Source: an uncultured bacterium (GTDB lineage: Bacteria > Patescibacteriota > Minisyncoccia > Moranbacterales > UBA2206). From it: DNA of 64,000 nt. Position numbers and translations under genes: made by a program. Positions 1 through 64,000 of the stretch are shown in pieces. The notes under the pieces were generated by a model, which worked only from the letters and a program-made list of their open reading frames with translations, was not told where the DNA came from and did no database searches. Numbering within the stretch: the stretch's first letter is position 1; the number at the start of each line of letters is the position of its first letter. The stretch covers positions 77,249-141,248 of the forward strand of contig CAIKZD010000017.1 of NCBI GenBank assembly GCA_903831805.1, read 5' to 3'.

Positions 1-1981
1 AATTTTTGGCGTGGTGGTTTATTTTTTGGGCTTAGTCTCATCGGCGCTTTTGGCGTTTTTCGGCCAGTCTTTCAAAAAAGGTGCGCACCTGTTCATTTTT
101 TCTAACGCCATAGGATTTTTATCCGGGCTGGGATATCTTTTAGCTAACCCAGAAGATAATTTTGTGTTAGCCCATTTCACTTGGTTCTTCCAATTCGCGC
201 CGCGCTTGAATTTTTTGGCGGCCATTTTCTTTTTGGTTATCAGTGGCGTGTCTTTTCTGGTGGGAGTGTATAGTTTGCGCTATCTGGAGCTATACGAAAA
301 AGAATATGATCCACGCTTAGTGCAATTCCTGATGGCTTTTTTTGTTTTAGGGATGCAGGGCGTGCTTCTGGCCAACAATACTTTTGCCTTCCTCTTTTTT
401 TGGGAAGTGATGTCGATGACTTCTTTCTTTTTAGTCATGACCGACAAGAAACCAGAATCAATCCAAGCCGCTTTTCTCTATTTCATCATGACGCACTTGG
501 GCGCGTCAGCCATTTTGGGAGGTTTTTTGATTTTGGGCGGCGGATCATTTATTTTTAATTTGAGTGACATCCACAACGCTTCGCTCAATCTTTCGCCGGC
601 GATGCGCGCCATGGCGTTCTTGCTTTTTGTGTTCGGTTTCGGTTCCAAAGCCGGGCTGGTGCCGTTTCATGTGTGGCTACCGGAAGCTCATCCGCAAGCG
701 CCCAGTAATATCTCAGCCATGATGAGCGGCTTGATGTTGAAAATTGCCGTGTATGGTTTTATTACCATCATGCTAAATCTCGCCCATGTTCCAGCTTGGG
801 CGGGTCTGATCGTGCTATTTCTGGGTCTCTTGTCCGGCGTGGTGGGGGCCTTGTACGCGGCCGTGGAAAGAGATATGAAAAAAGCTTTGGCGTATAGCAG
901 TATCGAAAATATGGGCATTATTTTTACGATGTTGGGGCTGGCAGTGTATTTGTTAGCCTTGGACAACTATACGCTTATCGCCTATTCGATTATGGCCTTT
1001 GCCATTTTCCATGCTATAAGTCATGCGTTCTTCAAAACGGCGCTATTCCTCAGCAGCGGAGTGGTGATAAATCGTGTGCACACCAAAAGTTTGGAAATGA
1101 TGGGCGGCTTGGCCAAACTGATGCCGTTTTTCAGTTTTGCCTTTTTGTTGGCTATTCTGGCTTCATTGCCATTGCCATTGTTTGGCACCTTCTATGGCGA
1201 GTGGGGACTGATCCAGAATATTTTGTCTTTATTGGGCGAGGCAAGGATGGGCGCTGGATCTCTCATCGTCCTGCTTATTATTCTTTCGGTCGTGGCACTG
1301 ATCAGCGGGTTGGCCATTTTCGCCATGGTAAAAGTTTTCGCGATGTCGATGTTGGGCTTGCCGCACAATCTGCCTACGGAAAAAAGAGCAGAAAAAAGGG
1401 ATTATCTTTTAGTCACTCCTATCTTATCCTTAGGAGCTGGCGTTCTGTTGCTCGGGTTTTTGGCTAAATTTTTTATCCCACATATAATTATCAGTCTACA
1501 GGCCAGTTCTTCTTTGACGCCGCTGCCGATTTTTTCTCCGGTGCCGCTGAAACTTTCTTCCATGGCGGTTTCCGGTGCAATCATAGTTTTTGGACTGCTG
1601 ATATACCTGGGCCAGAAAATTTTTATGACTAGCAAGCGAGAAAGATTTTATCACACCTGGGATTGCGGCCAAGCCATTGACGCAACGATGCAATATAGTG
1701 CCACCGCCTTTTCTGCGCCCATCAGATTTTTCTTCTTGACTTTCATCGGTCGGAAAAAAATAATGCAATCAGTTGCAGTTCTAGAAACTAATCCATGGAT
1801 TAGGAAATATAATTTTCGCTTATCTATTCGTCCGAATTGGAGTCATATATTTTACGAACCGATTGCGAAAGGCTTGCTCATAGTGGCGAAAAAAATCCGT
1901 TTCATCCAAAATGGGCGCATCCAATATTATATTTTGTTTTTACTCCTTGCTCTAATTGGCACTTTAATTTTCGCTTTATGA
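1..1981 (+). CDS. NuoL/HyfB/HycC-like proton-translocating membrane subunit (5' end runs off window)
   Basis: 656+ aa polytopic membrane protein; conserved complex-I antiporter-like motif WLPEAHPQAPSNISAMMSGLMLKIAVYGF; ORF is open to the window edge. Confidence 0.8.
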   Translation, partial: IFGVVVYFLGLVSSALLAFFGQSFKKGAHLFIFSNAIGFLSGLGYLLANPEDNFVLAHFTWFFQFAPRLNFLAAIFFLVISGVSFLVGVYSLRYLELYEKEYDPRLVQFLMAFFVLGMQGVLLANNTFAFLFFWEVMSMTSFFLVMTDKKPESIQAAFLYFIMTHLGASAILGGFLILGGGSFIFNLSDIHNASLNLSPAMRAMAFLLFVFGFGSKAGLVPFHVWLPEAHPQAPSNISAMMSGLMLKIAVYGFITIMLNLAHVPAWAGLIVLFLGLLSGVVGALYAAVERDMKKALAYSSIENMGIIFTMLGLAVYLLALDNYTLIAYSIMAFAIFHAISHAFFKTALFLSSGVVINRVHTKSLEMMGGLAKLMPFFSFAFLLAILASLPLPLFGTFYGEWGLIQNILSLLGEARMGAGSLIVLLIILSVVALISGLAIFAMVKVFAMSMLGLPHNLPTEKRAEKRDYLLVTPILSLGAGVLLLGFLAKFFIPHIIISLQASSSLTPLPIFSPVPLKLSSMAVSGAIIVFGLLIYLGQKIFMTSKRERFYHTWDCGQAIDATMQYSATAFSAPIRFFFLTFIGRKKIMQSVAVLETNPWIRKYNFRLSIRPNWSHIFYEPIAKGLLIVAKKIRFIQNGRIQYYILFLLLALIGTLIFAL

Positions 1982-3573
1982 ACCCCATCATTGCCACGTT
2001 GATCCAACTGATTTTTGTTCTGCTCGTTGCGCCATATGCTGCGGGTTTGGTGAAATTTTTGAAAGCCCGCTTACAAGGTCGGGACGGCGCGTCACCTTTT
2101 TTATTCTACGTGATGCTTTTCACCTTGCTGCGAAAAGAAATGGTGATCTCGGAAACCGCTTCGTGGATTTTTCGCGCGGTGCCGTTTGTGGTTTTTGGCA
2201 GTACGGTTTTTTTGGCGGCTATCTTGCCGCTTATCTTTACGGGAGCATATCTTGCACCCCTCAGTGATTTTTTGGTGGTGGCGGGCGTGTTGGCTGTGGG
2301 GTCAATATTTTTAGTCTTGGGCGGCCTGGATACTGGCAGCGCTTTTGGCGGGATGGGGTCGAGCCGAGAAATGACCATTGCCACTCTCCTCGAGCCGGTT
2401 ATAGTTATGGTTTTTGCCACTATCAGCTTTGCCACTAAGCAAGCTACCCTGGATGGCATGCTTCGCGTGCAAACCGGTTTTCATCCTTACCTGATTTTGA
2501 CAATCGCGGCGTTAATCCTAGTGGCCTTGGCGGAAAACGCGCGCTATCCGGTGGATAATCCCGCGACGCACTTGGAATTAACGATGGTGCATGAAGCCAT
2601 GATCTTGGAATACAGCGGGAAATATTTAGCTCTTCTGGAATATGCGGCAGCTATAAAATTAGCGGTCTTTTCTTTGCTGATTGCTAATTTTATTTTTCCA
2701 GCGTCACTCATTGGGGCGCCAGCCTTGGGCGGCGGCGCAATAGCTGCCGGATTATTTTGGAGTACGATAAAAATCATAGCGGTCATGATGGCTTTGGCGG
2801 CTTTGGAATCAGTTTTGACCAAGATGCGCTTTTATCGCATGTCGGAATATTTTTCTATTGCATATGTCGTGGCATTTCTCGGAATGATTACGGTTCTGCT
2901 CGCGACCTTTACGGAAGTCTCTTTGCAATATCACACTTTGTTTTCTCTTTTAACTGTCGTATGCGTGGTGTTGCTTTTCGGCAAAGTGCGCCTGAAAGCT
3001 ATTTTGCGCTACTACGCTGTTTCTTCTTTGGCCATCGCCGCTCTGGCTTGGAGTCTGGTGTCACTCGCTCCGGCCGAAGAAAAAATGCATCTGTGGTTAT
3101 TTGCGATTTTCACCATCCTTACTAAAACTTTCGCCGTGCCTTATGTGATCAATCGGTCCAGCCACGCTAAAAAAAGTCTCACTAACTTATCATCATTCCT
3201 CCGTCCAGGGAAAAGTTATTTCCTGGCAGTGGCGCTTCTAGTGGTGACTTATTTCGTCTTAAGACACATCTCGATCACCGGTCTCATCAGATGGAATTCA
3301 TTGCTGTACGCTTCCATAACCCTCATTGTTTTAGGTATTGCGATGATGATTATTAAGAAAAATATATTTTCTCAGATCGTGGGACTTTTGATTATTGAAA
3401 ATGGAATTGCGGTTTTCGTGCTGGCCACCATTGGCTCCCTCCCTATTGTTATTGAGTTTGGAATTTTTGCTGTGACCGTCGTGACTGCCTATATTCTGGC
3501 TATCCTGAGTGCCCGCATTGCGGAGCTTTGCGGCAGTGCGGACACGGACGATTTGCGCGGACTAACTGAATAA
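1978..3573 (+). CDS. HycD/HyfC (NuoH-like) membrane subunit with ~200-aa C-terminal multi-TM extension (possibly HyfE-like)
   Basis: ATGA overlap with upstream stop gives MNPIIATLIQ... start; ENARYPVDNPATHLELTMVHEAMILEYSGKYLALLEYAAAIKL matches the NuoH/HycD loop motif; the track ORF from 1837 is an upstream over-extension. Confidence 0.75.
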   Translation: MNPIIATLIQLIFVLLVAPYAAGLVKFLKARLQGRDGASPFLFYVMLFTLLRKEMVISETASWIFRAVPFVVFGSTVFLAAILPLIFTGAYLAPLSDFLVVAGVLAVGSIFLVLGGLDTGSAFGGMGSSREMTIATLLEPVIVMVFATISFATKQATLDGMLRVQTGFHPYLILTIAALILVALAENARYPVDNPATHLELTMVHEAMILEYSGKYLALLEYAAAIKLAVFSLLIANFIFPASLIGAPALGGGAIAAGLFWSTIKIIAVMMALAALESVLTKMRFYRMSEYFSIAYVVAFLGMITVLLATFTEVSLQYHTLFSLLTVVCVVLLFGKVRLKAILRYYAVSSLAIAALAWSLVSLAPAEEKMHLWLFAIFTILTKTFAVPYVINRSSHAKKSLTNLSSFLRPGKSYFLAVALLVVTYFVLRHISITGLIRWNSLLYASITLIVLGIAMMIIKKNIFSQIVGLLIIENGIAVFVLATIGSLPIVIEFGIFAVTVVTAYILAILSARIAELCGSADTDDLRGLTE

Positions 3574-3641
3574 TTTATTTTAAGTTTAGGACTTAAACAT
3601 TTTGCCGACTGCAAATGCGTAAGTCTTATAGCTAATTTTTT

Positions 3642-5147
3642 ATGAATCTCTTTTTCTTAAGCCTTCCATTCCTAGTCGCTTTTCTTTCTGCGGTCGTCGC
3701 CAAGACGGAAAAAGTAGCACGGAGAAGTAGCCTAGTCTTTTCGGTGATTGGCGGGCTGGCCTCAATTTTTTTCGCTTGGCCGTATCTCTTTAATCCCCAA
3801 AGCCAATTGCTGGGGACGTGGTTCCGGATGGACAGTTTTTCGGCTTTGATGGTTCTGCTCATCGCGTGCATATATATTTTTGCCTTGATCGTGAGCGTGC
3901 GCTACATCGGACATGAGTATGGCGAAAAAATTATTACTTTTTCCCAATACAAAATGTATTTTGCACTCTTCCAGCTGTTCGTGCTTTGCATGCTGGTGGT
4001 TGTTTTGACCAATAATGTACTGTTACTCTGGCTGGCACTGGAAGGCACGACGCTGTCGTCCACTTTTCTGGTGGGATTGTATCGTAAAAAAACCAGTATG
4101 GAGGCGGCTTGGAAATATATGATTATCTGTTCTACGGGCATCAGTCTTGGGCTTTTGGGTATTTTGCTTTTAAGTTACGGAGCCCACGTCGGTGGCGTAG
4201 CGGAAGGCAATATTTTTCTTTTGAATAAATTGGCGGAAAGTGCGCATCTCATACCGATAAATATTATCAAATTGGCTTTCATCTTTATCTTTATTGGGTT
4301 TGGCACTAAAATCGGCTTGGCGCCGATGCACACCTGGCTGCCGGACGCGCACAGCAAAGCGCCATCACCCATCTCGGCCATTTTTTCTGCCGTACTTTTG
4401 ACGGTGGCGCTTTATGCCGTTTTGCGTTTCAAATTTATTGCTGACAATGCTTTTTTGAGTTCGGTTTGGACGAATCATTTATTTTTGATTTTTGGCTTTC
4501 TTTCCATCATGCTTGCGGCGCTTATGATGCTTATTCAAACCAATTATAAAAGGATGTTGGCCTATTCGAGCATTGAACATATGGGCATCATCATTTTTTC
4601 TGTTGGACTCTCGCCGCTTGGTGCGGTGGCTGCCCTCATGCATATACTGGGACATACTTTTGCTAAGTCGATGTTATTCTTCGGAGCAGGAGAAATTTTG
4701 ATTCGTTGGAAAACTACCAAGATCGCCAAGATAAAAAATATGTTCGAAGAGGCGAGATATACCAGTATACTCTTTCTTTTGGGCATCGTTATGATTGTGG
4801 CTATCCCGCCGTCCGCTTTGTTCGTGAGTGAATATGCCATGTTCGCTCAAGTGATTGTTTTGCATCCGGTGGTGTCCATTCTTTTGTTCATCGCCTTGGG
4901 CATCATCGCTTACGCTATGCTTTCACTCAGCGTGAAAATGATTTTTGCGAAGGAGCCCGCCTCCGCTACGAGTTCTGGCGCGGCGAAGCCCGCCCTCGCT
5001 GAAGCTACGGTGGGCAAGGAAAAATGGAATGTTACGCACACCATCATGAGCGTGGAATTGTGCATGGTAGTGTTTTTGGCTTGGTGGCTTACGACGCCGG
5101 GATCGATGGGTGTTCTCGGCAATATAACGAAAACTTTTATTTATTAA
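3642..5147 (+). CDS. NuoM/NuoN/HyfF-like antiporter-type membrane subunit
   Basis: 501 aa; WLPDAHSKAPSPISAIFSAVLLTVALYAVLRF motif; polytopic. Confidence 0.8.
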   Translation: MNLFFLSLPFLVAFLSAVVAKTEKVARRSSLVFSVIGGLASIFFAWPYLFNPQSQLLGTWFRMDSFSALMVLLIACIYIFALIVSVRYIGHEYGEKIITFSQYKMYFALFQLFVLCMLVVVLTNNVLLLWLALEGTTLSSTFLVGLYRKKTSMEAAWKYMIICSTGISLGLLGILLLSYGAHVGGVAEGNIFLLNKLAESAHLIPINIIKLAFIFIFIGFGTKIGLAPMHTWLPDAHSKAPSPISAIFSAVLLTVALYAVLRFKFIADNAFLSSVWTNHLFLIFGFLSIMLAALMMLIQTNYKRMLAYSSIEHMGIIIFSVGLSPLGAVAALMHILGHTFAKSMLFFGAGEILIRWKTTKIAKIKNMFEEARYTSILFLLGIVMIVAIPPSALFVSEYAMFAQVIVLHPVVSILLFIALGIIAYAMLSLSVKMIFAKEPASATSSGAAKPALAEATVGKEKWNVTHTIMSVELCMVVFLAWWLTTPGSMGVLGNITKTFIY

Positions 5148-5168
5148 AAAAATAGCAATTAACAGCAT

Positions 5169-6731
5169 ATGACTATCCAAGAAATTATTGCAGAATTTAA
5201 GGAAAAAATAACTATCGTCAGTGAGAAAAGCGATTTGATAGAAGCTAAAGTTTCTCGGGACGACTTAGCTGAGGTGGCGACAGCTCTGTTTCATGATCAT
5301 AAATTACCATTGTCCCTGATGTTCGCCACGGACAACCGTACGGAAGACGGTAGTTTTGGAGTGCATACTGTTTTCAGTGTTCCCGCCGAAAAGAAGTGGC
5401 TGAAAATTTCGGTGGAAGTTCCGGCTTCTGATCCGCAATATCCCGCGCTCACCAGAACTATTATGGCGGCGCATTGGTATGAAAGATATTTGCGCGACAT
5501 GTTCGGCATCACGCCCGTTGGCCATCCTGATTTGCGCCGTTTGGTGCAGCATGAAAATATGCCAGAAGGCATTCATCCATTGTGCAAGGATTTCTTGTGG
5601 AACACTAAGTTGGAAAAAGCTAATGTGCCGTATCCGATGCATCATGTGACTGGTGACGGGATTTTTGAAATTCCGGTCGGACCGATCCATGCCGGTATCA
5701 TTGAGCCGGGCCATTTTCGTTTCAATGTGGCCGGCGAAAGAATTTTAACCTTGGAAGGCAAACTATTTTTTACGCATAAAGGCGTGGAAAAATTGTTGGA
5801 AGGCAAGAATATCATGGAGGCACTGCCGTTCATTGAAAGGATTTCTGGTGACGCAGCGGCTTCGCACGCTTTAGCGTACTGCGAAGCGGTGGAGAAAATC
5901 GCCGGTTGCGCGGTCCCGCGGCGGGCGCAAATGTTGCGCGCAATTCTCACCGAATGCGAAAGAATCACTATGCACATTCATGACCTGGCCAATATCGGTG
6001 GCATGGGCACGGGGTATAGTTTTATCGCAGCTAATGGTTTTCGTATCAAGGAAAGAATGATGCGTCTTTCGCAAGAGATTTGCGGCAATCGTTTTTGGCG
6101 CGGCCTGATTGTCCCGGGCGGGATAAAAAAAGATATCACTGATGAGGATTTGAAAAAAATATTAAACGTATCTCAAGCGGCCTGGAAAGAAATGGAAAAA
6201 ATTACCATCATCGCGCTCGACAGCGAAGGCTTTTTGGATCGCTTGCAATATACGGGCGAACTGCCAAAAGAGGCGGCCGAAGCCTTTGGGGCGGTCGGTC
6301 CGGCGGCGCGCGCGTCCAAGGTCAGTCGCGATGTGCGGCGCGATCATCCTTATGCCTCTTACGCCGAATTTCCGATCAAAGTCATCACTAAAAAAAGTCT
6401 GGATGTTTTTGCGCGTTATCGTATGCGGATTAAAGAGATTGAACAATCACTGGTTCTGATGCAAACTTTAGTGGAAAAAATGCCAGCTGGAGATATTATG
6501 GAAAAAGTGGCAGTGCGCGATGGCTTTGCACTTGGCGCCGTGGAATCATGGCGCGGAGAAATCATCTGTGCGCTGCAAATTAAAAACGGCGTGATTGAAA
6601 GATGTGTGCCGCGTGATCCCTCTTTTTGCAACTGGGCCCTCTTCGGCATTATGGGTCCCGGCAACATCGTGCCGGATTTCCCACTCATCAACAAAAGTTT
6701 GAATCTGTCCTATTCCGGGACGGACTTGTAA
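5169..6731 (+). CDS. NuoC-NuoD / HycE-like fused catalytic-module subunit lacking NiFe-binding cysteines
   Basis: N-terminal 30-kDa (NuoC)-like domain, then a 49-kDa/large-subunit-like domain (PVGPIHAGIIEPGHFRF). Expected L1 motif ERxCGxC reads ERISGDAAASH; C-terminal DPCxxC reads RDPSFCNW. Confidence 0.75.
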   Translation: MTIQEIIAEFKEKITIVSEKSDLIEAKVSRDDLAEVATALFHDHKLPLSLMFATDNRTEDGSFGVHTVFSVPAEKKWLKISVEVPASDPQYPALTRTIMAAHWYERYLRDMFGITPVGHPDLRRLVQHENMPEGIHPLCKDFLWNTKLEKANVPYPMHHVTGDGIFEIPVGPIHAGIIEPGHFRFNVAGERILTLEGKLFFTHKGVEKLLEGKNIMEALPFIERISGDAAASHALAYCEAVEKIAGCAVPRRAQMLRAILTECERITMHIHDLANIGGMGTGYSFIAANGFRIKERMMRLSQEICGNRFWRGLIVPGGIKKDITDEDLKKILNVSQAAWKEMEKITIIALDSEGFLDRLQYTGELPKEAAEAFGAVGPAARASKVSRDVRRDHPYASYAEFPIKVITKKSLDVFARYRMRIKEIEQSLVLMQTLVEKMPAGDIMEKVAVRDGFALGAVESWRGEIICALQIKNGVIERCVPRDPSFCNWALFGIMGPGNIVPDFPLINKSLNLSYSGTDL

Positions 6732-6756
6732 AAATATAATAACAGTGTATTTACAT

Positions 6757-6786
6757 CGCGGAGCTTTCGAGCCCCGCGTTTTTTAT
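6757..6786 (+). terminator. Rho-independent terminator after the hyf-like operon
   Basis: cgcggagctttcgagccccgcg hairpin (cgcgg/ccgcg stem) followed by tttttt. Confidence 0.6.
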
Positions 6787-6798
6787 GTACTTACACGC

Positions 6799-6819
6799 AT
6801 ACCCACCTCCATACCCACA
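6799..6819. repeat. Direct repeat ATACCCACC-N3-ATACCCACA upstream of leuS promoter
   Basis: catacccacc tcc atacccaca; the same 9-mer pair with a 3-nt spacer recurs upstream of alaS (47962..47982). Confidence 0.6.
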
Positions 6820-6836
6820 CGCTCACCTCGTTTTAC

Positions 6837-6865
6837 TTGAAAAACGCGGCTAAGTGGGGTAAAAT
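6837..6865 (+). promoter_or_regulatory. Sigma70-like promoter for leuS (TTGAAA-17-TAAAAT)
   Basis: ttgaaa aacgcggctaagtgggg taaaat, about 60 nt upstream of the leuS ATG. Confidence 0.5.
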
Positions 6866-6926
6866 AGAAAAGTAGACAAATTCACCCGCCTTCGCCAATA
6901 GGCTATGGCGTGGCAAGGTCAACTTT

Positions 6927-9509
6927 ATGGAAGAAAACGCTAAATACAACCCTAATGAAATCGAGGCCAAATGGCAGAAATTTTGGCTTGAAAAAGGGAT
7001 TTCTCTGATAGATAAGGATGATGTGACCAAAGAGAAATTCTATATTTTGGATATGTTTCCCTATCCGTCGGGGGCGGGGTTGCATATGGGGCACACTGAG
7101 AGCTATACGGCTAGTGATGCGGTTTATCGCTATAAGAAACTGCAGGGGTTCAATGTGCTGCATCCACAAGGTTTTGACGCTTTTGGGTTGCCAGCGGAAA
7201 ATTACGCCATCAAGACTGGCATTTCGCCGGTGGAAACGACTAAAATAAATATAATCAATTATATCCGGCAGATGCAGTCTTTGGGTTTCGCCTATGATTT
7301 TTCTGAGCAGGCAGTGACGTGCGATCCGGAATATTATAAGTGGACGCAATGGATCTTTGGAGAATTTTTCAAGCAGGGGTTGGTGTACAAAAAAACATCC
7401 AAGACTAATTGGTGTCCTTCGTGTCAAACGGTGATTGCCAATGAACAGGTAGTGGATGGCAAATGCGAAAGATGCGGGACAGAAATCGAACAAAAAGAAG
7501 TGCCGAGTTGGTTTTTTAAAATTACGGATTTTGCCGAAGAACTTATTAATGGTTTGGACAATGTTGATTGGCCTGAATATACCAAGAAGAATCAGAAAAA
7601 TTGGATAGGGAAAAGTGAAGGAGTGACGGTGAAGTTTCAAATTATGCCCTCTCCTGTCCGGAGTACCGGACATCCTCTCCCGAGTACAGGAGAGGATGAA
7701 TGTATTGAAGTTTTTACGACTCGGGTGGATACGATTTTCGGTTGCACCTATGTCGTTCTGGCGCCGGAGAATGAATTGGTTTCTGTGTTGAAGGAACAAT
7801 GCGAGAATAAGGATGAAATAGAAAAATATATCGAGCAGGCGAAAAACAAGACTGAACTGAATCGGATGGAGGCCAAGGAAAAAACCGGCGTGGAGCTGAA
7901 AGGCGTGCGAGCCATCAATCCGTTCAACGATGAAAACGTCCCTGTTTATATTGCGGACTATGTCTTAGCAAGCTATGGCACCGGTGCAGTGATGGCCGTG
8001 CCGGTGCATGACGAACGGGATTGGGAGTTTGCGGATAACCACAATTTGCCGAAAAAAGGCGTTATTATTCCTAGACCTATAAAATCAGGCTTACTCATCG
8101 GTGATGAAATTGATAATGTCGATGAGTCGTATGAACATTTTGACAATTACGCAAATAAAAAAAAGGATAATATTAGAAAAGGCATAGAAATTTTTGTTGA
8201 AGACGGGACCGTAATTGATTCCGGAGAGTTTAATAAATTAAATTCTGACGAGGCGCGGGAAAAAATGGCGGTGTGGCTGGAAGAAAAAAAGCTGGGCAAG
8301 AAAATCGTGAATTATCGTTTGCGGGATTGGTCTATTTCACGGCAACGTTATTGGGGCTGTCCGATCCCGATTGTCTATTCGCCGGACGGTGAAGCGCATC
8401 TGGTGCCGGAAGAGCATCTGCCATGGAAACTGCCAATGGACGTGGACTTTGTGCCGACTGGTATTTCACCTTTGGCCAAATCCGCGGAACTGAAAAAACG
8501 TACGGAAGAAATTTTTGGAGCGGGTTGGACTGCGGAATATGACACGATGGACACCTTTGTCGATTCATCGTGGTATTTTTTGCGTTATCCTGATGCGCAT
8601 AATGACCAAGAATTCTGTTCCAAAGAGAGGCTGAAAAAATGGTTGCCGGTAGACGTGTATATCGGCGGCGCGGAACACACCTACATGCATCTTTTGTTTG
8701 CTAGATTTTTCGTGAAAGCCATGCATCGGATCGGCATTCTTGATTTTGACGAACCGTTTTTGAAGTTGCGGCATCAGGGGATGGTATTGGATAAGGAAGG
8801 AAAAAAGATGTCAAAGTCCAAGGGGAACGTTATCAACCCGGATGATATGGTGGCAAAATTTGGGGCAGACAGTGTGCGGACCTATATGCTTTTTGCGACG
8901 CCACTGGAAGATGCGGTGATGTGGAATGAGAATAATATTGTCGGAGTGAGGAGGTTTTTGGAGAAAGTTTGGAAATTGCAATACAAAATTACAAATTACA
9001 AATTACAAATTACAAATAAAATCCAAAATCCAAATGATCAAAATAAAAAACTAGTTTCGCTCATTAATAAAACGATCAAAAAAGTCGGGGAGGACATTGA
9101 AAATTTCCGGTTCAATACGGCAGTGAGTCAGTTGATGATACTCGTGAATGAGATGGAAAAACAGACAGAAATAGTCGCTGCTGATTATGAAAAATTACTG
9201 CTTTTGCTAGCGTCTTTCGCGCCGCATATTGCGGAGGAAATTTTCCAAAAAGTTTTGGGTCACGAGGAATCAATATTTTTGCAGAAGTGGCCAGAGTTTG
9301 AGGAAGCGTTGACCAAAGACGAAACAATAAATCTAGTATTGCAAGTGAATGGCAAGGTGCGTGATATGGTATCAGTAGGCGCGGACATTGCAGAAGAGGA
9401 GGCGAAAAAAATCGCGCTGGTCAGTGAGAAAATCCAAAAGCATATCGGCGGCAAAGAGGTCAAGAAAATTATTTTTGTTCCAGGTAAATTGGTTAATATT
9501 GTAATCTAA
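6927..9509 (+). CDS. leuS: Leucyl-tRNA synthetase
   Basis: 860 aa; HMGH (HIGH) and KMSKS motifs; N-terminus YNPNEIEAKWQKFW; CP1 editing domain TTRVDTIFG; contains two atypical in-frame insertions (see findings). Confidence 0.97.
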   Translation: MEENAKYNPNEIEAKWQKFWLEKGISLIDKDDVTKEKFYILDMFPYPSGAGLHMGHTESYTASDAVYRYKKLQGFNVLHPQGFDAFGLPAENYAIKTGISPVETTKINIINYIRQMQSLGFAYDFSEQAVTCDPEYYKWTQWIFGEFFKQGLVYKKTSKTNWCPSCQTVIANEQVVDGKCERCGTEIEQKEVPSWFFKITDFAEELINGLDNVDWPEYTKKNQKNWIGKSEGVTVKFQIMPSPVRSTGHPLPSTGEDECIEVFTTRVDTIFGCTYVVLAPENELVSVLKEQCENKDEIEKYIEQAKNKTELNRMEAKEKTGVELKGVRAINPFNDENVPVYIADYVLASYGTGAVMAVPVHDERDWEFADNHNLPKKGVIIPRPIKSGLLIGDEIDNVDESYEHFDNYANKKKDNIRKGIEIFVEDGTVIDSGEFNKLNSDEAREKMAVWLEEKKLGKKIVNYRLRDWSISRQRYWGCPIPIVYSPDGEAHLVPEEHLPWKLPMDVDFVPTGISPLAKSAELKKRTEEIFGAGWTAEYDTMDTFVDSSWYFLRYPDAHNDQEFCSKERLKKWLPVDVYIGGAEHTYMHLLFARFFVKAMHRIGILDFDEPFLKLRHQGMVLDKEGKKMSKSKGNVINPDDMVAKFGADSVRTYMLFATPLEDAVMWNENNIVGVRRFLEKVWKLQYKITNYKLQITNKIQNPNDQNKKLVSLINKTIKKVGEDIENFRFNTAVSQLMILVNEMEKQTEIVAADYEKLLLLLASFAPHIAEEIFQKVLGHEESIFLQKWPEFEEALTKDETINLVLQVNGKVRDMVSVGADIAEEEAKKIALVSEKIQKHIGGKEVKKIIFVPGKLVNIVI
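8983..9050. repeat. In-frame (CAAATTA)n-containing ~65-nt element within leuS
   Basis: acaaaattacaaattacaaattacaaattacaaataaaatccaaaatccaaatgatcaaaataaaaaa; encodes KITNYKLQITNKIQNPNDQNKK. Confidence 0.8.
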
Positions 9510-9515
9510 AAAACT

Positions 9516-10196
9516 ATGCAAGCAGTCATTCTCGCGGCGGGCAAGGGGAAGCGGATGGGGAAGCTGACGGTGGCGGAGACTTCGCTGATGCTGAAAATCA
9601 AAGGCAAGCCGCTTTTGGAATATAAGATTAAGGCGTTGCCGAAAAAGATCAAAGAGGTGATTTTTGTGGTGGGGTATCACAGCATGCACATCATTTCTCA
9701 TTTCAAACATCACTATGATGGCCGGCGGATGATCTATGTTTTGCAAAGCAACTTGAATGGTACCGGCGGAGCCTTGCATCTGGCTAAAAGCATTCTCAAG
9801 GATAAATTTTTAGTGATCATGGGAGATGATCTATATCATAAAAAAGATTTGGAAGAAATGCTGGCCTATGACTTGGCGATTATGGGGCACGCCGTGACTG
9901 ACCCCAGTCTCTTTGGAATGATTAAGGATGATGGTCATGGCCTGATGCTGGACGTCATTGAAAAACCCCAAACCTCGCGCCATAAATTGGCCAACGTCGG
10001 CGTGTATATGTTGAACCGGGATTTTTTCGAATATGAGCTGGTACCGGTGGGGAACGGAGAATTCGGTTTGCCCCAAACATTGGCAGCGATGGCGGCGCAG
10101 CATAAGATAAAAATCCATAAAGCGCGGGCGTGGCATCCGATCGGGAGCCAGGAAGATTTGAAACGCGCCGAAGAGCTTATCCAAACTTTCTTATGA
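9516..10196 (+). CDS. Sugar-phosphate nucleotidyltransferase (NTP-transferase family)
   Basis: N-terminal ILAAGKGKRMG glycine-rich NTP_transferase signature; 226 aa. Confidence 0.7.
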   Translation: MQAVILAAGKGKRMGKLTVAETSLMLKIKGKPLLEYKIKALPKKIKEVIFVVGYHSMHIISHFKHHYDGRRMIYVLQSNLNGTGGALHLAKSILKDKFLVIMGDDLYHKKDLEEMLAYDLAIMGHAVTDPSLFGMIKDDGHGLMLDVIEKPQTSRHKLANVGVYMLNRDFFEYELVPVGNGEFGLPQTLAAMAAQHKIKIHKARAWHPIGSQEDLKRAEELIQTFL

Positions 10197-11218
10197 GCAC
10201 TAAAAACGTCGTCACTATCGGCGGAGGGACCGGCAGTTTCACCCTTCTCTCAGGTCTCAAAAAATATCCGATCAACATTGCGGCTATTGTGTCGATGGCC
10301 GATGATGGCGGTTCGACCGGCGTCTTGCGCGATGAACTCGGGGTGTTGCCACCGGGAGACGTGCGGCAATGTCTGGTGGCACTCTCGGAATCGTCGGAGA
10401 CGCTGCGAAAATTGATGACGTATCGCTTTGAAAAGGGCGGCCTTAAAGGACATAATTTCGGTAATTTGTTTTTGTCCGCTTTGGAAAAAACCGAAGGCGG
10501 GTTCACCCAAGGGGTGGAAGAGGCGGCCAAAATTTTAAACGTGAAAGGGGAAGTCATTCCGGTGACTAAGCAAGACACTAATTTATATCTGCTGCTAAAA
10601 AATGGCAAACTGCTTTCCGGCGAAGAGCAGATCAATCATAATTTTGAAATTGAAAAAGCGGGCATTGCTAAAAACTATTTGCAGCCGCGCGCCGTGGCTA
10701 ACCCGAAAGCTATTGAAAAAATCTTAGCCGCCGACCTGATTGTTATCGGGCCGGGCAATCACTATTGCAGCATCATGCCTAATTTTCTGGTAAAAGGCAT
10801 TGCGGACGCAATTTGTAAATCCAAGGCTAAGGTAGTGTATAACTGCAATCTGGTCAATAAGAAAGGCCATACGGAAAAGTTCACACTAGATGACTATATA
10901 CGTTCGTTGGATAAATATCTGCCGGCGAAAAGGATTGATTTCGTCACTTTTAATGCGACCAAGCCGAATGAGAGTTTGATCCGGAAATATGAAGGGCAGC
11001 GTGCGCTTTTGATTAAATTCAGAGAGAGTGATGAAGAAAGAAGTTATCGCGTAGTGCGGACCGATCTTTTGAGTAAGATAAAACCGAGGTACAGCGCGGC
11101 GGATGTGACCGCTCCGCACCGCGCTTTTATCCGGCATGACAGTGAAAAATTAGCCAAGACCTTGATGATGATTATGGAACTGGGGGAATATGAGAATATA
11201 ATCCGGGATATAATCTAG
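10193..11218 (+). CDS. YvcK/CofD-family (UPF0052) gluconeogenesis-factor-like protein
   Basis: MSTKNVVTIGGGTGSFTLLSGLKKY... GPGNHYCSIMPN; start reassigned to the ATGA overlap; the track ORF from 10130 is over-extended. Confidence 0.7.
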   Translation: MSTKNVVTIGGGTGSFTLLSGLKKYPINIAAIVSMADDGGSTGVLRDELGVLPPGDVRQCLVALSESSETLRKLMTYRFEKGGLKGHNFGNLFLSALEKTEGGFTQGVEEAAKILNVKGEVIPVTKQDTNLYLLLKNGKLLSGEEQINHNFEIEKAGIAKNYLQPRAVANPKAIEKILAADLIVIGPGNHYCSIMPNFLVKGIADAICKSKAKVVYNCNLVNKKGHTEKFTLDDYIRSLDKYLPAKRIDFVTFNATKPNESLIRKYEGQRALLIKFRESDEERSYRVVRTDLLSKIKPRYSAADVTAPHRAFIRHDSEKLAKTLMMIMELGEYENIIRDII

Positions 11219-11227
11219 GTTAGCTAC

Positions 11228-11557
11228 ATGGATATTCGCGCCATTAAAAATGATCGGGTGTATTTTTGGACCAACCACGCCAAGTATAAATTATTGCAAT
11301 ATGGGCTGAGCCCGACGGCTATCAAAAATGTTATGCGGCGGCCGGAAAGGACGGAAGAAGGCATTGCGCCGGAGACGACTGCGGTGATGCGGCGGAAAGA
11401 TGGCAAAAAAGTGAAGCGGGAGATTTGGGTGATGTATCAGAAGTCCGGGATTAAGAAGAAAATTATTTCGGCCTGGATCTATCCGGGAGTCAGTCCGCAA
11501 GATAGGGAAATTTTCGTGCCAGAAGAAGTGTGGGCGGCGTTGAGTAATTTAGAATAA
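11228..11557 (+). CDS. Hypothetical small protein (DUF4258-like?)
   Basis: 109 aa; weak resemblance (HAKYKLLQYGLS...I.NVM) to DUF4258; no partner gene evident. Confidence 0.35.
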   Translation: MDIRAIKNDRVYFWTNHAKYKLLQYGLSPTAIKNVMRRPERTEEGIAPETTAVMRRKDGKKVKREIWVMYQKSGIKKKIISAWIYPGVSPQDREIFVPEEVWAALSNLE

Positions 11558-11567
11558 AAATAAAAAA

Positions 11568-13034
11568 ATGGAAAATAAAAATATTCAGAAAATATCCCAA
11601 GAAAAATTTTTTACTTTGTCGGAATTCCGCCATCGAGTCGGCATCCCTCTCATTATGGCCAAAAAGTTAGTCATGTGGGGCGAGGTTGAAGCGGTGCGGG
11701 CCATTGACGGCACATGGCTCATTGCAGAAACGGAAGTGGTGAAAGTGGCGGAGCTGATCAAAAATCCTTGGAAAAAAATGTACTTTTTCTTTCGCGCCTT
11801 AGGGCCGGGCGTGATTACCGGTGCTTCGGATGATGATCCGAGCGGCATTGGGACCTATTCTTCCGTGGGAGCGCAATTCGGTTTGGGACTTTTATGGATG
11901 GCGGCCTGGATCCTGCCGATGATGATGGCCATCCAAGAAGCGTGCGCGCGGATTGGGATTGTGACCAATCGAGGACTAGCCGGCGTTTTGCAGAAGCACT
12001 ATAGACGCAAAGTGATGGTGGGCATCGTTTCCATCCTTATCCTGGCCAACGTCATCAATATTGGAGCGGATTTGGGTGCGATGGCTAAATCTTTGCAGAT
12101 GCTCATGCATGTCAATTTTTATCTGGCCGCTATCGCCTTTGCGGCGGTCATTATTTTCCTAGAAGTTTTTGTGGGCTATCACACGTATGTCAAAATTTTA
12201 AAATGGTTGGCAATTTCAGTTTTGGCTTATGTGGTAACTGGCATTATTATTAAACCTGATTGGCATGCCGTCCTGGTGGCCACAATTATTCCGAAGATGA
12301 ATTTCAGTCGAGAATATTTGTTTGCGATCGTGGCGGTGTTCGGTACTAGTATCACACCCTACTTGTTTTTTTGGCAGACTTCGGAAGAGGTGGAAGAGAA
12401 CAAAAAAGACAAAAAAATCTTTCGCAGTTTGCATCAGAAAGATGACCGCACGATGGTCAACCGGATTGCCAAAATGCGCACAGACGTCGGCACTGGCATG
12501 ATCTTGGCGAATGTCGTGTTCTTTTTTATTGTTGTTACTACGGCGCAAGTTCTGTTCAAAAATGGCATTTTCAACGTGGATTCGCCGGAGCAAGCGGCTT
12601 TGGCACTTCGTCCGCTCGCCGGCGACTATGCTTATTTGATGTTTGCCTTCGGCATCATCGGGACCGGACTTTTGGCGGTGCCGATCCTGGCGGGCTCCGG
12701 CGCCTATGCCCTGTCTGAAACGATGAAATGGCAAGAAGGATTGGAAGAGAAATTTTCGCGGGCCAAAGGATTCTATCTGGTGATCATTGTTTCCATTCTG
12801 GTCGGACTGGCGCTGAATTTTTTCCATATCAATCCAATCGCGGCGCTCTACTATTCCGCATTTTTGAATGGCGTGATTTCTTTGCCGCTCCTGGTGGCCA
12901 TCATGATCGTGAGTGATGACAAGAAAATCATGGGCCGCGAAAGCAACCCCATGTGGGTCAGAATTTTTGGTTGGTTCGCCGTAGTCTTCATTGCCGGCGT
13001 GCTCACTCTCTCTGGCATATTATATTTCACTTAA
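11568..13034 (+). CDS. mntH: NRAMP-family divalent metal transporter
   Basis: GPGVITGASDDDPSGIGTYSSVGAQFG consensus NRAMP motif; 11 TM; about 60-aa N-terminal extension, so the true start may be an internal Met. Confidence 0.8.
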   Translation: MENKNIQKISQEKFFTLSEFRHRVGIPLIMAKKLVMWGEVEAVRAIDGTWLIAETEVVKVAELIKNPWKKMYFFFRALGPGVITGASDDDPSGIGTYSSVGAQFGLGLLWMAAWILPMMMAIQEACARIGIVTNRGLAGVLQKHYRRKVMVGIVSILILANVINIGADLGAMAKSLQMLMHVNFYLAAIAFAAVIIFLEVFVGYHTYVKILKWLAISVLAYVVTGIIIKPDWHAVLVATIIPKMNFSREYLFAIVAVFGTSITPYLFFWQTSEEVEENKKDKKIFRSLHQKDDRTMVNRIAKMRTDVGTGMILANVVFFFIVVTTAQVLFKNGIFNVDSPEQAALALRPLAGDYAYLMFAFGIIGTGLLAVPILAGSGAYALSETMKWQEGLEEKFSRAKGFYLVIIVSILVGLALNFFHINPIAALYYSAFLNGVISLPLLVAIMIVSDDKKIMGRESNPMWVRIFGWFAVVFIAGVLTLSGILYFT

Positions 13035-13094
13035 TAGCTTTTTAATCCAGAACATCATTGCCAGATCCATCTCCTTGGGGTAAGATTATAGTCT

Positions 13095-14129
13095 ATGAAT
13101 ATTACTAAATTGGAAAAATTTTTAGGAGAAAATGGGCAGCCGAAATTCCGCCTAGAACAGCTCAAAAAAGCCATTTTTAAGGAAGCTGTGGCCAGTTTTT
13201 CAGAAATTTCCACACTGAGCAAAGACTTGCGCGATGAGTTGGAAAAAGAAATGAAAATCTTGTCTTTTTCTGTGGAAAAAGTCTTAGTGGCCAAAGACAA
13301 GAAATCTATGAAAGCTCTTTTGAAATTGAACGATGGCAATCTGATTGAGACAGTCTTGCTTTCTCCGCTGGAAAATACTTGGTCGGTGTGTGTTTCCTCG
13401 CAAGTGGGCTGCCCGCTGGGGTGTGAATTTTGCTCTACCGGCCGCTCGGGTTTCAAGCGTAATCTGACCGCGGAAGAAATAACGGATCAAGTTTTGTTTT
13501 GGAAACAATGGCTGAAAAATAATTTTGAATTTAAAATTAAAAATTACGACGTTAGCAAAGTCGTCTATATGGGGATGGGGGAACCGTTTTTAAATTGGGA
13601 ACAGGTGAAAAAAAGCTTGACGGATCTGACCGATCCGAAATTATTCGGCTTTGGCGCGCGCAGTCTATCTGTTTCCACGGCGGGCATTCCCGAAGGGATT
13701 GCCAAGATGGCCGAGGATTTTCCTCAGATAAATTTAGCATTGTCACTGCATTTCGGCGTGGACGAAAAAAGAAGTGCCTGTATGCCAATCAATCGCCAAT
13801 ATGATTTAACTGAATTACGTGAAGCTTTGCAAAAATATTTTAAATTGTCCAATCGCCAAGTTTTTTTGGAATATGTCATGCTTGACGGAATAAACGACAG
13901 CCAAAAAGACGCGGAAGCGCTGGCACGCTTTGTGAAATCGATCGGAAAATTACAATTGCTGCACATCAATCTGATCCGCTACAACGCTACGGATGCGAAA
14001 TTCAAGGCTTCTTCCAAAGAGCATACGCTGAAATTAAAAAATTATTTATTAGATCAGAATTTGAGCGTAACCATTCGGAAAAGTTTGGGGGAAGAAATTC
14101 AAGGGGCATGCGGACAGTTGGCTGCATAA
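13095..14129 (+). CDS. rlmN: 23S rRNA/tRNA adenine-C2 methyltransferase, radical SAM (RlmN/Cfr family)
   Basis: CPLGCEFCSTG radical-SAM CxxxCxxC; RlmN-like N-terminal domain; 344 aa. Confidence 0.85.
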   Translation: MNITKLEKFLGENGQPKFRLEQLKKAIFKEAVASFSEISTLSKDLRDELEKEMKILSFSVEKVLVAKDKKSMKALLKLNDGNLIETVLLSPLENTWSVCVSSQVGCPLGCEFCSTGRSGFKRNLTAEEITDQVLFWKQWLKNNFEFKIKNYDVSKVVYMGMGEPFLNWEQVKKSLTDLTDPKLFGFGARSLSVSTAGIPEGIAKMAEDFPQINLALSLHFGVDEKRSACMPINRQYDLTELREALQKYFKLSNRQVFLEYVMLDGINDSQKDAEALARFVKSIGKLQLLHINLIRYNATDAKFKASSKEHTLKLKNYLLDQNLSVTIRKSLGEEIQGACGQLAA

Positions 14130-14135
14130 AATTTT

Positions 14136-15995
14136 ATGAAAAAAAATCCTCAAAAATTATTGGACAAAATCAATTTGCCGGCGGACGTTCGGAAATTACA
14201 ACCGGCAGAATTGCCAGCACTGTGCCAAGAAGTGCGGCAGTTTTTGATCGATAGTGTGGCGACGACCGGTGGACATTTTGGTTCGAACTTGGGCGTGGTG
14301 GAATTGACGGTGGCTTTGCATTATGTTTTTGAAACCCCGAAAGATAAATTGATCTGGGACGTGGGGCATCAAAGTTATCCGCATAAAATTTTGACCGGGC
14401 GAAAAGACCGGATGTTTACGATTAGGAAAAAGGATGGTCTCGCACCTTTCCCGCGGCGAGAAGAAAGTGAATATGATGTTTTTAATGTAGGTCATTCCAG
14501 CACATCCATCGGGGCGGCGGCGGGGATGGCGATTGCTAATCAGAATCGAAAAAGTCCGGCGCAAGTAGTGGCCATTATTGGCGACGGTGCGCTGACCGGC
14601 GGCATGGCCCTGGAAGCGTTGAATCATGCCGGCGACGCGGCGTTGGATATACTAGTGATCTTAAATGACAATAAGATGTCCATTTCGCCGAACGTGGGCG
14701 GGATGGGCAAATATCTGACGCGGCTCATCTCCTCGCCGGCCTACGTGAAAACGCGAGCTAAGGGGCGGGAACTTTTCGAGGTGGCGCCGCGCCTCAAGAA
14801 AATTTTGATGCGCGCCGAGAGTCACACCAAGGGCATGATAGTGCCTGGCACATTATTTGAAGAATTGGGCTTTGAATATTATGGACCGATTGATGGGCAT
14901 GATGTTACCGCACTAGTGGAAGTGCTATCCAATCTGAAAAAGATCAAGGGGCCGAAATTTTTGCATATCATCACTAAGAAAGGCAAGGGCTATGCGCCGG
15001 CTGAAAAGGATCGTTTGAGTTTTCACGCCGTCAAACCGTTTGATCCGGTGACGGGCAAAAATATTCCCGGCAAGCAAAAAAGTTTGAGTTACACTGACAT
15101 TTTTTCACAGTGGATAGTTGTGAAAGCCAAAGCTGAAAAAAATCTGCACGCTGTTACGCCGGCCATGTGTCATGGTTCCGGTTTAGTAGAATTTAAGGAA
15201 AAATTTCCGGCGCGCTATCATGATGTCGGTATCGCGGAGCAACATGCTTTAATCTTGGCCGCCGGTTTGGCCGTGGCGGGGAAATTTCCGGTGGTGGCCA
15301 TCTATTCTTCTTTTTTGCAACGAGCCTATGACCAACTCATTCATGATATCGCACTGCAAAATCTGAATGTCCTTTTGGCTATTGATCGCGCGGGGATTGT
15401 CGGACCGGACGGCGCTACGCATGCCGGTAGTTTTGACCTGTCATTCATGCGCATCATTCCCAATCTCGTCATCATGGCGCCGAGCAACAAAAATGAATGT
15501 TACGCCATGCTGGAAGCCGGCTTTAATCATGCTGGACCGGCCGCAGTGCGCTATCCGCGCGGGGGAGATGAAGATGAATTTGATGAGAATAAAAATGAAA
15601 AAATCGAAATTGGGAAAGCTAAAATTCTGCGCACTGGAAAAAAGATAGTTATTCTAGCGTTTGGAGTCATGGTGGAAAGGTGCAAGTCAGTGGCCGAAAA
15701 TTTGGATGCTACTTTAGTCGATATGCGCTTTGTGAAACCCCTTGACGAAAAATTGTTACATGAATTAGCGAAGACGCATCAATATTTTGTGACCGTGGAA
15801 GATAATGCCGTGGCTGGCGGAGCGGGGAGTGCGGTGGCGGAATTTGTGGTGAATAATAAACTTGATGTCAAAGTAAAAAACTTGGGCTTGCCCGACGAAT
15901 TCCTGCCCCACGGCACGCGGGAAGAAATCCTGGCCGAAGCGGGGCTGTCGGGGGAGGGGATTGAAAGGGCAGTGAAAAAATATAATATATTTTAA
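14136..15995 (+). CDS. dxs: 1-deoxy-D-xylulose-5-phosphate synthase
   Basis: GHFGSNLGVVELTVALHYVF..DKLIWDVGHQSYPHKILTGR; TPP-binding and transketolase-like domains; 619 aa. Confidence 0.95.
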   Translation: MKKNPQKLLDKINLPADVRKLQPAELPALCQEVRQFLIDSVATTGGHFGSNLGVVELTVALHYVFETPKDKLIWDVGHQSYPHKILTGRKDRMFTIRKKDGLAPFPRREESEYDVFNVGHSSTSIGAAAGMAIANQNRKSPAQVVAIIGDGALTGGMALEALNHAGDAALDILVILNDNKMSISPNVGGMGKYLTRLISSPAYVKTRAKGRELFEVAPRLKKILMRAESHTKGMIVPGTLFEELGFEYYGPIDGHDVTALVEVLSNLKKIKGPKFLHIITKKGKGYAPAEKDRLSFHAVKPFDPVTGKNIPGKQKSLSYTDIFSQWIVVKAKAEKNLHAVTPAMCHGSGLVEFKEKFPARYHDVGIAEQHALILAAGLAVAGKFPVVAIYSSFLQRAYDQLIHDIALQNLNVLLAIDRAGIVGPDGATHAGSFDLSFMRIIPNLVIMAPSNKNECYAMLEAGFNHAGPAAVRYPRGGDEDEFDENKNEKIEIGKAKILRTGKKIVILAFGVMVERCKSVAENLDATLVDMRFVKPLDEKLLHELAKTHQYFVTVEDNAVAGGAGSAVAEFVVNNKLDVKVKNLGLPDEFLPHGTREEILAEAGLSGEGIERAVKKYNIF

Positions 15996-16027
15996 TGTGA
16001 ATTATTATGGAAAGTGAAAAGGGATTT

Positions 16028-16204
16028 ATGCCGATGTTACAATCGGATAGCAAGAAAAAAGGACGGAAGGTATGTGCGTGGTGCAATAAATATTTGGGCG
16101 AGTAGGAAGGGGAAGGTATTAGTCATGGGATGTGTGAAAAATGTTTCAATGAGGAGATGGAAAAAGAAGATAAAGCTTCTGCGAAGAATGAAAACGAAAA
16201 GTCA
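16028..16204 (+). pseudogene. Small CxxC...CxxC zinc-ribbon ORF interrupted by an in-frame TAG
   Basis: MPMLQSDSKKKGRKVCAWCNKYLGE-TAG-EGEGISHGMCEKCFNEEMEKEDKASAKNENEKSSSEK in one frame; stop at 16103-16105. Confidence 0.35.
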
Positions 16205-16292
16205 TCTAGTGAAAAATAATGTGCGTAGGATTGTCAATTAAGGTAAAAAAGGTATAATTAAGATAGCTAAGAAACAAAAGTAGAAGTACGGG

Positions 16293-17600
16293 ATGAACGA
16301 TCCTATTATTCAAGTCGAGCATTTGAAAGTGATTTATAATAAGGGCAAACAGAATGAGGTGCGCTCGCTTTTTGACGTGAGCGTGAAAATCTATCCCAAG
16401 GAATATGTCATCATTTATGGTCCGTCCGGTTGCGGCAAATCCACTTTGCTCTATTCCATGTCGGGCTTGCAGGCGCCGACGGAAGGACAAGTGACGGTGG
16501 AAGGGCGGAATCTGTCGCAGATATCCAAGAAAGATATGGTGGAATTGCATCAGGTCGGCATCGGCATGGTTTTTCAAGCTTTCTATCTGATTGCTTCGCT
16601 CAGTGTGCTGGAAAATGTCTGTCTGCCAAAAGTCTTTCGGGGGGAATCGAAAAAAGAACGACAAGAAGAAGGTGTTAAGCTTTTACATCGTTTTAGTATC
16701 GTGGAACAGGCTAAAAAATTCCCCAGCGAACTGTCCGGCGGGCAGCGTCAGCGCGTGTCTATTGCTAGGTCACTGGTCAATAATCCGCAGATCATTTTTG
16801 CGGACGAACCGGTGGGAAATCTCGACTCTGAGTCGGCGGAAAATGTGATGCGGATCCTGAAAGAGCTGAATGAAGTGGACAAAAAAACCATCATCTTGGT
16901 GACGCACAATCCTGATCATCTCCATTACGCCGATCGAATCATATATATGAAAGATGGCCGAGTGGTCAAGGAAGAAGTCAACACGGAAAAACGGCCGGTG
17001 GATGCTTTGAAGGTTCCGGATGTCAAATATGAAGAACTTTCCAATGAATTGAAACTTTTGATGCGCACTTTCAAAAATCTCAGTCTGGCCCAGATTGGCT
17101 CGCTGATGGTGCCGTTTAAGGCCAATCAGTTGATGTCGCATATCTTGTCCGAGCTCAGTCGCGAACAAGTTCAGGTGGCGGAAAGTTATCTAAAAGAGTT
17201 TTTGTTTAATAATATTGATGCGGAAACAATGTTCAAAGATCTGGATATGAAATATGAAGATGGCGGCGCGGATTGGAACAAAAGAAGAGCCGCTTCATTT
17301 ATGGAAAGAGTCACTGCCATTACGGATCTTTCACGGGCATTGACTGAGAAGAATGAAACTGAATCATCCGAGGCGATGGCCAAATATCTAATCCATCTAT
17401 TCAAATTGAAAATGGATCAGGATGAGATGCGCGTTCTGGCTTCTTTTTTACGATTGCGGCTCAGGAATAAGATTGATCGCGAAGAATTGGAAAAGAAGTT
17501 GGATGCGCCGAAAAAAGCGGAAGGGGCAGGATTACACAGCGTGACGGCGGAAAAAATTTCCCGCGAAGTGGAAATCATTATGCTTATGAAATATAGCTAA
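16293..17600 (+). CDS. ABC transporter ATP-binding protein (MacB/LolD/FtsE-like) with ~200-aa C-terminal extension
   Basis: Walker A GPSGCGKST, signature LSGGQRQRVSIARSL, Walker B IIFADEP; C-terminal half is non-ABC and charged/helical. Confidence 0.9.
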   Translation: MNDPIIQVEHLKVIYNKGKQNEVRSLFDVSVKIYPKEYVIIYGPSGCGKSTLLYSMSGLQAPTEGQVTVEGRNLSQISKKDMVELHQVGIGMVFQAFYLIASLSVLENVCLPKVFRGESKKERQEEGVKLLHRFSIVEQAKKFPSELSGGQRQRVSIARSLVNNPQIIFADEPVGNLDSESAENVMRILKELNEVDKKTIILVTHNPDHLHYADRIIYMKDGRVVKEEVNTEKRPVDALKVPDVKYEELSNELKLLMRTFKNLSLAQIGSLMVPFKANQLMSHILSELSREQVQVAESYLKEFLFNNIDAETMFKDLDMKYEDGGADWNKRRAASFMERVTAITDLSRALTEKNETESSEAMAKYLIHLFKLKMDQDEMRVLASFLRLRLRNKIDREELEKKLDAPKKAEGAGLHSVTAEKISREVEIIMLMKYS

Positions 17601-17607
17601 AAATTTT

Positions 17608-18816
17608 ATGAAATTTAAAGATTTATTCTTGCTGTCCACTCGTATGTTCAAGGCGCGACCCTCGCGCACCTTTCTGACGATTTTGGGCATGAGTGTCGGC
17701 ATCGGAGCCATTATTTTTTTGGTGTCTTTCGGCTATGGCTTGCAAAATACGCTGTTGCAAAAAATCACTACTTCCGATTCTCTTTTGACGCTGGACGTGA
17801 CGCCAGATCGCTCTAAAGCGACACTGCTTGATCAAGGCGCGGTGGACAAAATCGCCGCAGTTAGTGGCGTGGTGAAGATTAGCCCAGCCTATCAGCTGGA
17901 TACCCGAGGCAATATTAATAATTTGTCAGCGGATTTTACCGCCCTAGTGGCTTCCCCGGATTATCTCAAACTGGGCGGGCTTAAATCCTCGGCTGGCATA
18001 TTGCTGAGCGACGAAACACTGACTGGCATCGCCATGTCCACTGCTACGGCTAAAATTTTCGGGCGTGAGCCGGTGGCATTGATTGGCAAGGACATCACGC
18101 TTTCTTTTTCGACCGCTAAGAATGCCAATGGAAGTCCTGTCAGTAATGGGGAAGCGGAAAAAATCAATATTCCAGCAGGCCAGTTTAAAATTTTAGGCAT
18201 TTTTGAGAGTGATGACAGCCTGATCTACGTCAACCAAAAAGCTTTGTCAGGTGTCCAGACGCCCGTTTTCAGCCAGTTGAAAGTCAAATGCCAGGAAAGC
18301 AAAATCATGCCAAACGTCCAGAAGGAAATAATGGGTTTAGGTTTTTCGGTGTCTTCTATTTCAGATACGGTCGATCAAGCGAATAAAATTTTTGGCATAA
18401 TCAAAGCCGTGTTGATGTTGTTTGGGTGTATTGCCCTCATTGTGAGCGCCATTGGGATGTTTAACACTATGACCATTACTCTTCTTGAGCGGACGGAAGA
18501 GATCGGGATTATGAAATCCATCGGAGCGTCTGACTCAATGATTTCTTGGATGTTCATCATGGAATCCACTATCATGGGTTTTCTGGGCGGTTTCATCGGC
18601 ATTATCATCGGCTGGACAGAAGGTCAAATCTTCAACGTCATGGTCAATCTGATTGCCACTCATTTCGGGGGAGAAAAAGTCAGCTTATTCTATAGCCCAC
18701 TGTGGTTTGTTTCGTCTGTCATTCTTTTTTCCGCTTTTGTCGGACTTCTTACTGGGATTGTACCGGCGCGGCGGGCTTCAAGAATCGATCCTCTGGAAGC
18801 GTTAAGGTATAAATAG
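17608..18816 (+). CDS. ABC transporter permease, FtsX/MacB-like
   Basis: N-terminal TM, large periplasmic loop, C-terminal FtsX-type 3-TM bundle (SIGASDSMISWMFIMES); ATPase located immediately upstream. Confidence 0.85.
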   Translation: MKFKDLFLLSTRMFKARPSRTFLTILGMSVGIGAIIFLVSFGYGLQNTLLQKITTSDSLLTLDVTPDRSKATLLDQGAVDKIAAVSGVVKISPAYQLDTRGNINNLSADFTALVASPDYLKLGGLKSSAGILLSDETLTGIAMSTATAKIFGREPVALIGKDITLSFSTAKNANGSPVSNGEAEKINIPAGQFKILGIFESDDSLIYVNQKALSGVQTPVFSQLKVKCQESKIMPNVQKEIMGLGFSVSSISDTVDQANKIFGIIKAVLMLFGCIALIVSAIGMFNTMTITLLERTEEIGIMKSIGASDSMISWMFIMESTIMGFLGGFIGIIIGWTEGQIFNVMVNLIATHFGGEKVSLFYSPLWFVSSVILFSAFVGLLTGIVPARRASRIDPLEALRYK

Positions 18817-18844
18817 AAGTATTTTACTTTGTTCGAAAACAAAA

Positions 18845-18870
18845 CCAGCCCTTAAAAAGGCTGGTTTTTT
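18845..18870. terminator. Bidirectional rho-independent terminator
   Basis: ccagcc cttaaaaa ggctgg tttttt between the permease gene and the convergent tRNA. Confidence 0.6.
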
Positions 18871-18955
18871 GGTGCCGAAGGAGAGAATCGAACTCTCATG
18901 GAATTGCTCCCGCGCGATTTTGAGTCGCGTGCGTCTACCGTTCCGCCACTTCGGC
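18870..18955 (-). tRNA. tRNA-Leu (anticodon CAA), CCA encoded
   Basis: Reverse complement GCCGAAGTGGCGGAACGGTAGACGCACGCGACTCAAAATCGCGCGGGAGCAATTCCATGAGAGTTCGATTCTCTCCTTCGGCACCA: 7-bp acceptor stem, 3-bp D stem, anticodon loop CT-CAA-AA, long variable arm, GTTCGATTC T-loop. Confidence 0.9.
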
Positions 18956-19011
18956 AAGTTATTTTGTGTTTTGCTCCTTCTATAGTACAATAAGGATAAC
19001 ACTTAGACATT

Positions 19012-19803
19012 ATGGCAAAAATAATTTCATTAGTCAACCAGAAAGGCGGAGTGGGCAAAACCACCTCGGCTATCAACCTGGCGACCTATTTGGCCGCGGC
19101 CGGGAAGTTTGTGCTGCTCTGCGACCTTGATCCACAAGGCAATGCTTCGTCCGGCTTGGGACTAGACGTGCGTAACATCAAAAAAAGCCTTTATCATTCC
19201 ATGATCATTGGGGAGCATCCGTCGAAAATCATTATCCGCACGGAAACTTTTGGTCATGATCTGATTCCGGCTTCGCAAGATTTGGCCGGTGCCGGTATCG
19301 AGCTGGTGCATATGGAAAATCGTGAATTTCGACTGTATAATGTGCTGCGAGAAATCCGCACCAACTATGATTACATCATCATTGATTCGCCGCCGAGTCT
19401 TGGCCTGCTCACAATCAATGGTCTCGTGGCCAGCGATGAAATCATCATCCCAGTGCAGACGGAATATTTCGCGCTGGAAGGACTGAGTCAGCTCCTGAAC
19501 ACAATTGATCTAGTGCGTGACAACTTGCAGCCCAATTTGAAAATTATGGGCGCGCTGCTTACGATGTATGACAAGCGGAACCGTTTGGCGCGCCAAGTAG
19601 TGCGAGAAATTCAGGATCATTTTCCCGGACATGTCTTCGATTCGATCGTGCCGCGCTCGGTGCGGTTGGCGGAAGCCCCCGGTTTTGGCAAATCAATTTT
19701 GAGTTTTGATGCTTTTTCCAAAGGGGCGCGGGCGTATAAAAATCTGGCGCGGGAAATCATTGAATTGGATAAAAAGGATAATAAAAAAGGATTTAGCGTA
19801 TAG
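19012..19803 (+). CDS. parA: Chromosome partitioning ATPase ParA/Soj
   Basis: KIISLVNQKGGVGKTTSAINLA deviant Walker A; 263 aa. Confidence 0.92.
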   Translation: MAKIISLVNQKGGVGKTTSAINLATYLAAAGKFVLLCDLDPQGNASSGLGLDVRNIKKSLYHSMIIGEHPSKIIIRTETFGHDLIPASQDLAGAGIELVHMENREFRLYNVLREIRTNYDYIIIDSPPSLGLLTINGLVASDEIIIPVQTEYFALEGLSQLLNTIDLVRDNLQPNLKIMGALLTMYDKRNRLARQVVREIQDHFPGHVFDSIVPRSVRLAEAPGFGKSILSFDAFSKGARAYKNLAREIIELDKKDNKKGFSV

Positions 19804-19826
19804 GGTCAATTTTAACTTTTATATTT

Positions 19827-20777
19827 ATGGCACAAAACTATGGATTAGGCAGGGGACTCTCCTCCCTTATCCCGCAAAAAAAACCTCCAGTACAAACTTC
19901 AGATGACGTAATCAGCGAGCCCAAAGAAGATTTCAACTATTTTGGGAATCGGGGAAATGTTTCCGCAGGCATCGGAAAGATGGCTGAGGAAAAGAAAGCG
20001 GGTCTCGATGAAAATGTCATTCAAGAAGTGGCGGTGGCCAGCATTATTCCCAATCCGTATCAACCGCGTTTGGAATTTAATGAAGAAAAATTGCAGGAAT
20101 TGTCCAACTCGATTAAGACCCACGGTATCATCCAGCCTTTGATCGTCACTAAAAACGAGGCCGGGTTCGAGCTGATTGCGGGGGAAAGAAGATTGCAAGC
20201 GGCCAAGTTGGCCGGACTCTTAAAGGTGCCAGTGATTGTGCGCGAAGCGAGCGAGCAGAATAAATTCGAATTGGCCATTATTGAAAATGTGCAGCGCCAT
20301 GATTTGAATCTGGTGGAAGAAGCCAAGTCGTATAAAAAGTTGGCGGAAGAATTTGACTTAAGTCAGGAGGAGATTGCTCAAAAAATCGGCAAGAGCCGCA
20401 GTGTGATCGCTAACCGTATGCGCCTCCTTACTTTGCCGATCGAAATCCAAAAAGCGTTGACACTTGGAAGCATAACTGAAGGTCATGCCAAGCTGCTTTT
20501 GGCTATTCCGAATCCGGAAAAACAACGGGCTTTTTTTGAAATGATTTTGAAAGATAAGTTGACGGTGCGCCAGACCGAAAGTCGGACCAATGAAATTTCG
20601 GTGCGCACACACAAACGAAAAATTTCCGTTGACCCGGAAACAAAAAACTTGGAGGACAACTTTTCGGCCGTCCTTGGCACTAAAGTCCGAATCAAGAAGT
20701 CCGGCACTGGCGGACGCATTGTAATTGAATATTATTCGCCGGAAGAGCTGGATGGAATTTTAGGCAAGATAAAATAA
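19827..20777 (+). CDS. parB: Chromosome partitioning protein ParB/Spo0J
   Basis: GIIQPLIVT...GFELIAGERRLQAAKLAG ParB box; HTH; 316 aa. Confidence 0.9.
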   Translation: MAQNYGLGRGLSSLIPQKKPPVQTSDDVISEPKEDFNYFGNRGNVSAGIGKMAEEKKAGLDENVIQEVAVASIIPNPYQPRLEFNEEKLQELSNSIKTHGIIQPLIVTKNEAGFELIAGERRLQAAKLAGLLKVPVIVREASEQNKFELAIIENVQRHDLNLVEEAKSYKKLAEEFDLSQEEIAQKIGKSRSVIANRMRLLTLPIEIQKALTLGSITEGHAKLLLAIPNPEKQRAFFEMILKDKLTVRQTESRTNEISVRTHKRKISVDPETKNLEDNFSAVLGTKVRIKKSGTGGRIVIEYYSPEELDGILGKIK

Positions 20778-20787
20778 ATTATTTGTT

Positions 20788-21768
20788 ATGAATAAAAAAT
20801 ATTTAACGGCCGGGTTTGTATTGGCGGTGGTCTTGGTCGCCGGATTTTTATTTTGGAAAAAAAATAATCAAGCGGCTGTTCTCAAAAATGGCTCTAAAAC
20901 TCAGTCGCTGGATATTTCCCAAGTTGTTCCATACACCGCGCCTAAAACGCCAGTCAAACATATCTTCATTGTGCTGGAAGAAAACAAGGATTATGCCGCA
21001 GTCGTGGGCAACACTAAAGATATGCCGTACTGGAATTCTTTGTCCGGTACATATGCGAGCGCGGACAACTATTATGCCAACACTCATCCTTCGGTGGGCA
21101 ATTATTTCATGTTGACGGCCGGGAAAATCATCACTAATAATGATGGCTATGCCAAGACGATTGACGATGACAATATAGTGCGGCAGCTCATGGCGGCCGG
21201 TAAAACCTGGAAAGAATATTCGGAAGATCTGCCAGCTGTTGGTTACACCGGTGGCAACGTCGGCAATTACAGTCAGCACCATAATCCATTGTCCTATTTT
21301 TCCGATGTGCGCAATAACCCACAGCAGGCGCAAAACCTGGTGCCTTTCTCTCAGTTGGCCACCGATATCACCAATAACACTTTGCCGGAATATGCTTTTA
21401 TCGTGCCCAATATGATTAATGATGCACACAGCTGTCCCGCTAGTGGACCGTGTAATGAACTCGCGGCGGCGGACAAATGGCTGAAAGAAAAAATTGATCC
21501 ACTCGTAAAAAGCCCGGAATTTAGCATGCCCGGCGGGGGACTGCTCATTCTCACTTTCGATGAAGCGGACGCATCAGACAAAACCAATGGCGGGGGACGC
21601 ATCCCCTGGGTCTTGGTAGGCCCGGATGTGAAGAAAGGTTATGTCAGTCATACTTTCTACCAACAAGAAAACACTTTACGTTTTATGGCAGAGGAAGCTG
21701 GTTTGACCACTTTTCCCGGGGCGGCAGCCAACGTAAGCAGTATGCAAGAATTTATGCAAGGCAATTAG
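20788..21768 (+). CDS. Phosphoesterase-family protein (AcpA / non-haemolytic phospholipase C-like), membrane-anchored
   Basis: N-terminal TM anchor; HIFIVLEENKDY and downstream conserved blocks typical of PF04185-type phosphoesterases. Confidence 0.65.
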   Translation: MNKKYLTAGFVLAVVLVAGFLFWKKNNQAAVLKNGSKTQSLDISQVVPYTAPKTPVKHIFIVLEENKDYAAVVGNTKDMPYWNSLSGTYASADNYYANTHPSVGNYFMLTAGKIITNNDGYAKTIDDDNIVRQLMAAGKTWKEYSEDLPAVGYTGGNVGNYSQHHNPLSYFSDVRNNPQQAQNLVPFSQLATDITNNTLPEYAFIVPNMINDAHSCPASGPCNELAAADKWLKEKIDPLVKSPEFSMPGGGLLILTFDEADASDKTNGGGRIPWVLVGPDVKKGYVSHTFYQQENTLRFMAEEAGLTTFPGAAANVSSMQEFMQGN

Positions 21769-21770
21769 AT

Positions 21771-23429
21771 TCAATTCACAAGTTTCGAAATAGACACTTG
21801 CCCGAAATTTTGGCGGCTATCAATTGGGTAGTCGTTTTCTTTTTCAGCTGAAGAATTTTTTACATTAGCCTCTATATAGAAAAGGGGTATATGCAGTCGG
21901 ATATTGTCTGGTCGTGGGGTTTGCAGCAAGGTAAAATTTTGTTCTTCAGCTAAATATTGTAAGGCTTTGGAAAAATTGGATAAATAGCGCGGGTCACCTG
22001 TCAGTTGCGCTTCTTTTTGATTGTCTGAGTTAGCTATAATGTATTGCAACATCGGTTCGATTTCTCCCAGCACGACAAAGTGCTCATTGCTGCGGTTTTT
22101 AGCGGTTAGCTCGTGGGCGTTGGTGGCGATAACTTGTAGATTGACCAAGGCCACCGCTAGAAAAAGCAGGACGATCAGGAAAGAATAAAAACGGGCAAAT
22201 TTTCGGATAGGATATTCAGCCAAAAAACCAAGGAAGAGGAAAGGTAGGAAAAAGATATGGATGAAATAGCGGAAATCCACAAAGCCGGCGTTGACAATCA
22301 TGGTCATTACGAAAAATGACAGGATTGAATAGAGCGCGATCAGATGCAAAAAATATTTTTTACTTTCATCTTTTTCACTGAAACATCGATGGATGAATAA
22401 GGCATAGCCAAGGATTGAAAATATGAGACCCAGGAGCAGGATTTTTTTAGAGTTGGGTAGTTCTTGGGTTCGGAGGCGCACTCCGGAAACGACAGTGTTA
22501 TTCCGGAAGAGAGCTAGGTAGGAAAGTGTACAGGCGTTGGCTCCGTCAGAAGAAGCCATGTAGGTGTTGGCTTCTATGTGACAATCCACTGCATTGACAA
22601 ACATGGTGCGCAGAGAATTTTTTCTATCTTGACCGACCGAGCCATGCGAAGTGAAGTTGTTCAGAAAAATTTTAGTGTTGGAAAAGTTAGCTTGAAACTC
22701 ACTGATGATTTGTGGCACGTTCAGAATAAAAGCGATACATAGCACAGCGGCCATTTTTTTCCACAAGGTTTTATTTTTGAGCCACAAATAAACAAAAGCA
22801 AAAAAAAGCGTGGCTGGCAAGAGCCCCATTAGGATGGCGTGCAATTGGAAGCCAATGCCCAGGGCTATGCCCAGAGAAAGTATCCACATCCAGTGTGTCT
22901 GTTCTTTTTTAACCAATAACTCATGTAGTGAAAGCAAGAACAAGAGGACAAAAAAGGGAATGATATTCGGATTCCACGCGAAGCGCGAATATTGGATGGA
23001 AAAGGAAGAAATGGCGTAAAGACCAGTTAGACTCAGGGATATATTTTGGTTGAAATAGCGTCTAACAAAAAGATAAAAAAGCGGCAGTGACAAAATTGAA
23101 AAGAAAAGGATTGGGTAAACTGTTGTGTCGGGCTGGGTGCCAAAAATCTGGGCACTCATAATTTGGAAATAATAAAAGATTGGGCCGAGGTGGAAAATTT
23201 TACTATGCGGCCCGCCCGAGCCGGTCATATCCGGGCCGAGGAGCGGCCAGGCGGTGTGTCCTTGCACGACATTACGCACCAATGTGGCTTCGGCCACTTG
23301 ATCATTTTCGAATTCCAACCAGGCATGAAAATGATAAGTGCGCAAAAAAATCCCGACCACGATTATTGCAATCAATAGCCATATCTTATAGCTGACTTTC
23401 TTCAGCTGCAAAAAGAAATCCTTGTTCAT
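21771..23429 (-). CDS. GT-C family glycosyltransferase (ArnT/PMT-like, 4-amino-arabinose/mannosyltransferase-like)
   Basis: 552 aa polytopic; N-terminal LRTYHFHAWLEFENDQ...NPNIIPFFVLLFLLSL pattern; paralog of 30996..32615. Confidence 0.7.
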   Translation of the reverse strand: MNKDFFLQLKKVSYKIWLLIAIIVVGIFLRTYHFHAWLEFENDQVAEATLVRNVVQGHTAWPLLGPDMTGSGGPHSKIFHLGPIFYYFQIMSAQIFGTQPDTTVYPILFFSILSLPLFYLFVRRYFNQNISLSLTGLYAISSFSIQYSRFAWNPNIIPFFVLLFLLSLHELLVKKEQTHWMWILSLGIALGIGFQLHAILMGLLPATLFFAFVYLWLKNKTLWKKMAAVLCIAFILNVPQIISEFQANFSNTKIFLNNFTSHGSVGQDRKNSLRTMFVNAVDCHIEANTYMASSDGANACTLSYLALFRNNTVVSGVRLRTQELPNSKKILLLGLIFSILGYALFIHRCFSEKDESKKYFLHLIALYSILSFFVMTMIVNAGFVDFRYFIHIFFLPFLFLGFLAEYPIRKFARFYSFLIVLLFLAVALVNLQVIATNAHELTAKNRSNEHFVVLGEIEPMLQYIIANSDNQKEAQLTGDPRYLSNFSKALQYLAEEQNFTLLQTPRPDNIRLHIPLFYIEANVKNSSAEKENDYPIDSRQNFGQVSISKLVN

Positions 23430-23462
23430 TGTGATTTTAGGGTGGGGTGAGTTTAAATTGTT

Positions 23463-25421
23463 TTAAAATCGACTGATGAGCCAGTCCCAAAAACGCACGA
23501 AGGAGTTGGCGGTTGGATGCACCGATAAAATAAAGCCGTTCCGCGGGGCTTGAGAAAAATCGAAATCATTTTTAAGATCGCCCAAGATTGGGACATTTTC
23601 CCGTACTGTCGGTCGCGGATCGGGGCGGCCATCAGTTGCGGGATCGAGCCGGGCGCCCTGCATAAAATCGTCTTCTATAAATTTTAAATAGGCGTCAAAA
23701 CTCAGTGTTTGATGATCAATGTAACCTTTTTTAGCATACGGGCTAATGACCAGACTCGGAACTCGTAGTCCATAGCCATTTTGATCAACCACTGGCGGCG
23801 TGACATGATCATAAAATCCGCCCCAGTCATCCCAGGCCAGGATAATAGCAGAGTCTTTCCATTCCGGACTTTGCATGACAGCGTTTATTATGCTAGTGGT
23901 GTAAGCTTGGCCATCGCTAATAAGGGCTGGAGAGTGTTCGCTATTAGTCTGATTGGGGACAATCCAAGACACGCTGGGCAGCGTGTCGTTTTTAGCGGCG
24001 GTAATAAATTTATTGATATCTTGAATGTTTTGTAATTGGTTATTTTGTTTCACCGTTTCAAAATCAACCAAGGGATTCCAATAGCTGGAGATGTGGGGAT
24101 TTTGCGGCAAGGGCGCACAAGTCATGGCGTCATCGTCGCAATCCGGTTGCGCACCTTGGTCTAAATAATAGCCCCAACTGACATTATATTTATGCAATAA
24201 ATAAGTGATATCTGTCCAAGCATAGTCCGGGTTGTTTTTGGGTAATTTCGGACTTTGCAATTTATTTTGACAGCTCATTGGGTCACTCGATTTACACTTG
24301 GCTGACCAAGATGAAACCATATAGAGGTGAGCGATCAAGCTCCAGGAGGCGTTCGGTTCGAACATATGGTCTTGTAAGACAAAATTTTTGGCGTAAGTCC
24401 AATAATTGGGAATTTCCGCGTCAGTGTGATAACCCACTACATCCGGTAAACCTTTATTAGTCGCGCAGCTTGGATCAGGATTATTTTTACACGCTTGCTT
24501 AATGGCTGCTTCTTCTTGGACGATAAACCCATCCATCTTGCCACTATTGATGTCACCGACCGCGTCGCTAGCTTGGTGTGGTCCGCCGGAATTTTGATCT
24601 TGCACGTTATGGAAGGGCTTTATGCAAGTCTTAGTGTTAGGGTCGGGAATGCAAACGGTTGGTTGGTCATTCTTCATCGGAATACCATCCGCGCCAGGGA
24701 ACGTGCCGAAATAGGAATCGAAAGAGCGATTTTCCTGCATGATAAAGATGACGTGTTTGATCTTATGGATGTCGTCGTCCGTGGAGGTTTGTAGGGCGAC
24801 GTTGCCCGTAGTGTCCAGATTGTAAAGCTTATTCCAAGGCATCTGTTTGTTCCCAATTATGAAAACAACTAGACCGGCTAAAAAAATAAAACCAATAATT
24901 AATATGAACCAAGAACGCTTGCTTAACTTAGGAAAATGCAAGCGATCTATTTTTGCGATTAAGTGTGGAAAAATTAACTTCCAAGCGAAATAGGCTACGG
25001 CCGCGGAAAGTATCAAACTAGTAGAAATATCCACCCAGTGATGTACGCCGGCTAGTACTCGAGCAGCGCCGACTATGGCGGCGGCCACAAAGAAGAGTGA
25101 GCCAGCTTTTTTTCGGAAACAAAAAATGGCGGCGGCCACTGCGCCTAAAATCAGCGTATGGTCCGAAGGGAAGCCATTATCGGCGTCGTGCGGGATAAGT
25201 GGGACAAAATGGCTAGCCACGAACGGACGAGGATCATAATAAGCCAAAGACAATAGTTTGGCTGCGGCGTAGGTCAGTGGCAGCGCTAGCAGGGCAAAAA
25301 ATAAAAAGCGCCGGCGTTCGACTGCGGGCAATCGGAAAAGAAACCACAGGGCGGCGGCCAAAACCAAAAAGATGAAATCTTTAGCCAGGAAAATTATAAG
25401 CAGGTTGAATAAATTAGACAT
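23463..25421 (-). CDS. PAP2 phosphatase domain fused to phosphoesterase (phospholipase C/acid phosphatase) domain
   Basis: N-terminus: [11 protein letters not shown]...[11 protein letters not shown]2 motifs in a 6-TM region; C-terminus: [23 protein letters not shown] phosphoesterase signature. Confidence 0.75.
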
Positions 25422-25447
25422 GAGGAGTAGTACTTTTGTTAGTTAAA

Positions 25448-26617
25448 TTATTTCTTATACAGATAGAAGAAATCTTTGGCATAGCCGTTCAAATATTCTT
25501 TGGAGCCGTCAGTCAATTCTTTGGTCAAAGTCGTAGAAGTGTATTTTCCTCCGCCGGCCGGCTCGAAAATGTTGAACCGCACCCAGATGGGATTGATGTC
25601 CAACTGGATGGCATTAACCGCGCCGGCGGTTTTTAGAGCAGCGGCCAGGGTGTCTGGGGTGAGATTGTTGCCGACGGCGAAAATCAAATTGCCTTTGGCG
25701 GTGAGGCCGATGCCAGAACGCCAAGTATAGATGCCCACCGTGCCAGCGGCCAAGCGACCCCAAAGCAGTTTATTTTTTGGGTCAGACACGCTGATATTTC
25801 CGTCTTGGATAAGCATTGGGCAATTTTGGCGAATAAACAGCATGTCGCTGCCAAAAGACTGGCCGGAATAATCCACAATTTTCAAGCTCCCGTCTTTATA
25901 ACCAACCAGCGTGCCTAGATCATTTTTGAGAGGCAGGTAAGTGGTGCTGCCGACAATCATCCCGTATTGACCATCTTTATATTGGAAGCCGCCATCAAAA
26001 GCGGAAATAAGATTGCCACTAGCTAAAATATCTTTGGGAATCACGCCCGGTCCGGGTTTTCCCACTGGCCCGCCGGGTTGCTTTGTGCCGGCTACGCTGC
26101 CCATTTGCATGACACTCATATCCATCTGTACTAAAGTCACGCTGGCATAGGACCTGTCCGGATCAGGGCGGACAAAGGTATAAGCCATCACCTCTTGGCC
26201 GGGAAAAAGACTGAGGGGGTGGTCGCGCCATACGCCTTCACCGTCCAGCGGTGGGAAAGAGTTAATAAGACTAATCGGATTCAAATCTAAATTTCCGCCG
26301 CTGATGTTGGATGCGCCGGCATCTTCGAATCGGGGCGGTTTATCGGCGTGTAAGTTGTTAGTCAAACGTTGCAATTGATCGGAAGTATTGAAAAAAATCT
26401 TTTCAAGATAAACGACCCGGTTATCGCCCAATAGTGGTCGCAGAACATTATCCGTAAAAACGGCCGCCGCCCCCAGATTGAGTTTCAAGAAGAATAGAGC
26501 GCCTAGCAAAAGCAAACACCCGGCCAAAATTATTTTTATGACCCAGTGTATTTTTCGGCGTTTCTTTTTTCCAGAATTTTCAACCGGTGTGGCCGGTGTT
26601 TGAGAAGTTTCTTCCAT
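25448..26617 (-). CDS. Membrane-anchored phosphodiester glycosidase-like protein (DUF2233-like)
   Basis: N-terminal TM; C-terminal NAIQLDINPIWVRF-type block resembles the phosphodiester glycosidase family; assignment tentative. Confidence 0.45.
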   Translation of the reverse strand: MEETSQTPATPVENSGKKKRRKIHWVIKIILAGCLLLLGALFFLKLNLGAAAVFTDNVLRPLLGDNRVVYLEKIFFNTSDQLQRLTNNLHADKPPRFEDAGASNISGGNLDLNPISLINSFPPLDGEGVWRDHPLSLFPGQEVMAYTFVRPDPDRSYASVTLVQMDMSVMQMGSVAGTKQPGGPVGKPGPGVIPKDILASGNLISAFDGGFQYKDGQYGMIVGSTTYLPLKNDLGTLVGYKDGSLKIVDYSGQSFGSDMLFIRQNCPMLIQDGNISVSDPKNKLLWGRLAAGTVGIYTWRSGIGLTAKGNLIFAVGNNLTPDTLAAALKTAGAVNAIQLDINPIWVRFNIFEPAGGGKYTSTTLTKELTDGSKEYLNGYAKDFFYLYKK

Positions 26618-26649
26618 AGATAGGCTATTTTTGCACTAAGGATTAAAAT

Positions 26650-28752
26650 TTAGGATTTTTTCCAATATTGCCCCAACCAGGTGATGCCGGCTGGCAAATG
26701 CTTTATCCAGAAAGGCCAATTATGCTCCCCGGGAAAAGGTATTAAATCGGCTTGGAAATCCTTGTTCTTCAATAGGGTGAGTACGTTATTGCCATCGGCA
26801 AGATCAGCTGAGCGCTTATCCGTTATCATTATCACCCTAGTAGTATTATCTTTCAATGTTGGAATGTAGTCAATCGGAGAATTTTCTTGGACTATTTGTT
26901 TGGAAGTTATAAAGGATTTAGTGAGGGGTGTGATGGGAAGTTCGCCGTAGCCGGAAAGGGAGATGGCATAGCCGAAAACATCCTGATGTTTCAAAGCGAT
27001 ATTCAAAGCGCCGAAACCGCCTTCAGATAGGCCGCCAATCGCTCTATGACCAGCATCTGGAATGGTTGGAAAATTATTATCTACGTAATTAACTACAGTC
27101 TTAGCGATAAAATCTTCATTAGGACCTAGCGCGGAATTGATATATTGCGTATCCACGTTATTACTGCCGTTACCATCCGGGAAGACCGCAATGAATGGTG
27201 CAATGCTCCCATCAGCAATCCTTTGATCCAAAGTTTGTTGTGCGCGTCCATGATACAGCCAGTCAGAGGCTTCTCCCGGCGAGCCATGCAAAAGATAGAG
27301 GACGGGATAGTGTTGGCTTTTATCGTTCGGATCGTACCCCTTGGGCAGATAGAGGAGGACTTCACGTGATTTGCCCGGCGCCATTTGTAAAATCGTCTTC
27401 ACGACCAAAGAGCCTTGTTGCAGCCGGGTTTGACTGGCTGTGTCGGCCGCCAATGCATTTGCTTTTAGTAGATCCGAATCATATTGTTTGCCGAAGGGAT
27501 TGTAATTTGGGAAAAAGCGGATCGTGTCGATCAGTCTGTCCGGCCAAAAAGGAAAGATTCGGATATCGTCCGTAAATTGGTCAGGATTCACTTTATACCA
27601 AATGGTCGCTGCAAAAAAAATACTCACCAGAAAAATGGTTATCCCGAGCATGATTTTGGCCATGCCGCCCAAGATTTTTCTGGACATTGTTTTAGGGCGA
27701 TGGACATTGTCTTTACAGCTAGTCCCAAAAAAGCCAGAAACTCTGCCTGATTTTTCTTGGGAAATCAAGCGATGATATAGGCCAAGACTGACCAAAAACG
27801 GGACAAGATAGTAGATGATCCTGAAAAGGACAGAGGCTGCCACAGCGACAGGCAGCGGGGCGCCCAGGATGTGATAGATAGCTACTTCGGACAGGTCTTG
27901 CACGCCCAGGCCGCCAGGAATGAAAGAGACCAAGCCGGCGATAACTGACAGGAAAAAACCAGCCATGAGCGCCATGAACGAAAATGTAAAGCCGAAAGCC
28001 ATGAAGCAAAATTCGAAAATCAAAAGACACAGCAGCCAATCAGCTAGGAAAGTGGCCAACATCCGGACAAAATCTCCTGGTCGTTTCTTGCTCAAAGCAA
28101 GACCGTTGTCCAAGGCTTGGCTGGTGTTTTTCAAGGATACTTGGATATCAATTTTGATGAGGGCGTGGACTAGCCAAGCTATGCTACTAAAAAGTTTCTG
28201 GCGGATTTTTTTCGAGAACAAGAAAAAAGTGAGGGCCAGGAAGAAAACGGCAAAAATCATGAGGGCCGCTTGGAACGCCGGCGCAAAACGCGCGGCAATC
28301 ATCCCGGTCAAAAGGGCATAGGCGACCGAGAAGGCGGAAAAGAACAGAATGACTAAAAAATTCAAATACGAGAAAAAAAGTGAAGCAGCCATGATGTGGG
28401 AGCCTTTATCTTTTTCGTTCTTGAGTAGCATCACGCGTAAGGAATAGCCGACGGTGCCGCCGAGGGTCAGTAGGTTGTTGAAAGCGATGGTGACTACGCC
28501 GATGATGAACAGTTTTTTCCTTTCTGTCGACAGGCCAAAAAGGATGTTGAGCAGGGTGTAAGCTTCGGCCGCTAAGACTAAGGAAACGCCCGTTGCCAAA
28601 AAGGCGGCGATGGCAAAAAACCAATTGGCTCGCGCCAGAACGGACAGGGATTTATTTTTTTCTAAGAATAAAACTAAGCCGAAAGTCAACAGTAAAAGAC
28701 CAAAAATTATTTTGGGCCAGGGCAGGCGCTTAATGGGAGAGGAATTTTTCAT
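26650..28752 (-). CDS. MprF-type flippase (LPG-synthase TM / UPF0104) domain fused to alpha/beta-hydrolase esterase domain
   Basis: N-terminal ~330 aa polytopic (GG..G..L..NLLTLGGTVGYSLRV); C-terminal HYPVLYLLHGSPGEASDW...GGLSEGGFGALNIALKH putative-esterase family motifs (GxSxG). Confidence 0.7.
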   Translation of the reverse strand: MKNSSPIKRLPWPKIIFGLLLLTFGLVLFLEKNKSLSVLARANWFFAIAAFLATGVSLVLAAEAYTLLNILFGLSTERKKLFIIGVVTIAFNNLLTLGGTVGYSLRVMLLKNEKDKGSHIMAASLFFSYLNFLVILFFSAFSVAYALLTGMIAARFAPAFQAALMIFAVFFLALTFFLFSKKIRQKLFSSIAWLVHALIKIDIQVSLKNTSQALDNGLALSKKRPGDFVRMLATFLADWLLCLLIFEFCFMAFGFTFSFMALMAGFFLSVIAGLVSFIPGGLGVQDLSEVAIYHILGAPLPVAVAASVLFRIIYYLVPFLVSLGLYHRLISQEKSGRVSGFFGTSCKDNVHRPKTMSRKILGGMAKIMLGITIFLVSIFFAATIWYKVNPDQFTDDIRIFPFWPDRLIDTIRFFPNYNPFGKQYDSDLLKANALAADTASQTRLQQGSLVVKTILQMAPGKSREVLLYLPKGYDPNDKSQHYPVLYLLHGSPGEASDWLYHGRAQQTLDQRIADGSIAPFIAVFPDGNGSNNVDTQYINSALGPNEDFIAKTVVNYVDNNFPTIPDAGHRAIGGLSEGGFGALNIALKHQDVFGYAISLSGYGELPITPLTKSFITSKQIVQENSPIDYIPTLKDNTTRVIMITDKRSADLADGNNVLTLLKNKDFQADLIPFPGEHNWPFWIKHLPAGITWLGQYWKKS

Positions 28753-30443
28753 TTGTTATAATTTTTGGAGCGCGTCAACTTAGATAGGGTGAAAGTGGAA
28801 GTAATCAGATTGACCGGACTGCCAGCATAGACTAAAAAGCGATCTTCCCAGATTGGTTGGAATTTCTTCTTGTAATTATATATCCCTTCAAAGGAAAATA
28901 AAATAGATGCATTTTTATAAATTTCTTGTAACGCCTTTTCCTTGAGGCTGTCGGACGGAAAAGTATTTTCTTTAGAAATCGGAGACAGCCCCAAGTCGAA
29001 GGTTTTATAACCTTTGGCAAAAAAATAAAAAAACATTTTGATGAAAAGAAAATCCATCGTGCCGTTCAAGGCGTCCAGCTTATGGCGCATCAGATCGATG
29101 GTCGCTTCGCCAGTCTTCCAAGACGGGATCTCGTTGGCGAAAGCAATAATTTCGCCCTGTGCATCTTCCACCACGAAAATGCGACACTCACTCAGATATT
29201 CTTCATCAAAATAGCCGACGGTAAAATTGCGTTCGTGCCGCCCGGATTTTTTCAGCCATTCATCCGACAGCATTTTCAATTTTTCCAACATTCCCGATGA
29301 ATGGGGTGGTTCTAGGCAAATGAAGCTATAGCCTCGCTTTTCAAATTTGCGCACGATCCGTGAGAAGTCCTTGCTCGGGCCTAATTCTGTTACAAACTTC
29401 GCGAGATCGATGAAAGCTTCCTGGCCGATGCGCAGATAATTGAGCTTGGCCACTTTGCAGATGGCGCAAAACTCGGCGGTAACGCAATAAAAAGCTGGCC
29501 GCCAACCATAATCTCTAGTGTAGTGGATAAATTCTTCCACTGTGGCTAGCGTTTCACTGGTTGGCCCGATCGGGTCGCCCAGGGCCATCGCGACGCCATT
29601 GGCTAATTCAAAGGAGATGAAGCTGGTTTTGTTTTTATTGAAAAAATAATGTTTACTCGGCCATAATTTGAAGTAGTCCAATGATGAGCGGCCGAACTTA
29701 TCTAAAATCTCCGCGGCCGCTTGGCGCTCTAGGCCGTAACGTTGCAACTCATAGATCGGAAGAAAAACGCTGTAGGCCGCTAAGCTGAGCGCCGAGATGC
29801 CCAAGAAACGGAGCAGCTCCAAAAAATGAGTGGCGTAATGGCTGTGCGGCACTAGGTCGCTATTACCTAGTAATAGATATTCTCGCAAGGTGCGCAGGAG
29901 CGCTTCGCTCAAATGAAAATTGATGCCAAATTCTCGTTGGTCCAAAAACCAAAAACCAGCGGTGCCGCATAGCACTGCTAGAAGAAAACTGCCGGCAGCC
30001 AATCTCACTCCTTGAAAAATATTTTCTCTGGCATAGCGCACGGTGAAATATTGTCGATATTCAAAAAGAAGGACCAGAGTCAGAAGCGCGGTCATAAAAT
30101 AAACCGGATGAGCATGCAGGATATCCACTGAGGATATGATTATCAACATGCCTATAATTGCCCACCAAGCCACAATTTTTCTTCGATGAATGTGATAGGA
30201 AAGGTAGATTAAGGTAAAACCGAGTACGACTGTCAAAAGACTGCTCCGATGGAAAAGCCCGAATGGAGTTACCGTCAATAGCAAGGTAGAAAAATTATTG
30301 GAATGAAAAAAGAATTCTTCAAGAAGGGCCAATAGCCCGTTGAAAAAAGTGAGAACAGCAATCAAGTCGACCTGCCAAGGCGTGGAAAAATAGACACACA
30401 GGTTTTTGTGGAAAAAACGATAGAGCTTGGAGAGTTTACCCAT
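28749..30443 (-). CDS. mprF: Aminoacyl-phosphatidylglycerol synthase (MprF synthase domain, DUF2156) with TM anchor
   Basis: N-terminal TM helices, then a C-terminal domain matching the lysyl/alanyl-PG synthase catalytic region; overlaps the downstream flippase gene by 4 nt. Confidence 0.7.
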   Translation of the reverse strand: MGKLSKLYRFFHKNLCVYFSTPWQVDLIAVLTFFNGLLALLEEFFFHSNNFSTLLLTVTPFGLFHRSSLLTVVLGFTLIYLSYHIHRRKIVAWWAIIGMLIIISSVDILHAHPVYFMTALLTLVLLFEYRQYFTVRYARENIFQGVRLAAGSFLLAVLCGTAGFWFLDQREFGINFHLSEALLRTLREYLLLGNSDLVPHSHYATHFLELLRFLGISALSLAAYSVFLPIYELQRYGLERQAAAEILDKFGRSSLDYFKLWPSKHYFFNKNKTSFISFELANGVAMALGDPIGPTSETLATVEEFIHYTRDYGWRPAFYCVTAEFCAICKVAKLNYLRIGQEAFIDLAKFVTELGPSKDFSRIVRKFEKRGYSFICLEPPHSSGMLEKLKMLSDEWLKKSGRHERNFTVGYFDEEYLSECRIFVVEDAQGEIIAFANEIPSWKTGEATIDLMRHKLDALNGTMDFLFIKMFFYFFAKGYKTFDLGLSPISKENTFPSDSLKEKALQEIYKNASILFSFEGIYNYKKKFQPIWEDRFLVYAGSPVNLITSTFTLSKLTRSKNYNK

Positions 30444-30978
30444 GAATTATTTTCTTAAGTTTGTTTTTTATCCGGTGGACAGCCACGCGTAGAGATGTTT
30501 CTGATTTGTGAGTTGTCTTGACCATCTCTTTATAACTCAAGCCCAAGACAAAGCGTAGCGTAAAAAGTTGTTGTTCCTTGGGGTGGAGCTTTTTAACCAG
30601 GCGATAAATTTTTTCTACCATTATTTTTTCACTTAAGTTTTCATTTTCATCAGTGAGCGTCTGAATAGTTTCCAAATCGAAGAAAGAAATGGTTTTCTTC
30701 TCTCGATAATAATCAATCAGGCGATTTTTAGCGATCCGCCAGACCCAAGCGGAAAAATCTCCGGCGCTTTCGTTAAAGTGCTGAATATTTTTTAAGATAC
30801 GCAGAAAAACATCCTGCGTCAAATCTTCCGCTACATCCCTATTCATAACTTTTTTGATAAAATGGCCGAAGAAAAGCGGATTGAAATAGCCAAACATGGC
30901 TGTGGCAGCGTGTGGATTGCCTTTTTGGATGGAAGCTGCCAGCGTATTCAGATAACTTTTTTTTAAAAATTTTGGCAT
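30436..30978 (-). CDS. ECF-subfamily RNA polymerase sigma factor
   Basis: Region 2 (DLTQDVFLRILKNIQHF...AWVWRIAKNRLIDYYR) and region 4 HTH (LSYKEMVKTTHKSETSLRVAVHRIKNKL); 180 aa. Confidence 0.85.
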   Translation of the reverse strand: MPKFLKKSYLNTLAASIQKGNPHAATAMFGYFNPLFFGHFIKKVMNRDVAEDLTQDVFLRILKNIQHFNESAGDFSAWVWRIAKNRLIDYYREKKTISFFDLETIQTLTDENENLSEKIMVEKIYRLVKKLHPKEQQLFTLRFVLGLSYKEMVKTTHKSETSLRVAVHRIKNKLKKIIHG

Positions 30979-30995
30979 ATTATAGTAATATTCCC

Positions 30996-32615
30996 TTAGT
31001 TGTTTAATTTTAAAATAGCCATATTTTTATACAACTTATAATTAAATACAGAACGTCCCAGATGAGTTTCACTCTGAAGCTGTTTGTCCGAGGACGGTTT
31101 CTCAAGGAAGATAACTGGGACATTAGGATTAATATTCTTCTCTTTATATGCTCGGATGATTTCCACGCCAGCCTTGGCCGCTAAATAATAAAAAGGTTTA
31201 TAGTAGCGGGAGAAATAAGCGCTGTCACCATCCAAATAAATCTTTCGAGGCGGTTTAATGCCGCTAATAATATAACTTGTCATATCGTACGCTTCTCTTA
31301 GCGATACTGAACGCGTGTCGCTGTAGGCCATCTTAGTGTAGGCTTGGTAGTTTTGTAAGAGCGTTTGAAATTGTAACAGTATTATCAAGAATGTGGCTAT
31401 TCCCAGGGAAATATATTTAAGTTTACCCTGGTTTTTTTTCCAAAGAAATTCTAGCCATAAGCCGGCAAAAACAAATGGCAAGAAAAAAAGAACAATGTAG
31501 TAGCGGATGGAAGCTTGGTCGATGATTGGCACCATCACTAAAAAGGTTACAGTGGCATAGGCGCAGATTAACATTAAAAAATCTTTTCGTTGTGTGTTGG
31601 TTTCTTGTTTCCAAAAATAAACTAGCAAGCCATAGCCGCCCAAGGTAAAGATTAGACTGCAAAGAATCAGGAGAATCGCGTCTAGCTTGAAAGGTTTATT
31701 TTTCTGAAAAAAACTGTTAACAATATTCCCCGTGTCGCATTTGTCGCCAGTGCCCAAGGAAGTCAGGATGTGTAAATTAGCGGTTGATTGGCAAAAAATT
31801 GCCGCTTCTAAATGTGTCATCAGCTTGCCGCCGCCGGCATTCTGCGAAAAGGCGGCTTTAAATTTATTTGCATTCGAATTGCCATGCGTAAAGTTGTAAA
31901 TAAATTGGCTTGTGTTGGCCAGCAAGACGAAAAATAAAATCACCACACCTTTTTTCAAGAGGATCAGTACTGGCATTTTTTTAACGGCGGCCAAGTAAAG
32001 AAAAGTCAGGACCGTCAGAATCGGCAAAGTAAAAATCAAAATGGCGTGCAATTGAATGCCCACACCGACGGCGATGCCGACTAGAACCGCACTCCACCAT
32101 TTCTCATCGCCGCTTTCCAATAGGGATAAAATGCCCAGAAGAAAAAGTAGGACGAAAAAAGGGATGGAATTAGGATTGAATGCGAAGCGAGCATAAGTAA
32201 TCATGAAATAGGAAAGGCTCAGCAAAAAAGTCAGGAGCAAAGAAAGTTCCTGGGTAAAATATTTTTTGGCGAATAGATACAAAAGTGGAATAGTCAGAAT
32301 GGAAAAGAACAAATCAGGATAGGCTAATTGCCAAGGCGAGGCTCCAAAAATTTTCGCCGACAGGATTTCTAAATGATAGAACCATGGGCCGAGATTGAAA
32401 TGGGTGTTGCCAGCTTCCGGTCCGAGCATGATCCAAGAGCTTTTGCCAGCCAAAACATCGTCCACTAGGGCAGCGTCTCGGGCCTGGTCAGGATTGAAAG
32501 TCAGCCAGTCGCGGAAATGATAGGTGCGCAAAAAGACGCCGAAAAAAATGATCGCCAACAGCATCCATAGATGATATGGGCCGGTTCTAATTTTTTTGAA
32601 AAGAGTATTCCTCAT
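30996..32615 (-). CDS. GT-C family glycosyltransferase (ArnT/PMT-like), paralog
   Basis: 539 aa; same N-terminal architecture as 21771..23429 (LRTYHFRDWLTFNPDQ...NPNSIPFFVLLFLLGI). Confidence 0.7.
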   Translation of the reverse strand: MRNTLFKKIRTGPYHLWMLLAIIFFGVFLRTYHFRDWLTFNPDQARDAALVDDVLAGKSSWIMLGPEAGNTHFNLGPWFYHLEILSAKIFGASPWQLAYPDLFFSILTIPLLYLFAKKYFTQELSLLLTFLLSLSYFMITYARFAFNPNSIPFFVLLFLLGILSLLESGDEKWWSAVLVGIAVGVGIQLHAILIFTLPILTVLTFLYLAAVKKMPVLILLKKGVVILFFVLLANTSQFIYNFTHGNSNANKFKAAFSQNAGGGKLMTHLEAAIFCQSTANLHILTSLGTGDKCDTGNIVNSFFQKNKPFKLDAILLILCSLIFTLGGYGLLVYFWKQETNTQRKDFLMLICAYATVTFLVMVPIIDQASIRYYIVLFFLPFVFAGLWLEFLWKKNQGKLKYISLGIATFLIILLQFQTLLQNYQAYTKMAYSDTRSVSLREAYDMTSYIISGIKPPRKIYLDGDSAYFSRYYKPFYYLAAKAGVEIIRAYKEKNINPNVPVIFLEKPSSDKQLQSETHLGRSVFNYKLYKNMAILKLNN

Positions 32616-32699
32616 TTCTAAATAATCTTATTATTGCGCCGCTAGACAATGCTAGAGTTAATAATAATTTTTATAAATGAAGAAAAAATGAAGGCAAAA

Positions 32700-33722
32700 T
32701 TAGTTGTGGAGTTGGGGAAGAAGGACGATAACTTCCGTACCCACGCCTGGGGTGCTGGTTATTTCCAGTTTCCCGTGGTGTTGAGTGACAATCTTTTTGA
32801 CAATCGATAGTCCCAGGCCAGCGCCGCTATACTCTGCGGAGCGAGCCTGATCGGCTTTATAGAAGGCTTCGGTGATGTGTGGCAGATCTTTTTGAGCGAT
32901 GCCGATGCCAGTATCTTTGATGGACAGTTTCAATTGACTACTACTTGTCTGGACGGAGACATGGATCTTGCCGCCTGCGGGTGTGTAGTCGATGGCATTT
33001 TTCAAAATATTTAAAAACAGCCTTTCGACATCCAGTCGGTTGCCGAGCATGTTGCCGGGTGTGTTTCGAACAAACGATAAGGTGAGATTTTTTCTTTTAG
33101 CCAAGCTTTGGAAAGTGGTGGTCATTTTTTCCACCAGTGTGTCTAGCGAGATTAGCTCAAGGGGTTGTTCTGATGTGTAGTTATGCCTGGAGAGAAAAAG
33201 CAGTTGATCCACCATGGCTGACATCCGATCGATCTCTTCTAAATTACTAAGCATGACTTGGCGGAACTCTTCATTGGTGACGGTTTTCTTTTTGAGGCTC
33301 ACTTCACAGTCTGTTTTCATAATCGCCAGGGGCGTACGCAAATCATGCGAGGCGTCGGCTGTAAAACGTTTTTGTTTTTCCAAAACTTCTTCGATTGGGC
33401 GCAAATTTTTGCCCGCTAGAAAAAACCCTAGTCCACTGAAAAAAAAGAGGATGATCACGTTACCAATAATTAGCACTTCTTTCTCTTGCTCGTCAGCTTC
33501 TTCAATGGCCACTTGTCTGAGGGCATGGCCCCTAAACTTGTCATTGATGGTTTCTTTGATATTTTTGGCCAGACTGATGTACAGACCGAAACTAAAAACA
33601 ATCATGATGAGGGCGATAATGATTAAGTAGAAAGTGGCCAGCTTGAGGCGCGCCCACAGGAAAAGATTATTCCTTGAACCGGTAACCCACGCCGTGAATT
33701 GTTTCAAATAATTTTTTGCCAT
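32700..33722 (-). CDS. Sensor histidine kinase
   Basis: Two TM, H-box RFTADASHDLRTPL, HATPase_c N/G boxes (LKNAIDYTPAGG, GAGLGLSIVK). Confidence 0.9.
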   Translation of the reverse strand: MAKNYLKQFTAWVTGSRNNLFLWARLKLATFYLIIIALIMIVFSFGLYISLAKNIKETINDKFRGHALRQVAIEEADEQEKEVLIIGNVIILFFFSGLGFFLAGKNLRPIEEVLEKQKRFTADASHDLRTPLAIMKTDCEVSLKKKTVTNEEFRQVMLSNLEEIDRMSAMVDQLLFLSRHNYTSEQPLELISLDTLVEKMTTTFQSLAKRKNLTLSFVRNTPGNMLGNRLDVERLFLNILKNAIDYTPAGGKIHVSVQTSSSQLKLSIKDTGIGIAQKDLPHITEAFYKADQARSAEYSGAGLGLSIVKKIVTQHHGKLEITSTPGVGTEVIVLLPQLHN

Positions 33723-34341
33723 CGTTTTTTTGGAATTTATTCCTTAAATTTTTCACATGGACATCCACAATGTTGCTGAAAGAGTCAAAAGAAAAGTCCC
33801 ATAAGCTACTGATGATCTGTTCGCGGGTCAGTACTTGTCCGGGATGGCGCATAAAATATTCCAGCAGGCTGTACTCTTTGAGAGTGAGGGAGATTTCTGT
33901 ATCAAGATAAAAAACTTTTCTGGTGCTGCTGTTTAGGTTGATGTGGTGTCTTGTGAGTTCCATTGGTATAACGACAGCCGGTCTTCTTAATAAGGCCCGA
34001 ATGCGCGCCAGTAATTCTTCGAGCGAAAACGGCTTAATCATATAATCATCCGCGCCGGCGTCCAGCCCGATGATTTTGTCTTCGGTCGTGTCGCGGGCGG
34101 TCAGCATCAGGATCGGCAAGGTAATGCCAAGTTGGCGAATATTTTTACAAACCTCCAGTCCGCTGATTTTGGGGAGCATGACGTCTAAAATAGCCAAGTC
34201 ATAATCTTCGCCGCGGCTTCGCAATCTGGCTTGCCCGGTTTCCCCATCTAGCAAGATATCTACCGCAAACCCTTCGTTTTCCAAGCCATTTTTCAGGCTT
34301 TTCGCTAATTTTTGATTGTCTTCAATGAGGAGTATTTTCAT
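33667..34341 (-). CDS. OmpR-family response regulator
   Basis: Receiver domain (MKILLIEDN...LAILDVMLP...K) plus winged-helix trans_reg_C; overlaps the kinase gene by 56 nt. Confidence 0.9.
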   Translation of the reverse strand: MKILLIEDNQKLAKSLKNGLENEGFAVDILLDGETGQARLRSRGEDYDLAILDVMLPKISGLEVCKNIRQLGITLPILMLTARDTTEDKIIGLDAGADDYMIKPFSLEELLARIRALLRRPAVVIPMELTRHHINLNSSTRKVFYLDTEISLTLKEYSLLEYFMRHPGQVLTREQIISSLWDFSFDSFSNIVDVHVKNLRNKFQKNDGKKLFETIHGVGYRFKE

Positions 34342-34513
34342 AGCTATTATTATATACGCAAGTGAAGGAAAAATGAAGCCAGTGCAACTTTTTTCGGCGC
34401 CGCTGGAAATTCATATTTTCTTCATTTGTGGAAGTTAAACTAAACGGGTAATTTTTTAAAGGGTCGATTGAAATGAAATGGTAATAATTAAAATTAATTA
34501 AATAATAATATTT

Positions 34514-34828
34514 ATGGATAAATTTAAAAATCAGAAAGTGTATAGCATTGTTGCGATCGTAATTGTGCTAATAGGAGTGTTTTATTTTTGGCAACATTCT
34601 TCAACTAAGAACACCGCTGCTAAAAGTAAGACGACGCAAGTCGCTGGCGTCAAAAAAAGTAAGATTGGCAAGAAGAAAACCGCTGGTCAAACTACGCCTG
34701 TGGCGCCAGCTGCCGGTACGACGACTATTCCGGCTGCACCGAGCGCGACTATAAATACGCCTGCTAGTGCAGCTCCTAATGCTACAACTTCCGATACTAC
34801 TGCTCCAGATGCGGCCGTTCAGCAATAA
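34514..34828 (+). CDS. Small membrane-anchored Ala/Thr-rich protein
   Basis: N-terminal TM (IVAIVIVLIGVFYFW) followed by low-complexity T/A/P-rich tail. Confidence 0.4.
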   Translation: MDKFKNQKVYSIVAIVIVLIGVFYFWQHSSTKNTAAKSKTTQVAGVKKSKIGKKKTAGQTTPVAPAAGTTTIPAAPSATINTPASAAPNATTSDTTAPDAAVQQ

Positions 34829-34865
34829 AATAATTTAACTATGGCATCATAAAATATCATAAATT

Positions 34866-36185
34866 ATGAAAAATACTATTCCTGGCCGAGGATCAAATGG
34901 GCGAAATGATCTTGATACAAAAGGATTCAAACAAATGCTCAATAAGGTTCCGGAAATAACGATATTTTTTTGGATTATCAAGGTCTTATGTACGACAGTC
35001 GGTGAGACGGCTTCCGATTTTCTGAATGTCAATATGAATCTCGGCTTGGTGGGCACTTCCATCGCCATGGGCCTCTTGCTGTTAGTAGTCTTCTTCTTCC
35101 AATTCCGGGCTACGAAATATATTCCGGGTCTGTATTGGTTGACAGTGGTGTTGGTGAGCATCTTTGGCACTCTGGTGACGGATATTTTGACGGACAGTAT
35201 CGGCGTGCCACTGGAAGTTAGCACTATCATTTTCAGTACTTTGCTAATTGTGACTTTTGCACTGTGGTACGCCAAAGAAAAAACACTCTCGGTCCATTCA
35301 ATTTTCACGCGACAAAGAGAATTTTTCTATTGGTTGACTGTGCTGGTCACCTTTGCTCTTGGTACGGCCACGGGTGATTTGATGGCAGAGAGTCTGGGCT
35401 TGGGTTATGCTTTGACCGGCCTCATTGTTTGTGCAGTGGTGGCGACTGTGGCGATGGCTTGGCGTTTCAGACTGAACGCCATCTTAGCTTTTTGGCTCAT
35501 CTACATTATGACGCGGCCACTCGGTGCCTCACTGGGAGATTATTTGTCGCAAACTCCCAAATATGGCGGCTTGGGCTTGGGCGCGACCAACACGAGTATC
35601 ATCTTTCTCTTAGCTATTTTGGGTACGGTCATTTTTCTGTCGGTCACTAAGAAAGATTTGATTGCTAAAAAAGTCTCTAAGGAAGAAGTTAGAATGGAAC
35701 CTCAAACTGCTTTTTGGCAAGTAGCCGTGACAATGATGGTGCTACTGCTGGCGGCCGGTACGGGATATCATTGGCGCCACGGCGTACTGCAAGCAGAAGC
35801 GAAAGGTAATGTTGCACAAGACTCATCGCAAAGTGCTTCAGCTGACGCGGCTACTCCTTCTACTGCTACTAATACGGCGCCGGATATGGCTAATAACCAA
35901 GCTCCTAAGGCTTCACCGCTCGGGAACGTTTCTAATTTCCAAAAAATTACCCAGGACACACTGGATATGGTGAATGCGGGCAATTTGTCCGGGGCTAAAA
36001 CACGCGTAGATGATTTGGAATATGAATGGGATAACGCGCAGTCTCGGCTCAAGCCGATGAACGGCGCTAAGTGGACTGAAGTTGACGACGCCGTGGATAA
36101 AGTTTTGCGACAATTACGCGCGGTGCATCAAGACGCCGGTGGCTGTAAATCTTCACTGGAAGCCTTATTAGCCACGCTCAATTAA
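34866..36185 (+). CDS. Polytopic membrane protein (DUF347/COG4705-like) with C-terminal soluble domain
   Basis: Repeated TM pairs with GET..D-like motifs (TTVGETASDFL; TATGDLMAESLG; GASLGDYLSQ). Confidence 0.5.
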   Translation: MKNTIPGRGSNGRNDLDTKGFKQMLNKVPEITIFFWIIKVLCTTVGETASDFLNVNMNLGLVGTSIAMGLLLLVVFFFQFRATKYIPGLYWLTVVLVSIFGTLVTDILTDSIGVPLEVSTIIFSTLLIVTFALWYAKEKTLSVHSIFTRQREFFYWLTVLVTFALGTATGDLMAESLGLGYALTGLIVCAVVATVAMAWRFRLNAILAFWLIYIMTRPLGASLGDYLSQTPKYGGLGLGATNTSIIFLLAILGTVIFLSVTKKDLIAKKVSKEEVRMEPQTAFWQVAVTMMVLLLAAGTGYHWRHGVLQAEAKGNVAQDSSQSASADAATPSTATNTAPDMANNQAPKASPLGNVSNFQKITQDTLDMVNAGNLSGAKTRVDDLEYEWDNAQSRLKPMNGAKWTEVDDAVDKVLRQLRAVHQDAGGCKSSLEALLATLN

Positions 36186-36210
36186 ATTATGGCCTTTTAT
36201 TATGGCTATT

Positions 36211-36247
36211 AAAAAAATCACACTGCTAAGTGTGATTTTTTTGGAGC
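36211..36247. terminator. Bidirectional terminator between convergent genes
   Basis: aaaaaaatcacact gcta agtgtgattttttt. Confidence 0.65.
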
Positions 36248-36279
36248 CAAGGGCATTTTGGGGAAGATCAAATAATTCT

Positions 36280-37758
36280 CTAAATCATCCCTTCTTTCTT
36301 CATAAACTTGCGAATATGGGCTTTGGCGTTAGAAGTTTTGACGAAACGTAGCCAGTCGCGGCTGGGATTTTTGTGATCTTTGGACGTGAGAATTTCGATA
36401 ATCTCGCCATTCTTGACTTTATAATCCAAAGTGACAATGTGGCCGTTTACTTTGGCGCCCACGGCCCGGTCGCCGATCTCACTGTGGACTCGGTAGGCGA
36501 AGTCAATCGGGGTGGCTTCTTCCGGCAAGTCGATGATGTCGCCCATCGGGGTGAAAGCAAAAATATGATTTTTGAAAAAATCAATTTTCAGACCTTCCAT
36601 AAATTCTTGATCATCCTTGCCCAGGCCGTTTTGCCATTCGCGCAGCTGTTTGATCCACACCAATTCTTGGTCAGGCACTTTGGTTTTTTTGCGGAAAAGC
36701 ATATCTTTGAAACTACGCTTATTTTCCGAATATATCCAATGGGCGGCAATCCCAAATTCCGCTTCATCATCCATCTTTTTGGTGCGAATCTGGATTTCTA
36801 GGAAGTTTCCTTCCGGTCCAAAAATGGTGGTGTGGATGGATTGATAGCCATTAGGCTTGGGCAGTGAGATATAGTCCTTGATGCGTCCGACCAAGGGACG
36901 ATATTTTTTATGCACGATACCAAGGGTTTCATAGCAATTGACGATTTCCGGCACGATGATTCTCACCCCGACCAGATCATAAATCTTGTCGATATTCATA
37001 TCATGTTTTTTCAGTTTTTGGAAAAGGCTATAGATATGCTTGGCGCGGCCGAAAACATCCACTACGCGGATGCCTTCTTTGCCGAGCTCTTTTTTCAGCT
37101 CAGCCACCACCGTTTTGATATACTTTTTTCTTTGTTCTTGCTCGGTCGCGGACAGCTTAATGATATATTCGTAATTTTTCGGTTCGAGATATTGGAAGGC
37201 CAGGTCTTCCAAGCGAGCTTTAATGTCTCCAATGCCAAGACGATTGGCAATGGGAGCGTAAATTTCCAATGTTTCTCGGGCGATGCGTTCTTGTTTTTCC
37301 GGCGGCAGACTTCCGAGCGTTTCCATATTATGCAAGCGGTCGGCCAGCTTGATGAGCACTACCCGGATGTCAGCCGCCATCGCCAAAAACATCTTCCTGA
37401 GATTTTCCAGATAATTTTCTTCTTTGGTGCCGCGCAGCTTTATTTTTCCCAGTTTGGTGACGCCGTCCACCAATGCGGCGATTTCTTTGCCGAATTTCTT
37501 TTCGATTTCCTCAATGGTCACATCCGTATCTTCGGGCACATCATGCAAAATTCCCGCAGTAATCGTGCGGGCGCCGAGGCCGATCTTGGCCAGATTCATG
37601 GCGGTGTGTAATGGATGGTCGATATAGGCTTCGCCAGATTTACGCTTCTGATTGGTGTGGGCTTTTTCAGCTAAAGCGTAAGCACTGCGAACCATGGCCT
37701 CATTTTTAGAGTCCATTTTTAACTTGATATTTTTTAAGACGTCTTCAATGGTTATCAT
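36280..37758 (-). CDS. rel: Bifunctional (p)ppGpp synthetase/hydrolase, RelA/SpoT family, short form
   Basis: HD domain (HPLHTAMNL...ILHDVPEDT), RelA_SpoT synthetase domain, C-terminal TGS; 492 aa, no ACT domain. Confidence 0.9.
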   Translation of the reverse strand: MITIEDVLKNIKLKMDSKNEAMVRSAYALAEKAHTNQKRKSGEAYIDHPLHTAMNLAKIGLGARTITAGILHDVPEDTDVTIEEIEKKFGKEIAALVDGVTKLGKIKLRGTKEENYLENLRKMFLAMAADIRVVLIKLADRLHNMETLGSLPPEKQERIARETLEIYAPIANRLGIGDIKARLEDLAFQYLEPKNYEYIIKLSATEQEQRKKYIKTVVAELKKELGKEGIRVVDVFGRAKHIYSLFQKLKKHDMNIDKIYDLVGVRIIVPEIVNCYETLGIVHKKYRPLVGRIKDYISLPKPNGYQSIHTTIFGPEGNFLEIQIRTKKMDDEAEFGIAAHWIYSENKRSFKDMLFRKKTKVPDQELVWIKQLREWQNGLGKDDQEFMEGLKIDFFKNHIFAFTPMGDIIDLPEEATPIDFAYRVHSEIGDRAVGAKVNGHIVTLDYKVKNGEIIEILTSKDHKNPSRDWLRFVKTSNAKAHIRKFMKKEGMI

Positions 37759-37790
37759 AGGGAAGAGATGCTAGTAATAACTCTTACAAT

Positions 37791-40049
37791 CTAACTCTCA
37801 TTTTCTTTTTCAAAGGAGCACTCCTTGGAAGAGCATTTAATTTTTCCTTTAGCGGCAAAAACTAGGAGACTTTGGCAAAGCGGACATACGCCCCCAGTCG
37901 GCTTGTTCCAAAGGGCAAAATCGCATTTCGGGTAGCTGTTGCAACCGAAGAAAACTCTCCCGCGCTTGGATTTTCTTTCGATGACTTCACCCACGCCGCA
38001 CTTGGGGCATTTCACGCCGGTCTTAGTCTCGATTTTTTTGATATTTTTGCAAGCCGGGTAAGCGCTGCAACCTAAAAACATGCCAAAGCGGCCCTTTTTC
38101 ACGGTCATCGGGGCACCGCACAATTCGCAAGCGATGACGCCATTCTCTTTTTCAATTTTGTCTTGCTGTTCTTTTTCTTCCGCTGTTTTTTCAGTATAAC
38201 GACAGTTTGGATAGTTGGAGCAAGCGATGAATTTTCCAAACCGGCCGAATTTTACGATTAAATCTCCGCCACATTCCGGGCAAGAGCGATCCAGCTTCTC
38301 TTGAAAGTCTTCTTTTTTCACCTCTTCAGTTTTTGATAGGAGGTTCTTATGAAAAGGTTCATAAAAATTGCGGATGACGGGCACCCAGGTACTGTCGCCC
38401 GCCGCAATCTTATCAAATTCTTCTTCGATATTGGCCGTGAATTTTATATCCACAATATCGGCGAAGTGCGCGACCAAAAGATCACTGACCAGAGTCCCGA
38501 TTTCCAGCGGGAAAAGTCGGCGTTCTTCATTTTTTTCTACGTATTTTCTTTCAATGATAGTAGTGATGGTCGGGGCGTAGGTCGACGGTCGGCCAATGCC
38601 ATTTTCTTCCATGACTTTGATCAGGGTGGCTTCACTGTAGCGGGGTGGTTGAGAAGTGGATTTAGCGGTAGCCGTGGCACTGGTCAAATTCAAGACGTCA
38701 TTTTTTTCGAGCGCCGGTAAAATGTTTTCCGCGATGGTTTGGTCGCTGTATACTTTCAAATAGCCGTCGAAAACTAAGGTTGAGCCATTGGCGCGTAGGA
38801 GATAAGCATTTTTTTTCGCCTTGGCTTCGATATCCATCTTGACGGAATCAAATCTGGCCGGCTGCATCTGACACGCCAGCATGCGGTTCCAGATTAGTTT
38901 ATAGATCTTATACTGGCTGGGCTCAAGAGAATCTTTGAGTTCGGTGGGAGTTTTTTCCGGATAAGCCGGGCGGATGGCTTCGTGCGCTTCTTGGGCGTTC
39001 TTAGATTTTGTCTTATAAAAACGCGGTGTGGGCAGAGCATAATCTTGGCCGAAAAGTTTCGTAATGGTTTTTTGCGCGCTAAGCATTGATTCCATCGATA
39101 GATTGGTGGAATCAGTTCGCATATAGGTGATTAAACCTTGTTCGTAGAGTTTCTGCGCCGCCATCATCGTTTGTTTGGAAGAAAAGCCTAGGCTATTGAT
39201 GGCTCCTTGCTGCAAAGTCGAAGTGGTGAAGGGCGCGCTGGGTGTGCGCAACGTTTCCCTTTTGACAATATCCACAATCTGGCAAGTGGAGGCCTGCAAT
39301 TCGGCGACGATTTCATCCGCCAGTTTCTGACTGCCGATGTTAGTTTTTTTAGTTTTATAATCTCCGGCAAAAAGCTTGAGCGTGATGGACTCATCGATTT
39401 TTTCGCCATTTTTTTGCAACAGGCTGGCGTCGAAAGAAGTTGCATTTTTTTTATCTTCCGCTTGGAACTTGGCATCGATCACCCAGAATTTTTCTGATTT
39501 GAATTTTTCAATTTCTTTTTCACGTTCCACGATCAGGCGCAACGCCACGGACTGAACACGACCAGCGGACAGTCCCCGGCGGATCTTTTTCCACAAAAAA
39601 GGAGAAAGTTCAAAGCCGACCAAGCGATCCAAAATTCTTCTAGCTTGTTGGGCGTCCACCAAATTAAGATCAAGCGTGCGCGGATTTTCCAAGGCTTTTT
39701 CGATAGCCATCTTAGTGATTTCATGAAAGACGATTCTTTTGGTCGTGCTCGGTTCCAAGTTAAGGGCGCTCATGAGATGCCATGCAATGGCTTCTCCTTC
39801 GCGGTCTTCGTCAGAGGCCAGGATAATCTCGTCTGCTTTCTTGGCTAAGATTTTTAGGCTATCCACACGTTCAATGGCTTTGGTTGGAATGACATAGTCC
39901 GGCTGAAAGTCGTTTTCAATGTTAACGCCCATCTTTTTTTCCGGTAGATCGCGGATGTGGCCATAGGAAGATTTGACCGTGTACTTTTTACCCAAAAATT
40001 TGGCAATAGTTTTGGCTTTGGTAGGAGACTCTACGATAACGAGTTTCAT
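37791..40049 (-). CDS. topA: DNA topoisomerase I
   Basis: TOPRIM N-terminus MKLVIVESPTKAKTIAKFLG; active-site region; several C-terminal C4 zinc ribbons. Confidence 0.95.
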   Translation of the reverse strand: MKLVIVESPTKAKTIAKFLGKKYTVKSSYGHIRDLPEKKMGVNIENDFQPDYVIPTKAIERVDSLKILAKKADEIILASDEDREGEAIAWHLMSALNLEPSTTKRIVFHEITKMAIEKALENPRTLDLNLVDAQQARRILDRLVGFELSPFLWKKIRRGLSAGRVQSVALRLIVEREKEIEKFKSEKFWVIDAKFQAEDKKNATSFDASLLQKNGEKIDESITLKLFAGDYKTKKTNIGSQKLADEIVAELQASTCQIVDIVKRETLRTPSAPFTTSTLQQGAINSLGFSSKQTMMAAQKLYEQGLITYMRTDSTNLSMESMLSAQKTITKLFGQDYALPTPRFYKTKSKNAQEAHEAIRPAYPEKTPTELKDSLEPSQYKIYKLIWNRMLACQMQPARFDSVKMDIEAKAKKNAYLLRANGSTLVFDGYLKVYSDQTIAENILPALEKNDVLNLTSATATAKSTSQPPRYSEATLIKVMEENGIGRPSTYAPTITTIIERKYVEKNEERRLFPLEIGTLVSDLLVAHFADIVDIKFTANIEEEFDKIAAGDSTWVPVIRNFYEPFHKNLLSKTEEVKKEDFQEKLDRSCPECGGDLIVKFGRFGKFIACSNYPNCRYTEKTAEEKEQQDKIEKENGVIACELCGAPMTVKKGRFGMFLGCSAYPACKNIKKIETKTGVKCPKCGVGEVIERKSKRGRVFFGCNSYPKCDFALWNKPTGGVCPLCQSLLVFAAKGKIKCSSKECSFEKENES

Positions 40050-40105
40050 GTGTTTGGTTCGGATTATGTGAAATAATACGGTTAAATAGTTAAAAAATAT
40101 ATTGT

Positions 40106-40227
40106 GTCAAATTTTCAATTATCAATTTGCAATTTTCAATGAATTTTCAATGCTCAAATTTTCAATTGATCATTGAGATATTGATAATTTATAAATTGAT
40201 TGAAAATTGATCATTGTAAATTGAATA
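40106..40227. repeat. AT-rich array of AATTTTCAAT / ATTGATCATTG direct and inverted repeats between dprA and topA
   Basis: At least 4 direct copies of (a)attttcaat, one inverted attgaaaatt, two copies of attgatcattg. Confidence 0.7.
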
Positions 40228-41346
40228 TTATATTAGTATATAGTTCTGTCCGCCGATGTTTTTTACCCAGCCTTTCAATTCCATCATTACGAGAGTGGCG
40301 GAGGCGGTAGCAGTTTGAAGTTTAACGAGTTTCGCAATAATGTCAATGTGGAGCGGTTCAGAAGAGAGAATTTTGAGTAGTCGCTCTTCCTCTTCGTTGC
40401 AGGGTGCTTTAGGCAGTGATTTTTTTTGGTGAGTGTTTTTCTCTAGGCCCAGTTCTTCCAAGATATCTTTTATGCCGGTCACGACTTTGGCGCCGCTGCG
40501 GATGAGCCCATTGGTACCGATAGAGCTTTCGGAAAAAATGGAACCAGGTACGGCGAAAACTTCCCGATTGGCTTCCAGCGCCATTTGCGCCGTGATGAGG
40601 GCACCACTTTTTTCGCCCGCTTCTACCACGATGGTGCCGAGCGTCAGGCCGGCCACGATGCGGTTACGGGCCGGAAAAGCCATCCGGCCGGTGGTGGCCT
40701 CAGTTGTGTATTCGCTGAATAGGGCACCGGATTGGACAATTTCCCGCGCGAGATTGACGTTATGCCGCGGATAAATATCTTTTTCGTCCAAACTATTGCC
40801 CAAGACGGCAATCGTTTTCCCACCGCCGTCCAAAGCGCCACGATGTGCCCAGCTGTCGATGCCGAGGGCCATGCCACTGATCACCGTAATGCCGGCAGCG
40901 GAGAGATCCTTGGCCAAATTTTGCGCGACCAGGGCGCCGTAAGGAGTGTTTTTTCTGGCGCCCACGATAGCCACGGCGGGCGCGGCGATGAGGCGCGAAA
41001 ATTCTATCTCATCAAAGGGCTCGGCAGTTTTGATATACAGAAGGTAAGGCGGATGAGGTGATTCCTTGAGGATTGCCGGATAGAGAGGATCGTTCCAGGC
41101 GAGGAGGTGAATATTTTCTTTGGTCATGATTTCCCATTCGCGCTCGGGATGGGTATTTTTTCTTTCGTCAAAAATCCGGCTGGCTAATTTTTCTCCAATC
41201 CCGCTTCTTATCAGGGGCTCTAAATCGCCGTCCCACGCCGCTTCCGCACTGCCGAAAAAGCCCATCAGCTTTCTTAATGTTTGTGCGCCCACGCCTGAAA
41301 TCTTGTTAAGGGCGTTCAGATATTTTAGGTCTTTTGAAGTTGTCAT
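40228..41346 (-). CDS. dprA: DNA processing protein DprA/Smf
   Basis: IVGARKNTPYGALVAQNLAKDLSAAGITVISGMALGIDSWAHRGALDGGGKTIAVLG Rossmann-like DprA core. Confidence 0.9.
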   Translation of the reverse strand: MTTSKDLKYLNALNKISGVGAQTLRKLMGFFGSAEAAWDGDLEPLIRSGIGEKLASRIFDERKNTHPEREWEIMTKENIHLLAWNDPLYPAILKESPHPPYLLYIKTAEPFDEIEFSRLIAAPAVAIVGARKNTPYGALVAQNLAKDLSAAGITVISGMALGIDSWAHRGALDGGGKTIAVLGNSLDEKDIYPRHNVNLAREIVQSGALFSEYTTEATTGRMAFPARNRIVAGLTLGTIVVEAGEKSGALITAQMALEANREVFAVPGSIFSESSIGTNGLIRSGAKVVTGIKDILEELGLEKNTHQKKSLPKAPCNEEEERLLKILSSEPLHIDIIAKLVKLQTATASATLVMMELKGWVKNIGGQNYILI

Positions 41347-41439
41347 ATTTTTTTAAATGTAGCATAATATGCACGCTCTTGACAAATTTTTGATATATGC
41401 TAGAATAGTTTGAAATTTAAAACTATTAAATAAACTTAT

Positions 41440-42507
41440 ATGCATAAGGGCAAAGAAAGCAAAAAAACGGCACCAGCGGAAATTTCGGAAGGAGAATTCA
41501 GTTTTTTGGTCATGGCCGAAAAATTATTGATGGATATGTCGGACCGCAGCGGGGAAATTGTCAGACGACGCTTCGGGCTGACAACGGCGCGGGGGGAAAC
41601 GCTGGAAAAGATCGGCCAACATTACAGCATCACTCGAGAACGAGTGCGACAGATTATCGCGGAAGCGGTGAAAAATATTGCGCAAAAATTGAACCATAAA
41701 GACTTTTTTCTCACCGAAGAAAAAATAATTTTTACAGTAATGGAAAATGGTGGTATAATCAGAGAAGTTGATGCGATTGAAAAAATAAAATACGGTTCAG
41801 TGCAAGAAGCTAATGCGATTAAATTTTTTGCCAGTTGTTCTCGCAAGATTTTTGCCGTTGAGGAAAAAGGCATTTTGGAAAAAGCTTGGGTAGTTTCGCG
41901 TGATCTCATTTTTGAAATCAAGAGACTCATCAGAGAAGCGGAAAAAACTGCCTTGAAAGAAGGTAATCTTCTATCAGACAGCGAAATGTTGGAGAGATTG
42001 ATGGCGATTATGCCGGAAACGCCGAAGGAAAAGATAATGAATTTTCTGTCAGTGGCGGAACGGGTGAAAAAGAATAAATTTGGAAAATGGGGCATGATAG
42101 ATTGGATGGAAGTCTCACCGAAAGGGACGCGGGAGAAAGTGCATTTGATCCTCAAGGAACACAAGAGGCCTTTGCATTTCACCGAAATTGCCGATTTGAT
42201 CGACAAATATGAATTGAGCAAGCGAGGTGCCCATCCTCAGACAGTGCACAATGAATTGATCAAGGACGAACGATTTGTGCTGGTTGGGCGGGGGATTTAT
42301 GCTTTGGCCGAATGGGGCTATTTTTCCGGTACGATCAAGGATATTATCGAAGTGATTTTGAAAAAATCTGGACGGCCTATGAAGAAAGATGAGGTGATGG
42401 CCGAAGTACTGAAAATGCGCCGAGTGAAAAAAACGACTATTATGATAAATTTGAATAATCGAAAATTTTTCAAAAAAGAAGGCGAATTCTACCGATTGAA
42501 AAAATAA
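41440..42507 (+). CDS. Sigma-70 region-4-like HTH protein with long C-terminal domain of unknown function
   Basis: RRRFGLTTARGETLEKIGQHYSITRERVRQIIAEAVKNI resembles sigma70 region 4.2; no region 2; 355 aa. Confidence 0.55.
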   Translation: MHKGKESKKTAPAEISEGEFSFLVMAEKLLMDMSDRSGEIVRRRFGLTTARGETLEKIGQHYSITRERVRQIIAEAVKNIAQKLNHKDFFLTEEKIIFTVMENGGIIREVDAIEKIKYGSVQEANAIKFFASCSRKIFAVEEKGILEKAWVVSRDLIFEIKRLIREAEKTALKEGNLLSDSEMLERLMAIMPETPKEKIMNFLSVAERVKKNKFGKWGMIDWMEVSPKGTREKVHLILKEHKRPLHFTEIADLIDKYELSKRGAHPQTVHNELIKDERFVLVGRGIYALAEWGYFSGTIKDIIEVILKKSGRPMKKDEVMAEVLKMRRVKKTTIMINLNNRKFFKKEGEFYRLKK

Positions 42508-42542
42508 ATAAAAGTTTTATAAATTGAGAAACGATAAATGTT

Positions 42543-43814
42543 ATGAACAACGCTTCAGACATTAGTTCTATATTCGGAGTTTTTATCCAATTTTTCCAGC
42601 TGTTCTGGTGGATCATTCTGCCAGTCTTTTTGTATAAACTTTTTACATTTCTTTGGATAGACTTTTCGGGTTGGTATGGGGCCAATTCTTGGACCGCTCT
42701 CAAAAAATGGACCTTTCTGGAAATCATTCCGCCTCGGGAAATCGAACGCGGACCGAAAATGATGGAAAATATTTTTACGGCTATGACTGGCGTCCTGACG
42801 ACTTACAATACTTTCGACGTCTATTTAAAAGGGGCGTGGTACCATGATCGTTTTAGTCTGGAAATGGTCGGAGAAGAAGGCAAGATGCACTTCTATATTC
42901 GCACCCAAAAAAATTATCGGGCGATGATAGAAGCGCACATTTATGCTCAATATCCGGATGCTAAAGTGCTTGAAGTGGGTGATTATACGGAAAATTTTCC
43001 CAGAGTGGTGCCGAACAAGTTTTGGGATTTGTGGGGGACGGATTTTGAGTTTGTCGGAAAAGACGCTATTCCGATTAAGACCTATGAAAAATTTGAGGAA
43101 ACTGTCACCGGGGAAATGATTGACCCAATTTCGGCTCTGGCGGAAGTGATAGGCGCCTTGGGCCCCGGTCAACACATCTGGCTGCAATATGTTTTGCAAC
43201 CCTTGCCTGAGCCGGACAATAAGTCAGACGAGCATATAAGTGTGGTCAAGAAGTTGAAAGGTGAAACAGTGGTGGAACCGATGGGTTTGGCGGGACACCT
43301 GATGGATGTTATTGCCAATATTCCCGCTGCCTTTTCCGCTCCGGTGGTTTTCGGCGCGGCCGAAAAGAAAGAGCTTGGTCCGCTGGAATTTCGTCTTTCT
43401 CCGACAGAAAAAGATATCCTGAAAGCCACGGAAGAAAATTTAGGCAAGAATCTGTTCCGGACAAAAATGCGGTTCATCTATATCGGCCGCAAGGAAAATT
43501 TCGACAGGTCCAACGTCTCCTCTTTCATCGGCGCCCTCAAGCAATTTAATGATATAAATTACAATAACCTGAAGCCTGAGGATGTCAGTAAGACTTATGG
43601 TTCTATATTTTTCATCAAGCAACGTGTGGATTTTCGCAAAAGAAAAATCTATGCGCGTTACAAAAAACGCAATGTGGATGGTAAGAAAATCATTTTTTCC
43701 ACTAAGGAATTGGCCACAGTGTTTCATTTCCCTGATTTGAGCGTGAAGGCGCCTTCCATTACCCGGACGGAATCAAAACTGGGCAGTGCTCCGTCTAATT
43801 TGCCTGTTGGATAA
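42543..43814 (+). CDS. Membrane-anchored hypothetical protein, partner of downstream ATPase
   Basis: N-terminal hydrophobic segment (FIQFFQLFWWIILPVFLYKLFTFLWI), then ~370 aa soluble domain with no recognised motif. Confidence 0.55.
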   Translation: MNNASDISSIFGVFIQFFQLFWWIILPVFLYKLFTFLWIDFSGWYGANSWTALKKWTFLEIIPPREIERGPKMMENIFTAMTGVLTTYNTFDVYLKGAWYHDRFSLEMVGEEGKMHFYIRTQKNYRAMIEAHIYAQYPDAKVLEVGDYTENFPRVVPNKFWDLWGTDFEFVGKDAIPIKTYEKFEETVTGEMIDPISALAEVIGALGPGQHIWLQYVLQPLPEPDNKSDEHISVVKKLKGETVVEPMGLAGHLMDVIANIPAAFSAPVVFGAAEKKELGPLEFRLSPTEKDILKATEENLGKNLFRTKMRFIYIGRKENFDRSNVSSFIGALKQFNDINYNNLKPEDVSKTYGSIFFIKQRVDFRKRKIYARYKKRNVDGKKIIFSTKELATVFHFPDLSVKAPSITRTESKLGSAPSNLPVG

Positions 43815-43905
43815 TTGTTTGTTTAATAAAAATAATTGTATTGGTACGAGATCCTTCACCCCGCCGCGGCGGGGCTCAGGATGATTTCGTCCATTTTTTA
43901 CCAAA

Positions 43906-45861
43906 ATGTCTGAAATCAATTTTTTCGCCAAAACTAATTTTAGGAACAAGGAGGTGGTTTTTGGCATCAAGGAAGATGACCGCCGCCGCCATATGTATGT
44001 TATTGGAAAAACCGGAATGGGTAAATCCAATATGTTGGAAAATATGGCTATCCAAGACATTCGGAATGGCAAAGGCGTTTGTGTGGTCGATCCGCACGGC
44101 GAATTTGCCGAAAAAATGGTGCGGGCCATCCCGGCTAATCGTATCAATGACCTGGTTTATTTCAATCCGGCGGACAAAGAATTTCCGATTGCCTTTAATA
44201 TCTTGGAGTCTGTTGAGGAGGATAAAAAAAACTTGGTGGCCAGTGGTATGATGGGGGTGTTCAAAAAAATCTGGCCGGATGTGTGGAGTCCGCGAATGGA
44301 ATATATTCTAAATAATACAATTCTCGCCCTTTTGGATTACCCCGGTTCCACTATGCTCGGCGTGAACCGCATGATGAGTGATAAGGATTTCCGGAAGCGT
44401 GTTTATCCGAAAATTAAAGATCCGGTGGTAAAATCTTTTTGGATTAATGAATTTGATCAATGGGATGATAAGTTCAGAAAAGAGGCGGTGGCGGCTATCC
44501 AGAATAAAGTTGGACAATTCTTGTCGTCTTTCGTTATTCGCCACATCGTCGGTCAACCGAAATCTACGATCGATATGCGGGAAATTATGGATAACGGTAA
44601 GATTTTGATTGTGAACCTTTCCAAAGGACGAATCGGCGAAGATGCGATGCGGCTTTTGGGTGGTATGGTGGTCACCAAGATCCAGTTGGCGGCCATGGGA
44701 CGGGTGGACATTCCAGAAGAAGAAAGAAAAGATTTCTATCTGTATGTCGATGAATTCCAAAATTTTGCCACGGAAGCTTTTGCTAACATTTTGTCTGAGG
44801 CGAGAAAATATCGCTTGAGCCTGATCTTGGCCCATCAATATATAAACCAATTGATTTTTGACGGCAACGCGACGGTGCGAGACGCTATCTTTGGCAATGT
44901 CGGCACGATTGTTTCTTTTCGGGTGGGGGCGGAAGATGCGGAAGCGCTGGAAAAAGAATTTGATCCGGTTTTTCTGATGAATGACATCGTGAATCTTTCC
45001 AAATACCGAATATATTTGAAATTAATGATTGATGGTATCGCCGGTGACGCTTTTTCCGCTACGACTTTGCCGCCGGCCGACCTGGCCGATACAATCGGTA
45101 ATGAAGAAAATGCCATCAAAGTTTCGCGCGAGCGATATGGCCGATCGCGCGCGGAAATTGAAGAAAAAATTGCTCGCTGGAGCGGCATGTTTGAGTTTGA
45201 TGAACCCAAGAAAACAGCCCCGGACGCGGTGAAAAATTATCCGGGAGCTTCCAGGATTACGCTTAAACCGACCGGGCCAGCTGTCAGAAAAGATTTTAGC
45301 CCGGCTATGCCGAAGCCAGTGGCGCCTATGTCAGCGCCGCTGATAAGCAAAAATATTTCGAGTAATAGCTATGACCCGGCTCGCGCAGTCAAAGAAAATT
45401 TATCCAAGCCGGAACTTCCGCCGAAAGCTGCTGTCGCAAAAACTGAAGTTGCTGCGGTTGCCCCACCGGCCGAGCGGCAAATGTTTGATACGGTTTGTGA
45501 TAGCTGTGAAGAAAAAATTCAAGTGCCTTTCGCCCCTGACCCCAATCGTCCGACTTTTTGTCGGGAATGCTTGAAAGAATATCAAAGAGCTAGAGCCAGA
45601 TCGCAGCGAGAAAAAACTGAACAGTCGCCAGCCCCAAGCGGAGGTGTGCCGGACCACGCGCGGCCTACTCAGGAAAAACAAATAAGCTCGCCCGAACAAG
45701 TGGATGATTATGAGCCTGTAGCCATGTCGTCAGATGAAAAACCGATGCGGCTGACCCAGATGGTGCATATGGCACCGAAAAAATTTCAAAGTACGCGGAG
45801 AAAACCGGAAATTGACCGGGCGGGCGTACGAGACTTGATAAATAAAACAAAAAATAACTGA
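43906..45861 (+). CDS. HerA/VirB4/VirD4-like (DUF87/AAA_10-type) P-loop ATPase with C-terminal CxxC-x19-CxxC zinc ribbon
   Basis: Walker A IGKTGMGKSN, VDPHGE, Walker B FYLYVDEFQNF, LILAHQY; disordered C-terminal tail bearing CDSCEEKIQVPFAPDPNRPTFCRECL. Confidence 0.7.
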   Translation: MSEINFFAKTNFRNKEVVFGIKEDDRRRHMYVIGKTGMGKSNMLENMAIQDIRNGKGVCVVDPHGEFAEKMVRAIPANRINDLVYFNPADKEFPIAFNILESVEEDKKNLVASGMMGVFKKIWPDVWSPRMEYILNNTILALLDYPGSTMLGVNRMMSDKDFRKRVYPKIKDPVVKSFWINEFDQWDDKFRKEAVAAIQNKVGQFLSSFVIRHIVGQPKSTIDMREIMDNGKILIVNLSKGRIGEDAMRLLGGMVVTKIQLAAMGRVDIPEEERKDFYLYVDEFQNFATEAFANILSEARKYRLSLILAHQYINQLIFDGNATVRDAIFGNVGTIVSFRVGAEDAEALEKEFDPVFLMNDIVNLSKYRIYLKLMIDGIAGDAFSATTLPPADLADTIGNEENAIKVSRERYGRSRAEIEEKIARWSGMFEFDEPKKTAPDAVKNYPGASRITLKPTGPAVRKDFSPAMPKPVAPMSAPLISKNISSNSYDPARAVKENLSKPELPPKAAVAKTEVAAVAPPAERQMFDTVCDSCEEKIQVPFAPDPNRPTFCRECLKEYQRARARSQREKTEQSPAPSGGVPDHARPTQEKQISSPEQVDDYEPVAMSSDEKPMRLTQMVHMAPKKFQSTRRKPEIDRAGVRDLINKTKNN

Positions 45862-45868
45862 AATAAAA

Positions 45869-46054
45869 ATGAAATTTGAATCGAACCGAAGAACGCTGAA
45901 TTATCTGTCGTTGTGCATGCTGATACTTTTTAACGGCGTACTGCTTGGATTTTTGGTGTATGTTGGCCATAATTTAATCGACAGCACTAAACAGTCGCAT
46001 ATATTGGAAGTGTCGCAGGATATGCGCAACGAAACCTTGCCATCGAAACGGTAG
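45869..46054 (+). CDS. Small single-TM protein
   Basis: 61 aa; TM YLSLCMLILFNGVLLGFLVYVG; starts 8 nt after the ATPase stop. Confidence 0.35.
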   Translation: MKFESNRRTLNYLSLCMLILFNGVLLGFLVYVGHNLIDSTKQSHILEVSQDMRNETLPSKR

Positions 46055-46115
46055 GCAGATCCATGAAAATAAAAGCGGGAAAGTCTATTTGCGAATTACC
46101 TAAGATTTTGCTACC

Positions 46116-47261
46116 TTGGAATTTATGAATTCAAAAAAGCCAAAAATTCTAATTGGAATGAGTGGCGGGGTGGATTCTTCTTCTGCGGCCGCCCTGCTCA
46201 AAAACCAAGACTTCCAAGTGAAAGGTCTTTTTTTGAGGCTGTATGGCGAGGAAGAAAAAACGTTGAAAAATATCCAGGATGTGGAAAAAGTCTGCCAAAA
46301 ATTGGACATACCGCTGCAGATCAAAGATGTCAGGCCAAGATTCAAAAAAGAAGTCATGGGCTATTTTTTGGAGGAATATGCATCTGGGCGCACGCCCAAT
46401 CCGTGTGTTTTTTGCAATGAAAATTTTAAGTTTAAAATATTATTAGAAGAAGCGAAAAAGGCGGGAATAGATTATGTGGCGACGGGTCACTACGCGAGAA
46501 TAACCAAAATACAAGAAACGATAAACAAGCAAATTACAAATTACAAATTACAAATTACAAATAAATTTCAAAATCAAAATGTCAAATTAAAGACGGTCTT
46601 CAGATTAAGAACTGCTAAAGATAAAAATAAAGATCAGTCATATTTCCTGTACAGATTGGGACAAAAGGAATTAGCTAGGATTATTTTCCCATTGGGAGAA
46701 TATGAGAAAACCCAAGTGCGGGCGTTGGCGAAAACGTTCGGTCTTGCGGTGAGTGAAAAAAAAGAATCACAGGATGTGTGTTTCATGGCGGGCGTGACTT
46801 TGGACGAATTTTTGAAAAAAAATCTGAAATTGAAAAAAGGCAAGATTGTTGATGCTACTGGGAAAATTTTAGGCATCCATCATGGTTTGCCGCTCTATAC
46901 GATTGGACAGCGAAAAGGCATTCATATCGGCGGCACCGGTCCATACTATGTCGTAGCCAAGGATTTGAAAAAAAATATTTTAACAGTTTCCAATGATCTG
47001 CAAAAATTGCCATTATTTTATAAAGTTGCTATTTTGGAAAAGGTGAGTTGGGTCAGCGCTATACCGCCGCGCTTGGCTCGGGTCTTGGCGCGCAGCCGAT
47101 ACCGAAATCCCTTGGTTTATGCTATAATCAAAAAGCATGGAGCAAATAATGCCGAATGCGAAATAGAGTTTGAAAAACCGGAGAAAGCTCTGGCCAGCGG
47201 ACAGTCAGTGGTGTTTTATGCGAAAACCGGAGAGGTGATCGGCGGCGGGGTGATTGCATGA
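46116..47261 (+). CDS. mnmA: tRNA-specific 2-thiouridylase MnmA
   Basis: PP-loop GMSGGVDSS; GHYAR...KDQSYFL block; carries the heptamer-repeat insertion QITNYKLQITNKFQNQN. Confidence 0.9.
   Translation: MEFMNSKKPKILIGMSGGVDSSSAAALLKNQDFQVKGLFLRLYGEEEKTLKNIQDVEKVCQKLDIPLQIKDVRPRFKKEVMGYFLEEYASGRTPNPCVFCNENFKFKILLEEAKKAGIDYVATGHYARITKIQETINKQITNYKLQITNKFQNQNVKLKTVFRLRTAKDKNKDQSYFLYRLGQKELARIIFPLGEYEKTQVRALAKTFGLAVSEKKESQDVCFMAGVTLDEFLKKNLKLKKGKIVDATGKILGIHHGLPLYTIGQRKGIHIGGTGPYYVVAKDLKKNILTVSNDLQKLPLFYKVAILEKVSWVSAIPPRLARVLARSRYRNPLVYAIIKKHGANNAECEIEFEKPEKALASGQSVVFYAKTGEVIGGGVIA
46528..46592. repeat. In-frame (CAAATTA)n-containing ~65-nt element within mnmA
   Basis: caaattacaaattacaaattacaaattacaaataaatttcaaaatcaaaatgtcaaattaaag; near-identical to leuS 8983..9050. 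Confidence 0.8.
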
Positions 47262-47426
47262 TTGAGAGGTGGGTGTCCCGCACGAAATTCCAATATAAAT
47301 AGAAGTACTATATGGATTTGTGTGCGTAGACGTCTAACGGCTTGGTTTGGAGGTAGATAAAATTTTAATAGCGAATTTCTGCGGGATGCTCATTTTTGTT
47401 GCTTCTCGCTACGCTCAAAGACAAAA

Positions 47427-47708
47427 ATGGCATATACTGACGATGATTTAAAAAATTTAAGCGAGGAAGAGAAGCGGAAACAGTTGCGTAATTTCCAGAT
47501 GGAGATTATCGTAATGGATTCTGATACGCGCAAAATTCAAAATAAAAAGAGCACCTTGGAAATGGAAATCAGGAAGCTGCGAATGGATCAGGAAAGGATG
47601 CGGATTGAGATGGAAAATAAGAAGAAGGAATATGACACGCTCGGTTATCAAATCATCAAAAACGAAGAAGATATGAAAAGATTGAAGAAAAAAATTAATT
47701 TATTATAA
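47427..47708 (+). CDS. Small coiled-coil hypothetical protein
   Basis: 93 aa, highly charged K/E/R heptad-like sequence. Confidence 0.4.
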   Translation: MAYTDDDLKNLSEEEKRKQLRNFQMEIIVMDSDTRKIQNKKSTLEMEIRKLRMDQERMRIEMENKKKEYDTLGYQIIKNEEDMKRLKKKINLL

Positions 47709-47719
47709 ACAATAAAAAT

Positions 47720-47953
47720 ATGGCATCAGAATTTGCCAGCATCGTAATCGCGCAAATTGGCAGTCGAAGCACCGAAGTGGGGAAAGCGGTATATAATTAC
47801 CAAGACAGCGTTAAGGACATTGAAAGAGAGCTGGATCGCGGATCAATTGATGTGGCCGCGGCTATGACAAAGTTACGCGCACGTTTTTCCTATCATTTAA
47901 CTGATGACGATTATCGTAAAATCGAAAAGGAAACTAGGTATAACGTTAAATAG
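47720..47953 (+). CDS. Small hypothetical protein
   Basis: 77 aa; no recognisable motif. Confidence 0.35.
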   Translation: MASEFASIVIAQIGSRSTEVGKAVYNYQDSVKDIERELDRGSIDVAAAMTKLRARFSYHLTDDDYRKIEKETRYNVK

Positions 47954-47961
47954 TTATTCGG

Positions 47962-47982
47962 ATACCCACCCAGATACCCACC
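47962..47982. repeat. Direct repeat ATACCCACC-N3-ATACCCACC upstream of alaS
   Basis: gatacccacc cag atacccacc, followed by tataatatc tataatatc. Confidence 0.6.
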
Positions 47983-48018
47983 TAGACTTTTATAATATCT
48001 ATAATATCTACAACACTT

Positions 48019-49890
48019 ATGACCGCGAACGAACTCAGACAATCATATTTGGAATTTTTCAAAAGCAAAGGACATGCCATCATTCCGAGTGCGCCGGTGG
48101 TGCCGGAAAATGATCCAACCACCCTTTTCATAACGGCCGGGATGCATCCTTTGGTGCCGTACCTGATGGGTGAAAATCATCCACAAGGCACGCGCTTGGC
48201 CAATGCGCAAAAAAGTATCCGCACCATCGACATCGATGAAGTGGGCGACCGCACCCATCACACTTTTTTCGAGATGCTCGGGAATTGGTCGCTGGGCGAT
48301 TATTTCAAGAAAGAAGCCATCTCCTGGAGCTGGGAATTTTTGACTTCGCCGGATTGGCTGGCTCTCGACAAAAATCGCTTGGCTTGTTCAGTGTTCGAAG
48401 GAGACGCAGACGCGCCGTTCGACGCGGAAGCATTCGAAATTTGGAAAGATTTAGGCATGCCGGTTGCACGCATTGCTAAACTCCCGAAGAAAAATAATTG
48501 GTGGGGACCGGCCGGCGTGACCGGGCCGTGCGGACCGGACAGTGAAATGTTCTATTGGATTGGTGACCCCAAGGCCGTACCGGACAGCTTCAATGATGAT
48601 AATGACCTGTGGGTGGAAATTTGGAATGATGTTTTTATGCAATTCAATAAGACTGAGGACGGCCGGTATGAAAAATTGGCGCAGCAGAATGTCGACACCG
48701 GCATGGGACTGATGCGGGTTTTGACGGCCATCAATGGCTTGGACGACAATTATCGCACGGAACTTTTCTGGCCGCTCATCCAAGAAATTGAGAAATTATC
48801 CGGCTTAGAATACGGTGAAAAATCTGATGAGGAATATATCGCCGAAGATCAAAAATGCTGGGTGGATACGCGAAAATCTTTTCGTATCATTGCTGATCAC
48901 ATTAAAGCCGCCGTGTTCATTATGGCGGACGGCGTAGAGCCGGGAAACACTGAACGTGGCTATGTACTTAGGCGCCTCATTCGGCGCGCTATCCGCCAGG
49001 GACACATCCTGGGTATTAAAGAAAATTTCACCACTAAAATTGCGAAAGTGGTGCAGGAAATTTATGGCGCGGTCTATCCGGAAATTTTGGATGACAAATT
49101 AATAGATGAATTAGATAAAGAAGAGGAGAAATTCAGGAAGACATTGGAAAATGGATTGAAAGAATTTGAAAAATTTATAAGTAATCCGGAGGGTAATTAT
49201 ATAACTAGAAAAGTTGGTGATGAGATACAAAAAGCAGATTGGTATGCAAATGATGATACAGCGGATATGGTATTTAATTTGTATCAGTCGTACGGATTTC
49301 CCTTAGAGGTAGTTTTTGAAGAATTAAAAAATAGAAAAATTAATATTGATGAAAATAAATTAAAAGATAAATTTGATAAGAGATATAAAAAACATCAAGA
49401 ACTTTCCCGCACCGCTTCAGCCGGCATGTTCAAAGGCGGGTTGTCCGATACTAAAGAAGAAACGACTGCCTTGCACACAGCGGCGCATCTGATGCTTGCT
49501 GGACTACGGAAAGTTTTGGGCAGTCACGTACATCAAAAAGGGTCGAACATCAACGGTGAAAGATTACGTTTTGATTTTTCCCATGCGGAAAAAATGACTG
49601 ACGAGCAGAAGAAAGCCGTAGAAGAATATGTCAATACAGCTATTGCCGCCAAAATTCCGGTAGAACTGAATGAAATGACCTTGGACGAAGCGCGCGAGTC
49701 TGGAGCAGAAGGGGCGTTTGAAAACAAATATGGCGAGGTGGTGAAAGTCTACAAAATTGAAGGTTTCTCCAATGAGATTTGCGGCGGCCCGCACGTGACC
49801 AACACCGGCGACATCGTCGGCACTTTCAAGATTAAAAAAGAAGAAAGCTCGAGCGCGGGCGTGCGGAGGATCAAGGCAATTTTAGAATAA
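48019..49890 (+). CDS. alaS: Alanyl-tRNA synthetase (short form lacking C-Ala domain)
   Basis: N-terminal FFKSKGHAIIPSAPVVPENDPTTLFITAGMHP... catalytic core; editing domain HTAAHLMLAGL...H..; 623 aa. Confidence 0.92.
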   Translation: MTANELRQSYLEFFKSKGHAIIPSAPVVPENDPTTLFITAGMHPLVPYLMGENHPQGTRLANAQKSIRTIDIDEVGDRTHHTFFEMLGNWSLGDYFKKEAISWSWEFLTSPDWLALDKNRLACSVFEGDADAPFDAEAFEIWKDLGMPVARIAKLPKKNNWWGPAGVTGPCGPDSEMFYWIGDPKAVPDSFNDDNDLWVEIWNDVFMQFNKTEDGRYEKLAQQNVDTGMGLMRVLTAINGLDDNYRTELFWPLIQEIEKLSGLEYGEKSDEEYIAEDQKCWVDTRKSFRIIADHIKAAVFIMADGVEPGNTERGYVLRRLIRRAIRQGHILGIKENFTTKIAKVVQEIYGAVYPEILDDKLIDELDKEEEKFRKTLENGLKEFEKFISNPEGNYITRKVGDEIQKADWYANDDTADMVFNLYQSYGFPLEVVFEELKNRKINIDENKLKDKFDKRYKKHQELSRTASAGMFKGGLSDTKEETTALHTAAHLMLAGLRKVLGSHVHQKGSNINGERLRFDFSHAEKMTDEQKKAVEEYVNTAIAAKIPVELNEMTLDEARESGAEGAFENKYGEVVKVYKIEGFSNEICGGPHVTNTGDIVGTFKIKKEESSSAGVRRIKAILE

Positions 49891-49897
49891 AAAATAT

Positions 49898-51109
49898 ATG
49901 AAAATAATTACCGATGAAAAAATGATTGATGAGTTTTTGGAGCGCGGAGTGGAGGAGATTTATCCCTCTAAACTGGCTTTTCGAAAAAAACTTATGAGTG
50001 GAGAGAGGCTGCGAATCTATCAAGGGTTTGATCCGACCGGTCCCTATCTCCATGTGGGACATGCTATGGGCATCCGGGCTCTCGGGATTTTGCAGAAACT
50101 CGGACATGAAGTGATTTTTTTGGTGGGAGATTATACGGCTAAGGTCGGTGACCCGGACAAAGATACGACGCGGAAAATGTTGACCGACGAAGACATCGAA
50201 AAGAATATGGCCGGCTGGAAAGAGCAGGCGGCCCAACTTGTTGATTTCGGCGGAGACAACCCTGTACGCTTTGAACGGAACAACAAATGGCTTTCAAAAA
50301 TGACGCTGGGAGATATTTTAAAATTAATGTCTAAAGTCACCATCCAACAAATATTGCAAAGAGATTTATTTAAAAAAAGACTGGAAGCGGATGATCCGTT
50401 AAAGTTTCACGAATTGCTCTATCCATTGATGCAGGGATATGACGGCGTAGCCATGGAAGTAGATATGGAGATTGGTGGAGCTGATCAGACTTTCAATATG
50501 CTGTGTGGCCGTGATTTATCCAAGAATTATTTAGGCAAGGAAAAATTTGTGCGGACGAATAAGATGATGGATGCGCCAGACGGAGTGACGATGAGCAAAA
50601 CCAAAGGTAACGGCATAAATTTAGCTGATTCTCCAGAAGACATGTTTGGAAAAGCGATGTCGTATTCTGACAAACACATTTTGTCCGGCTTTGAACTCCT
50701 GACGGATGTTCCTGTAGAAGAAATAAGGGAGATTGAGAAAGCGATGGAACAAGGCGAGAACCCGATGATTTTCAAAAAGAAAATGGCGTATGAAATTGTC
50801 AGGATGATAAAGGGGGCAGAAGCGGCTGCCGCAGCACAGGAAAATTTTGAAAAAGTCTTTTCCAAAAAAGGCACGCCGGATAAAGTGACCTCTATGGAAG
50901 TCACTGCAGAGGCCTCTATAGTGGCCACTATGGTGAGTGTTGGGATGGCGGAATCCAATGCTGATGCCAAAAGAAAGATTGAGCAAGGCGGCGTCAGCGT
51001 GGACGGCGAAAAAATCACCGACATCACCGCCAAAATAACGAAAGAGATGGATGGGCAGATTTTGAAAGTGGGAAAAAGAGAATTTCGGAAATTGAAGGTG
51101 AAAAAATAG
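49898..51109 (+). CDS. tyrS: Tyrosyl-tRNA synthetase
   Basis: HIGH-type motif PYLHVGHAMG; KMSKS-type MSKTKGN; C-terminal S4-like domain. Confidence 0.93.
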   Translation: MKIITDEKMIDEFLERGVEEIYPSKLAFRKKLMSGERLRIYQGFDPTGPYLHVGHAMGIRALGILQKLGHEVIFLVGDYTAKVGDPDKDTTRKMLTDEDIEKNMAGWKEQAAQLVDFGGDNPVRFERNNKWLSKMTLGDILKLMSKVTIQQILQRDLFKKRLEADDPLKFHELLYPLMQGYDGVAMEVDMEIGGADQTFNMLCGRDLSKNYLGKEKFVRTNKMMDAPDGVTMSKTKGNGINLADSPEDMFGKAMSYSDKHILSGFELLTDVPVEEIREIEKAMEQGENPMIFKKKMAYEIVRMIKGAEAAAAAQENFEKVFSKKGTPDKVTSMEVTAEASIVATMVSVGMAESNADAKRKIEQGGVSVDGEKITDITAKITKEMDGQILKVGKREFRKLKVKK

Positions 51110-51129
51110 ATCTGCTTTTGTTATAATGT

Positions 51130-51160
51130 AAAAACCACTCAGAATTTTGGGTGGTTTTTT
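51130..51160 (+). terminator. Rho-independent terminator after tyrS
   Basis: aaaccac tcagaatttt gggtgg tttttt. Confidence 0.5.
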
Positions 51161-51264
51161 GCGCTTGACTTTTTAGCCGGTTTGTGCTATCATTCTGGGC
51201 TAATAGAGCGTTGTCAAATTAATAGAAAAGATGGATAAAATCGATAAAATCGAGGAGGTGCATC

Positions 51265-51801
51265 ATGGTACTTTTTATTGCGTGTACAATTGTCGGGGTC
51301 TGTATATCTTTTAAGATTATTTATTCAAAAAAGAATATAGATTTTTTTGAAAAGATTATATTCTCTATTATGGGTGTGGCGGCAAGCGCATTTATTGGGA
51401 CTGTATCGACAGGAATTGCATCTAAGGTAATTTTGCATTCAATGCAAGAATATGAATACGATAAAATTAATATCGTAGCGATTGACAGCTCGAAGGAGCT
51501 GTCGGGTACCTTCATCCTTGGATTAGGAAATGTCAATCTGGAACAACAGTATGTGTTTTATTATCTGACTGCTGATGGCGGTAAGAAATATGGAGAAGTT
51601 TCAAAATATTCGGCCATTATCTACGAAGAGGAAAGAAGGGATGGCTATATGGCTAAAATCGGTGAAAGAACCGTTTATTCCGACAAGGTTCTCTTCTGGC
51701 TTATCCCCAAGTTCTTGCTGGACGGTAAGGATAGTACGACGTATGCCATACATGTTCCTAAAGGAACGGTTAAGCTTGAGTTCAATATCGATTTGAAGTA
51801 A
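51265..51801 (+). CDS. Hypothetical membrane protein (isolated gene)
   Basis: 178 aa, 2 N-terminal TM; strong SD GAGGAGGT 7 nt upstream; possible promoter TTGACT-17-TATCAT at 51165..51193; terminator downstream. Confidence 0.55.
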   Translation: MVLFIACTIVGVCISFKIIYSKKNIDFFEKIIFSIMGVAASAFIGTVSTGIASKVILHSMQEYEYDKINIVAIDSSKELSGTFILGLGNVNLEQQYVFYYLTADGGKKYGEVSKYSAIIYEEERRDGYMAKIGERTVYSDKVLFWLIPKFLLDGKDSTTYAIHVPKGTVKLEFNIDLK

Positions 51802-51834
51802 AGCTGGCACATGGTGAAAAGCTAGAGGCGTAGC

Positions 51835-51873
51835 GGGCTCTTGAGGATTTCATTTCCTCAAGGGCTCTTTTTT
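51835..51873 (+). terminator. Rho-independent terminator
   Basis: ctcttgagga tttcattt cctcaagggctc tttttt. Confidence 0.65.
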
Positions 51874-51876
51874 AAT

Positions 51877-51905
51877 TTGTCATATTCCCCGATTTATTCT
51901 ATAAT
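51877..51905 (+). promoter_or_regulatory. Sigma70-like promoter TTGTCA-17-TATAAT upstream of ftsA-like gene
   Basis: ttgtca tattccccgatttattc tataat. Confidence 0.5.
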
Positions 51906-51947
51906 TAAATCAAAGTCAGCAAGAGAAATAAAAACTAAAATTAAGTT

Positions 51948-53222
51948 TTGTTTATGGCATTTTTTTCTAAAATTTTAGGCTTTAAGAAAAGTTCTTCGGA
52001 ATTTTATCTGTCATTGGATATCGGCACGGAAGTGGTTAAGGCGCTAGTTTTTAAGATTGATGAAAATTCCGGAGCGGGTATCGTGAAAGGAGCGGGGCGC
52101 GCGCGGCAAGGACTGCGGGATATGCATAGCGGCGCGGTGTCGGATATTTCCGGGGTGATTGTTAATTGTCGGGAAGCCATCAATTTGGCCAAAACGATGG
52201 CGGGCGCCAAGAAAGTGGAAAAAGCCATCGTGGGCATTGCCGGGGAACTGGTGAAAGGCACGACCACGACGGTGCATTATGAAAGGGTTAATCCGGAAAT
52301 CCGCATCGACATTCCGGAATTGAAAAATATCATCCAGAAAGTGCAATGGAAGGCCTTTGATCGTATCCGGCAGCAGTTGGCGTGGGAAACAGGCCACAGC
52401 GAGATTGAAGTGAAGCTCATCAATGCGGTGATTGTGGATGTGCGCATCGATGGATATAAGGTGACCAATCCAGTCGGTTTTCAAGGGCGCGATGTGTCCA
52501 TTTCAGTTTTCAATGCGTATGCGCCGATGATCCATCTGGGGGCGCTGCAAAAAATTGCTGACGAATTGAAATTGGAACTGTTGAACATTGCCGCCGAACC
52601 GTATGCCGTGGCGCGTTCCATGGGCATCGAAGATTCGACGGAATTCAGTGCGGTCTTTATCGACATCGGTGGCGGCACGACGGATGTGGCGGTGGTGCGC
52701 AATGGCGGCCTAGAGGGCACGAAGATGTTTGGTCTCGGCGGGCGAGCGTTCACCAAAAGACTTTCGACTGAATTGGGCATTGGCATCGAAGAAGCGGAAG
52801 TGCTGAAAATCAAATACGCTGAAGGCAAGTTGGGCAAAGATGTGAGCATGAAGATTGAAAAAATTCTGGCCGACGATTGTGATGTGTGGTTGCGCGGCAT
52901 TGAGCTGACACTTTCGGAATTTTCTGAGGCGGATCTGTTGCCCCATCGCTTTTTTCTGTGCGGCGGCGGTTCAGGTTTGCCGGGGATAAAAAAAGCGTTG
53001 CTGAGCAAAGAATGGTGCAAAAAATTACCTTTTGCCAAGCAGATCGAAGTGAGTTTCTTGCAACCGAAAGACGTGGTAAACATCTCTGATGAAACTAAAC
53101 AACTAAAAGATCCGCAAGATATCACACCGATGGGCTTGGCCAATTTGGCGCTGGATTTGGTAGGTGAGGAAAAAATGATGGCCGGAATTTTGCGTCGCGC
53201 TGTGCGAATGATACAAAAATAA
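51948..53222 (+). CDS. ftsA: Actin-like cell division ATPase FtsA
   Basis: LSLDIGTEVVKALV and IDIGGGTTDVAVV phosphate motifs; 424 aa; C-terminal amphipathic helix MMAGILRRAVRMIQK typical of the FtsA membrane-targeting tail. Confidence 0.75.
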   Translation: MFMAFFSKILGFKKSSSEFYLSLDIGTEVVKALVFKIDENSGAGIVKGAGRARQGLRDMHSGAVSDISGVIVNCREAINLAKTMAGAKKVEKAIVGIAGELVKGTTTTVHYERVNPEIRIDIPELKNIIQKVQWKAFDRIRQQLAWETGHSEIEVKLINAVIVDVRIDGYKVTNPVGFQGRDVSISVFNAYAPMIHLGALQKIADELKLELLNIAAEPYAVARSMGIEDSTEFSAVFIDIGGGTTDVAVVRNGGLEGTKMFGLGGRAFTKRLSTELGIGIEEAEVLKIKYAEGKLGKDVSMKIEKILADDCDVWLRGIELTLSEFSEADLLPHRFFLCGGGSGLPGIKKALLSKEWCKKLPFAKQIEVSFLQPKDVVNISDETKQLKDPQDITPMGLANLALDLVGEEKMMAGILRRAVRMIQK

Positions 53223-53231
53223 TTTAAACGT

Positions 53232-55247
53232 ATGCATCAAGCATTTTACATCGACATTGACGAAGAAATCACTTCCATCGTGGAACGGCTGCGACATGCG
53301 CGGGCGAGTGAAATAATTCTGGTGGTGCCTAAACGCGCCTTGCTCATTCAGAGTATCGTTAATTTGCGTATCCTTAAGCGTGAGGCGGATGAAGCCAGGT
53401 TGCAATTGATGATGGTGACGCAGGATAAGCTCGGAAAAATTCTCATTGAAAAAGCTGGGATTTTTGTGCAGCAGAAAATGGATAATATCTCTGATGAGGA
53501 AATCAGTGTGGGCGAAGAAAGTCAGCCGCTGCCGGAGTTCAAAGCGGAGGAGAAGGTCAAAAGTGGTAAGGACCGCTTGAATACTATCGGATCAAGCAGT
53601 TATTTCGATGAAGAGATGGCTAAGGAAAATATTAAAGCCGAACAGATCAAATTACAAATAGAAAAACCTAAAGTGCCAGAGCAAAAATTAGGAAAAGAAG
53701 TTCTGACCAATCGGGAATTGGTTTTAGTTCCGGACAAAGCGGCCGAAAGAAAATTGATGGTGAGACCGGCGTTCGATTTGAAGCCGGCCACACCGGTGGC
53801 AAAAATTCCAGTGATGGCTCCTACGGTGCCTAACGCTAGTGATTTTTTTAATAGAGACGCTAAGTCCAACTCTGTGCCTGCCCCTACTCCTGCTTCTGCC
53901 CCTATTTCTAATCCCAATCTCAACCGTACTTCCAGTCCAAGCTCGAATCCAAATCCCAAGCCAAATTTTCAAGACAAAAAAATAGAAGATTTTTTCTATC
54001 AGTCAAGCGCAATCACGGCGCAGCCGGAAAAAGCGCCGAGTAAAAATAGCAATCCTGAAACTTATAATTTGACCGGCCAAGTGCATCGTTGGTTCTGGGT
54101 TTTTGGTGTTGCCGCATTTCTTTTGGTGGTGGGCATTGGCGGGTATGTTTTTGTTCCGAAAGCGGCCTTGGTAGTTTCAGTCAAGGCGGATTATAAATCT
54201 ATTGATGCGGAGGTCATGGGGAAGATTGCCAGTCCGTCAGTCGACCTCGCCAGCGGCACTATCCCGGCTGCAACCGCTTCTTCTAAACAGGAAGTGACCG
54301 AAAGTTACCCTGCGTCCGGCAGTGGACTTGTTTCCAACCAACACGCGCATGGCACCGTCACGATTTATAATGAATATAGTTCCAGCCCGCAACCACTGGT
54401 GGCCACTACGCGATTCTTGACCGGCGACGGAAAACTGTTCCGCTTGGTCAAAGGCGTGACCGTGCCGGGGACCAGTCTTGAGAATGGTCAAGTTAAAAAA
54501 GGAGAAATAGAAGCTGAGATAGTGGCGGATCAGTCAGGTGATGGCTACAATGTCGGTCCTTCAACGTTCAATATTCCCGGTTTTAAAAGTAGCGGGGTTA
54601 AATATGAAAAAATTTATGCCACTTCAAGTGCGGCGATGACCGGCGGCGGCAATGGAACTAGCGGCGCCAGCGAATCAAAAGTGATAACCGATAATGATAT
54701 AGCCGCGGCCAAGAGCAAAATTCTGGTTTCACTGAATCAAAAGCTCGAAGAAGATATGAAAAAATCCGGCGGAGACGATGCCCTTATTCTGGATGGGGCC
54801 ATAAACCAGTCGGATGTGGTTTACAAACTTTCCAATTCAGCTGGAGACGTGGTGAATTCCTTCCAGCTAACCGCCAGCACCGAGGCCAAAGCTATAGTAG
54901 TCAAACAGAATGATCTTAAGGCGGCCATCGCGGCCATGCTAACTTCGGCGGAGGATGGAAAGAGCGTCGATCCGGGTTCAATTAAAACTGATTTTTCCAG
55001 AGCGGATGTTGATTTTGCCAATGGCACGATCAATATAAAATTCCATGCCACGGGGAAAATTAACTCGGCGGTCACGGCGGAGGTCATTAAGAAGTCTATT
55101 CTTGGCAAGAATGAGGAGCAGGTGAAGGACTATCTTGGCAGCTTACCCAATATTGAAAAAGTGGAGGTGAATTATTGGCCGCCGTTTGTGAGTGGCCGAA
55201 TCCCGCTGATATCCAGCCGTGTAAGCGTGACCCTTGACCCGACTTAG
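53232..55247 (+). CDS. Bitopic hypothetical protein (cytoplasmic N-domain, S/P/N-rich linker, TM, large extracytoplasmic domain)
   Basis: 671 aa; TM WFWVFGVAAFLLVVGIGGYVFV near residue 290; FtsQ/RodZ-like topology but no sequence signature recognised. Confidence 0.5.
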   Translation: MHQAFYIDIDEEITSIVERLRHARASEIILVVPKRALLIQSIVNLRILKREADEARLQLMMVTQDKLGKILIEKAGIFVQQKMDNISDEEISVGEESQPLPEFKAEEKVKSGKDRLNTIGSSSYFDEEMAKENIKAEQIKLQIEKPKVPEQKLGKEVLTNRELVLVPDKAAERKLMVRPAFDLKPATPVAKIPVMAPTVPNASDFFNRDAKSNSVPAPTPASAPISNPNLNRTSSPSSNPNPKPNFQDKKIEDFFYQSSAITAQPEKAPSKNSNPETYNLTGQVHRWFWVFGVAAFLLVVGIGGYVFVPKAALVVSVKADYKSIDAEVMGKIASPSVDLASGTIPAATASSKQEVTESYPASGSGLVSNQHAHGTVTIYNEYSSSPQPLVATTRFLTGDGKLFRLVKGVTVPGTSLENGQVKKGEIEAEIVADQSGDGYNVGPSTFNIPGFKSSGVKYEKIYATSSAAMTGGGNGTSGASESKVITDNDIAAAKSKILVSLNQKLEEDMKKSGGDDALILDGAINQSDVVYKLSNSAGDVVNSFQLTASTEAKAIVVKQNDLKAAIAAMLTSAEDGKSVDPGSIKTDFSRADVDFANGTINIKFHATGKINSAVTAEVIKKSILGKNEEQVKDYLGSLPNIEKVEVNYWPPFVSGRIPLISSRVSVTLDPT

Positions 55248-55320
55248 AAAATTTGCTAAGCTGATTTAGCTGGGAAAACAATAGGAAAAATGAAGGATTT
55301 GAGGCGCGCCGCCTATAGGG

Positions 55321-55349
55321 TTGACAAATAAAAAAAATGGCGCTAGTAT
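55321..55349 (+). promoter_or_regulatory. Sigma70-like promoter TTGACA-17-TAGTAT upstream of infA-ribosomal operon
   Basis: ttgaca aataaaaaaaatggcgc tagtat; about 170-nt leader before infA. Confidence 0.55.
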
Positions 55350-55519
55350 AGTAAAGACATTAAAAATATTGCGAAGTTATAGAGGGAATTTTCCGATACG
55401 CACGAATTTGGTCCGAACACTGTCCTCAAGTATGAAGCTTGCTAAACGCGCGCTTTGTCTTGAGAAAGTTCCGTCTATTTTTTGTTTTCCGGTCGTAATA
55501 TTTTAAGATAAAATTTTTT

Positions 55520-55741
55520 ATGGCAATTGATAAGGAGTTGGTCAAGTTGGAGGGAGAAGTGTTGGAAAATCTTCCTAACGCCACTTTTAAAATAAAATTA
55601 GATAATGGTCACGAAATATTGGCTCATATTTCCGGACGAATGCGCGTGAACTACATCCGCATGATTCCCGGAGACAGAGTGATTGTGGAAATGAGCCCAT
55701 ACGATTTAACTAAAGGTAGAATAGTGCAAAGATTAAAATAA
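55520..55741 (+). CDS. infA: Translation initiation factor IF-1
   Basis: 73 aa S1-like OB fold; [13 protein letters not shown]...IRMIPGDRV. Confidence 0.93.
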
Positions 55742-55742
55742 T

Positions 55743-55856
55743 ATGAAAGTTCGAGCATCTGTGAAAAAAATTTGTGATAAATGCAAAACGATAAAGCGCA
55801 AAGGCAAGCTTTATGTGATTTGTTCTACGCCAAAACATAAACAACGCCAAGGTTAA
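55743..55856 (+). CDS. rpmJ: 50S ribosomal protein L36
   Basis: [37 protein letters not shown]; 37 aa; zinc-ribbon CxxC...C..H; absent from the ORF track because shorter than its cutoff. Confidence 0.9.
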
Positions 55857-55857
55857 G

Positions 55858-55926
55858 TTAGCCATTAGCCATTAGCCATTAGCCGTTAGAGCTAAGAGCT
55901 AAGAGCTAAAAGCTAAAAGCTAAAAT
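55858..55926. repeat. Heptamer tandem repeats (AGCCATT)x4 + (AGCTAAG/AGCTAAA)x5 immediately 5' of rpsM
   Basis: ttagccattagccattagccattagccgttagagctaagagctaagagctaaaagctaaaagctaaaat ATG. Confidence 0.85.
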
Positions 55927-56313
55927 ATGTTACGAATTTCCGGGGTTAATATCCCAGACGAAAAAAGAATAGTTATTTCCCTGACCTATATCTACGGAAT
56001 CGGTCCGGCCACAGCCCAAAAGATTTTGGATGAGCTTAAGATTTCTCCCGAAAAAAGGACTAAGGAGCTTAATGAGAGCGAAGAGAATGAAATCAGAGCT
56101 TATGTGGAGAAAAAAATCAAGACAGAAGGTGATTTGAAATATGAGGTGCGCAACAATATCAAGCGCTTGAAAGAGGTGGGTTGCTATCGCGGTACGCGCC
56201 ATCAGAAAGGCTTGCCGGCGCGCGGCCAACGGACCAAGACCAATAATCGGACGGTGCGAGGCAATGTCAGACATACGATGGGCAGCGGTCGAGTCAAGAC
56301 CGAAAAGACGTAG
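55927..56313 (+). CDS. rpsM: 30S ribosomal protein S13
   Basis: MLRISGVNIPDEKRIVISLTYIYGIGPATAQKIL. Confidence 0.93.
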   Translation: MLRISGVNIPDEKRIVISLTYIYGIGPATAQKILDELKISPEKRTKELNESEENEIRAYVEKKIKTEGDLKYEVRNNIKRLKEVGCYRGTRHQKGLPARGQRTKTNNRTVRGNVRHTMGSGRVKTEKT

Positions 56314-56349
56314 ACCTTACAAATAGGAATAAATTTTTTAGAAATTATT

Positions 56350-56826
56350 ATGGCAGAGGTAGATAAAAAAAATGAGGCAGAAGAGAAAGCAGAAATAGTC
56401 GCAGACACTGATGTTTTAGCTGTGGAAAATGAAGCGGCGGAAAATCTAGCCAAGAAAAAAGTCAAGAAAGGGAAACGTCAAATCACGCGGGGCCGAGCGG
56501 TCATCAGATGCTCTTACAACAATACCGCAGTGAACATCGCAGATGCGCAAGGCAATATTCTCGCTTGGGCCACTTCCGGCCTGATGGGCTTTAAGGGCGC
56601 TAAGAAAGCCACGCCTTATGCGGCTACGCAAGTGGTGGCGAGCGTGACGGAAAAAGTGAAAAAATACGGACTGAAAGAATTGGAAGTTTTTGTCAAAGGA
56701 GTGGGCAGTGGACGAGAATCTTCGATTCGCGCGCTAGCCAATAATGGTTTCGATTTAATTTTAATTAAAGATATAACGCCTATTCCGCACAATGGTTGTC
56801 GGGCTAAAAAACCTAGAAGAGTATAA
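56350..56826 (+). CDS. rpsK: 30S ribosomal protein S11 (with ~35-aa N-terminal extension)
   Basis: AVIRCSYNNTAVNIADAQGNILAWATSG...GVGSGRESSIRAL. Confidence 0.93.
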   Translation: MAEVDKKNEAEEKAEIVADTDVLAVENEAAENLAKKKVKKGKRQITRGRAVIRCSYNNTAVNIADAQGNILAWATSGLMGFKGAKKATPYAATQVVASVTEKVKKYGLKELEVFVKGVGSGRESSIRALANNGFDLILIKDITPIPHNGCRAKKPRRV

Positions 56827-56828
56827 AT

Positions 56829-57461
56829 ATGGCACGAGATACTGAAGCAAAATGTAGAAAATGTAGACGAGCTGGCGAGAAGCTTTTTCTCAAGGGTGAT
56901 CGTTGTGGCACGCCGAAATGCGCGGTGACTCGTCGCGCCTATGCGCCGGGAGTGCATGGTAAGAAACCAGGCCGCGGCTTAAGCGAATATGGCTTACAAT
57001 TGGCGGCTAAACAGAAGCTGAAGAGAGTGTATGGCATTTTGGAAAGACAATTTAGGAAGCATTTTGATGATATTAAACATAAAAAAGGCATCACCGGGGA
57101 TCTGCTTCTGGCGCGCTTGGAAATGCGTCTGGACAATGTGATTTACCGTACTGGCCTCGCGGCTTCACGCGCACAAGCAAGACAGTTGGTGAATCATGGC
57201 CTCATCATTGTGGACGGGAAAAAGATGACTATTCCTTCTTATGAAATCAAGATCGGTCAAACGGCTGGGATGAATCCGAATAAGGCCGGTAAGAATTATT
57301 TCAAGAATCTAGAGCAAGCTATTAAAAATAAGCACGATTTTCCTTCTTGGTTCACTTTTGACGCCGCTACGGCGCTAGCCAAGATCGTGGCTGTCCCGAA
57401 TAAGGACGAAATCGGCGTCAATGTGGACGCACAAATCATCGTTGAATATTATTCTAGGTAA
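56829..57461 (+). CDS. rpsD: 30S ribosomal protein S4
   Basis: MARDTEAKCRKCRRAGEKLFLKGDRC... zinc-binding N-terminus; S4 domain. Confidence 0.93.
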   Translation: MARDTEAKCRKCRRAGEKLFLKGDRCGTPKCAVTRRAYAPGVHGKKPGRGLSEYGLQLAAKQKLKRVYGILERQFRKHFDDIKHKKGITGDLLLARLEMRLDNVIYRTGLAASRAQARQLVNHGLIIVDGKKMTIPSYEIKIGQTAGMNPNKAGKNYFKNLEQAIKNKHDFPSWFTFDAATALAKIVAVPNKDEIGVNVDAQIIVEYYSR

Positions 57462-57472
57462 ATTTAAAATAA

Positions 57473-57538
57473 AGCCGTTAGCCGTTAGCCTTTAGCTCTT
57501 AGGAGCTAACAGCTAATAACTAACAGCTAATAACTAAT
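57473..57538. repeat. Heptamer tandem repeats (AGCCGTT / AGCTAAC-like) immediately 5' of rpoA
   Basis: agccgttagccgttagcctttagctcttaggagctaacagctaataactaacagctaataactaat ATG; related to the block at 55858..55926. Confidence 0.85.
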
Positions 57539-58513
57539 ATGCAAATATCTCTTCCTCAAAAACCAAAATATACCCCGACTGACGAAAAAACGGGCTTATT
57601 TGAAATTGAAGGATGCTATCCGGGCTATGGCACTACTTTGGGTAATGCTATTCGTCGCGTGCTCTTGTCTTCTATGCCTGGAGCGGCCGTCACATCAGTC
57701 AAAATTAAGAATGCCAAACATGAATTCTCAACTTTGCCGAATGTTATGGAAGATATCATTCAGATAATCCTTAATTTGAAACAAGTCCGATTCAGATTGT
57801 TTGATGAAGGACCGGTCAAGGTCAATTTGAAAGTGAAAGGTGAAAAGGTCATTACGGCTGCAATGATCGAATGTCCATCGAACCTGGAAGTGGTGAACTC
57901 TGATGCGCATATTGCGACCATCACCGGAGCCAAAGGCGAGTTGGAAATAGAAATGGAAATTTCGGCCGGTATCGGTTATGTTCCGGTGGAGCAACAAGAG
58001 CGCAAGGAAAAAGAAGTGGGCGTCATCGCTTTGGACGCAATCTATACTCCGGTGCGCCGAGTGAACTATACTATTTCCAATATGCGCGTGGGCAAGAAAA
58101 CCGATTTTGAAAAAATCAGCTTGGAGGTTATGACTGATGGCAGCGTTTCTCCCTTGGATGCTTTTTCTAAGGCCGTAGACATCCTGGTGAAGCAATTTTC
58201 TACATTAGTTGAAATGGAAGCACCGGCGAAAAAGACAAAAGTGACAGAAGTGTCCGCTCCGGAAGTCGTGATCGAAAAAGAAGTGGAAACGGTGGTCGCT
58301 TCCGACCCCAAGAGCGTTGAAATAACCGAACTGAAAAATTTATCCACCCGTACTTTGAATGTTTTGGAAAAAGGCAAGATTCGCAAGGTGGGTGACATCA
58401 TTAAATTGGATGAAGCCGCGCTTATGGAACTGGAAGGCATGGGCGCTAAGGGGGTAAAAGAGATTAGAAAAGCGATCGGTGATTTCGGATTGAATTTGAA
58501 GAAAGCAGAATAA
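57539..58513 (+). CDS. rpoA: DNA-directed RNA polymerase alpha subunit
   Basis: N-terminal dimerisation domain (GYGTTLGNAIRRVLLSS) and C-terminal alphaCTD. Confidence 0.95.
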   Translation: MQISLPQKPKYTPTDEKTGLFEIEGCYPGYGTTLGNAIRRVLLSSMPGAAVTSVKIKNAKHEFSTLPNVMEDIIQIILNLKQVRFRLFDEGPVKVNLKVKGEKVITAAMIECPSNLEVVNSDAHIATITGAKGELEIEMEISAGIGYVPVEQQERKEKEVGVIALDAIYTPVRRVNYTISNMRVGKKTDFEKISLEVMTDGSVSPLDAFSKAVDILVKQFSTLVEMEAPAKKTKVTEVSAPEVVIEKEVETVVASDPKSVEITELKNLSTRTLNVLEKGKIRKVGDIIKLDEAALMELEGMGAKGVKEIRKAIGDFGLNLKKAE

Positions 58514-58551
58514 TATAAAGTAAAAGGTGAAAAGTAAAAGTTAAAGCGAAT

Positions 58552-58917
58552 ATGCAACATTTAAACAAGACAAAAGAATTTGGAAGAACCGCCAGTCAGA
58601 GGAAAGCCTTGTGGCGCACAATGCTGGGCAGCTTGATCATGAGCGAGCGCATTGAAACGACGGAGGCGAAAGCCAAGGAACTGAAAAATCAGATTGATCG
58701 CATCATCAATAAGGCCAAAAAACATCCTAAAGAAGGGGCACAAAAATTGGCCGTGAGAAGAGACATCAAAAAAGACATTCCGATGGCGGCAGTGGAAAAG
58801 ATGATGGGAGAATTTTTGAAAAGATTTGAAGGTCGCCAAAGCGGTTATACGCGAGTAATTAAACTGGCTCCGCGGAAAAGCGATAATGCAAGATTGGCTA
58901 TAATCGAATTCGTATAA
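58552..58917 (+). CDS. rplQ: 50S ribosomal protein L17
   Basis: LNKTKEFGRTASQRKALWRTMLGSLIMSERIETTEAKAKEL. Confidence 0.93.
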   Translation: MQHLNKTKEFGRTASQRKALWRTMLGSLIMSERIETTEAKAKELKNQIDRIINKAKKHPKEGAQKLAVRRDIKKDIPMAAVEKMMGEFLKRFEGRQSGYTRVIKLAPRKSDNARLAIIEFV

Positions 58918-58924
58918 AAGCTTT

Positions 58925-59320
58925 ATGAAAAATATTACTAGAAAATATCATTTGTTCGATGCTAAGAGCAAACCCTTGGGCCGTTTGGCGACCGAAATTG
59001 CCACTGTCTTGCGCGGGAAGAACAAAGTTGACTTTACTCCGCATATCGACGGGGGAGACATTGCGGTTATCATCAATTCGGATGAGCTGGTTGTGACTGG
59101 CGCGAAACTGCGAGACAAGATGTATCATTATTTCAGCGGTTATCCCGGCGGCGTACGCAGCGTGCAACTCAAAGACAAGATTGAAGCGGATTCCCGGAAG
59201 GTCATTTCTGAAGCGGTCTATGGCATGTTGCCGAAAAACAAATTGCGTAACAGAATGATGACTCGGATGAAGATTTATAAAGACGATAAGCACGAGCATA
59301 AAATAGAAATAACCCACTAG
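58925..59320 (+). CDS. rplM: 50S ribosomal protein L13
   Basis: YHLFDAKSKPLGRLATEIATVLRGKNKVDFTPHID.GD..VIIN. Confidence 0.93.
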   Translation: MKNITRKYHLFDAKSKPLGRLATEIATVLRGKNKVDFTPHIDGGDIAVIINSDELVVTGAKLRDKMYHYFSGYPGGVRSVQLKDKIEADSRKVISEAVYGMLPKNKLRNRMMTRMKIYKDDKHEHKIEITH

Positions 59321-59334
59321 ACAAGTTTAAATTT

Positions 59335-59793
59335 ATGGCGACTAAAAAGACAGTTGAAAAAGAAAAAACAGAAAAAGAACCTGCCAAGACTAAGGTCGCG
59401 GAGCGGTATTTTTATGCCATCGGCCGACGGAAGACTTCGGTAGCCAAGATAAAGCTTTTCCCTTCTAAGGAGGAGAATAATTCCATTGAAGTCAATGAAA
59501 AAAAAGTGGAAGACTATTTCCCGATAGAACGACTGTGGGTAATTGCGGCGTCTCCTTTGGAACTGATGGGTGACGCTAAATTTAGAGTAGTAGTGAAGGT
59601 TTCCGGCAGCGGGGTGAGTGCGCAAGCTGACGCTGTCCGTTTGGGAATTTCTCGTGCACTTGTAGTTTTTGATGAAACTTTGAAAAAGACTTTTAAAGAC
59701 AAAGGTTATCTGACGCGCGATCCGCGTGAAGTGGAACGCAAGAAACCGGGTCTCAAAAAAGCCCGCAAAGCTCCGCAGTGGGCGAAGCGCTAG
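59335..59793 (+). CDS. rpsI: 30S ribosomal protein S9
   Basis: YAIGRRKTSVAKI...GGGVSAQADAVRLGISRAL...RDPREVERKKPGLKKARKAPQWAKR; N-terminal K/E-rich extension. Confidence 0.93.
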   Translation: MATKKTVEKEKTEKEPAKTKVAERYFYAIGRRKTSVAKIKLFPSKEENNSIEVNEKKVEDYFPIERLWVIAASPLELMGDAKFRVVVKVSGSGVSAQADAVRLGISRALVVFDETLKKTFKDKGYLTRDPREVERKKPGLKKARKAPQWAKR

Positions 59794-59833
59794 ACTAGCG
59801 CCACAGACCAAACACACAATCGACTATTCCCTA

Positions 59834-59867
59834 GGCGGAGTCTCTCGTAAGAGGACTCCGCCTTTTT
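59834..59867 (+). terminator. Rho-independent terminator after rpsI
   Basis: ggcggagtctc tcgtaa gaggactccgcc ttttt. Confidence 0.7.
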
Positions 59868-60044
59868 GTGAGGACACGCGAATTGAACGAATGGGAGGCG
59901 AATAAAAACGAATATGTGCAACGCGTAGAGACGCAGCACTGCCTCGTCTCTACGGTGGCGAGAAATATGTTATCCACAGGCTGGATGGTTGACGGGGATA
60001 GTTAAGATGATATAATATCATTACTAAGTATTAATAAAATAAAA

Positions 60045-60878
60045 ATGAAAAAAGAGTTGGTATTTTTCGAAAATTTTAAGATTCGCCGCCATTATGATGA
60101 AAAGGCGGAAATTTGGTATTTTTCGGTGGTGGATATTATCGCTGTGCTTTTAGAACAAAAAGATTTTCAGGCTGCTAGAAATTATTGGAAAGTTTTGAAA
60201 AATCGCCTTAAATCTGAGGGTAGCGAAGTGGTTACAGAATGTAACCGGTTGAAAATGAAGGCAGAAGACGGAAAAATGCGTGAAACGGATGCCGCAAACC
60301 CAGAAACAATTTTTCGTCTAATTCAATCTGTGCCCAGTCCTAAAACTGAACCAATCAAATTGTGGTTGGCTAAAGTGGGTTATGAAAGAATCCAAGAAAT
60401 GTCCGATCCGGAAAAATCTTTGGATCGTGCGCGCGAAAATTGGGAGAGACATGGGCACACTAAGAAGTGGATCCAGCAAAGGATGATGGGACAGGAAATT
60501 AGGAATAAGCTGACTGATTATTGGCAAGATAACGGCGTCAAAGAAAAAGAAGAGTTTGCTATTTTGACCAATATCATTCATCAAGAATGGACAGGGCTAA
60601 CCGTCAAAGGACATAAGAAGTTAAAAGGTTTGAAAACACAGAACCTGCGCGACCATATGAGCGATGCGGAGTTGGTTTTCACAGCTCTCGCGGAATTGTC
60701 CACGCGTCAAATTGCCCAAACGTTGGAAGCTAAAGGTATGGGTGAAAATAAGGTGGCTAGCAAGCGTGGCGGGTCAGTCGCTAAGAAGGCAAGAATTGAT
60801 TTGGAATTGAAAACTGGTAAAAAAATAGTTTCGAAGGATAATTTTTTGCAAAAGCGACGTGTTGAGAAATTGAAATGA
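60045..60878 (+). CDS. DinD-like DNA-damage-inducible protein (Bro-N domain family)
   Basis: N-terminal FENFKIRRHYDEKAEIWYFSVVDIIAVLLE...EPIKLWLAKVGYERI resembles Bro-N/DinD; 277 aa. Confidence 0.6.
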   Translation: MKKELVFFENFKIRRHYDEKAEIWYFSVVDIIAVLLEQKDFQAARNYWKVLKNRLKSEGSEVVTECNRLKMKAEDGKMRETDAANPETIFRLIQSVPSPKTEPIKLWLAKVGYERIQEMSDPEKSLDRARENWERHGHTKKWIQQRMMGQEIRNKLTDYWQDNGVKEKEEFAILTNIIHQEWTGLTVKGHKKLKGLKTQNLRDHMSDAELVFTALAELSTRQIAQTLEAKGMGENKVASKRGGSVAKKARIDLELKTGKKIVSKDNFLQKRRVEKLK

Positions 60879-61107
60879 CGCAGCTGTGGATAACTTCCTG
60901 CAAAATAATGTTTCATAAAAAGGAAAAATCGGGTATAATAAAAATAGCGCTTCTGTCATTCCTGCGTAGGCAGGAATCCAGTCACATATCATTAAGTTTC
61001 TACACTAGATTCCCGTATACACGAGAATGACAAATACGCGTAAGACTATTCCTAATAACATAAAGCATAATTTTTTTAAGCCTAACTAAATCTTTGCACT
61101 GCATGCA

Positions 61108-63597
61108 TTGAGCGCTATGCGCTGGTGCCTAAAAGGTGCGGGAAACAACAAAATAAATGAAAAATCTACTCTCTCTCTCTCTCTCTCTCTCTTAACTAAG
61201 AAAGTAAACTTTTTCCACCGAAACTTTTTCCGACTGGCGCTCATCATTTTCTGTGCCGGTTTTTTTGTGTTTGGATTTGGAGGTGAGGCGAAAACTAGTG
61301 TGGGTTCAAATTATTGGAAAACATATTTTTCCGGCCCGGAGCTGGAAGCGGTCAAGAAGAATGCGCAGAAATATACTCTGGCGCAAATCAAAAACAAAAG
61401 CGATCAATGGCACGGTGTCATTTCGGGTTTCAACATTAAAAACGGTTCTGTCACCAATGATGATATTGATAGCGTGGATGCCGGCAAAGTTAAAAATCTG
61501 GGAGATGTCATTGATAAAAGAATTTCTGAAAGTTCAACCCCTCAAGATTTTTCAGCTAGTCATTTGACTGGAACATATGCGGCGCTGAATGGTTCGAATA
61601 TCACGGGTATCACGGCAAGTCAAGTTGGGGCCATTCCATATAACGGCGACGGGTCAAGTCTATTAGGAGTTCAGCGAGTTGCAAATGTAACTGATTTTGG
61701 AGCGACAATGGATAATAATTCAGATGATGATATTGCTGCATTTGAGTCGGCAGCTTCCCATTCTTCAAATATCGTTGTACCTGGCAGTGGCACATATTCA
61801 ATTTCAAAATTTACCATTCCAGCTAATAATATAACAATATCGTGTCCAGAAAGGGCAATAATTAAACTTAAAGACGGTACAGATGATAATCTTATATATG
61901 CGCATCAAAAATCAGGAATTACAATTAATAATTGTGTACTAGATGGAAATCAAGCAAACCAAACTATTTATTCAGGATGGGCGATTTACGTAGAAGGAAG
62001 TTCGAATATTAAGATAGAAAATAATGAGGTGATGAATTCAGCAAATGAAGGTATAAGAGTTGTCGAATCGACTGAATGGTGGATAAGTAATAATTATACG
62101 CATAACAATGTTAATAGTGGCATCGTTTCATTAGGTGGTACCACAAACAATAGTGAACGTGGTCATATTATTGGAAATACGTCAGTCGAGGATGGTAATA
62201 TTGGCAATGGAGCTTCTTGCATTAGTGTTAATAGTCAATATACCGATGTAGCAAATAATACTGTGAAAAATTGTGGCGGATCGGGAGTTGGACATGGATT
62301 TACTATTGGGCACTACAGTGTTACGGGTCCAACATACGATGCATCATTCTCAACTTTTAGTAATAATATTATTGATACAGTAGTGTCTAGCTGTTATTTC
62401 ATAGATTCAGTGCAAGGAATCGAAATTGCAGGAGGTATTTGTAAAAATACAGGAAGTTTAGGACATGCCATTTCGGGATATACAGGTGCGACGTCATTGC
62501 TTCATCATGATATTAAAATTCATGACGTAATAATACAGTCTCCATATATAGGAAAAAATGCGATATCTCTTTATACTGGTTACAACTATTCAATTACTGA
62601 TAATATTATAACTGGTGTGCATAATGGAACTGGAATTGCTTTATATGGTGTTCAAGATTCACTCTTATCAAATAATATTTTGACAGGTAGTACTGGTGGA
62701 GGAAATGGCATAAATTTAGCAGCAACAGGTGGCATAGAATCAACCGGCAATGTGATTTCCGGCAATAAGATAAACACATTCAACCGTTGTCTTGCGAGTG
62801 CAAATTCCTCAACAAATAATAACTGGACAAGTAATGAATGCGTTGGTAGCGCTCAAATAAATAGTCTCGTTGGTACTAATAAACTTTGGGATGTTGGAGG
62901 TATTCCCGGCGGGCAGTCTATTACGGGCAGTACTGTTTCAACAGAGGGATTAATGCTACATTCTAACACTAGCAATAACGGTCTGATATCGTTAGGGTCA
63001 AATATTGTAGCGGATGAGGCTCATACTCGATTTGGAATAGGTATTGCGCCTTCAACAACATTGCAAGCAGTATCAACAACTGAACAACTGCGACTCGGCT
63101 ATGACTCTTCTAATCATGCATCATTTACTGTTGGATCGGCTGGAGCATTGACCATCCAGAATTCCGGCAGTGATATGCAACTTTATACTGGCGGAGTAGG
63201 AATTGTTCGAACGGGCTCTGCTACTGGAGACGCTGGGCAATTAAGAGTAAGAAGTAACGCGAAAGATGTTGCCACTCTGGGTGATACCGGAGGAGTTAAT
63301 GATGGTGGATTATTTTTATATAATAGTGATGGAACGACAAATAATGTCCTTCTTAGATCAAATGGAATGAGTTTTATTAACGGAGGCAACGTCGGCATTG
63401 GCACGACAACGCCTGCCGCCGCACTCGATGTCAACGGTCAAGTGAAAATCCAAAAAAGTTCTTCGCAGCCTTTTGCTTGCGATATGACGCACGATGCAAC
63501 TCTAGCGGTCACTAGCGCGTATCGAACTTGTATTTGCAAAGGTACGTCCACCACCTGGGTCTTCACCACTGACGGCACGACAAGTTGTATTTGGTAA
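61108..63597 (+). CDS. Large secreted/surface protein with right-handed parallel beta-helix (pectate-lyase-fold) repeats
   Basis: 829 aa; signal-anchor FFRLALIIFCAGFFVFGFG; many N.I..N/G.G.G beta-helix repeat units (e.g. NNCVLDGNQAN, SNIKIENNEVMNSANEGIRV, NNYTHNNVNSGIVS); ATG start uncertain. Confidence 0.6.
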   Translation: MSAMRWCLKGAGNNKINEKSTLSLSLSLLTKKVNFFHRNFFRLALIIFCAGFFVFGFGGEAKTSVGSNYWKTYFSGPELEAVKKNAQKYTLAQIKNKSDQWHGVISGFNIKNGSVTNDDIDSVDAGKVKNLGDVIDKRISESSTPQDFSASHLTGTYAALNGSNITGITASQVGAIPYNGDGSSLLGVQRVANVTDFGATMDNNSDDDIAAFESAASHSSNIVVPGSGTYSISKFTIPANNITISCPERAIIKLKDGTDDNLIYAHQKSGITINNCVLDGNQANQTIYSGWAIYVEGSSNIKIENNEVMNSANEGIRVVESTEWWISNNYTHNNVNSGIVSLGGTTNNSERGHIIGNTSVEDGNIGNGASCISVNSQYTDVANNTVKNCGGSGVGHGFTIGHYSVTGPTYDASFSTFSNNIIDTVVSSCYFIDSVQGIEIAGGICKNTGSLGHAISGYTGATSLLHHDIKIHDVIIQSPYIGKNAISLYTGYNYSITDNIITGVHNGTGIALYGVQDSLLSNNILTGSTGGGNGINLAATGGIESTGNVISGNKINTFNRCLASANSSTNNNWTSNECVGSAQINSLVGTNKLWDVGGIPGGQSITGSTVSTEGLMLHSNTSNNGLISLGSNIVADEAHTRFGIGIAPSTTLQAVSTTEQLRLGYDSSNHASFTVGSAGALTIQNSGSDMQLYTGGVGIVRTGSATGDAGQLRVRSNAKDVATLGDTGGVNDGGLFLYNSDGTTNNVLLRSNGMSFINGGNVGIGTTTPAAALDVNGQVKIQKSSSQPFACDMTHDATLAVTSAYRTCICKGTSTTWVFTTDGTTSCIW
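61169..61192. repeat. (CT)12 dinucleotide microsatellite in the 5' coding end of the beta-helix protein gene
   Basis: ctctctctctctctctctctctct read in frame as LSLSLSLL between the ATG and the signal-anchor. Confidence 0.9.
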
Positions 63598-63607
63598 AGA
63601 AAAATTT

Positions 63608-64000
63608 ATGACAAAGAAAAAAATAGTTATCATTATTGTTGGCGCGGTTGTTTTAGTGATTTTATTCTTTGGCATTTGGAAAAAGTTTTCAGCTAAAAAT
63701 AATCTCAAGCAACAACCGACAGTCGCAGTTGAATACAAAAATCCCAAAGCAGGGAACGCTGATGCCTATTCGCAGTGGCAGACCTATGACAACAAAAAAT
63801 ATGCTTTTCAGACGAAATATCCTTCTGATTGGCATGTTTTTGCTGACGACGCGGAGGCTGACTTGACCGAGCAAAAGCTGAACGGCGAAGTAATCAACCA
63901 AGGCGGTTCGGTTTTTTGGTCAAACAAGGATGATATAAATTACACTCAAGAATCCAAGCCGGCTGATTTTCATCTCTTGGGGCTTATGGTTTATGAAAAA
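63608..64000 (+). CDS. Hypothetical membrane-anchored protein (3' end runs off window)
   Basis: MTKKKIVIIIVGAVVLVILFFGIW... open to the window edge; not in the ORF track. Confidence 0.4.
   Translation, partial: MTKKKIVIIIVGAVVLVILFFGIWKKFSAKNNLKQQPTVAVEYKNPKAGNADAYSQWQTYDNKKYAFQTKYPSDWHVFADDAEADLTEQKLNGEVINQGGSVFWSNKDDINYTQESKPADFHLLGLMVYEK

Follow-up and report, generated by a model that had tools for sequence, protein, structure and literature searches.

Ions move through complex I, MBH and Mrp antiporters along the same charged axis. The name of the Ehr (energy-converting / Ech-hydrogenase-related) complexes is said to go back to Coppi in 2005 and to Marreiros et al. in 2013. In bacteria of the candidate phyla radiation (CPR), Ehr large subunits without metal-binding cysteines form a monophyletic, CPR-specific clade (Jaffe et al. 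2020, PMC7304191), and the function of Ehr was still called unknown in 2025 (PMC12342949).

Here, an Ehr-type cluster at the start of a 64-kb stretch of DNA (termed the window) from a small-genome bacterium of the Moranbacteria type was analyzed. Its initial annotation as an Ehr-type relative of Hyf/formate hydrogenlyase is supported by the sequence signature, a phylogenetic tree, the predicted fold, and the alignment with HycE. The presence of such a complex in a small genome had been called unexpected, which was overstated. Because the Cys-less CPR clade was published in 2020, the core observation is not new. Added here are a NuoB-like fifth gene without FeS ligands, the lack of a ferredoxin subunit, the retention of the ion path, and links to neighboring genes.

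Organization of the gene cluster

The cluster encodes a five-gene CPR-type Ehr complex, which comprises a NuoB-like protein, a HyfB-like protein, a HyfC-HyfE fusion, a HyfF-like protein, and a NuoC-NuoD fusion. The last four are encoded by closely packed open reading frames on the same strand at positions 1-6731 of the window (Table 1), and the Pfam and NCBIfam matches confirmed the subunit types that had been proposed. The HyfB-like protein has a full length of 665 aa, and the first 17 nt of its gene lie upstream of the window (L001 6343-8340). Its stop codon is overlapped by 4 nt by the start of the fusion gene. The NuoC-NuoD fusion was matched by the profiles Complex1_30kDa (PF00329, 5e-22) and by the two that had been suggested for confirmation, Complex1_49kDa (PF00346, 2e-41) and NiFeSe_Hases (PF00374, 2e-8).

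Table 1. Features of the cluster and its 3′ border (positions refer to the window)
Feature	Position	Strand	Evidence
HyfB/NuoL-like antiporter-type membrane subunit	1..1981	+	PF00361 5e-50, PF00662; NCBIfam 'hydrogenase 4 subunit B' 1e-139
NuoH/HycD/HyfC-like + HyfE/NuoK-like fusion	1978..3573	+	PF00146 (NADHdh) 9e-27
HyfF/NuoM-N-like antiporter-type membrane subunit	3642..5147	+	PF00361 7e-52; NCBIfam hydrogenase-4 subunit F 1.5e-104
NuoC-NuoD fusion, HycE/HyfG-like large subunit without NiFe ligands	5169..6731	+	Profile matches and HycE alignment
NiFe L1 remnant ERISGDAAASH, aa 223-233	5835..5867	+	Aligns to E. coli HycE DRVCGICGFAH
RDPSFCNW, aa 482-489, non-ligand block	6612..6635	+	Aligns to HycE RAATYANW, MbhL REPTFPNL, Nqo4 RAPSFVNL
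True NiFe L2 remnant SLNLSYSGTDL, aa 510-520, stop codon next	6696..6728	+	Aligns to HycE SLDPCYSCTDR
Terminator-like GC-rich hairpin + U6 run	6757..6784	+	RNA fold -13.3 kcal/mol, z = -3.2
Promoter-like site for leuS, TTGAAA-17-TAAAAT	6837-6865		

At its 3′ end, the cluster is closed by the terminator-like hairpin, and leuS comes next, confirming that no NuoB- or NuoI-like gene lies downstream. Such genes, if present, had been expected upstream. A NuoB-like gene was indeed found there, ending 20 nt upstream of the window, but no NuoI/HycF-like gene. The NuoB-like gene is preceded by the F1Fo ATP-synthase operon atpBEFHAGDC; the gap between atpC and nuoB contains a promoter-like site, and no terminator was found in it. 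The alternative that had been named, a piece of an ordinary Nuo operon, is contradicted by this upstream region together with the Hyf-type gene order and profiles. Among 33 CPR species-level loci (large subunits 50-84% identical to that of the window), all five genes were found intact whenever the contig extended far enough.

For four of the five subunits, nothing matched better in sequence and fold than E. coli Hyf/Hyc (FHL, PDB 7Z0S), namely HycE (6.6e-80), HycG (4e-29), and HycD (3e-24), in addition to the HyfB, HyfE, and HyfF profiles. An AF2 model of the large subunit (pLDDT 81.7, pTM 0.87) had HycE as its best fold match (7z0s_E, TM 0.86). Also the gene order resembles that of E. coli hyf (B, C, E, F, G), but the small-subunit gene is located in front in the CPR cluster and behind in E. 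coli. In contrast to Hyf/Hyc, the CPR cluster contains no NiFe site, FeS cluster, HyfA/HyfH/HycF ferredoxins, or HyfD, and neither a formate dehydrogenase nor maturation genes are nearby. The complex descends from group-4 [NiFe] hydrogenases.

Loss of the metal ligands

The residue-by-residue alignment with HycE supports the earlier claim that the large subunit is unable to bind a NiFe center, as the four Cys ligands are gone. L1 had been located correctly, and its two cysteines are replaced by S226 and A229. The block RDPSFCNW had been taken for L2 and was rejected, as it aligns to a different conserved block in HycE, MbhL, and Nqo4. The true L2 comprises the last 11 residues of the protein, with S514 and G517 in place of the cysteines. 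The loss of all four ligands was thus correctly stated despite the mislocated motif, because the true L2 also lacks both cysteines. Shifted ligands were looked for as well, and no conserved Cys was found in L1 or L2.

The altered sites are highly conserved. In at least 120 homologous protein clusters (62-100% identity) they read E-R-[LI]-S-G-D (L1) and SLNLSYSG[TN]D[LM] (L2); S226, G227, and D228 are invariant in the 120 homologues, and the L2 remnant is kept in 116-118 of them. In a library of 1.8 billion proteins, the Ehr signature S-G-D (L1) and S-Y-[SA]-G-x-D (L2) was common to most Cys-less homologues, and in a neighbor-joining tree the clade was nested among Cys-less Ehr-type sequences. 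Position 228 is an aspartate in 73 of 84 Ehr-type representatives, whereas in 28 true hydrogenases it is mostly V, A, or I, and D is never among the commonest residues. The complex-I quinone-site residues are absent, Nqo4 H38 and Y87 aligning to I178 and G227, respectively. Three cysteines are conserved in the close homologues, C487 within RDPSFCNW (119/120), C479 (116/120), and C467 (102/120). They are clade-specific, being conserved neither in the wider Ehr family nor in hydrogenases. They could form an unrecognized metal site, which counts against the redox-independent reading given below.

In the NuoB-like protein, T65, E68, G132, and S162 align to the [4Fe-4S] cysteines of HycG and MbhJ, and thus all four ligands are replaced. 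The same loss was found in 33 of 33 related sequences (32 CPR loci and L047), with T, E, G, and S/D/N/E as the replacing residues; Prevotella NuoB proteins, used as controls, kept all four cysteines. The ferredoxin motif CxxCxxCxxxC was found in no plausible gene of the 64-kb window or of the CPR loci, but solely in spurious reading frames of 55-72 aa; the control loci carrying NuoI or Fer4 were picked up. Redox enzymes of any kind were not found in the window, and there was no conserved redox neighbor across 34 loci. A [4Fe-4S] cluster without a single Cys ligand is not known. With the NuoB cysteines lost and no ferredoxin subunit, the complex is therefore devoid of a recognizable redox center: the NiFe cysteines, the proximal [4Fe-4S] cysteines, and the ferredoxin-type subunit have all been lost. 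For the same reason, the initial question about its electron donor and acceptor probably started from a wrong premise, and we infer that the complex would be unable to transfer electrons.

Classical Ehr complexes share with the CPR clade the signature described above, including the Ehr-typical D228 and D483, and an equal set of NuoL-, NuoH-, HyfE-, NuoM-, NuoC/D-, and NuoB-like subunits. In contrast to the CPR clade, non-CPR classical clusters (L045, L046, L132, L070-L078, L113) keep all four NuoB cysteines, and some of them have a Fer4 domain or gene. The CPR clade further differs by nuoB as the first gene, the HyfC-HyfE fusion of Moranbacteria, and the synteny with F-ATPase and carbonic anhydrase (CA) genes.

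Conservation of the ion path

Conservation of the ion path was quantified with 33-36 sequences, the large subunits of which are 50-100% identical to that of the window. Both antiporter-like subunits contain the TM5 Glu, the TM7 and TM8 Lys, the TM11 His/His/Lys, and the TM12 Glu. These residues are at least 95% conserved in the HyfB-like subunit (E141, K222, K299, H343, H347, K351, E406; 35 sequences) as well as in the HyfF-like subunit (E134, K223, K303, H334, H338, K342, E397; 36 sequences). In the alignment of the latter with E. coli NuoL, E134 corresponds to E144 and H334/H338/K342 to H334/H338/K342. The NuoH/HycD-like part of the fusion protein (about aa 1-315) aligns to HycD (7z0s_D) and MbhM and contributes many invariant acidic residues of the E-channel, including E131, E139, E186, D193, E200, E206, E211, and E221. 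The extra TM extension that had been noticed in this gene is real and represents a fused HyfE/NuoK-like domain (about aa 325-531, nt about 2950-3570; NF008556 'hydrogenase 4 membrane subunit' 4.7e-15, PF00420 (Oxidored_q2) 3.5e-5) with two membrane glutamates, E474 (100% conserved) and E493 (97%). In 16 related loci HyfE is encoded on its own, and the fusion is found in the Moranbacteria branch. The charged axis is conserved under strong purifying selection.

The modular architecture and the conserved ion-path residues are shared with complex I (Nuo) and with P. furiosus MBH/MBS, whereas the N-module, NuoI, cluster N2, the quinone-site Tyr/His, and the NiFe site are missing from the CPR cluster.

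Gene neighborhood and possible functions

In 16 of 34 loci, this one included, the cluster has ATP-synthase genes of the same strand as neighbors, and so it does in a distant FeS-less lineage (L130). Eight Kaiserbacteria-type loci have neither ATPase nor CA neighbors. All electron-moving metal sites have been lost and the ion-pumping parts have been kept; therefore, the most probable task of the complex is to move ions in a way that involves no redox reaction. We hypothesize a redox-independent machine that is coupled to an ion gradient and linked to the F1Fo ATPase, a reading that draws on conservation and gene neighborhood and has about an even chance of being correct. The membrane arm would conduct H+ (or, in some relatives, Na+), and the cofactor-less NuoB/NuoCD cap, the former metal sites of which now hold new invariant acidic and polar residues, would have a coupling or regulatory role outside redox chemistry. 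The complex would share its ion circuit with the ATPase encoded directly upstream, which in a fermenter would build the gradient via ATP hydrolysis. The coupled chemistry might be the interconversion of CO2 and bicarbonate, a suggestion that comes from the gene neighborhood of relatives and is unsupported in this window. In DabAB, a PF00361 subunit is already known to be coupled to a reaction that is not a redox reaction (10.1101/476713; 10.64898/2026.03.13.711513).

A more specific version of this ion machine, which we regard as possible but rather unlikely, is that ion flow through Ehr renders CO2 hydration by a docked CA vectorial and thereby traps bicarbonate in the cell or manages cytoplasmic H+/HCO3-, with the gradient supplied by the neighboring F-ATPase. 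In its favor, 15 of 34 loci have a CA-like gene of the same strand either as the immediate neighbor of the cluster or in the gap between atpC and nuoB; these genes represent three unrelated families (CsoSCA-type, Pro_CA_2, Cam/CcmM-type gamma-CA) and occur in at least five different arrangements. No CA-like gene was found in the 64-kb window. The CsoSCA-type family has an invariant zinc-site pattern (C-x-D-x-R, H, C), and in other lineages (L070, L074, L075, L078) its genes and classical Ehr clusters are arranged tail-to-tail. Ehr/PF00361 is its commonest neighbor family; nevertheless, the reverse test was weak, as about 9 of 80 loci centered on CsoSCA-type homologues had an Ehr or PF00361 neighbor and most homologues were thus not beside an Ehr cluster. 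In addition, a CA gene adjoins the atp operon without Ehr in L060 and L067, and therefore the CA link could be to the ATPase. A sister lineage (L128/L129) contains an inorganic-carbon island of SulP, Ehr, DabA, DabB, and SulP, and Geobacter Ehr subunits reached their highest abundance on formate, a substrate that yields CO2 (PMC7894505). Working precedents are DabAB/MpsAB and cyanobacterial NDH-1MS (CupA), in which a complex-I-type antiporter-like subunit makes CO2 hydration vectorial (10.1101/476713); for Ehr, such a coupling is suggested by the neighborhood, which in L128 includes DabAB itself. However, the cluster has no homologue of DabA (PF10070) or CupA, its CA-like neighbors belong to other families, and this version does not account for the retained NuoH/B/C/D module, because DAB needs a single PF00361 subunit. 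No fusion protein or physical sign of docking was found, and the literature search yielded no paper linking Ehr with CA, so that nothing independent backs the idea.

The classical view is that Ehr is still a redox enzyme, in which electrons delivered by a partner oxidoreductase, e.g., formate dehydrogenase in the proposed FDH-Ehr, or via an unconventional cofactor reach the pocket of the large subunit and drive ion pumping (PMC6349859; 10.1101/765248). It is in agreement with the NuoB cysteines and occasional Fer4 domains of classical clusters, and the three clade-specific cysteines could in principle bind metal. For the CPR clade it is nevertheless improbable, considering the replaced FeS ligands, the lack of a Cys-free [4Fe-4S] precedent, and the absence of ferredoxin motifs, redox enzymes, and conserved redox neighbors described above. 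An even smaller probability is assigned to a decaying relic, i.e., a former hydrogenase operon that is being lost and has no present function. The disappearance of all catalytic metal ligands and the reductive evolution of CPR genomes would fit, but the five reading frames are intact, homologues occur in at least 120 protein clusters, 29-33% of the cap-subunit positions are at least 95% identical (including the residues replacing the ligands), about 7.3 kb are kept for the five genes in genomes of roughly 1 Mb, and Geobacter Ehr proteins are expressed (PMC7894505). A conventional Nuo fragment or a true hydrogenase with merely shifted ligands has a negligible probability. Many homologues are named 'NADH-quinone oxidoreductase subunit C' by NCBI, and RDPSFCNW contains one conserved Cys; however, NuoA, E, F, G, I, and J are all missing, the gene order and best profile matches are Hyf-type, the large subunit has neither the His nor the Tyr of the quinone site, and L1 and L2 lack conserved cysteines.

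For a redox-independent ion machine, the closest analogue of the proposed working mode would be the Mrp antiporters. Both have the conserved Glu/Lys axis in NuoL/M/N-like (PF00361) and NuoK-like subunits, which Mrp uses independently of redox chemistry. In contrast to Mrp, the CPR cluster lacks MrpB, E, F, and G as well as the MrpA C-terminal domain, and it has two parts that are missing in Mrp, namely a NuoH-like subunit and the soluble NuoB/C/D cap. Why a simple antiporter should conserve such a cap is not obvious, which speaks against this mode.

Organization of the gene cluster

Four co-directional genes with gaps of -4, 68, and 21 nt occupy positions 1-6731 of the window, and their identities were established by profile searches (see the table). 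The "extra TM extension" that the initial annotation had described for the NuoH/HycD-like protein turned out to be a fused HyfE/NuoK-like domain. The upstream DNA was taken from a 79.7 kb scaffold (ENA ERZ18624148, BUCK21-1 scaffold_44), of which the window is the final 64 kb. The gene order on this scaffold is atpB-E-F-H-A-G-D-C, a spacer of 114 nt, a NuoB-like gene, and hyfB, the start codon of which lies 17 nt upstream of window position 1. The NuoB-like gene encodes a protein of 183 aa (PF01058) and stops 3 nt ahead of hyfB. The atpC-nuoB spacer contains a promoter-like sequence (TTGACA-16-TAGGAT) and no terminator. The cluster is ended by a terminator-like hairpin at 6757-6784, and leuS is the next gene. 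The nearest named homologues were found in Candidatus Moranbacteria (Moraniibacteriota) and other Parcubacteria/Patescibacteria, i.e., in bacteria of the candidate phyla radiation (CPR).

Replacement of the redox centre ligands

The large subunit, the NuoC-NuoD fusion, was aligned residue by residue with E. coli HycE (7Z0S chain E, E = 6.6e-80). At the first NiFe-ligating site, L1, the sequence ERISGDAAASH corresponds to DRVCGICGFAH of HycE, and the two Cys are replaced by S226 and A229. The second site, L2, is the C-terminus SLNLSYSGTDL (HycE: SLDPCYSCTDR), and S514 and G517 occupy the Cys positions. The initial annotation was therefore partly confirmed: the Cys-less L1 and the inability to bind NiFe were borne out, but L2 had been misplaced to RDPSFCNW, which aligned with RAATYANW of HycE and RAPSFVNL of Nqo4 and is a separate conserved block. 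The L1 motif RxCGxCxxxH and the L2 motif DPCxxCxxH/R of group 4 [NiFe] hydrogenases are thus absent, and the same is true for 120 homologues. The replacement residues were invariant across the 120 homologue clusters (62-100% identity), which is a signature of purifying selection and not of decay.

An AlphaFold2 model of the large subunit (pLDDT 81.7, pTM 0.87) had HycE as its top fold match (TM 0.86); the PDB contained no Ehr (energy-converting-hydrogenase-related) structure. The loops of the former active site (residues 156-188 and 493-520) are the two most conserved segments and the sole low-confidence parts of the monomer model. Three further Cys, C467, C479, and C487 (window positions 6567-6569, 6603-6605, and 6627-6629), are kept in 102-119 of 120 close homologues, and their conservation is absent from the wider Ehr family and from hydrogenases. 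They could bind a metal or be linked in a disulfide.

The loss of ligands extends to the small subunit. Alignment with HycG, MbhJ, and complex I NuoB placed T65, E68, G132, and S162 at the four [4Fe-4S] ligand positions of the NuoB-like protein. The 33 related sequences, from 32 CPR loci and the related locus L047, all lack the four Cys, which were kept in the Prevotella complex I NuoB controls of the same alignment. Hence, the proximal [4Fe-4S] Cys of a group 4 hydrogenase small subunit (HycG/EchC/MbhJ-like) and the ligands of complex I cluster N2 are absent, and the protein differs from the redox-competent small subunits of the classical Ehr clusters examined, in which the FeS Cys are present. 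The quinone ligands H38 and Y87 of Nqo4 (T. thermophilus numbering) are replaced by I178 and G227. A HycF/EchF/NuoI-like 2x[4Fe-4S] subunit was found neither in the cluster nor in its flanks. In a six-frame scan of the 64-kb window and all loci for CxxCxxCxxxC, the CPR loci gave only spurious short ORFs, while the controls, Prevotella NuoI and an Aquicultor Fer4-NuoB fusion, were recovered, and a hidden ferredoxin subunit was thus rejected for the window and these CPR loci.

Taken together, the upstream NuoB-like gene, the replaced ligands, the lack of a HycF/NuoI-like gene, and the terminator-like hairpin show that the cluster is a unit of five genes without a recognizable redox centre. No mention of FeS-ligand loss in Ehr small subunits was found in the searchable literature, and the full loss of redox centres appears to be new.

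Conservation of the ion path and the cap

Conservation was scored as at least 95% identity across 33-36 sequences. At this threshold, the ion-path residues E141, K222, K299, H343, H347, K351, and E406 are conserved in HyfB, and E134, K223, K303, H334, H338, K342, and E397 in HyfF; the HyfF positions align with E144 and H334/H338/K342 of E. coli NuoL. A run of acidic residues in the NuoH-like part reached the same level, and the membrane glutamates E474 and E493 are conserved in the HyfE part. The invariant residues of the soluble cap cluster at the former metal sites, namely E68, E69, E71, and D131 of NuoB and E223, S226, D228, D483, S514, and D519 of the large subunit.

Relationship to other Ehr complexes

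Ehr complexes are widespread and occur, e.g., in Geobacter, Nitrospira, Margulisbacteria, Elusimicrobia, and CPR bacteria. Their evolutionary place is at the junction of membrane hydrogenases and complex I, and to our knowledge, a function has been demonstrated for none of them.

The Ehr-type interpretation of the initial annotation was supported by several features. The large subunit is homologous to group 4 hydrogenases and NuoD and lacks the NiFe Cys, and NuoB-, NuoC-, NuoH-, and NuoL/M/N-like subunits are co-encoded. It carries the Ehr-type signature (S-G-D, S-Y-[SA]-G-x-D). Of the 150 top relatives from 1.8 billion representative proteins, about two thirds had this signature, and about a fifth to a quarter were true four-Cys hydrogenases. 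Two acquired aspartates, D228 and D483, set the Ehr-type proteins apart from hydrogenases. In a quick neighbour-joining distance tree of large subunits (not maximum likelihood), the CPR-type clade was nested in the Cys-less Ehr proteins, and none of the 47 nearest sequences had the four Cys. This is in agreement with Jaffe et al. 2020 (PMC7304191), where CPR Ehr large subunits without metal-binding Cys were described as a monophyletic clade. The Cys-less CPR large subunit has thus been published already; the Ehr small subunit and an ATP synthase or antiporter context of Ehr are not discussed in that study.

When one genome per GTDB species was scanned, the five-gene cluster was found at 33 CPR loci, which belonged to Moraniibacteriota, Uhrbacteria, Kaiserbacteria, Minisyncoccota, and others. 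The classical Ehr clusters included in the analysis, among them those of Ca. Aquicultor, a Binatia-like contig, an archaeal-like contig, and several metagenome contigs, have the complete set of FeS Cys (4/4), and some of them contain a Fer4 domain or gene. FeS-less clusters were also found outside of the CPR, at the loci L047, L128, and L130. Therefore, the cofactor-less state is a derived variant of Ehr, and a description of it was not found in the searchable literature. The large subunit of L047 (4340-11578; ENA ERZ25039513 contig_2030, 1.5 Mb) is 59% identical to that of the window. The host probably does not belong to the CPR, as the neighbouring genes encode an RND efflux system, a TetR regulator, and a SusC-like TonB-dependent receptor, and the locus suggests lateral transfer of the cluster between CPR and other bacteria.

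Genomic neighbourhood

All flanking ORFs were clustered for 34 CPR-type loci (the 33 species loci and the window scaffold) and the non-CPR locus L047. Only two recurrent neighbours emerged, F-type ATP synthase genes and genes similar to carbonic anhydrases (CA). Of the 34 CPR-type loci, 16 carry ATP synthase genes in the same orientation as the cluster, which they precede in 15 cases and follow in L005, a Moranbacteria relative with a large subunit 82% identical to that of the window. The ATP synthase is also found 3.5 kb away from the cluster in the distant FeS-less lineage L130. Eight Kaiserbacteria-type loci have neither neighbour, and Pfam searches with the genes around them were not informative. 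The c-subunit of the window organism (513-740 of L043, the upstream part of the same scaffold) is of the H+-type (GIGIG...AEAVAIY). That of L005 (13910-14137) resembles the Fusobacterium nucleatum subunit in its Na+-type two-carboxylate site (IGEG...ESTGIY), with a Glu at the Glu32 position and E-S-T-x-x-Y (matching PMC3692424). Due to this lack of uniformity, a Na+-coupled ATPase was dropped as a general clue.

CA-like genes are present in 15 of the 34 loci, always on the strand of the cluster, and either adjoin it or lie between atpC and nuoB. Three unrelated families are represented, the CsoSCA-type (8 loci), Pro_CA_2 (2 loci), and Cam/CcmM-type gamma-CA (5 loci). C-x-D-x-R, H, and C are invariant in the CsoSCA-type neighbours.

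Coordinates of the cluster genes in the window and of the CA-like neighbours in related loci (L-numbers)
Locus	Feature	Coordinates	Strand	Basis
Window	HyfB/NuoL-like	1-1981		profile search
Window	NuoH/HycD-like with C-terminally fused HyfE/NuoK-like domain	1978-3573		profile search
Window	HyfF-like	3642-5147		profile search
Window	NuoC-NuoD fusion	5169-6731		profile search
L009	CsoSCA-type	2070-3095	cluster strand	
L010	CsoSCA-type	2876-3919	cluster strand	
L015	CsoSCA-type	3077-4102	cluster strand	
L018	CsoSCA-type	2774-3799	cluster strand	
L026	CsoSCA-type	3301-4323	cluster strand	
L035	CsoSCA-type	about 3259-4290	cluster strand	
L013	CsoSCA-type	11688-12740	cluster strand	
L017	CsoSCA-type	11688-12767	cluster strand	
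L005	Pro_CA_2	11753-12595	cluster strand	
L012	Pro_CA_2	11668-12624	cluster strand	
L011	gamma-CA	11916-12524	cluster strand	
L014	gamma-CA	11676-12290	cluster strand	
L019	gamma-CA	12044-12850	cluster strand	
L020	gamma-CA	11806-12411	cluster strand	
L016	gamma-CA	7644-7781	cluster strand	

In other lineages, CsoSCA-type CA genes are arranged tail-to-tail with classical Ehr clusters. An apparent inorganic-carbon island was found at L128 (688-18777) and L129, contigs with the protein P0283, which carry an FeS-less Ehr cluster of a lineage that is sister to the CPR clade. The order is SulP, nuoB-hyfBCEF-nuoCD, a convergent pair of DabA (PF10070) and DabB (PF00361), and a second SulP. In the reverse test with 80 metagenome loci centred on CsoSCA-type CA, about 9 had an Ehr or PF00361 neighbour, and 2 had atp genes alone; the association of the CsoSCA-type CA with Ehr is one-sided. 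No paper on a link between Ehr and CA was found in the searchable literature, and the ATPase/CA/DabAB neighbourhood of Ehr appears to be new.

Several smaller features of the loci were recorded. DUF4349 membrane proteins adjoin the cluster or its CA neighbour in seven loci (L006, 11678-12634; L011-L014, L017, and L005), and a Na+/Ca2+ exchanger gene (PF01699) lies directly 3' of nuoCD in L009 (10680-11639). Within the ATP synthase operon, atpG and atpD lie unusually far apart, by about 0.8-1.1 kb, in L043 (4300-5353) and similarly in L004, L011, L013, L014, and L020; the L043 spacer contains only an antisense ORF of 93 aa without a Pfam match.

Possible function and alternative explanations

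Several explanations for the ligand-free cluster were weighed. A mere shift of the NiFe ligands, one of the objections named in the initial annotation, was rejected because L1 contains no conserved Cys and the conserved C467, C479, and C487 do not align with ligand positions. The other objection, a fragment of a conventional Nuo operon, was ruled out by the upstream sequence, which consists of the atp operon and the NuoB-like gene. Respiratory complex I has the NuoA-N set, of which the cluster contains just the B-, C/D-, H-, K-, L-, and M/N-like genes. Both shifted ligands and a Nuo fragment are thus much less likely explanations, and the same grade was given to a decaying relic and to a cryptic redox enzyme. 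The latter corresponds to the usual "unknown oxidoreductase" model of Ehr, which becomes much less likely, at least for the CPR-type clade, because the electron-carrying sites are gone and the ion-translocating arm is kept.

We infer that the complex is incapable of electron transfer. From the lack of NiFe, FeS, and quinone ligands, the intact and selected ion path, the conserved five-gene unit, and the synteny with the ATPase, a mechanism can be proposed in which the complex would be a gradient-coupled ion translocator, mechanistically nearest to Mrp, with the cap serving for coupling or regulation without redox activity. In a fermenter that does not respire, the gradient would come from the ATPase encoded next to the cluster. 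The working mode may resemble that of Mrp antiporters, but these have the seven-subunit set MrpA-G and no soluble cap, whereas the Ehr cluster encodes only MrpA/D-like and MrpC(NuoK)-like homologues and adds the NuoH/B/C/D module.

In the most specific form of the proposed mechanism, the ion flow might power vectorial CO2 hydration by a partner CA, a step that we consider conceivable but rather improbable, by analogy to DabAB, in which ion flow drives this reaction (10.1101/476713; 10.64898/2026.03.13.711513). In DAB/CupA-type systems, a PF00361 subunit is encoded together with a CA-like partner; such adjacency exists in 15 of the 34 related loci, but not in the window, which is a caveat for this reading. 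The most far-reaching version, which we regard as unlikely at present, is that cofactor-less Ehr could serve as membrane engine for a gradient-driven CO2/bicarbonate-handling system that has so far escaped recognition; in CPR bacteria that do not respire, the neighbouring F-type ATPase would supply the power. Such a system would be the third independent recruitment of complex I modules for vectorial CA chemistry, after NDH-1MS/CupA and DabAB. If this gradient-driven CO2/bicarbonate reading is true, it would suggest a function for the whole Ehr family, because classical Ehr clusters adjoin the same CA family, too.

The CPR clade is the extreme case of Ehr, as every electron-carrying site has been lost and the ion-translocating arm has been retained. 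It offers a natural setting where the complex I machinery for conformational change and ion transfer would run without redox chemistry. In CPR bacteria without respiratory chains, the complex is among the very few candidates for a role, alongside the ATPase, in shaping the ion gradient across the membrane. The three kinds of CA, DabAB, and SulP in its vicinity provide a testable hypothesis for Ehr function.

Remainder of the window

The remainder of the window contains housekeeping genes, including those for ParAB, tRNA synthetases, TopA, RelA/SpoT, RpoA, and MprF-like proteins. No redox enzyme, ferredoxin, CA, or RuBisCO was found in the rest of the 64 kb, and Rfam and tRNA scans of the window detected only a tRNA-Leu. 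A homologue of VirD4/TrwB-like coupling proteins is encoded at 43906-45861, and a Bro-N domain protein and a beta-helix protein of 829 aa are encoded at the end of the window (60045-63597), where the GC content is low (0.39); these genes may be remnants of a mobile element. The MprF-like lysyl-phosphatidylglycerol synthase is apparently split into two genes on the minus strand (26650-30443), one of which combines LPG_synthase_TM with an esterase domain in a fusion, and the second of which has LPG_synthase_C.

What the first reader, a model, noticed from the sequence alone, without database searches (positions are those of the whole stretch)
7640..7705. GC-rich palindromic in-frame insertion inside leuS (RPE-like)
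Within the CP1 region of leuS, the segment ccctctcctgt-ccggagtaccggac-atcctctcccgagt-acaggagagg forms a perfect 10-bp inverted repeat (CCTCTCCTGT/ACAGGAGAGG) enclosing a second palindrome (GTCCGGAGTACCGGAC). It is markedly more GC-rich than its surroundings. It encodes MPSPVRSTGHPLPSTGEDECIE where orthologous LeuS proteins have about 8 residues. This resembles Rickettsia palindromic elements, which insert in frame into essential genes.
Basis: partly seen in the sequence, partly recalled or inferred. Interest (0 to 1): 0.55.

Follow-up and report, generated by a model that had tools for sequence, protein, structure and literature searches.

The report
Dispersed GC-rich repeat inside leuS
A roughly 50-base GC-rich, hairpin-forming repeat of a type previously described only between genes (the PIT/BoxC/"triplex motif" family) sits in frame inside the essential leucyl-tRNA synthetase gene of an ultra-small CPR bacterium, where it is most likely read through as a floppy 14-residue surface loop, and near-identical copies sit inside other essential genes of related bacteria.

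Summary
Window 7647-7698 is a GC-rich (62.5% vs 43%) nested palindrome in frame in leuS. It adds 14 residues at a beta-hairpin turn just before the editing-site TTR motif.

It is not a local oddity. Near-identical copies (35-nt core about 97-100% identical) occur in other CPR-like contigs. In-frame hosts are another, distant LeuS (same loop), GluRS, ArgRS, RNase HII, DnaE, PriA and HypF, in several frames and on both strands. Other copies are intergenic. One 15-kb stretch holds three copies.

The inner hairpin shows compensatory changes. The element has the three-block architecture (C-block, G-block, mirror G-block) of the known PIT/BoxC/TM intrastrand-triplex repeats, with an extra hairpin nested in the second loop.

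The LeuS site is a hypervariable hotspot: inserts of 0 to about 220 aa, and a 30-bp indel between 99.9%-identical alleles.

The element is not an RPE.

Best reading: a selfish or neutral repeat tolerated in a disordered loop. Caveats: only one copy in about 72 kb of this genome, no filled/empty pair for this family, and the mobilisation mechanism is unknown.

The parts
6927..9509 (+). leuS (leucyl-tRNA synthetase, 860 aa), the host gene of the insertion
   Evidence: ORF. 8000 LeuS homologs, Pfam tRNA-synt_1 / Anticodon_1, Parcubacteria/Moranbacteria names. Matches to solved LeuRS structures.
7647..7698 (+). The inserted GC-rich composite repeat element (family profile match 7647-7700). Translated as P241-SPVRSTGHPLPSTGE(D), a net +14 aa relative to the baseline loop.
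   Evidence: (nhmmer E = 9e-16).
7648..7655 (+). Box 1, CCTCTCCT. On the minus strand this is AGGAGAGG, the third (mirror) purine block.
   Evidence: Three-block test: G-block 2 is a perfect mirror of G-block 1 with 0 mismatches.
7656..7672 (+). Inner hairpin GTCCGG-AGTA-CCGGAC(A), a nested module that occupies the second loop of the triplex-type motif
   Evidence: Folds. Covariation across 13 copies: 100% of cells paired, two pairs with four pair types each, 0/500 shuffles. Absent from the simple form at the same GluRS site (L249).
7673..7680 (+). Box 2, TCCTCTCC, the 5' arm of hairpin 2. On the minus strand this is G-block 1, GGAGAGGA.
   Evidence: (I2).
7681..7688 (+). Loop of hairpin 2 (CGAGTACA), a recurrent long-loop subtype also found in GluRS copies
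   Evidence: L248 and L249 carry the same GAGTACA loop.
7689..7696 (+). G-rich arm GGAGAGGA. On the minus strand this is the C-block.

Best explanation
Window 7647-7698 is one copy of a small (about 45-50 nt), GC-rich, non-coding-type dispersed repeat that has landed inside the leuS reading frame.

Architecture. The element has three blocks: pyrimidine block, purine block, mirror purine block. This is the layout of the PIT/BoxC/TM 'intrastrand triplex motif' repeats known from E. coli, cyanobacteria and more than 260 other genomes. It differs in having a 7-bp hairpin nested in the second loop.

Why it is tolerated. The conserved 35-nt core has no stop codon in any of the six frames, and the net addition here is a multiple of three. 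The ribosome therefore most likely reads straight through it. The product would be a Pro/Ser/Thr/Gly-rich, probably disordered loop at the turn of a beta-hairpin at the entrance of the CP1 editing domain. That position tolerates anything from 0 to about 220 extra residues in relatives.

What is shown: family membership, in-frame copies in many essential genes, several frames and both strands, intergenic copies, multiple copies within one genome, nucleotide conservation far above that of the host gene, hairpin covariation, and loop location.

What is inferred: (1) the element is a selfish or neutral passenger rather than a LeuS adaptation; (2) copies spread or are maintained through a single-stranded folded DNA intermediate, since the structure is what is conserved, by an enzyme or repair/recombination route not yet identified; (3) such repeats help make this loop an indel hotspot, as TM repeats do for intergenic DNA in E. 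coli.
For: Extended identity of the 35-nt core in unrelated contexts.

In-frame hosts confirmed by Pfam: GluRS, ArgRS, HypF, Fpg, a DUF2341 protein and a CCA-adding enzyme (upstream copy); RNase HII, DnaE and PriA.

Four of six reading frames and both strands are used, and the conserved 35-nt core is open in all six frames.

Three copies lie in one 15-kb stretch, L037.

Window and L090 LeuS are 60% identical in protein and 45% at third codon positions, yet the element core is 97% identical (100% at third positions) and is the best of 834 windows.

Element-bearing LeuS genes are not monophyletic. The closest relatives (81-86% identity) carry other inserts.

The L248 GluRS copy is about 94% identical to the window's element, including its loop.

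Hairpin covariation: 0/500 shuffles reach the observed values.

Three-block mirror criterion met, with E. coli TM_ECO sequences as positive controls. The family is described in PMC4666352.

AlphaFold pLDDT is below 50 for residues 243-256, between strands 229-240 and 259-264. PDB sequence alignments show a 14-residue gap.

Hotspot. A recent 30-bp indel separates alleles that differ by 4 of 2832 nt.
Against: Only one copy was found in about 72 kb of this genome, so dispersal within this particular genome is not shown.

No filled/empty allele pair was found for this family. No target-site duplication or common flank was seen. Mobility is therefore inferred from distribution, not observed.

No candidate mobilising enzyme was identified.

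Zero matches in viral contigs.

The metagenome scan was seeded with a pattern that fixes most hairpin positions, which biases the covariation count. The most variable copies, however, were found independently of that pattern.

Translation of the insert is assumed, not demonstrated.

Nucleotide conservation could also reflect a function of the DNA or RNA structure.
Confidence: 0.8

Rival explanations
1. The nucleic-acid structure itself is functional in place. For example, an mRNA or DNA hairpin/triplex could pause translation at the boundary between the synthetic core and the CP1 editing domain. Alternatively, it could be an adaptive 'instability generator' that diversifies this loop.
For: Nucleotide-level conservation exceeds that of the catalytic motifs. 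Hairpin covariation. The insertion lies at a domain boundary. TM repeats are associated with local small indels in E. coli (PMC4666352), and this loop is hypervariable.
Against: The same element occurs at unrelated positions in many other proteins, on both strands, and in intergenic DNA. Most LeuS orthologs lack any insert at the site. In E. coli, PIT/TM elements showed no promoter or terminator effect, and their polymerase-blocking seen in vitro had no effect in vivo (PMC4666352).
Confidence: 0.1
2. The insert is a lineage-specific protein adaptation of LeuS, a new surface loop selected for its amino-acid sequence, for instance for a partner interaction in the epibiotic lifestyle.
For: Two distant LeuS proteins carry nearly the same peptide at the same loop (PSPVRSTGHPLPSTGE and PSPVRSTGHTLPITGE). 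The insert has been stably maintained across at least 18 assemblies.
Against: The same DNA is read in other frames and on the opposite strand in other proteins, giving unrelated peptides. Third codon positions are 100% conserved, which points to selection or recency at the DNA level rather than the protein level. The insert is predicted to be disordered. The closest relatives have entirely different inserts at this site.
Confidence: 0.06
3. The segment arose in situ by replication slippage, tandem duplication of a 21-nt unit and palindrome-templated mutation in a permissive loop. No dispersed element is involved.
For: A 21-nt direct repeat at 84% identity lies inside the segment. The loop is an indel hotspot with many low-complexity inserts.
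Against: The whole 48-52-nt arrangement, including the GAGTACA loop that creates the apparent duplication, recurs at about 94-100% identity in other genes and genomes.
Confidence: 0.03
4. The segment is an assembly or sequencing artefact, a chimeric join at a repeat.
For: Repeats can seed misassemblies. The source is metagenomic.
Against: Identical sequence on at least 18 contigs from ENA, NCBI, JGI and Logan assemblies of different samples. The reading frame is intact and the flanks are colinear with orthologs.
Confidence: 0.01

Closest known systems
PIT / BoxC / TM_ECO intrastrand-triplex repeats (Hoyne & Maher 2000; Holder et al. 2015, PMC4666352)
   Same: Three consecutive blocks: a C-rich block, its complementary G-rich block and a mirror G-rich block, with CCCTCTCCC / GGGAGAGGG / GGGTGAGGG-type sequences. 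GC-rich, about 35 nt, highly conserved and multi-copy across phyla. Not linked to known transposons, phages or plasmids. Associated with small local indels. The insert in the P0017 LeuS ortholog (L003) is almost a canonical type-A TM. The window's element meets the mirror-block test.
   Different: In E. coli the motif is described as always intergenic. Here it lies in frame in essential genes. Its second loop is 17-19 nt and holds a conserved 7-bp hairpin, against 1-6 nt in the published definition. Its first loop is 8 nt in this copy. Triplex formation by this variant has not been tested.
Rickettsia palindromic elements (RPE; Ogata et al. 2000/2002; reviewed in PMC10969869)
   Same: Palindromic dispersed repeats inserted in frame into many unrelated, often essential, genes. 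They are translated as extra peptide segments compatible with protein function, and they also occur between genes.
   Different: RPEs are about 100-150 bp, restricted to Rickettsia and grouped into about ten families. No sequence relationship is evident here. This element is about 50 nt, comes from CPR bacteria and belongs to a pan-bacterial superfamily.
REP / BIME / REPIN elements mobilised by RAYT transposases (PMC3116915)
   Same: Short (20-40 nt) imperfect palindromes. Modular and mosaic arrangements of hairpin units. Proposed mobilisation through a single-stranded folded intermediate.
   Different: REPs are extragenic, typically occur as inverted doublets, and lie next to a RAYT gene. The copies here are singletons, many are intragenic, and no RAYT has been found. 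I did not see a GTAG-type head (that criterion is from my own knowledge).
Palindromic GC-rich elements in yeast mitochondrial genes ('byps' of Magnusiomyces), GC clusters, and coding palindromes of Nematomorpha mitochondria (PMC6649704)
   Same: Structured palindromic elements residing inside protein-coding genes of compact, AT-biased genomes.
   Different: Byps are skipped by translational bypassing. Nematomorph repeats are long perfect inverted repeats. Here the element is open in frame, so no bypass needs to be invoked.
Small dispersed repeats (SDR) of heterocystous cyanobacteria (Elhai et al. 2008; own knowledge, cited in PMC3116915)
   Same: Very small (about 21-27 nt) mobile-looking repeats that nest within one another and within conserved sequences. 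The mechanism is unknown.
   Different: Different sequences and hosts. Not compared directly here.

Membership tests
PIT/BoxC/TM intrastrand-triplex repeats | Three consecutive blocks on one strand: a pyrimidine block, a complementary purine block and a mirror-image purine block (stem 6-15 nt, at most 1 mismatch) | tested here: met
   Minus strand reads TCCTCTCC / GGAGAGGA / AGGAGAGG: 8-nt blocks with 0 mirror mismatches. E. coli TM_ECO controls give the same pattern.
PIT/BoxC/TM intrastrand-triplex repeats | Short loops (1-6 nt) between the blocks, as in the ITxF definition | tested here: not met
   Loop 1 is 8 nt and loop 2 is 17 nt in the window. Loop 2 is itself a 7-bp hairpin, which would bring the blocks together. 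Sister copies have a 3-nt loop 1.
PIT/BoxC/TM intrastrand-triplex repeats | Sequence similarity of the blocks to CCCTCTCCC / GGGAGAGGG / GGGTGAGGG | tested here: met
   Direct comparison with Table 1 of PMC4666352. Generic-pattern hits in at least 120 genomes of many phyla.
PIT/BoxC/TM intrastrand-triplex repeats | Intergenic location | tested here: not met
   In frame in leuS, and in GluRS, ArgRS, RNase HII, DnaE, PriA and HypF elsewhere. Some copies are intergenic.
PIT/BoxC/TM intrastrand-triplex repeats | Forms a triplex as isolated single-stranded DNA (CD/NMR) | not testable with these tools
   Only hairpin folding could be computed.
Rickettsia palindromic elements (RPE) | Palindromic repeat inserted in frame into many unrelated genes | tested here: met
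Rickettsia palindromic elements (RPE) | Length of about 100-150 bp, membership of the described RPE families, Rickettsia host | tested here: not met
   The element is about 50 nt. The host is Parcubacteria/Moranbacteria. The RPE description comes from PMC10969869. No direct alignment to RPE consensus sequences was possible.
Rickettsia palindromic elements (RPE) | Multiple copies within one genome | tested here: inconclusive
   Three copies in 15 kb of one related genome, L037, but only one copy in about 72 kb of this genome.
REP/REPIN (RAYT-associated) | Extragenic; organised as inverted doublets; adjacent to a RAYT gene | tested here: not met
   Copies are singletons and often intragenic. No RAYT was seen in the gene tables of the loci that were fetched. 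Most of these genomes could not be examined.
MITE | Terminal inverted repeats plus a target-site duplication | tested here: inconclusive
   Box 1 and the G-arm can act as terminal inverted repeats. No duplication or shared flank was seen among 13 copies. No empty site is available for this family.
Rfam RNA families | Match to a curated covariance model | tested here: not met
   There was no match to the element. The only hit was a sub-threshold chance match elsewhere in the region.

The most novel reading that the evidence does not exclude
PIT/TM-type GC-rich repeats, treated in the literature as strictly intergenic curiosities, may be an actively spreading element class in streamlined CPR genomes. 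On this reading they colonise permissive loops of essential proteins (aminoacyl-tRNA synthetases, DnaE, PriA, RNase HII), acquire nested hairpin modules, and, together with an AT-rich heptamer-based in-frame element, cause much of the protein-length variation and the recurrent insertion hotspots seen in these organisms. Near-identical copies across distant genomes would then imply a dedicated, still unknown, structure-recognising mobilisation or horizontal-spread mechanism.
Probability: 0.35. Interest if true: 0.8.

Novelty: new variant of a known kind. Interest (0 to 1): 0.6.

Why it matters
It extends 'selfish DNA inside protein-coding genes', so far best documented for Rickettsia, to the Candidate Phyla Radiation.

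It also ties that behaviour to a repeat class (PIT/BoxC/TM) whose origin, spread and function have been open questions since the 1990s and which was thought to be intergenic.

The system offers handles for those questions: near-identical copies in different genes and genomes, compensatory changes that say which structure matters, nested-module variants at orthologous sites, and hotspots with filled/empty alleles in natural populations.

On the practical side, such inserts inflate and distort alignments of marker proteins such as aaRS and DnaE that are used for CPR phylogeny. They create spurious 'hypothetical' peptides. They could also serve as strain-level markers.

Tried and rejected
**Copies in the window.** I looked for further copies with the full 48-mer at up to 3 mismatches, with arm patterns and with a family HMM. 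Only the leuS copy was found.

**Extending the genome.** I gained 8 kb upstream with no extra copy. No DNA was available beyond the right end.

**Protein-level census of in-frame copies.** This failed three ways. A 50-aa concatenation of the three forward frames found no candidates in the word index. An exhaustive phmmer search with the 30-aa window segment gave 0 hits at E <= 0.001, which is uninformative for a short, compositionally biased query.

**Viral contigs.** 0 exact matches.

**Rfam.** No family matches the element.

**A possible empty-site allele.** I hoped P0121 (100% identical GluRS, 15 aa shorter) was one. It only has a later start call and carries the element.

**The 30-bp indel in P0084 versus P0106.** It is GC-rich but does not fold better than shuffles (z = -0.08). 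I therefore do not claim that every insert at the hotspot is a hairpin element.

**The multi-copy repeat of metagenome Ga0099364.** It shares the 20-nt module TCCTGTCCGGAGTACCGGAC. It was picked up by my search pattern, so homology cannot be inferred.

**In-situ duplication.** Considered and rejected, because the whole arrangement recurs elsewhere.

**Translational bypassing, as in T4 gene 60 or the yeast byps.** Considered, but nothing requires it: the element is open in frame.

**Literature.** Searches for CPR/Patescibacteria together with MITE, REP or palindromic-element terms found nothing relevant.
Full report
**Observation.**
- leuS is the ORF 6927..9509 (+), 860 aa. The organism is a Parcubacteria/Moranbacteria-type CPR bacterium, judging by the source names given to its closest LeuS homologs.
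- The segment holds a perfect 10-nt inverted repeat (7648-7657 / 7686-7695) around the palindrome GTCCGG-AGTA-CCGGAC.
- It also holds a second 10-nt inverted repeat (7671-7680 / 7689-7698) and a 21-nt diverged direct repeat.
- It folds into two adjacent hairpins far better than shuffled controls: RNA z = -3.4 to -3.6, DNA z = -4.3.
- The core is 62.5% GC against 43% for leuS. That is high, but only the top 1.7% of windows in the gene.
- One perfect 10-nt inverted repeat is not unusual in 64 kb: 9 loci observed against 3.4 simulated.
- The identical gene, insert included, was assembled on at least 18 contigs from independent samples and pipelines. An artefact is therefore excluded.

**It is an insertion at a hotspot.**
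- In 120 orthologs, the stretch between the motifs WIGxSxG and (V/I)FTTR has a modal length of 15 aa. Here it is 29 aa.
- E. coli and T. thermophilus LeuRS structures align with a 14-residue gap opposite PSPVRSTGHPLPST. The site is the turn just before the editing-site TTRPDT motif.
- An AlphaFold model (mean pLDDT 74.6) places residues 243-256 at pLDDT below 50, with no secondary structure, between strands 229-240 and 259-264.
- The position is hypervariable across the clade. Some orthologs have no insert. Others have AT-rich low-complexity inserts, several unrelated GC-rich inserts, or whole domains of about 200 aa.
- Two leuS alleles that differ by 4 of 2832 nt differ by exactly one 30-bp GC-rich indel at this position. 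Insertion or deletion here is therefore recent and ongoing.

**It belongs to a dispersed family.**
- No second copy lies in the window or in 8 kb upstream.
- A metagenome scan with the degenerate 21-nt unit returned many chance hits, as expected for 16 specified bases. It also returned a set of contigs sharing far more than the pattern: CCCTCTCC-TGTCCGGAGTACCGGACAT-CCTCTCCC-loop-GGGAGAGGAGGA.
- These contigs are 34-45% GC.
- In-frame copies:

| Host | Locus | Notes |
|---|---|---|
| LeuS (second example) | L090 | same loop as the window |
| GluRS | L078, L248 | same reading frame as the window |
| ArgRS | L037 | a different frame |
| RNase HII | L037 | variant inner hairpin |
| DnaE | L037 | opposite strand |
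| HypF-like protein | L104 | opposite strand |
| PriA | L226 | variant element |

- Further copies are intergenic, or lie just upstream of a start codon.
- L037 carries three copies within 15 kb.
- The GluRS hosts belong to the same Moranbacteria/Patescibacteria clade.
- The L248 copy is about 94% identical to the window's element, including the GAGTACA loop. The apparent 21-nt duplication is therefore a property of a subfamily, not a local event.
- The conserved 35-nt core is open in all six frames. No common flank or target duplication is visible.

**Not simple vertical inheritance.**
- Window and L090 LeuS are 60% identical in protein, 63% in DNA and 45% at third codon positions.
- The element's 12-codon core is 97% identical, and 100% at third positions. 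It is the single most conserved of 834 36-nt windows.
- In a neighbour-joining tree (no bootstrap), the window's LeuS groups with P0002-P0004 (81-86% identical), which carry different inserts. L090 LeuS is the most distant sequence, and P0017, which has a related simpler insert, lies in yet another clade.
- Either the loop was colonised repeatedly, or the DNA sequence is under strong constraint.

**Structure is what is conserved.** Across 13 copies, the 7-bp inner hairpin is paired in 100% of cells. Two of its base pairs each take four different Watson-Crick or wobble forms. None of 500 shuffles, and no slid register, reaches the observed values. The search pattern fixed part of this helix. 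However, the most divergent copies (L154, L037b, L037c) were found independently of it.

**What family it is.**
- The literature identifies this motif as BoxC, PIT or TM_ECO, for example CCCTCTCCC-TGT-GGGAGAGGG-CCG-GGGTGAGGG. It is a repeat found in more than 260 genomes.
- That repeat forms an intrastrand triplex in vitro. In E. coli it is always intergenic. It is not linked to transposons, phages or plasmids, and it has no promoter or terminator activity. It is associated with small local indels (PMC4666352).
- On its minus strand, the window's element reads TCCTCTCC / loop / GGAGAGGA / hairpin loop / AGGAGAGG. This is a perfect three-block mirror arrangement, like the E. coli controls.
- The published loop limit of 1-6 nt is exceeded. 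The second loop holds the conserved hairpin.
- At the GluRS hotspot, one ortholog has the simple form and others the composite form. In LeuS, P0017 has an almost canonical type-A TM. The hairpin therefore behaves as a nested module.

**Interpretation.** The best-supported reading is an in-frame copy of a TM/PIT-class repeat, tolerated because it is stop-free, adds whole codons and sits in a permissive disordered loop. It is not an RPE by size, host or family. Several things remain inferred rather than shown: how copies spread, whether the element does anything for the host, and whether it is translated as assumed. Only one copy was seen in this genome's 72 kb, and no filled/empty pair exists yet for this family.

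**Novelty.** I found no paper describing such elements inside genes of CPR bacteria. The TM paper states an intergenic location. I therefore rate this as a new variant of a known kind: intragenic, composite, and in a new host group.

Noticed in passing
window 8983-9050 (leuS) and 46528-46590 (mnmA, ORF 46116..47261 +): A second, AT-rich in-frame element: an (AAATTAC)n heptamer array plus a conserved tail. About 62 nt are roughly 90% identical between the two genes, with sharp boundaries. It is translated as KITNYKLQITNKIQNPNDQNKK in LeuS and KQITNYKLQITNKFQNQNVKLK in MnmA. The LeuS copy has pLDDT below 50 (residues 691-703). Similar peptides (ISNFQFPISN..., ITNYKLPITNY) occur at the 7640 hotspot in LeuS orthologs and in PriA of L226.
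   Followed up: partly
window 40110-40224, 55858-55925, 57473-57539: Intergenic tandem heptamer arrays (AATTTTC/AATTGAT; TTAGCCA/AGCTAAA; AGCCGTT/AGCTAAC/CTAATAA). They lie upstream of a dprA-like gene, before rpsM, and between rpsD and rpoA. From my own knowledge, they are reminiscent of cyanobacterial STRR heptamer repeats.
   Followed up: no
window 59833-59863 and 59924-59954: Two intergenic GC-rich hairpins. The first is followed by a T-run and looks like a terminator. The second, CGTAGAGACG...CGTCTCTACG, has a GTAG head like REP elements.
   Followed up: no
L246 vs L247 (leuS of P0084 vs P0106), hotspot position: Alleles 99.86% identical differ by one 30-bp GC-rich indel, CCCCAGGCCGTACGCCGTCGGCGGGGCAGG, exactly at the LeuS hotspot. 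This 30-mer is not a significant hairpin.
   Followed up: yes
L006 about 9090-9190 (leuS of P0003, the window's near relative): A different palindrome of about 90 nt (CCCGCCTCGACTCGC...GCGAGTCGACGCGAGGCGGG; fold z = -3.6). It sits at the same LeuS position, nested between AT-rich element-like flanks.
   Followed up: partly
LeuS orthologs P0004-P0120 (many are 940-1010 aa); P0059 and P0110: Many CPR LeuS proteins carry an extra NUDIX (PF00293) or PF10706-annotated domain inserted later in the CP1 region. This window's LeuS lacks it. P0059 and P0110 carry a domain of about 200 aa at the 7640 hotspot itself, and P0059 also carries a PF06821 annotation that most orthologs lack.
   Followed up: no
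L124 (CCA-adding enzyme) and L110 (DUF2341 protein N-terminus): Single proteins contain several different GC-rich motif peptides in frame (for example CHPELVSGS...MPKRVRHD, PSPLLIKERE, PACRQAG) as well as AT-rich ISNFQIPISN. This suggests that many small element families colonise CPR proteins.
   Followed up: no
L020-L117, contigs of metagenomes Ga0099364 and JGI24702J35022: A multi-copy repeat (three copies in the 7.5 kb of L052) shares the 20-nt module TCCTGTCCGGAGTACCGGAC, followed by GCGATTTTCGGAGAAAATCGCCTACC. It was selected by my search pattern, so any relationship to the window's element is unproven.
   Followed up: no
window about 1-6731 (and L250 upstream): Just upstream of leuS lies a cluster encoding Mrp/complex-I-like membrane subunits and a NiFe-hydrogenase/NuoD-like large subunit, next to F-type ATP synthase genes. 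This is notable energy-metabolism content for a CPR genome.
   Followed up: no

Follow-up and report, generated by a model that had tools for sequence, protein, structure and literature searches.

At positions 20788–34341 of the window (the whole 64,000-nt stretch of DNA analysed here), the locus is a mosaic of two separately conserved modules, which we read with moderate confidence as a probably co-transcribed envelope operon in a likely CPR/Patescibacteria genome, with a split tRNA-dependent lipid aminoacylation system set within a second module. The inner module B consists of a short MprF-type synthase (g6) and a flippase::esterase fusion (g5), and the outer module A of an ECF sigma factor, a NAGPA-like protein, a PAP2::PF04185 fusion, and a GT-C glycosyltransferase. 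The most unusual feature of the operon is the fusion of a flippase to a predicted outward-facing esterase beside a tRNA-dependent lipid-aminoacylating enzyme.

Locus organization

An earlier note on this DNA described nine consecutive minus-strand genes and one plus-strand gene, mostly encoding membrane proteins, and all ten open reading frames lie exactly where it placed them, with TM helices predicted in 8 of the 10 products (Table 1). The spacings between the nine minus-strand genes, from g10 to g2, are −56, 84, 17, −8, −4, 32, 26, and 33 nt, an operon-like arrangement that is probably co-transcribed; scans of the locus for sigma-70-type promoters and terminators gave no matches above chance. 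An identical locus is present on 18 or more metagenome contigs that were assembled independently, excluding an assembly artefact. Calling it an island was not borne out, as neither composition nor mobile elements marked the locus as a genomic island, a GC dip to 0.39 at 30–32 kb aside, and no flanking repeats were found around it.

Table 1. Features of the locus, in window coordinates
Feature	Position	Strand	Description
g1	20788–21768	+	PF04185 phosphoesterase
g2	21771–23429	−	GT-C glycosyltransferase (PMT_2, at least 10 TM), final operon gene
g3	23463–25421	−	PAP2 (aa 1–195) fused to PF04185 phosphoesterase (aa 221–652)
g4	25448–26617	−	NAGPA-like (phosphodiester glycosidase) protein, membrane-anchored
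g5	26650–28752	−	PF03706 flippase :: PF00756 esterase
g5 N-terminal domain (aa 1–335)	27748–28752	−	PF03706/PplT flippase, 8 TM
g5 linker (aa 336–365, K/R-rich) and TM9 (aa 367–385)	27598–27747	−	from hydropathy and charge analysis
g5 C-terminal domain (aa 386–700)	26653–27597	−	PF00756 "putative esterase" serine hydrolase
g6	28749–30443	−	short MprF-type aminoacyl-lipid synthase
g7	30436–30978	−	ECF sigma factor, 180 aa
g8	30996–32615	−	GT-C glycosyltransferase, PMT_2/ArnT/YkcB-like, at least 10 TM
g9	32700–33722	−	histidine kinase, 340 aa
g10	33667–34341	−	OmpR-family response regulator, 224 aa
box 1	34410–34425	−	candidate response-regulator box, ATGAAGAAAATATGAA; two ATGAA repeats, 11-bp period
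box 2	32677–32692	+	candidate response-regulator box, ATGAAGAAAAAATGAA; inverted relative to operon

The plus-strand gene g1 had been taken as divergent, but it is convergent with g2, tail to tail with 2 nt between the stops, and lies 10 nt after parB, following parAB. It encodes a short, divergent-sequence PF04185 protein with an N-terminal anchor (119 bits, above the gathering cut-off, profile positions 105–353 only), carrying the variant motifs LEENKDY, PNMINDAH, and FDEAD and sharing just 28% identity over 151 aa with g3. No ortholog of g1 occurs on L092, the related contig that carries module A, leaving the gene without synteny support, and we doubt that it belongs to the system. Truly divergent from the operon are the orf104/DUF347 genes at 34514–36185, beyond the range covered by the earlier note.

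Two modules in related genomes

In relatives, esterase, synthase, and flippase are encoded by three neighboring genes, often accompanied by a GT-C gene. This triad, at 44%–52% identity, is found in L007/L008, L009–L011, L091, and L095; the synthase adjoins the esterase in L096, L100, L101, and L102; and a Rubrobacter MAG (L013) has separate genes in the order synthase-flippase-esterase. Of 80 species loci, 18 have the flippase next to the short synthase. The esterase, which the earlier note missed within the flippase gene, is a conserved third partner of the synthase-flippase system.

Module A recurs with unchanged gene order on a single related contig (L092), with identities of 60% for the sigma factor, 67% for NAGPA, 52% for PAP2, 80% for PF04185, and 52% for GT-C. 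The ECF sigma factor g7 belongs to the phosphoesterase module and not to the MprF module. An anti-sigma-like DUF5667 gene stands in L092 where module B stands here, and a DUF5667 protein is absent from the whole 64-kb window, with no anti-sigma gene adjoining g7. Module B sits exactly between the sigma and NAGPA genes, with overlaps of 8 nt and 4 nt, in place of the anti-sigma-like gene that it has displaced, so that sigma now runs directly into the MprF genes.

PF04185, PAP2, or NAGPA genes were near the synthase in none of 80 other-species loci, so synteny in relatives, which had been expected of the island, holds for each module but fails for the whole. Since modules A and B are apart in every relative examined (L091 has the esterase-synthase-flippase genes only, and L092 only sigma-DUF5667-NAGPA-PAP2::PF04185-GT-C), a common pathway is not implied. 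The envelope-modifying theme is supported, with all hydrolytic domains of the locus predicted to face outward. One possible, if doubtful, alternative is accretion during genome compaction, by which independent envelope modules came onto one transcript through tight packing and have neither pathway nor regulation in common. Dense gene packing throughout the window and the occurrence of PF04185 homologs, at 68% identity, alone in unrelated gene contexts are consistent with such accretion. However, the exact placement of module B, with its overlaps and the displaced gene, argues against it, as do the predicted action of all products at the membrane or its outer face and the presence of GT-C genes with both modules in relatives.

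A split MprF with a fused esterase

Profile scans upheld the domain assignments of the earlier note, all of them above curated gathering cut-offs and in agreement with NCBIfam, although the NAGPA match is weak. The split MprF was confirmed, with LPG_synthase_C in g6 and LPG_synthase_TM in g5, and MprF synthase and flippase domains are functional when expressed separately (bioRxiv 10.1101/2022.03.11.483950). g6 has approximately six TM helices and a cytoplasmic GNAT-like LPG_synthase_C domain at residues 246–539 (PF09924, 214.7 bits, above the Pfam gathering cut-off), an architecture of ~550 aa common to 183 homologs. It covers positions 315–836 of the 841-position NCBIfam MprF model with 350 bits, far nearer to canonical MprF than to LysX (115 bits), and its closest PDB match is the Bacillus licheniformis LysPGS (4v36, 186 bits).

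The g5 gene starts with a 4-nt overlap of the g6 stop. Both of its domains exceed their gathering cut-offs (LPG_synthase_TM, 78.7 bits; Esterase PF00756, 105.5 bits), and the flippase part is 48%–52% identical to stand-alone flippases of ~335 aa (P0136, L091, L007). Because TM9 follows the flippase domain, the esterase is predicted to lie outside the cell. Stand-alone esterases align to g5 residues 365–699, beginning at their own N-terminal anchor, and Met356 in the linker is likely the former start of the esterase. Candidate catalytic residues are Ser576 (GGLSEGG) and His677 (GEHNW), both invariant in homolog alignment A3, and the catalytic acid Asp645, which is not conserved among homologs. 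No second flippase::esterase fusion was seen among the best 150 of 13,000 matches in 1.84 billion cluster representatives. Parallel, independent fusions were found in P0157 (flippase::VirJ) and P0191 (synthase::PF00756 esterase) and, by analogy, suggest an esterase for aminoacyl-lipids of the outer leaflet, comparable to PesT, AcvB, or PA0919. VirJ/AcvB/PA0919 have been shown experimentally to hydrolyze aminoacyl-phosphatidylglycerol, and PesT, a "putative esterase," shares an operon with alaDAGS (PMC6103681, PMC13197417, PMC13135905).

Rather than being the end product, the flipped aminoacyl-lipid could serve as a donor from which the PF00756 domain, as a transacylase, moves the amino acid to a glycan or polymer that the GT-C enzymes assemble at the surface; such a tRNA-dependent system would correspond in function to D-alanylation by Dlt. 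PF00756 includes mycolyl-transferases, with weak and distant PDB matches of g5 to Ag85/PS1/MPT51; for PesT, transfer from Ala-DAG to PG has been suggested (PMC6103681); the esterase is predicted to be physically coupled to the flippase exit; and GT-C recurs beside the triad (L007/L008, L009, L013, L095), with GtrA/GT2/YfhO-type polymer-glycosylation genes added in L007. We nevertheless consider this transfer improbable, as the closest solved relatives of the g5 esterase are hydrolases, namely CE1 feruloyl esterases (7xrt, 86 bits), and acceptor polymer genes were not identified. The VirJ family consists of demonstrated hydrolases, so its fusion to a flippase need not mean transfer.

Module A enzymes

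The PAP2-fused phosphoesterase was likewise confirmed in g3 (PAP2, 53 bits; PF04185, 227 bits; both above gathering cut-offs), with intact motifs in both domains (PSDH(85) and R121-x5-H-x3-D; ENRSFD(230) and DDWGGFYDH(531)), each with a predicted extracytoplasmic active site. Like g1 and g4, g3 has a predicted membrane anchor. Only two other PAP2::PF04185 fusions were found (P0284 and P0285, 70% identity). The C-terminal domain is 60%–70% identical to stand-alone proteins of ~478 aa, and the closest PDB matches are AcpA (2d1g) and PLCs. g4 matches NAGPA weakly (PF09992, 31.4 bits versus a cut-off of 25), while its ortholog in L092 has an unmarked PF09992 match; its N-terminal anchor spans residues 26–44, the catalytic part is predicted outside, and sequence searches returned no PDB relative. 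Both GT-C proteins carry PMT_2 (g2, 43.7 bits; g8, 41.8 bits) and are paralogs with 36% identity across their full length; the L092 counterpart of g2 lies downstream of PAP2::PF04185.

The earlier note extended its reading to the scavenging or remodelling of host-derived lipids by an organism with minimal biosynthetic capacity. In such a scheme, the outward phosphoesterases and the esterase would act on lipids of a host cell and feed an episymbiont unable to make its own membrane lipids. Both the scavenging and the minimal organism are speculation, and we regard this extension as quite unlikely. A CPR affiliation is probable (one S4 cluster mate is labelled Parcubacteria group), CPR bacteria have been proposed to recycle the lipids of other bacteria, with phospholipases reported in CPR genomes (PMC12455944), and all hydrolytic domains are predicted to face outward. 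However, no lipid-uptake or re-acylation gene was found in the operon or window, and the window also codes for DXP synthase and for Mrp/NiFe-hydrogenase-like subunits. The enzymes are anchored to the membrane in cis, and members of the same PF04185 subfamily (60%–70% identity) occur widely in free-living Chloroflexota and other organisms.

Regulation

The sigma factor g7 contains Sigma70_r2 and r4_2 (Pfam; TIGR02937, 86 bits versus a cut-off of 42.9). The response regulator g10 matches Response_reg at 93.8 bits and Trans_reg_C at 91.6 bits; among NCBIfam equivalogs it scores 261.3 for RppA, above the cut-off of 250, and falls below the cut-offs of PhoB, CseB, and PmrA. The histidine kinase g9 has HisKA and HATPase_c above gathering cut-offs and two TM helices (33–51 and 83–101) enclosing a sensor loop of ~31 residues, the intramembrane-sensing type; it is below the cut-off for all NCBIfam equivalogs (RppB, 211/400).

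Candidate boxes precede both candidate transcription units, g10-g9 and g8-to-g2. Box 1 lies 69–84 nt upstream of the g10 start codon, in the intergenic region common with orf104/DUF347, and is followed by AGCGGCGC at 34397–34404; box 2 lies inside the 84-nt g9-g8 gap, 62–77 nt ahead of the g8 start codon, with AGCGGCGC again at 32636–32643. The 16-mer, a pattern defined post hoc, has two copies only in 64 kb (expected 0.07), and the boxes together form a 28-nt inverted repeat. This direct-repeat box was not seen in other species, and the frequency of two-component genes around the synthase (12–13 of 84 loci, few adjoining) is close to background. Of the proposed ECF-sigma and two-component control, the two-component part retains a sequence-level hint from a post hoc pattern.

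A phosphate-sparing role can also be conceived, in which the outward PLC-like and PAP2 enzymes remove phosphate head groups to yield diacylglycerol, g6 converts it to a phosphorus-free cationic aminoacyl-DAG as do actinobacterial AlaDAGS and LysX, and control is PhoR/PhoB-like. Pseudomonas PF04185 phospholipases C are Pho-regulon members, the g3 motifs are intact, a Metallophos gene adjoins the triad in L007, and the next-best models of g9 and g10 are PhoR/PnpS and PhoB. These models score well under cut-off (195/334 and 190/296), however, and no pst or phoU genes lie within the window. MprF homologs with 6 TM helices and no flippase produce Ala-DAG or Lys-DAG (PMC10580965). The dedicated flippase here suggests a charged phospholipid as cargo. 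Together with the affinity of g6 to canonical MprF and the lack of PF04185 and PAP2 genes near the synthase in the 80 other-species loci, this makes the role unlikely.

Proposed mechanism and known systems

In the lipid-aminoacylation operon that we favor, g6 would aminoacylate phosphatidylglycerol, or possibly diacylglycerol, in the cytoplasmic leaflet with aminoacyl-tRNA as the donor, and the PF03706 domain of g5 would flip the aminoacyl-lipid outward. Module A enzymes, predicted to face outward, may act on phosphate-linked head groups, polyprenyl-phosphate carriers, or glycans, and a membrane or envelope signal may act through the response regulator on expression of the operon, including the anti-sigma-less ECF sigma factor. 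At the outer face, the g5 esterase would cleave off the aminoacyl group or possibly pass it on, and such removal would tune surface charge in a manner comparable to AcvB, PA0919, and AhyD.

Gene content of the envelope locus

On sequence grounds, the envelope locus is a split MprF whose flippase is fused to a PesT-like esterase, embedded in a sigma-linked phosphoesterase/GT-C module. The ten open reading frames (g1 to g10) that an earlier note on this DNA had described were found at exactly the coordinates listed in the table, and an HMM scan placed each of the Pfam families named there above its gathering cut-off in the window's proteins, with NCBIfam concordant. The split MprF was recovered as a synthase (g6) and a PF03706 flippase (g5) in neighbouring genes, both domains above the gathering cut-off, and the PAP2-fused phosphoesterase as g3. 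The plus-strand gene g1, which had been taken as divergent, is convergent, with its stop 2 nt from that of g2, and is placed 10 nt after parA-parB; the genes truly divergent from the operon encode a 104-aa membrane protein and a DUF347 protein (34514-36185). Overall, the observation in the earlier note is confirmed and its interpretation is partly supported. Intergenic gaps among the nine minus-strand genes range from -56 to +84 nt. The gene arrangement is not an artefact, since at least 18 contigs assembled independently of one another carry an identical 700-aa g5 together with its neighbours.

Genes of the envelope locus and candidate response-regulator sites, in window coordinates
Feature	Position	Strand	Content
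g1	20788-21768	+	PF04185, 119 bits (profile positions 105-353)
g2	21771-23429	-	PMT_2, 43.7 bits (cut-off 26.1); ten hydrophobic segments
g3	23463-25421	-	PAP2, 53 bits (cut-off 27.2), fused to PF04185, 227 bits
g4	25448-26617	-	NAGPA (PF09992), 31.4 bits (cut-off 25), marginal
g5	26650-28752	-	LPG_synthase_TM (PF03706), 78.7 bits, and Esterase (PF00756), 105.5 bits; single 700-aa protein
g6	28749-30443	-	LPG_synthase_C (PF09924), 214.7 bits, profile positions 3-298 of 298
g7	30436-30978	-	ECF sigma: Sigma70_r2, 54.8 bits, and r4_2, 42.1 bits
g8	30996-32615	-	PMT_2, 41.8 bits (cut-off 26.1); ten hydrophobic segments
g9	32700-33722	-	HisKA/HATPase_c
g10	33667-34341	-	Receiver and Trans_reg_C
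Box 1	34410-34425	-	69-84 nt upstream of the response-regulator start codon
Box 2	32677-32692	+	Inverted orientation, 62-77 nt upstream of the g8 start codon

The window is chromosomal, carrying parAB, tRNA-Leu, relA/spoT, topA, dprA, several aminoacyl-tRNA synthetases and an S13-S11-S4-rpoA-L17 block, and it also encodes DXP synthase. Its S4 protein belongs to a cluster at 90% identity or more with a representative labelled 'Parcubacteria group bacterium', the single named mate from three cluster look-ups, while tblastn of the window's housekeeping genes against the related loci added no taxonomic information; an origin in CPR/Patescibacteria is likely, though on thin support. A genomic island brought in by horizontal transfer was considered and rejected, as neither flanking repeats nor an integrase nor an adjacent tRNA accompanies the locus, and its GC shows only a local dip. 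Likewise, we discarded a BceAB-BceS-like tie between the histidine kinase and the nearby ABC/FtsX transporter (16293-18816), since tRNA-Leu and parAB intervene and the permease is of the 402-aa MacB type.

Several other features of the window were recorded. Plus-strand genes at 11-6731 encode antiporter subunits of the Mrp/NuoL-like kind together with a NuoC/NuoD-like fusion protein that bears a NiFe-hydrogenase large-subunit signature; the set resembles a group-4 membrane-bound hydrogenase and would be unexpected in the case of a Parcubacteria-group CPR bacterium. A 651-aa TrwB/TraG/HerA-like coupling ATPase with a treble-clef zinc finger (43906-45861, plus strand) stands alone among housekeeping genes, and the 623-aa alanyl-tRNA synthetase (48019-49890, plus strand) stops right after tRNA_SAD, without the usual C-terminal region. 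At 60045-63597 (plus strand), a Bro-N domain protein and an 829-aa beta-helix protein are encoded; GC is 0.39 from 60 kb to the window end, a segment that may be phage-derived or mobile.

The synthase and its conserved neighbours

The g6 protein aligned to positions 315-836 of the 841-position bifunctional MprF model in NCBIfam (350 bits, against an equivalog cut-off of 600) and to LysPGS 4v36 in a PDB sequence search (186 bits). It retains the family-invariant residues, including the ATIDLMRH motif, and hydropathy places five to six hydrophobic segments in residues 27-228, ahead of the synthase domain. The g6 polypeptide lacks the PF03706 flippase, which corresponds to residues 1-335 of the following gene's product, g5; the same short architecture (~550 aa, PF09924 only) is shared by 183 homologs returned by the homolog search. 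Short 6-TM synthases of Actinobacteria produce aa-DAG (PMC10580965), and the locus might accordingly serve phosphate-sparing remodelling to aa-DAG; g6 differs from LysX in that its score for the LysX model is far lower than for the canonical MprF model, and we consider this reading unlikely.

The closest g6 homologs (44-52% identity) occur in a conserved triad of a PF00756 esterase (330-360 aa, with an N-terminal anchor), a synthase and a PF03706 flippase (about 335 aa), often with three to six PMT_2 GT-C genes upstream. In a Rubrobacter MAG (L013), separate genes for GT-C, synthase, flippase and esterase follow the order that is fused in the window. Among 80 species-representative loci with a short synthase, scored by HMMs, the flippase directly adjoins the synthase in 18, mostly among the nearest relatives, and the esterase in three (four within 5 kb). 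Esterase and synthase are adjacent in L007-L011, L013, L015, L019, L091, L095, L096 and L100-L102, those in L095, L096, L100, L101 and L102 being direct neighbours in the esterase-side metagenome scan, and they are fused in protein P0191. Single-sequence scans of genome contigs with g6 and of metagenome contigs with g5 returned no relatives, which were found only by alignment-based scans. Because short synthases, separable MprF domains and stand-alone or fused PF03706 proteins have already been described, the g6-g5 pair is a known kind of system in a new architecture.

In the 52%-identity relative (L007), genes for a Metallophos phosphoesterase and a Peptidase_S51 protein (6953-8893) lie to one side of the triad, and to the other (13894-20484) lie GT87, PMT, GT2-GtrA, FdtA, DegT and YfhO, a full polyprenyl-phosphate-sugar surface-glycosylation set.

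The flippase-esterase fusion

No second protein spanning both halves of g5 was found in the best 150 of 13,000 HMMER matches against 1.84 billion cluster representatives; a full-length fusion relative would have topped the ranking. Ranked highest were two stand-alone proteins, each 48% identical to g5, the esterase P0135 over residues 365-699 and the flippase P0136 over residues 8-332; all 37 matches of the metagenome scan cover g5 residues 384 onward only, and a word-indexed homolog search found nothing beyond g5's own fragment and distant single-domain matches. The 50%-identity cluster that contains g5 has a truncated fragment (P0001) as its representative, so the cluster could conceal fused orthologs nearer to g5. 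At the junction, flippase homologs stop at ...YHRLISQEK, Met356 follows ~20 residues on, and a hydrophobic helix at 367-385 after Met356 corresponds to the N-terminal anchor of free esterases; the junction looks like a former intergenic region that is read through.

Hydropathy and charge give g5 eight TM helices, a K/R-rich loop (9 K+R) and a ninth TM helix, a topology from which the esterase is predicted to lie outside the cell. Across the relatives in the alignment (A3), Ser576 (in GGLSEGG) and His677 do not vary; the candidate catalytic acid, Asp645, is not conserved among them. Modelled with AlphaFold on 10 aligned sequences, g5 reached a mean pLDDT of 54.5 and stayed below 50 throughout its TM half, and the flippase-esterase geometry is unreadable in the model. 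The PDB search placed CE1 feruloyl esterases closest to the g5 esterase, with PS1 and MPT51, both mycolyl-transferases, as distant matches only, and we hold a Dlt-like transacylation route, in which the esterase would pass the amino acid on, to be improbable.

The g5 HMMER search also retrieved two Pfam-confirmed fusions from other organisms: P0191 (862 aa) joins a short MprF synthase, a TM helix and a PF00756 esterase, and P0157 (800 aa) joins a PF03706 flippase to a tandem VirJ (PF06057) domain, a family with no Pfam match in g5. Between them, the fusions g5, P0191 and P0157 link the flippase and the synthase with esterases of two unrelated families. They predict an esterase at the outer leaflet whose direct substrate is the flipped product.

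A mosaic operon

The minus-strand genes g7, g4, g3 and g2 correspond to a module found on a relative's contig (L092), where the order is ECF sigma, DUF5667 membrane protein, NAGPA, PAP2::PF04185, a 183-aa protein and PMT_2 GT-C. Identity to the window is 60% for the sigma factor, 67% for NAGPA, 52% for PAP2, 80% for PF04185 and 52% for the GT-C protein (g2); the window has no equivalent of the 183-aa gene or of the DUF5667 gene, the latter sought by tblastn. Where L092 has DUF5667 the window has g6 and g5, g6 overlapping the sigma gene by 8 nt, so the operon is a mosaic, the synthase-flippase module having been inserted into the sigma-linked one, which deprived the sigma factor of its presumptive anti-sigma. 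Two apparent tandem tRNA genes, judged by eye, precede the module in L092 (6580-6760), with no tRNA at the equivalent place in the window.

The earlier note had treated these genes as one island. Synteny holds for the triad in relatives and for the sigma-linked module on L092, each on its own, and does not extend to the whole, as genes for PAP2, PF04185 and NAGPA were all absent from the short-synthase loci in the HMM count (0/80); nor did an ECF sigma gene adjoin the synthase in any of the 80. The two modules might thus be linked by transcription only, a reading to which we give a modest probability and under which, as module accretion and nothing more, this would be an ordinary, correctly annotated envelope locus.

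The PAP2::PF04185 fusion was found in three proteins including g3, only in this lineage, in a homolog search that gave no self-match for g3 and whose top match was 70% identical. The PF04185 domain of g3 is 60-70% identical to a very widespread secreted family of about 478 aa, and two inspected stand-alone homolog genes are solitary, in unrelated contexts. Homologs at this level come from Ktedonobacteria, Chloroflexota and a Methanoregulaceae archaeon; such cross-phylum conservation is unusually high. The distribution suggests that the family has spread horizontally. Against a PAP2 consensus of K-x6-RP (C1), PSGH (C2) and SR-x5-H-x3-D (C3), g3 has PSDH at C2 and AR-x5-H-x3-D at C3, and its C1 has RP with a K spacing of 9 where the consensus has 6; the PF04185 motifs ENRSFD (230) and DDWGGFYDH (531) are kept. 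Counts of helices and charged loops place both g3 active sites outside the cell as a prediction, with g4 and g1 anchored likewise. The marginal NAGPA assignment of g4 is backed by its L092 ortholog, 67% identical, which carries an unmarked PF09992 match; a PDB sequence search returned no meaningful relative of g4.

The PF04185 protein g1 is short and divergent, and its motifs are degenerate (LEENKDY, FDEAD); it is only 28% identical to g3, over 151 residues, with marginal PLC matches only in the PDB search and no synteny support in the comparison with L092, and its membership of the system is doubtful. The NCBIfam PC-PLC and Burkholderia acid phosphatase models fall below cut-off for both g1 and g3. 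The earlier note had also suggested that such a locus could scavenge host lipids. Lipid scavenging from hosts has been discussed for CPR in general (PMC12455944); we judge it quite unlikely here.

Regulation

The g9 kinase has two TM helices and a loop of about 31 residues, as in intramembrane-sensing kinases. Its partner regulator g10 clears only the RppA equivalog cut-off in NCBIfam, the PhoB, CseB and PmrA models failing; the PhoR (195.2 vs 334.2) and PhoB (190.4 vs 296.2) scores are both below their equivalog cut-offs. The sigma factor g7, some 180 aa long, is made up of regions 2 and 4 alone (TIGR02937 86.1 bits vs a cut-off of 42.9), and no anti-sigma gene is adjacent to it, the next gene being g6.

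The operon's only two sizeable intergenic regions are linked by a 28-nt inverted repeat, detected with a repeat finder. Its core is a 16-mer, ATGAAGAAAA(A/T)ATGAA, with two ATGAA repeats at an 11-bp period, and direct repeats at this period are the geometry typical of OmpR/PhoB-family sites. The 16-mer occurs in exactly two copies in 64 kb vs 0.07 expected, for a pattern defined post hoc, and each box is followed by AGCGGCGC (34397-34404 and 32636-32643), which has eight window copies vs 2.5 expected. We regard the boxes as candidate response-regulator operators; the ATGAAGAAAA(A/T)ATGAA box was not found in other species in which it was sought. The two-component control put forward in the earlier note thus has one piece of sequence evidence, this post hoc box upstream of the regulator-kinase and g8-to-g2 units; the generic promoter scan was uninformative, as sigma-70 promoters did not exceed shuffled expectation (32 vs 26.6 +/- 5.6), and nor did intrinsic terminators (28 vs 18.8 +/- 4.8). 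Two-component genes lie near the synthase in 12-13 of 84 loci in other lineages, about the background rate, and adjacency across species was set aside as evidence on that account.

The divergent genes encode a 104-aa single-TM protein with no Pfam match (34514-34828, plus strand) and a DUF347 membrane protein with four repeats (34866-36185, plus strand; 194 bits). Being divergent from the response-regulator gene and sharing the intergenic region of box 1, they may belong to the same regulon.

Proposed function

The observed domains, motifs, gene order, module synteny, fusions and repeated box would fit the following path. A membrane or envelope signal would activate the response regulator, which would drive the operon, including the ECF sigma factor that lacks an anti-sigma. 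The g6 synthase would add an aminoacyl group to PG (or DAG) at the inner leaflet, and the g5 flippase would carry the aminoacyl-lipid outward, where the tethered esterase would deacylate it or, less probably, transfer the amino acid, and so set surface charge. The outward-facing NAGPA-like protein, PAP2::PF04185 and the GT-C enzymes would process phosphate-linked head groups, carriers or glycans. A more ambitious version makes the esterase an aminoacyl-transferase that moves the amino acid from the newly flipped lipid to a surface glycan or polymer of the neighbouring GT-C enzymes, a tRNA-dependent counterpart of Dlt D-alanylation in a CPR bacterium under a two-component-to-ECF-sigma cascade, with PAP2::PF04185 and NAGPA recycling phosphate-linked carriers; we think this very unlikely.

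The main point of interest is that the fusions make the role of PesT-type esterases directly testable, and g6 with g5 offers a compact two-gene construct bearing on that role. For CPR, in which a limited literature search found no work on MprF, the operon would be among the few envelope systems with readable regulatory logic, in its two-component boxes and anti-sigma-less ECF sigma factor, and it illustrates the merging of modules into one operon in small genomes.

Comparison with known systems

Like ArnT and YkcB, g2 and g8 are multi-TM PMT_2 proteins of the GT-C type. Among PAP2 and PF04185 enzymes, the best NCBIfam matches of g3 are the YbjG/SepP undecaprenyl-diphosphatases, PC-PLC and the Burkholderia acid phosphatase, all far below cut-off, and it differs from PgpB/YbjG/BcrC and AcpA/PLC in its PAP2::PF04185 fusion, found only in the window's lineage.

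In the Sigma-E/CseABC system of Streptomyces coelicolor, a two-component system drives an ECF sigma factor for envelope stress. The window similarly clusters an OmpR-type response regulator, a histidine kinase and an ECF sigma factor with envelope genes, with no classical adjacent anti-sigma. However, g10 scores 178 bits against CseB (cut-off 350), the gene order is different, there is no CseA in the window, the L092 ortholog of g7 does have a DUF5667 partner, and the regulation proposed for the window is inferred only.

A separate UPF0104/PF03706 flippase gene downstream of a lipid-modifying synthase is known from gpgSDF of P. aeruginosa and hexSDF of C. difficile (PMC12713373), as g5 lies downstream of g6; the head-group modification is glycosyl in those systems, whereas in the window it would be aminoacyl. 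The window also has both halves of the bifunctional MprF of S. aureus, R. tropici and P. aeruginosa, an 8-TM PF03706 domain and 6 TM helices with LPG_synthase_C, but as two genes with a 4-nt overlap, synthase then flippase, the reverse of the MprF domain order, and with an extra TM helix and esterase on the flippase. MprF synthase and flippase domains function as separate proteins, and PplT (PF03706) proteins are common stand-alone or variously fused, in 148 architectures, an esterase fusion not being among those that the paper names (bioRxiv 10.1101/2022.03.11.483950).

The nearest precedent for the esterase pairing is the C. glutamicum pesT-alaDAGS operon, in which the 'putative esterase' PesT is co-encoded with an aaPGS homolog, constitutes the third hydrolase type reported alongside such homologs and affects Ala-PG versus Ala-DAG formation, its nature as hydrolase or transferase being an acknowledged open question (PMC6103681). 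The g6 protein (6 TM and GNAT-like, with no N-terminal flippase) and the g5 esterase resemble this pair and LysX, PesT being matched by its 'putative esterase' name only; the window differs in adding a PF03706 flippase, fused to the esterase. VirJ, AcvB and PA0919 proteins are experimentally established periplasmic aa-PG hydrolases in operon with aaPGS (PMC6103681, PMC13197417, PMC13135905). The systems lpiA-acvB, PA0920-PA0919 and Enterococcus AhyD likewise pair a synthase in an operon with an extracytoplasmic, membrane-associated serine esterase controlling aa-PG, an activity that in the window is predicted only. The window esterase is PF00756, in contrast to the PF06057 VirJ domain of lpiA-acvB and PA0920-PA0919, and the flippase::VirJ fusion of P0157 parallels the window's flippase::esterase.
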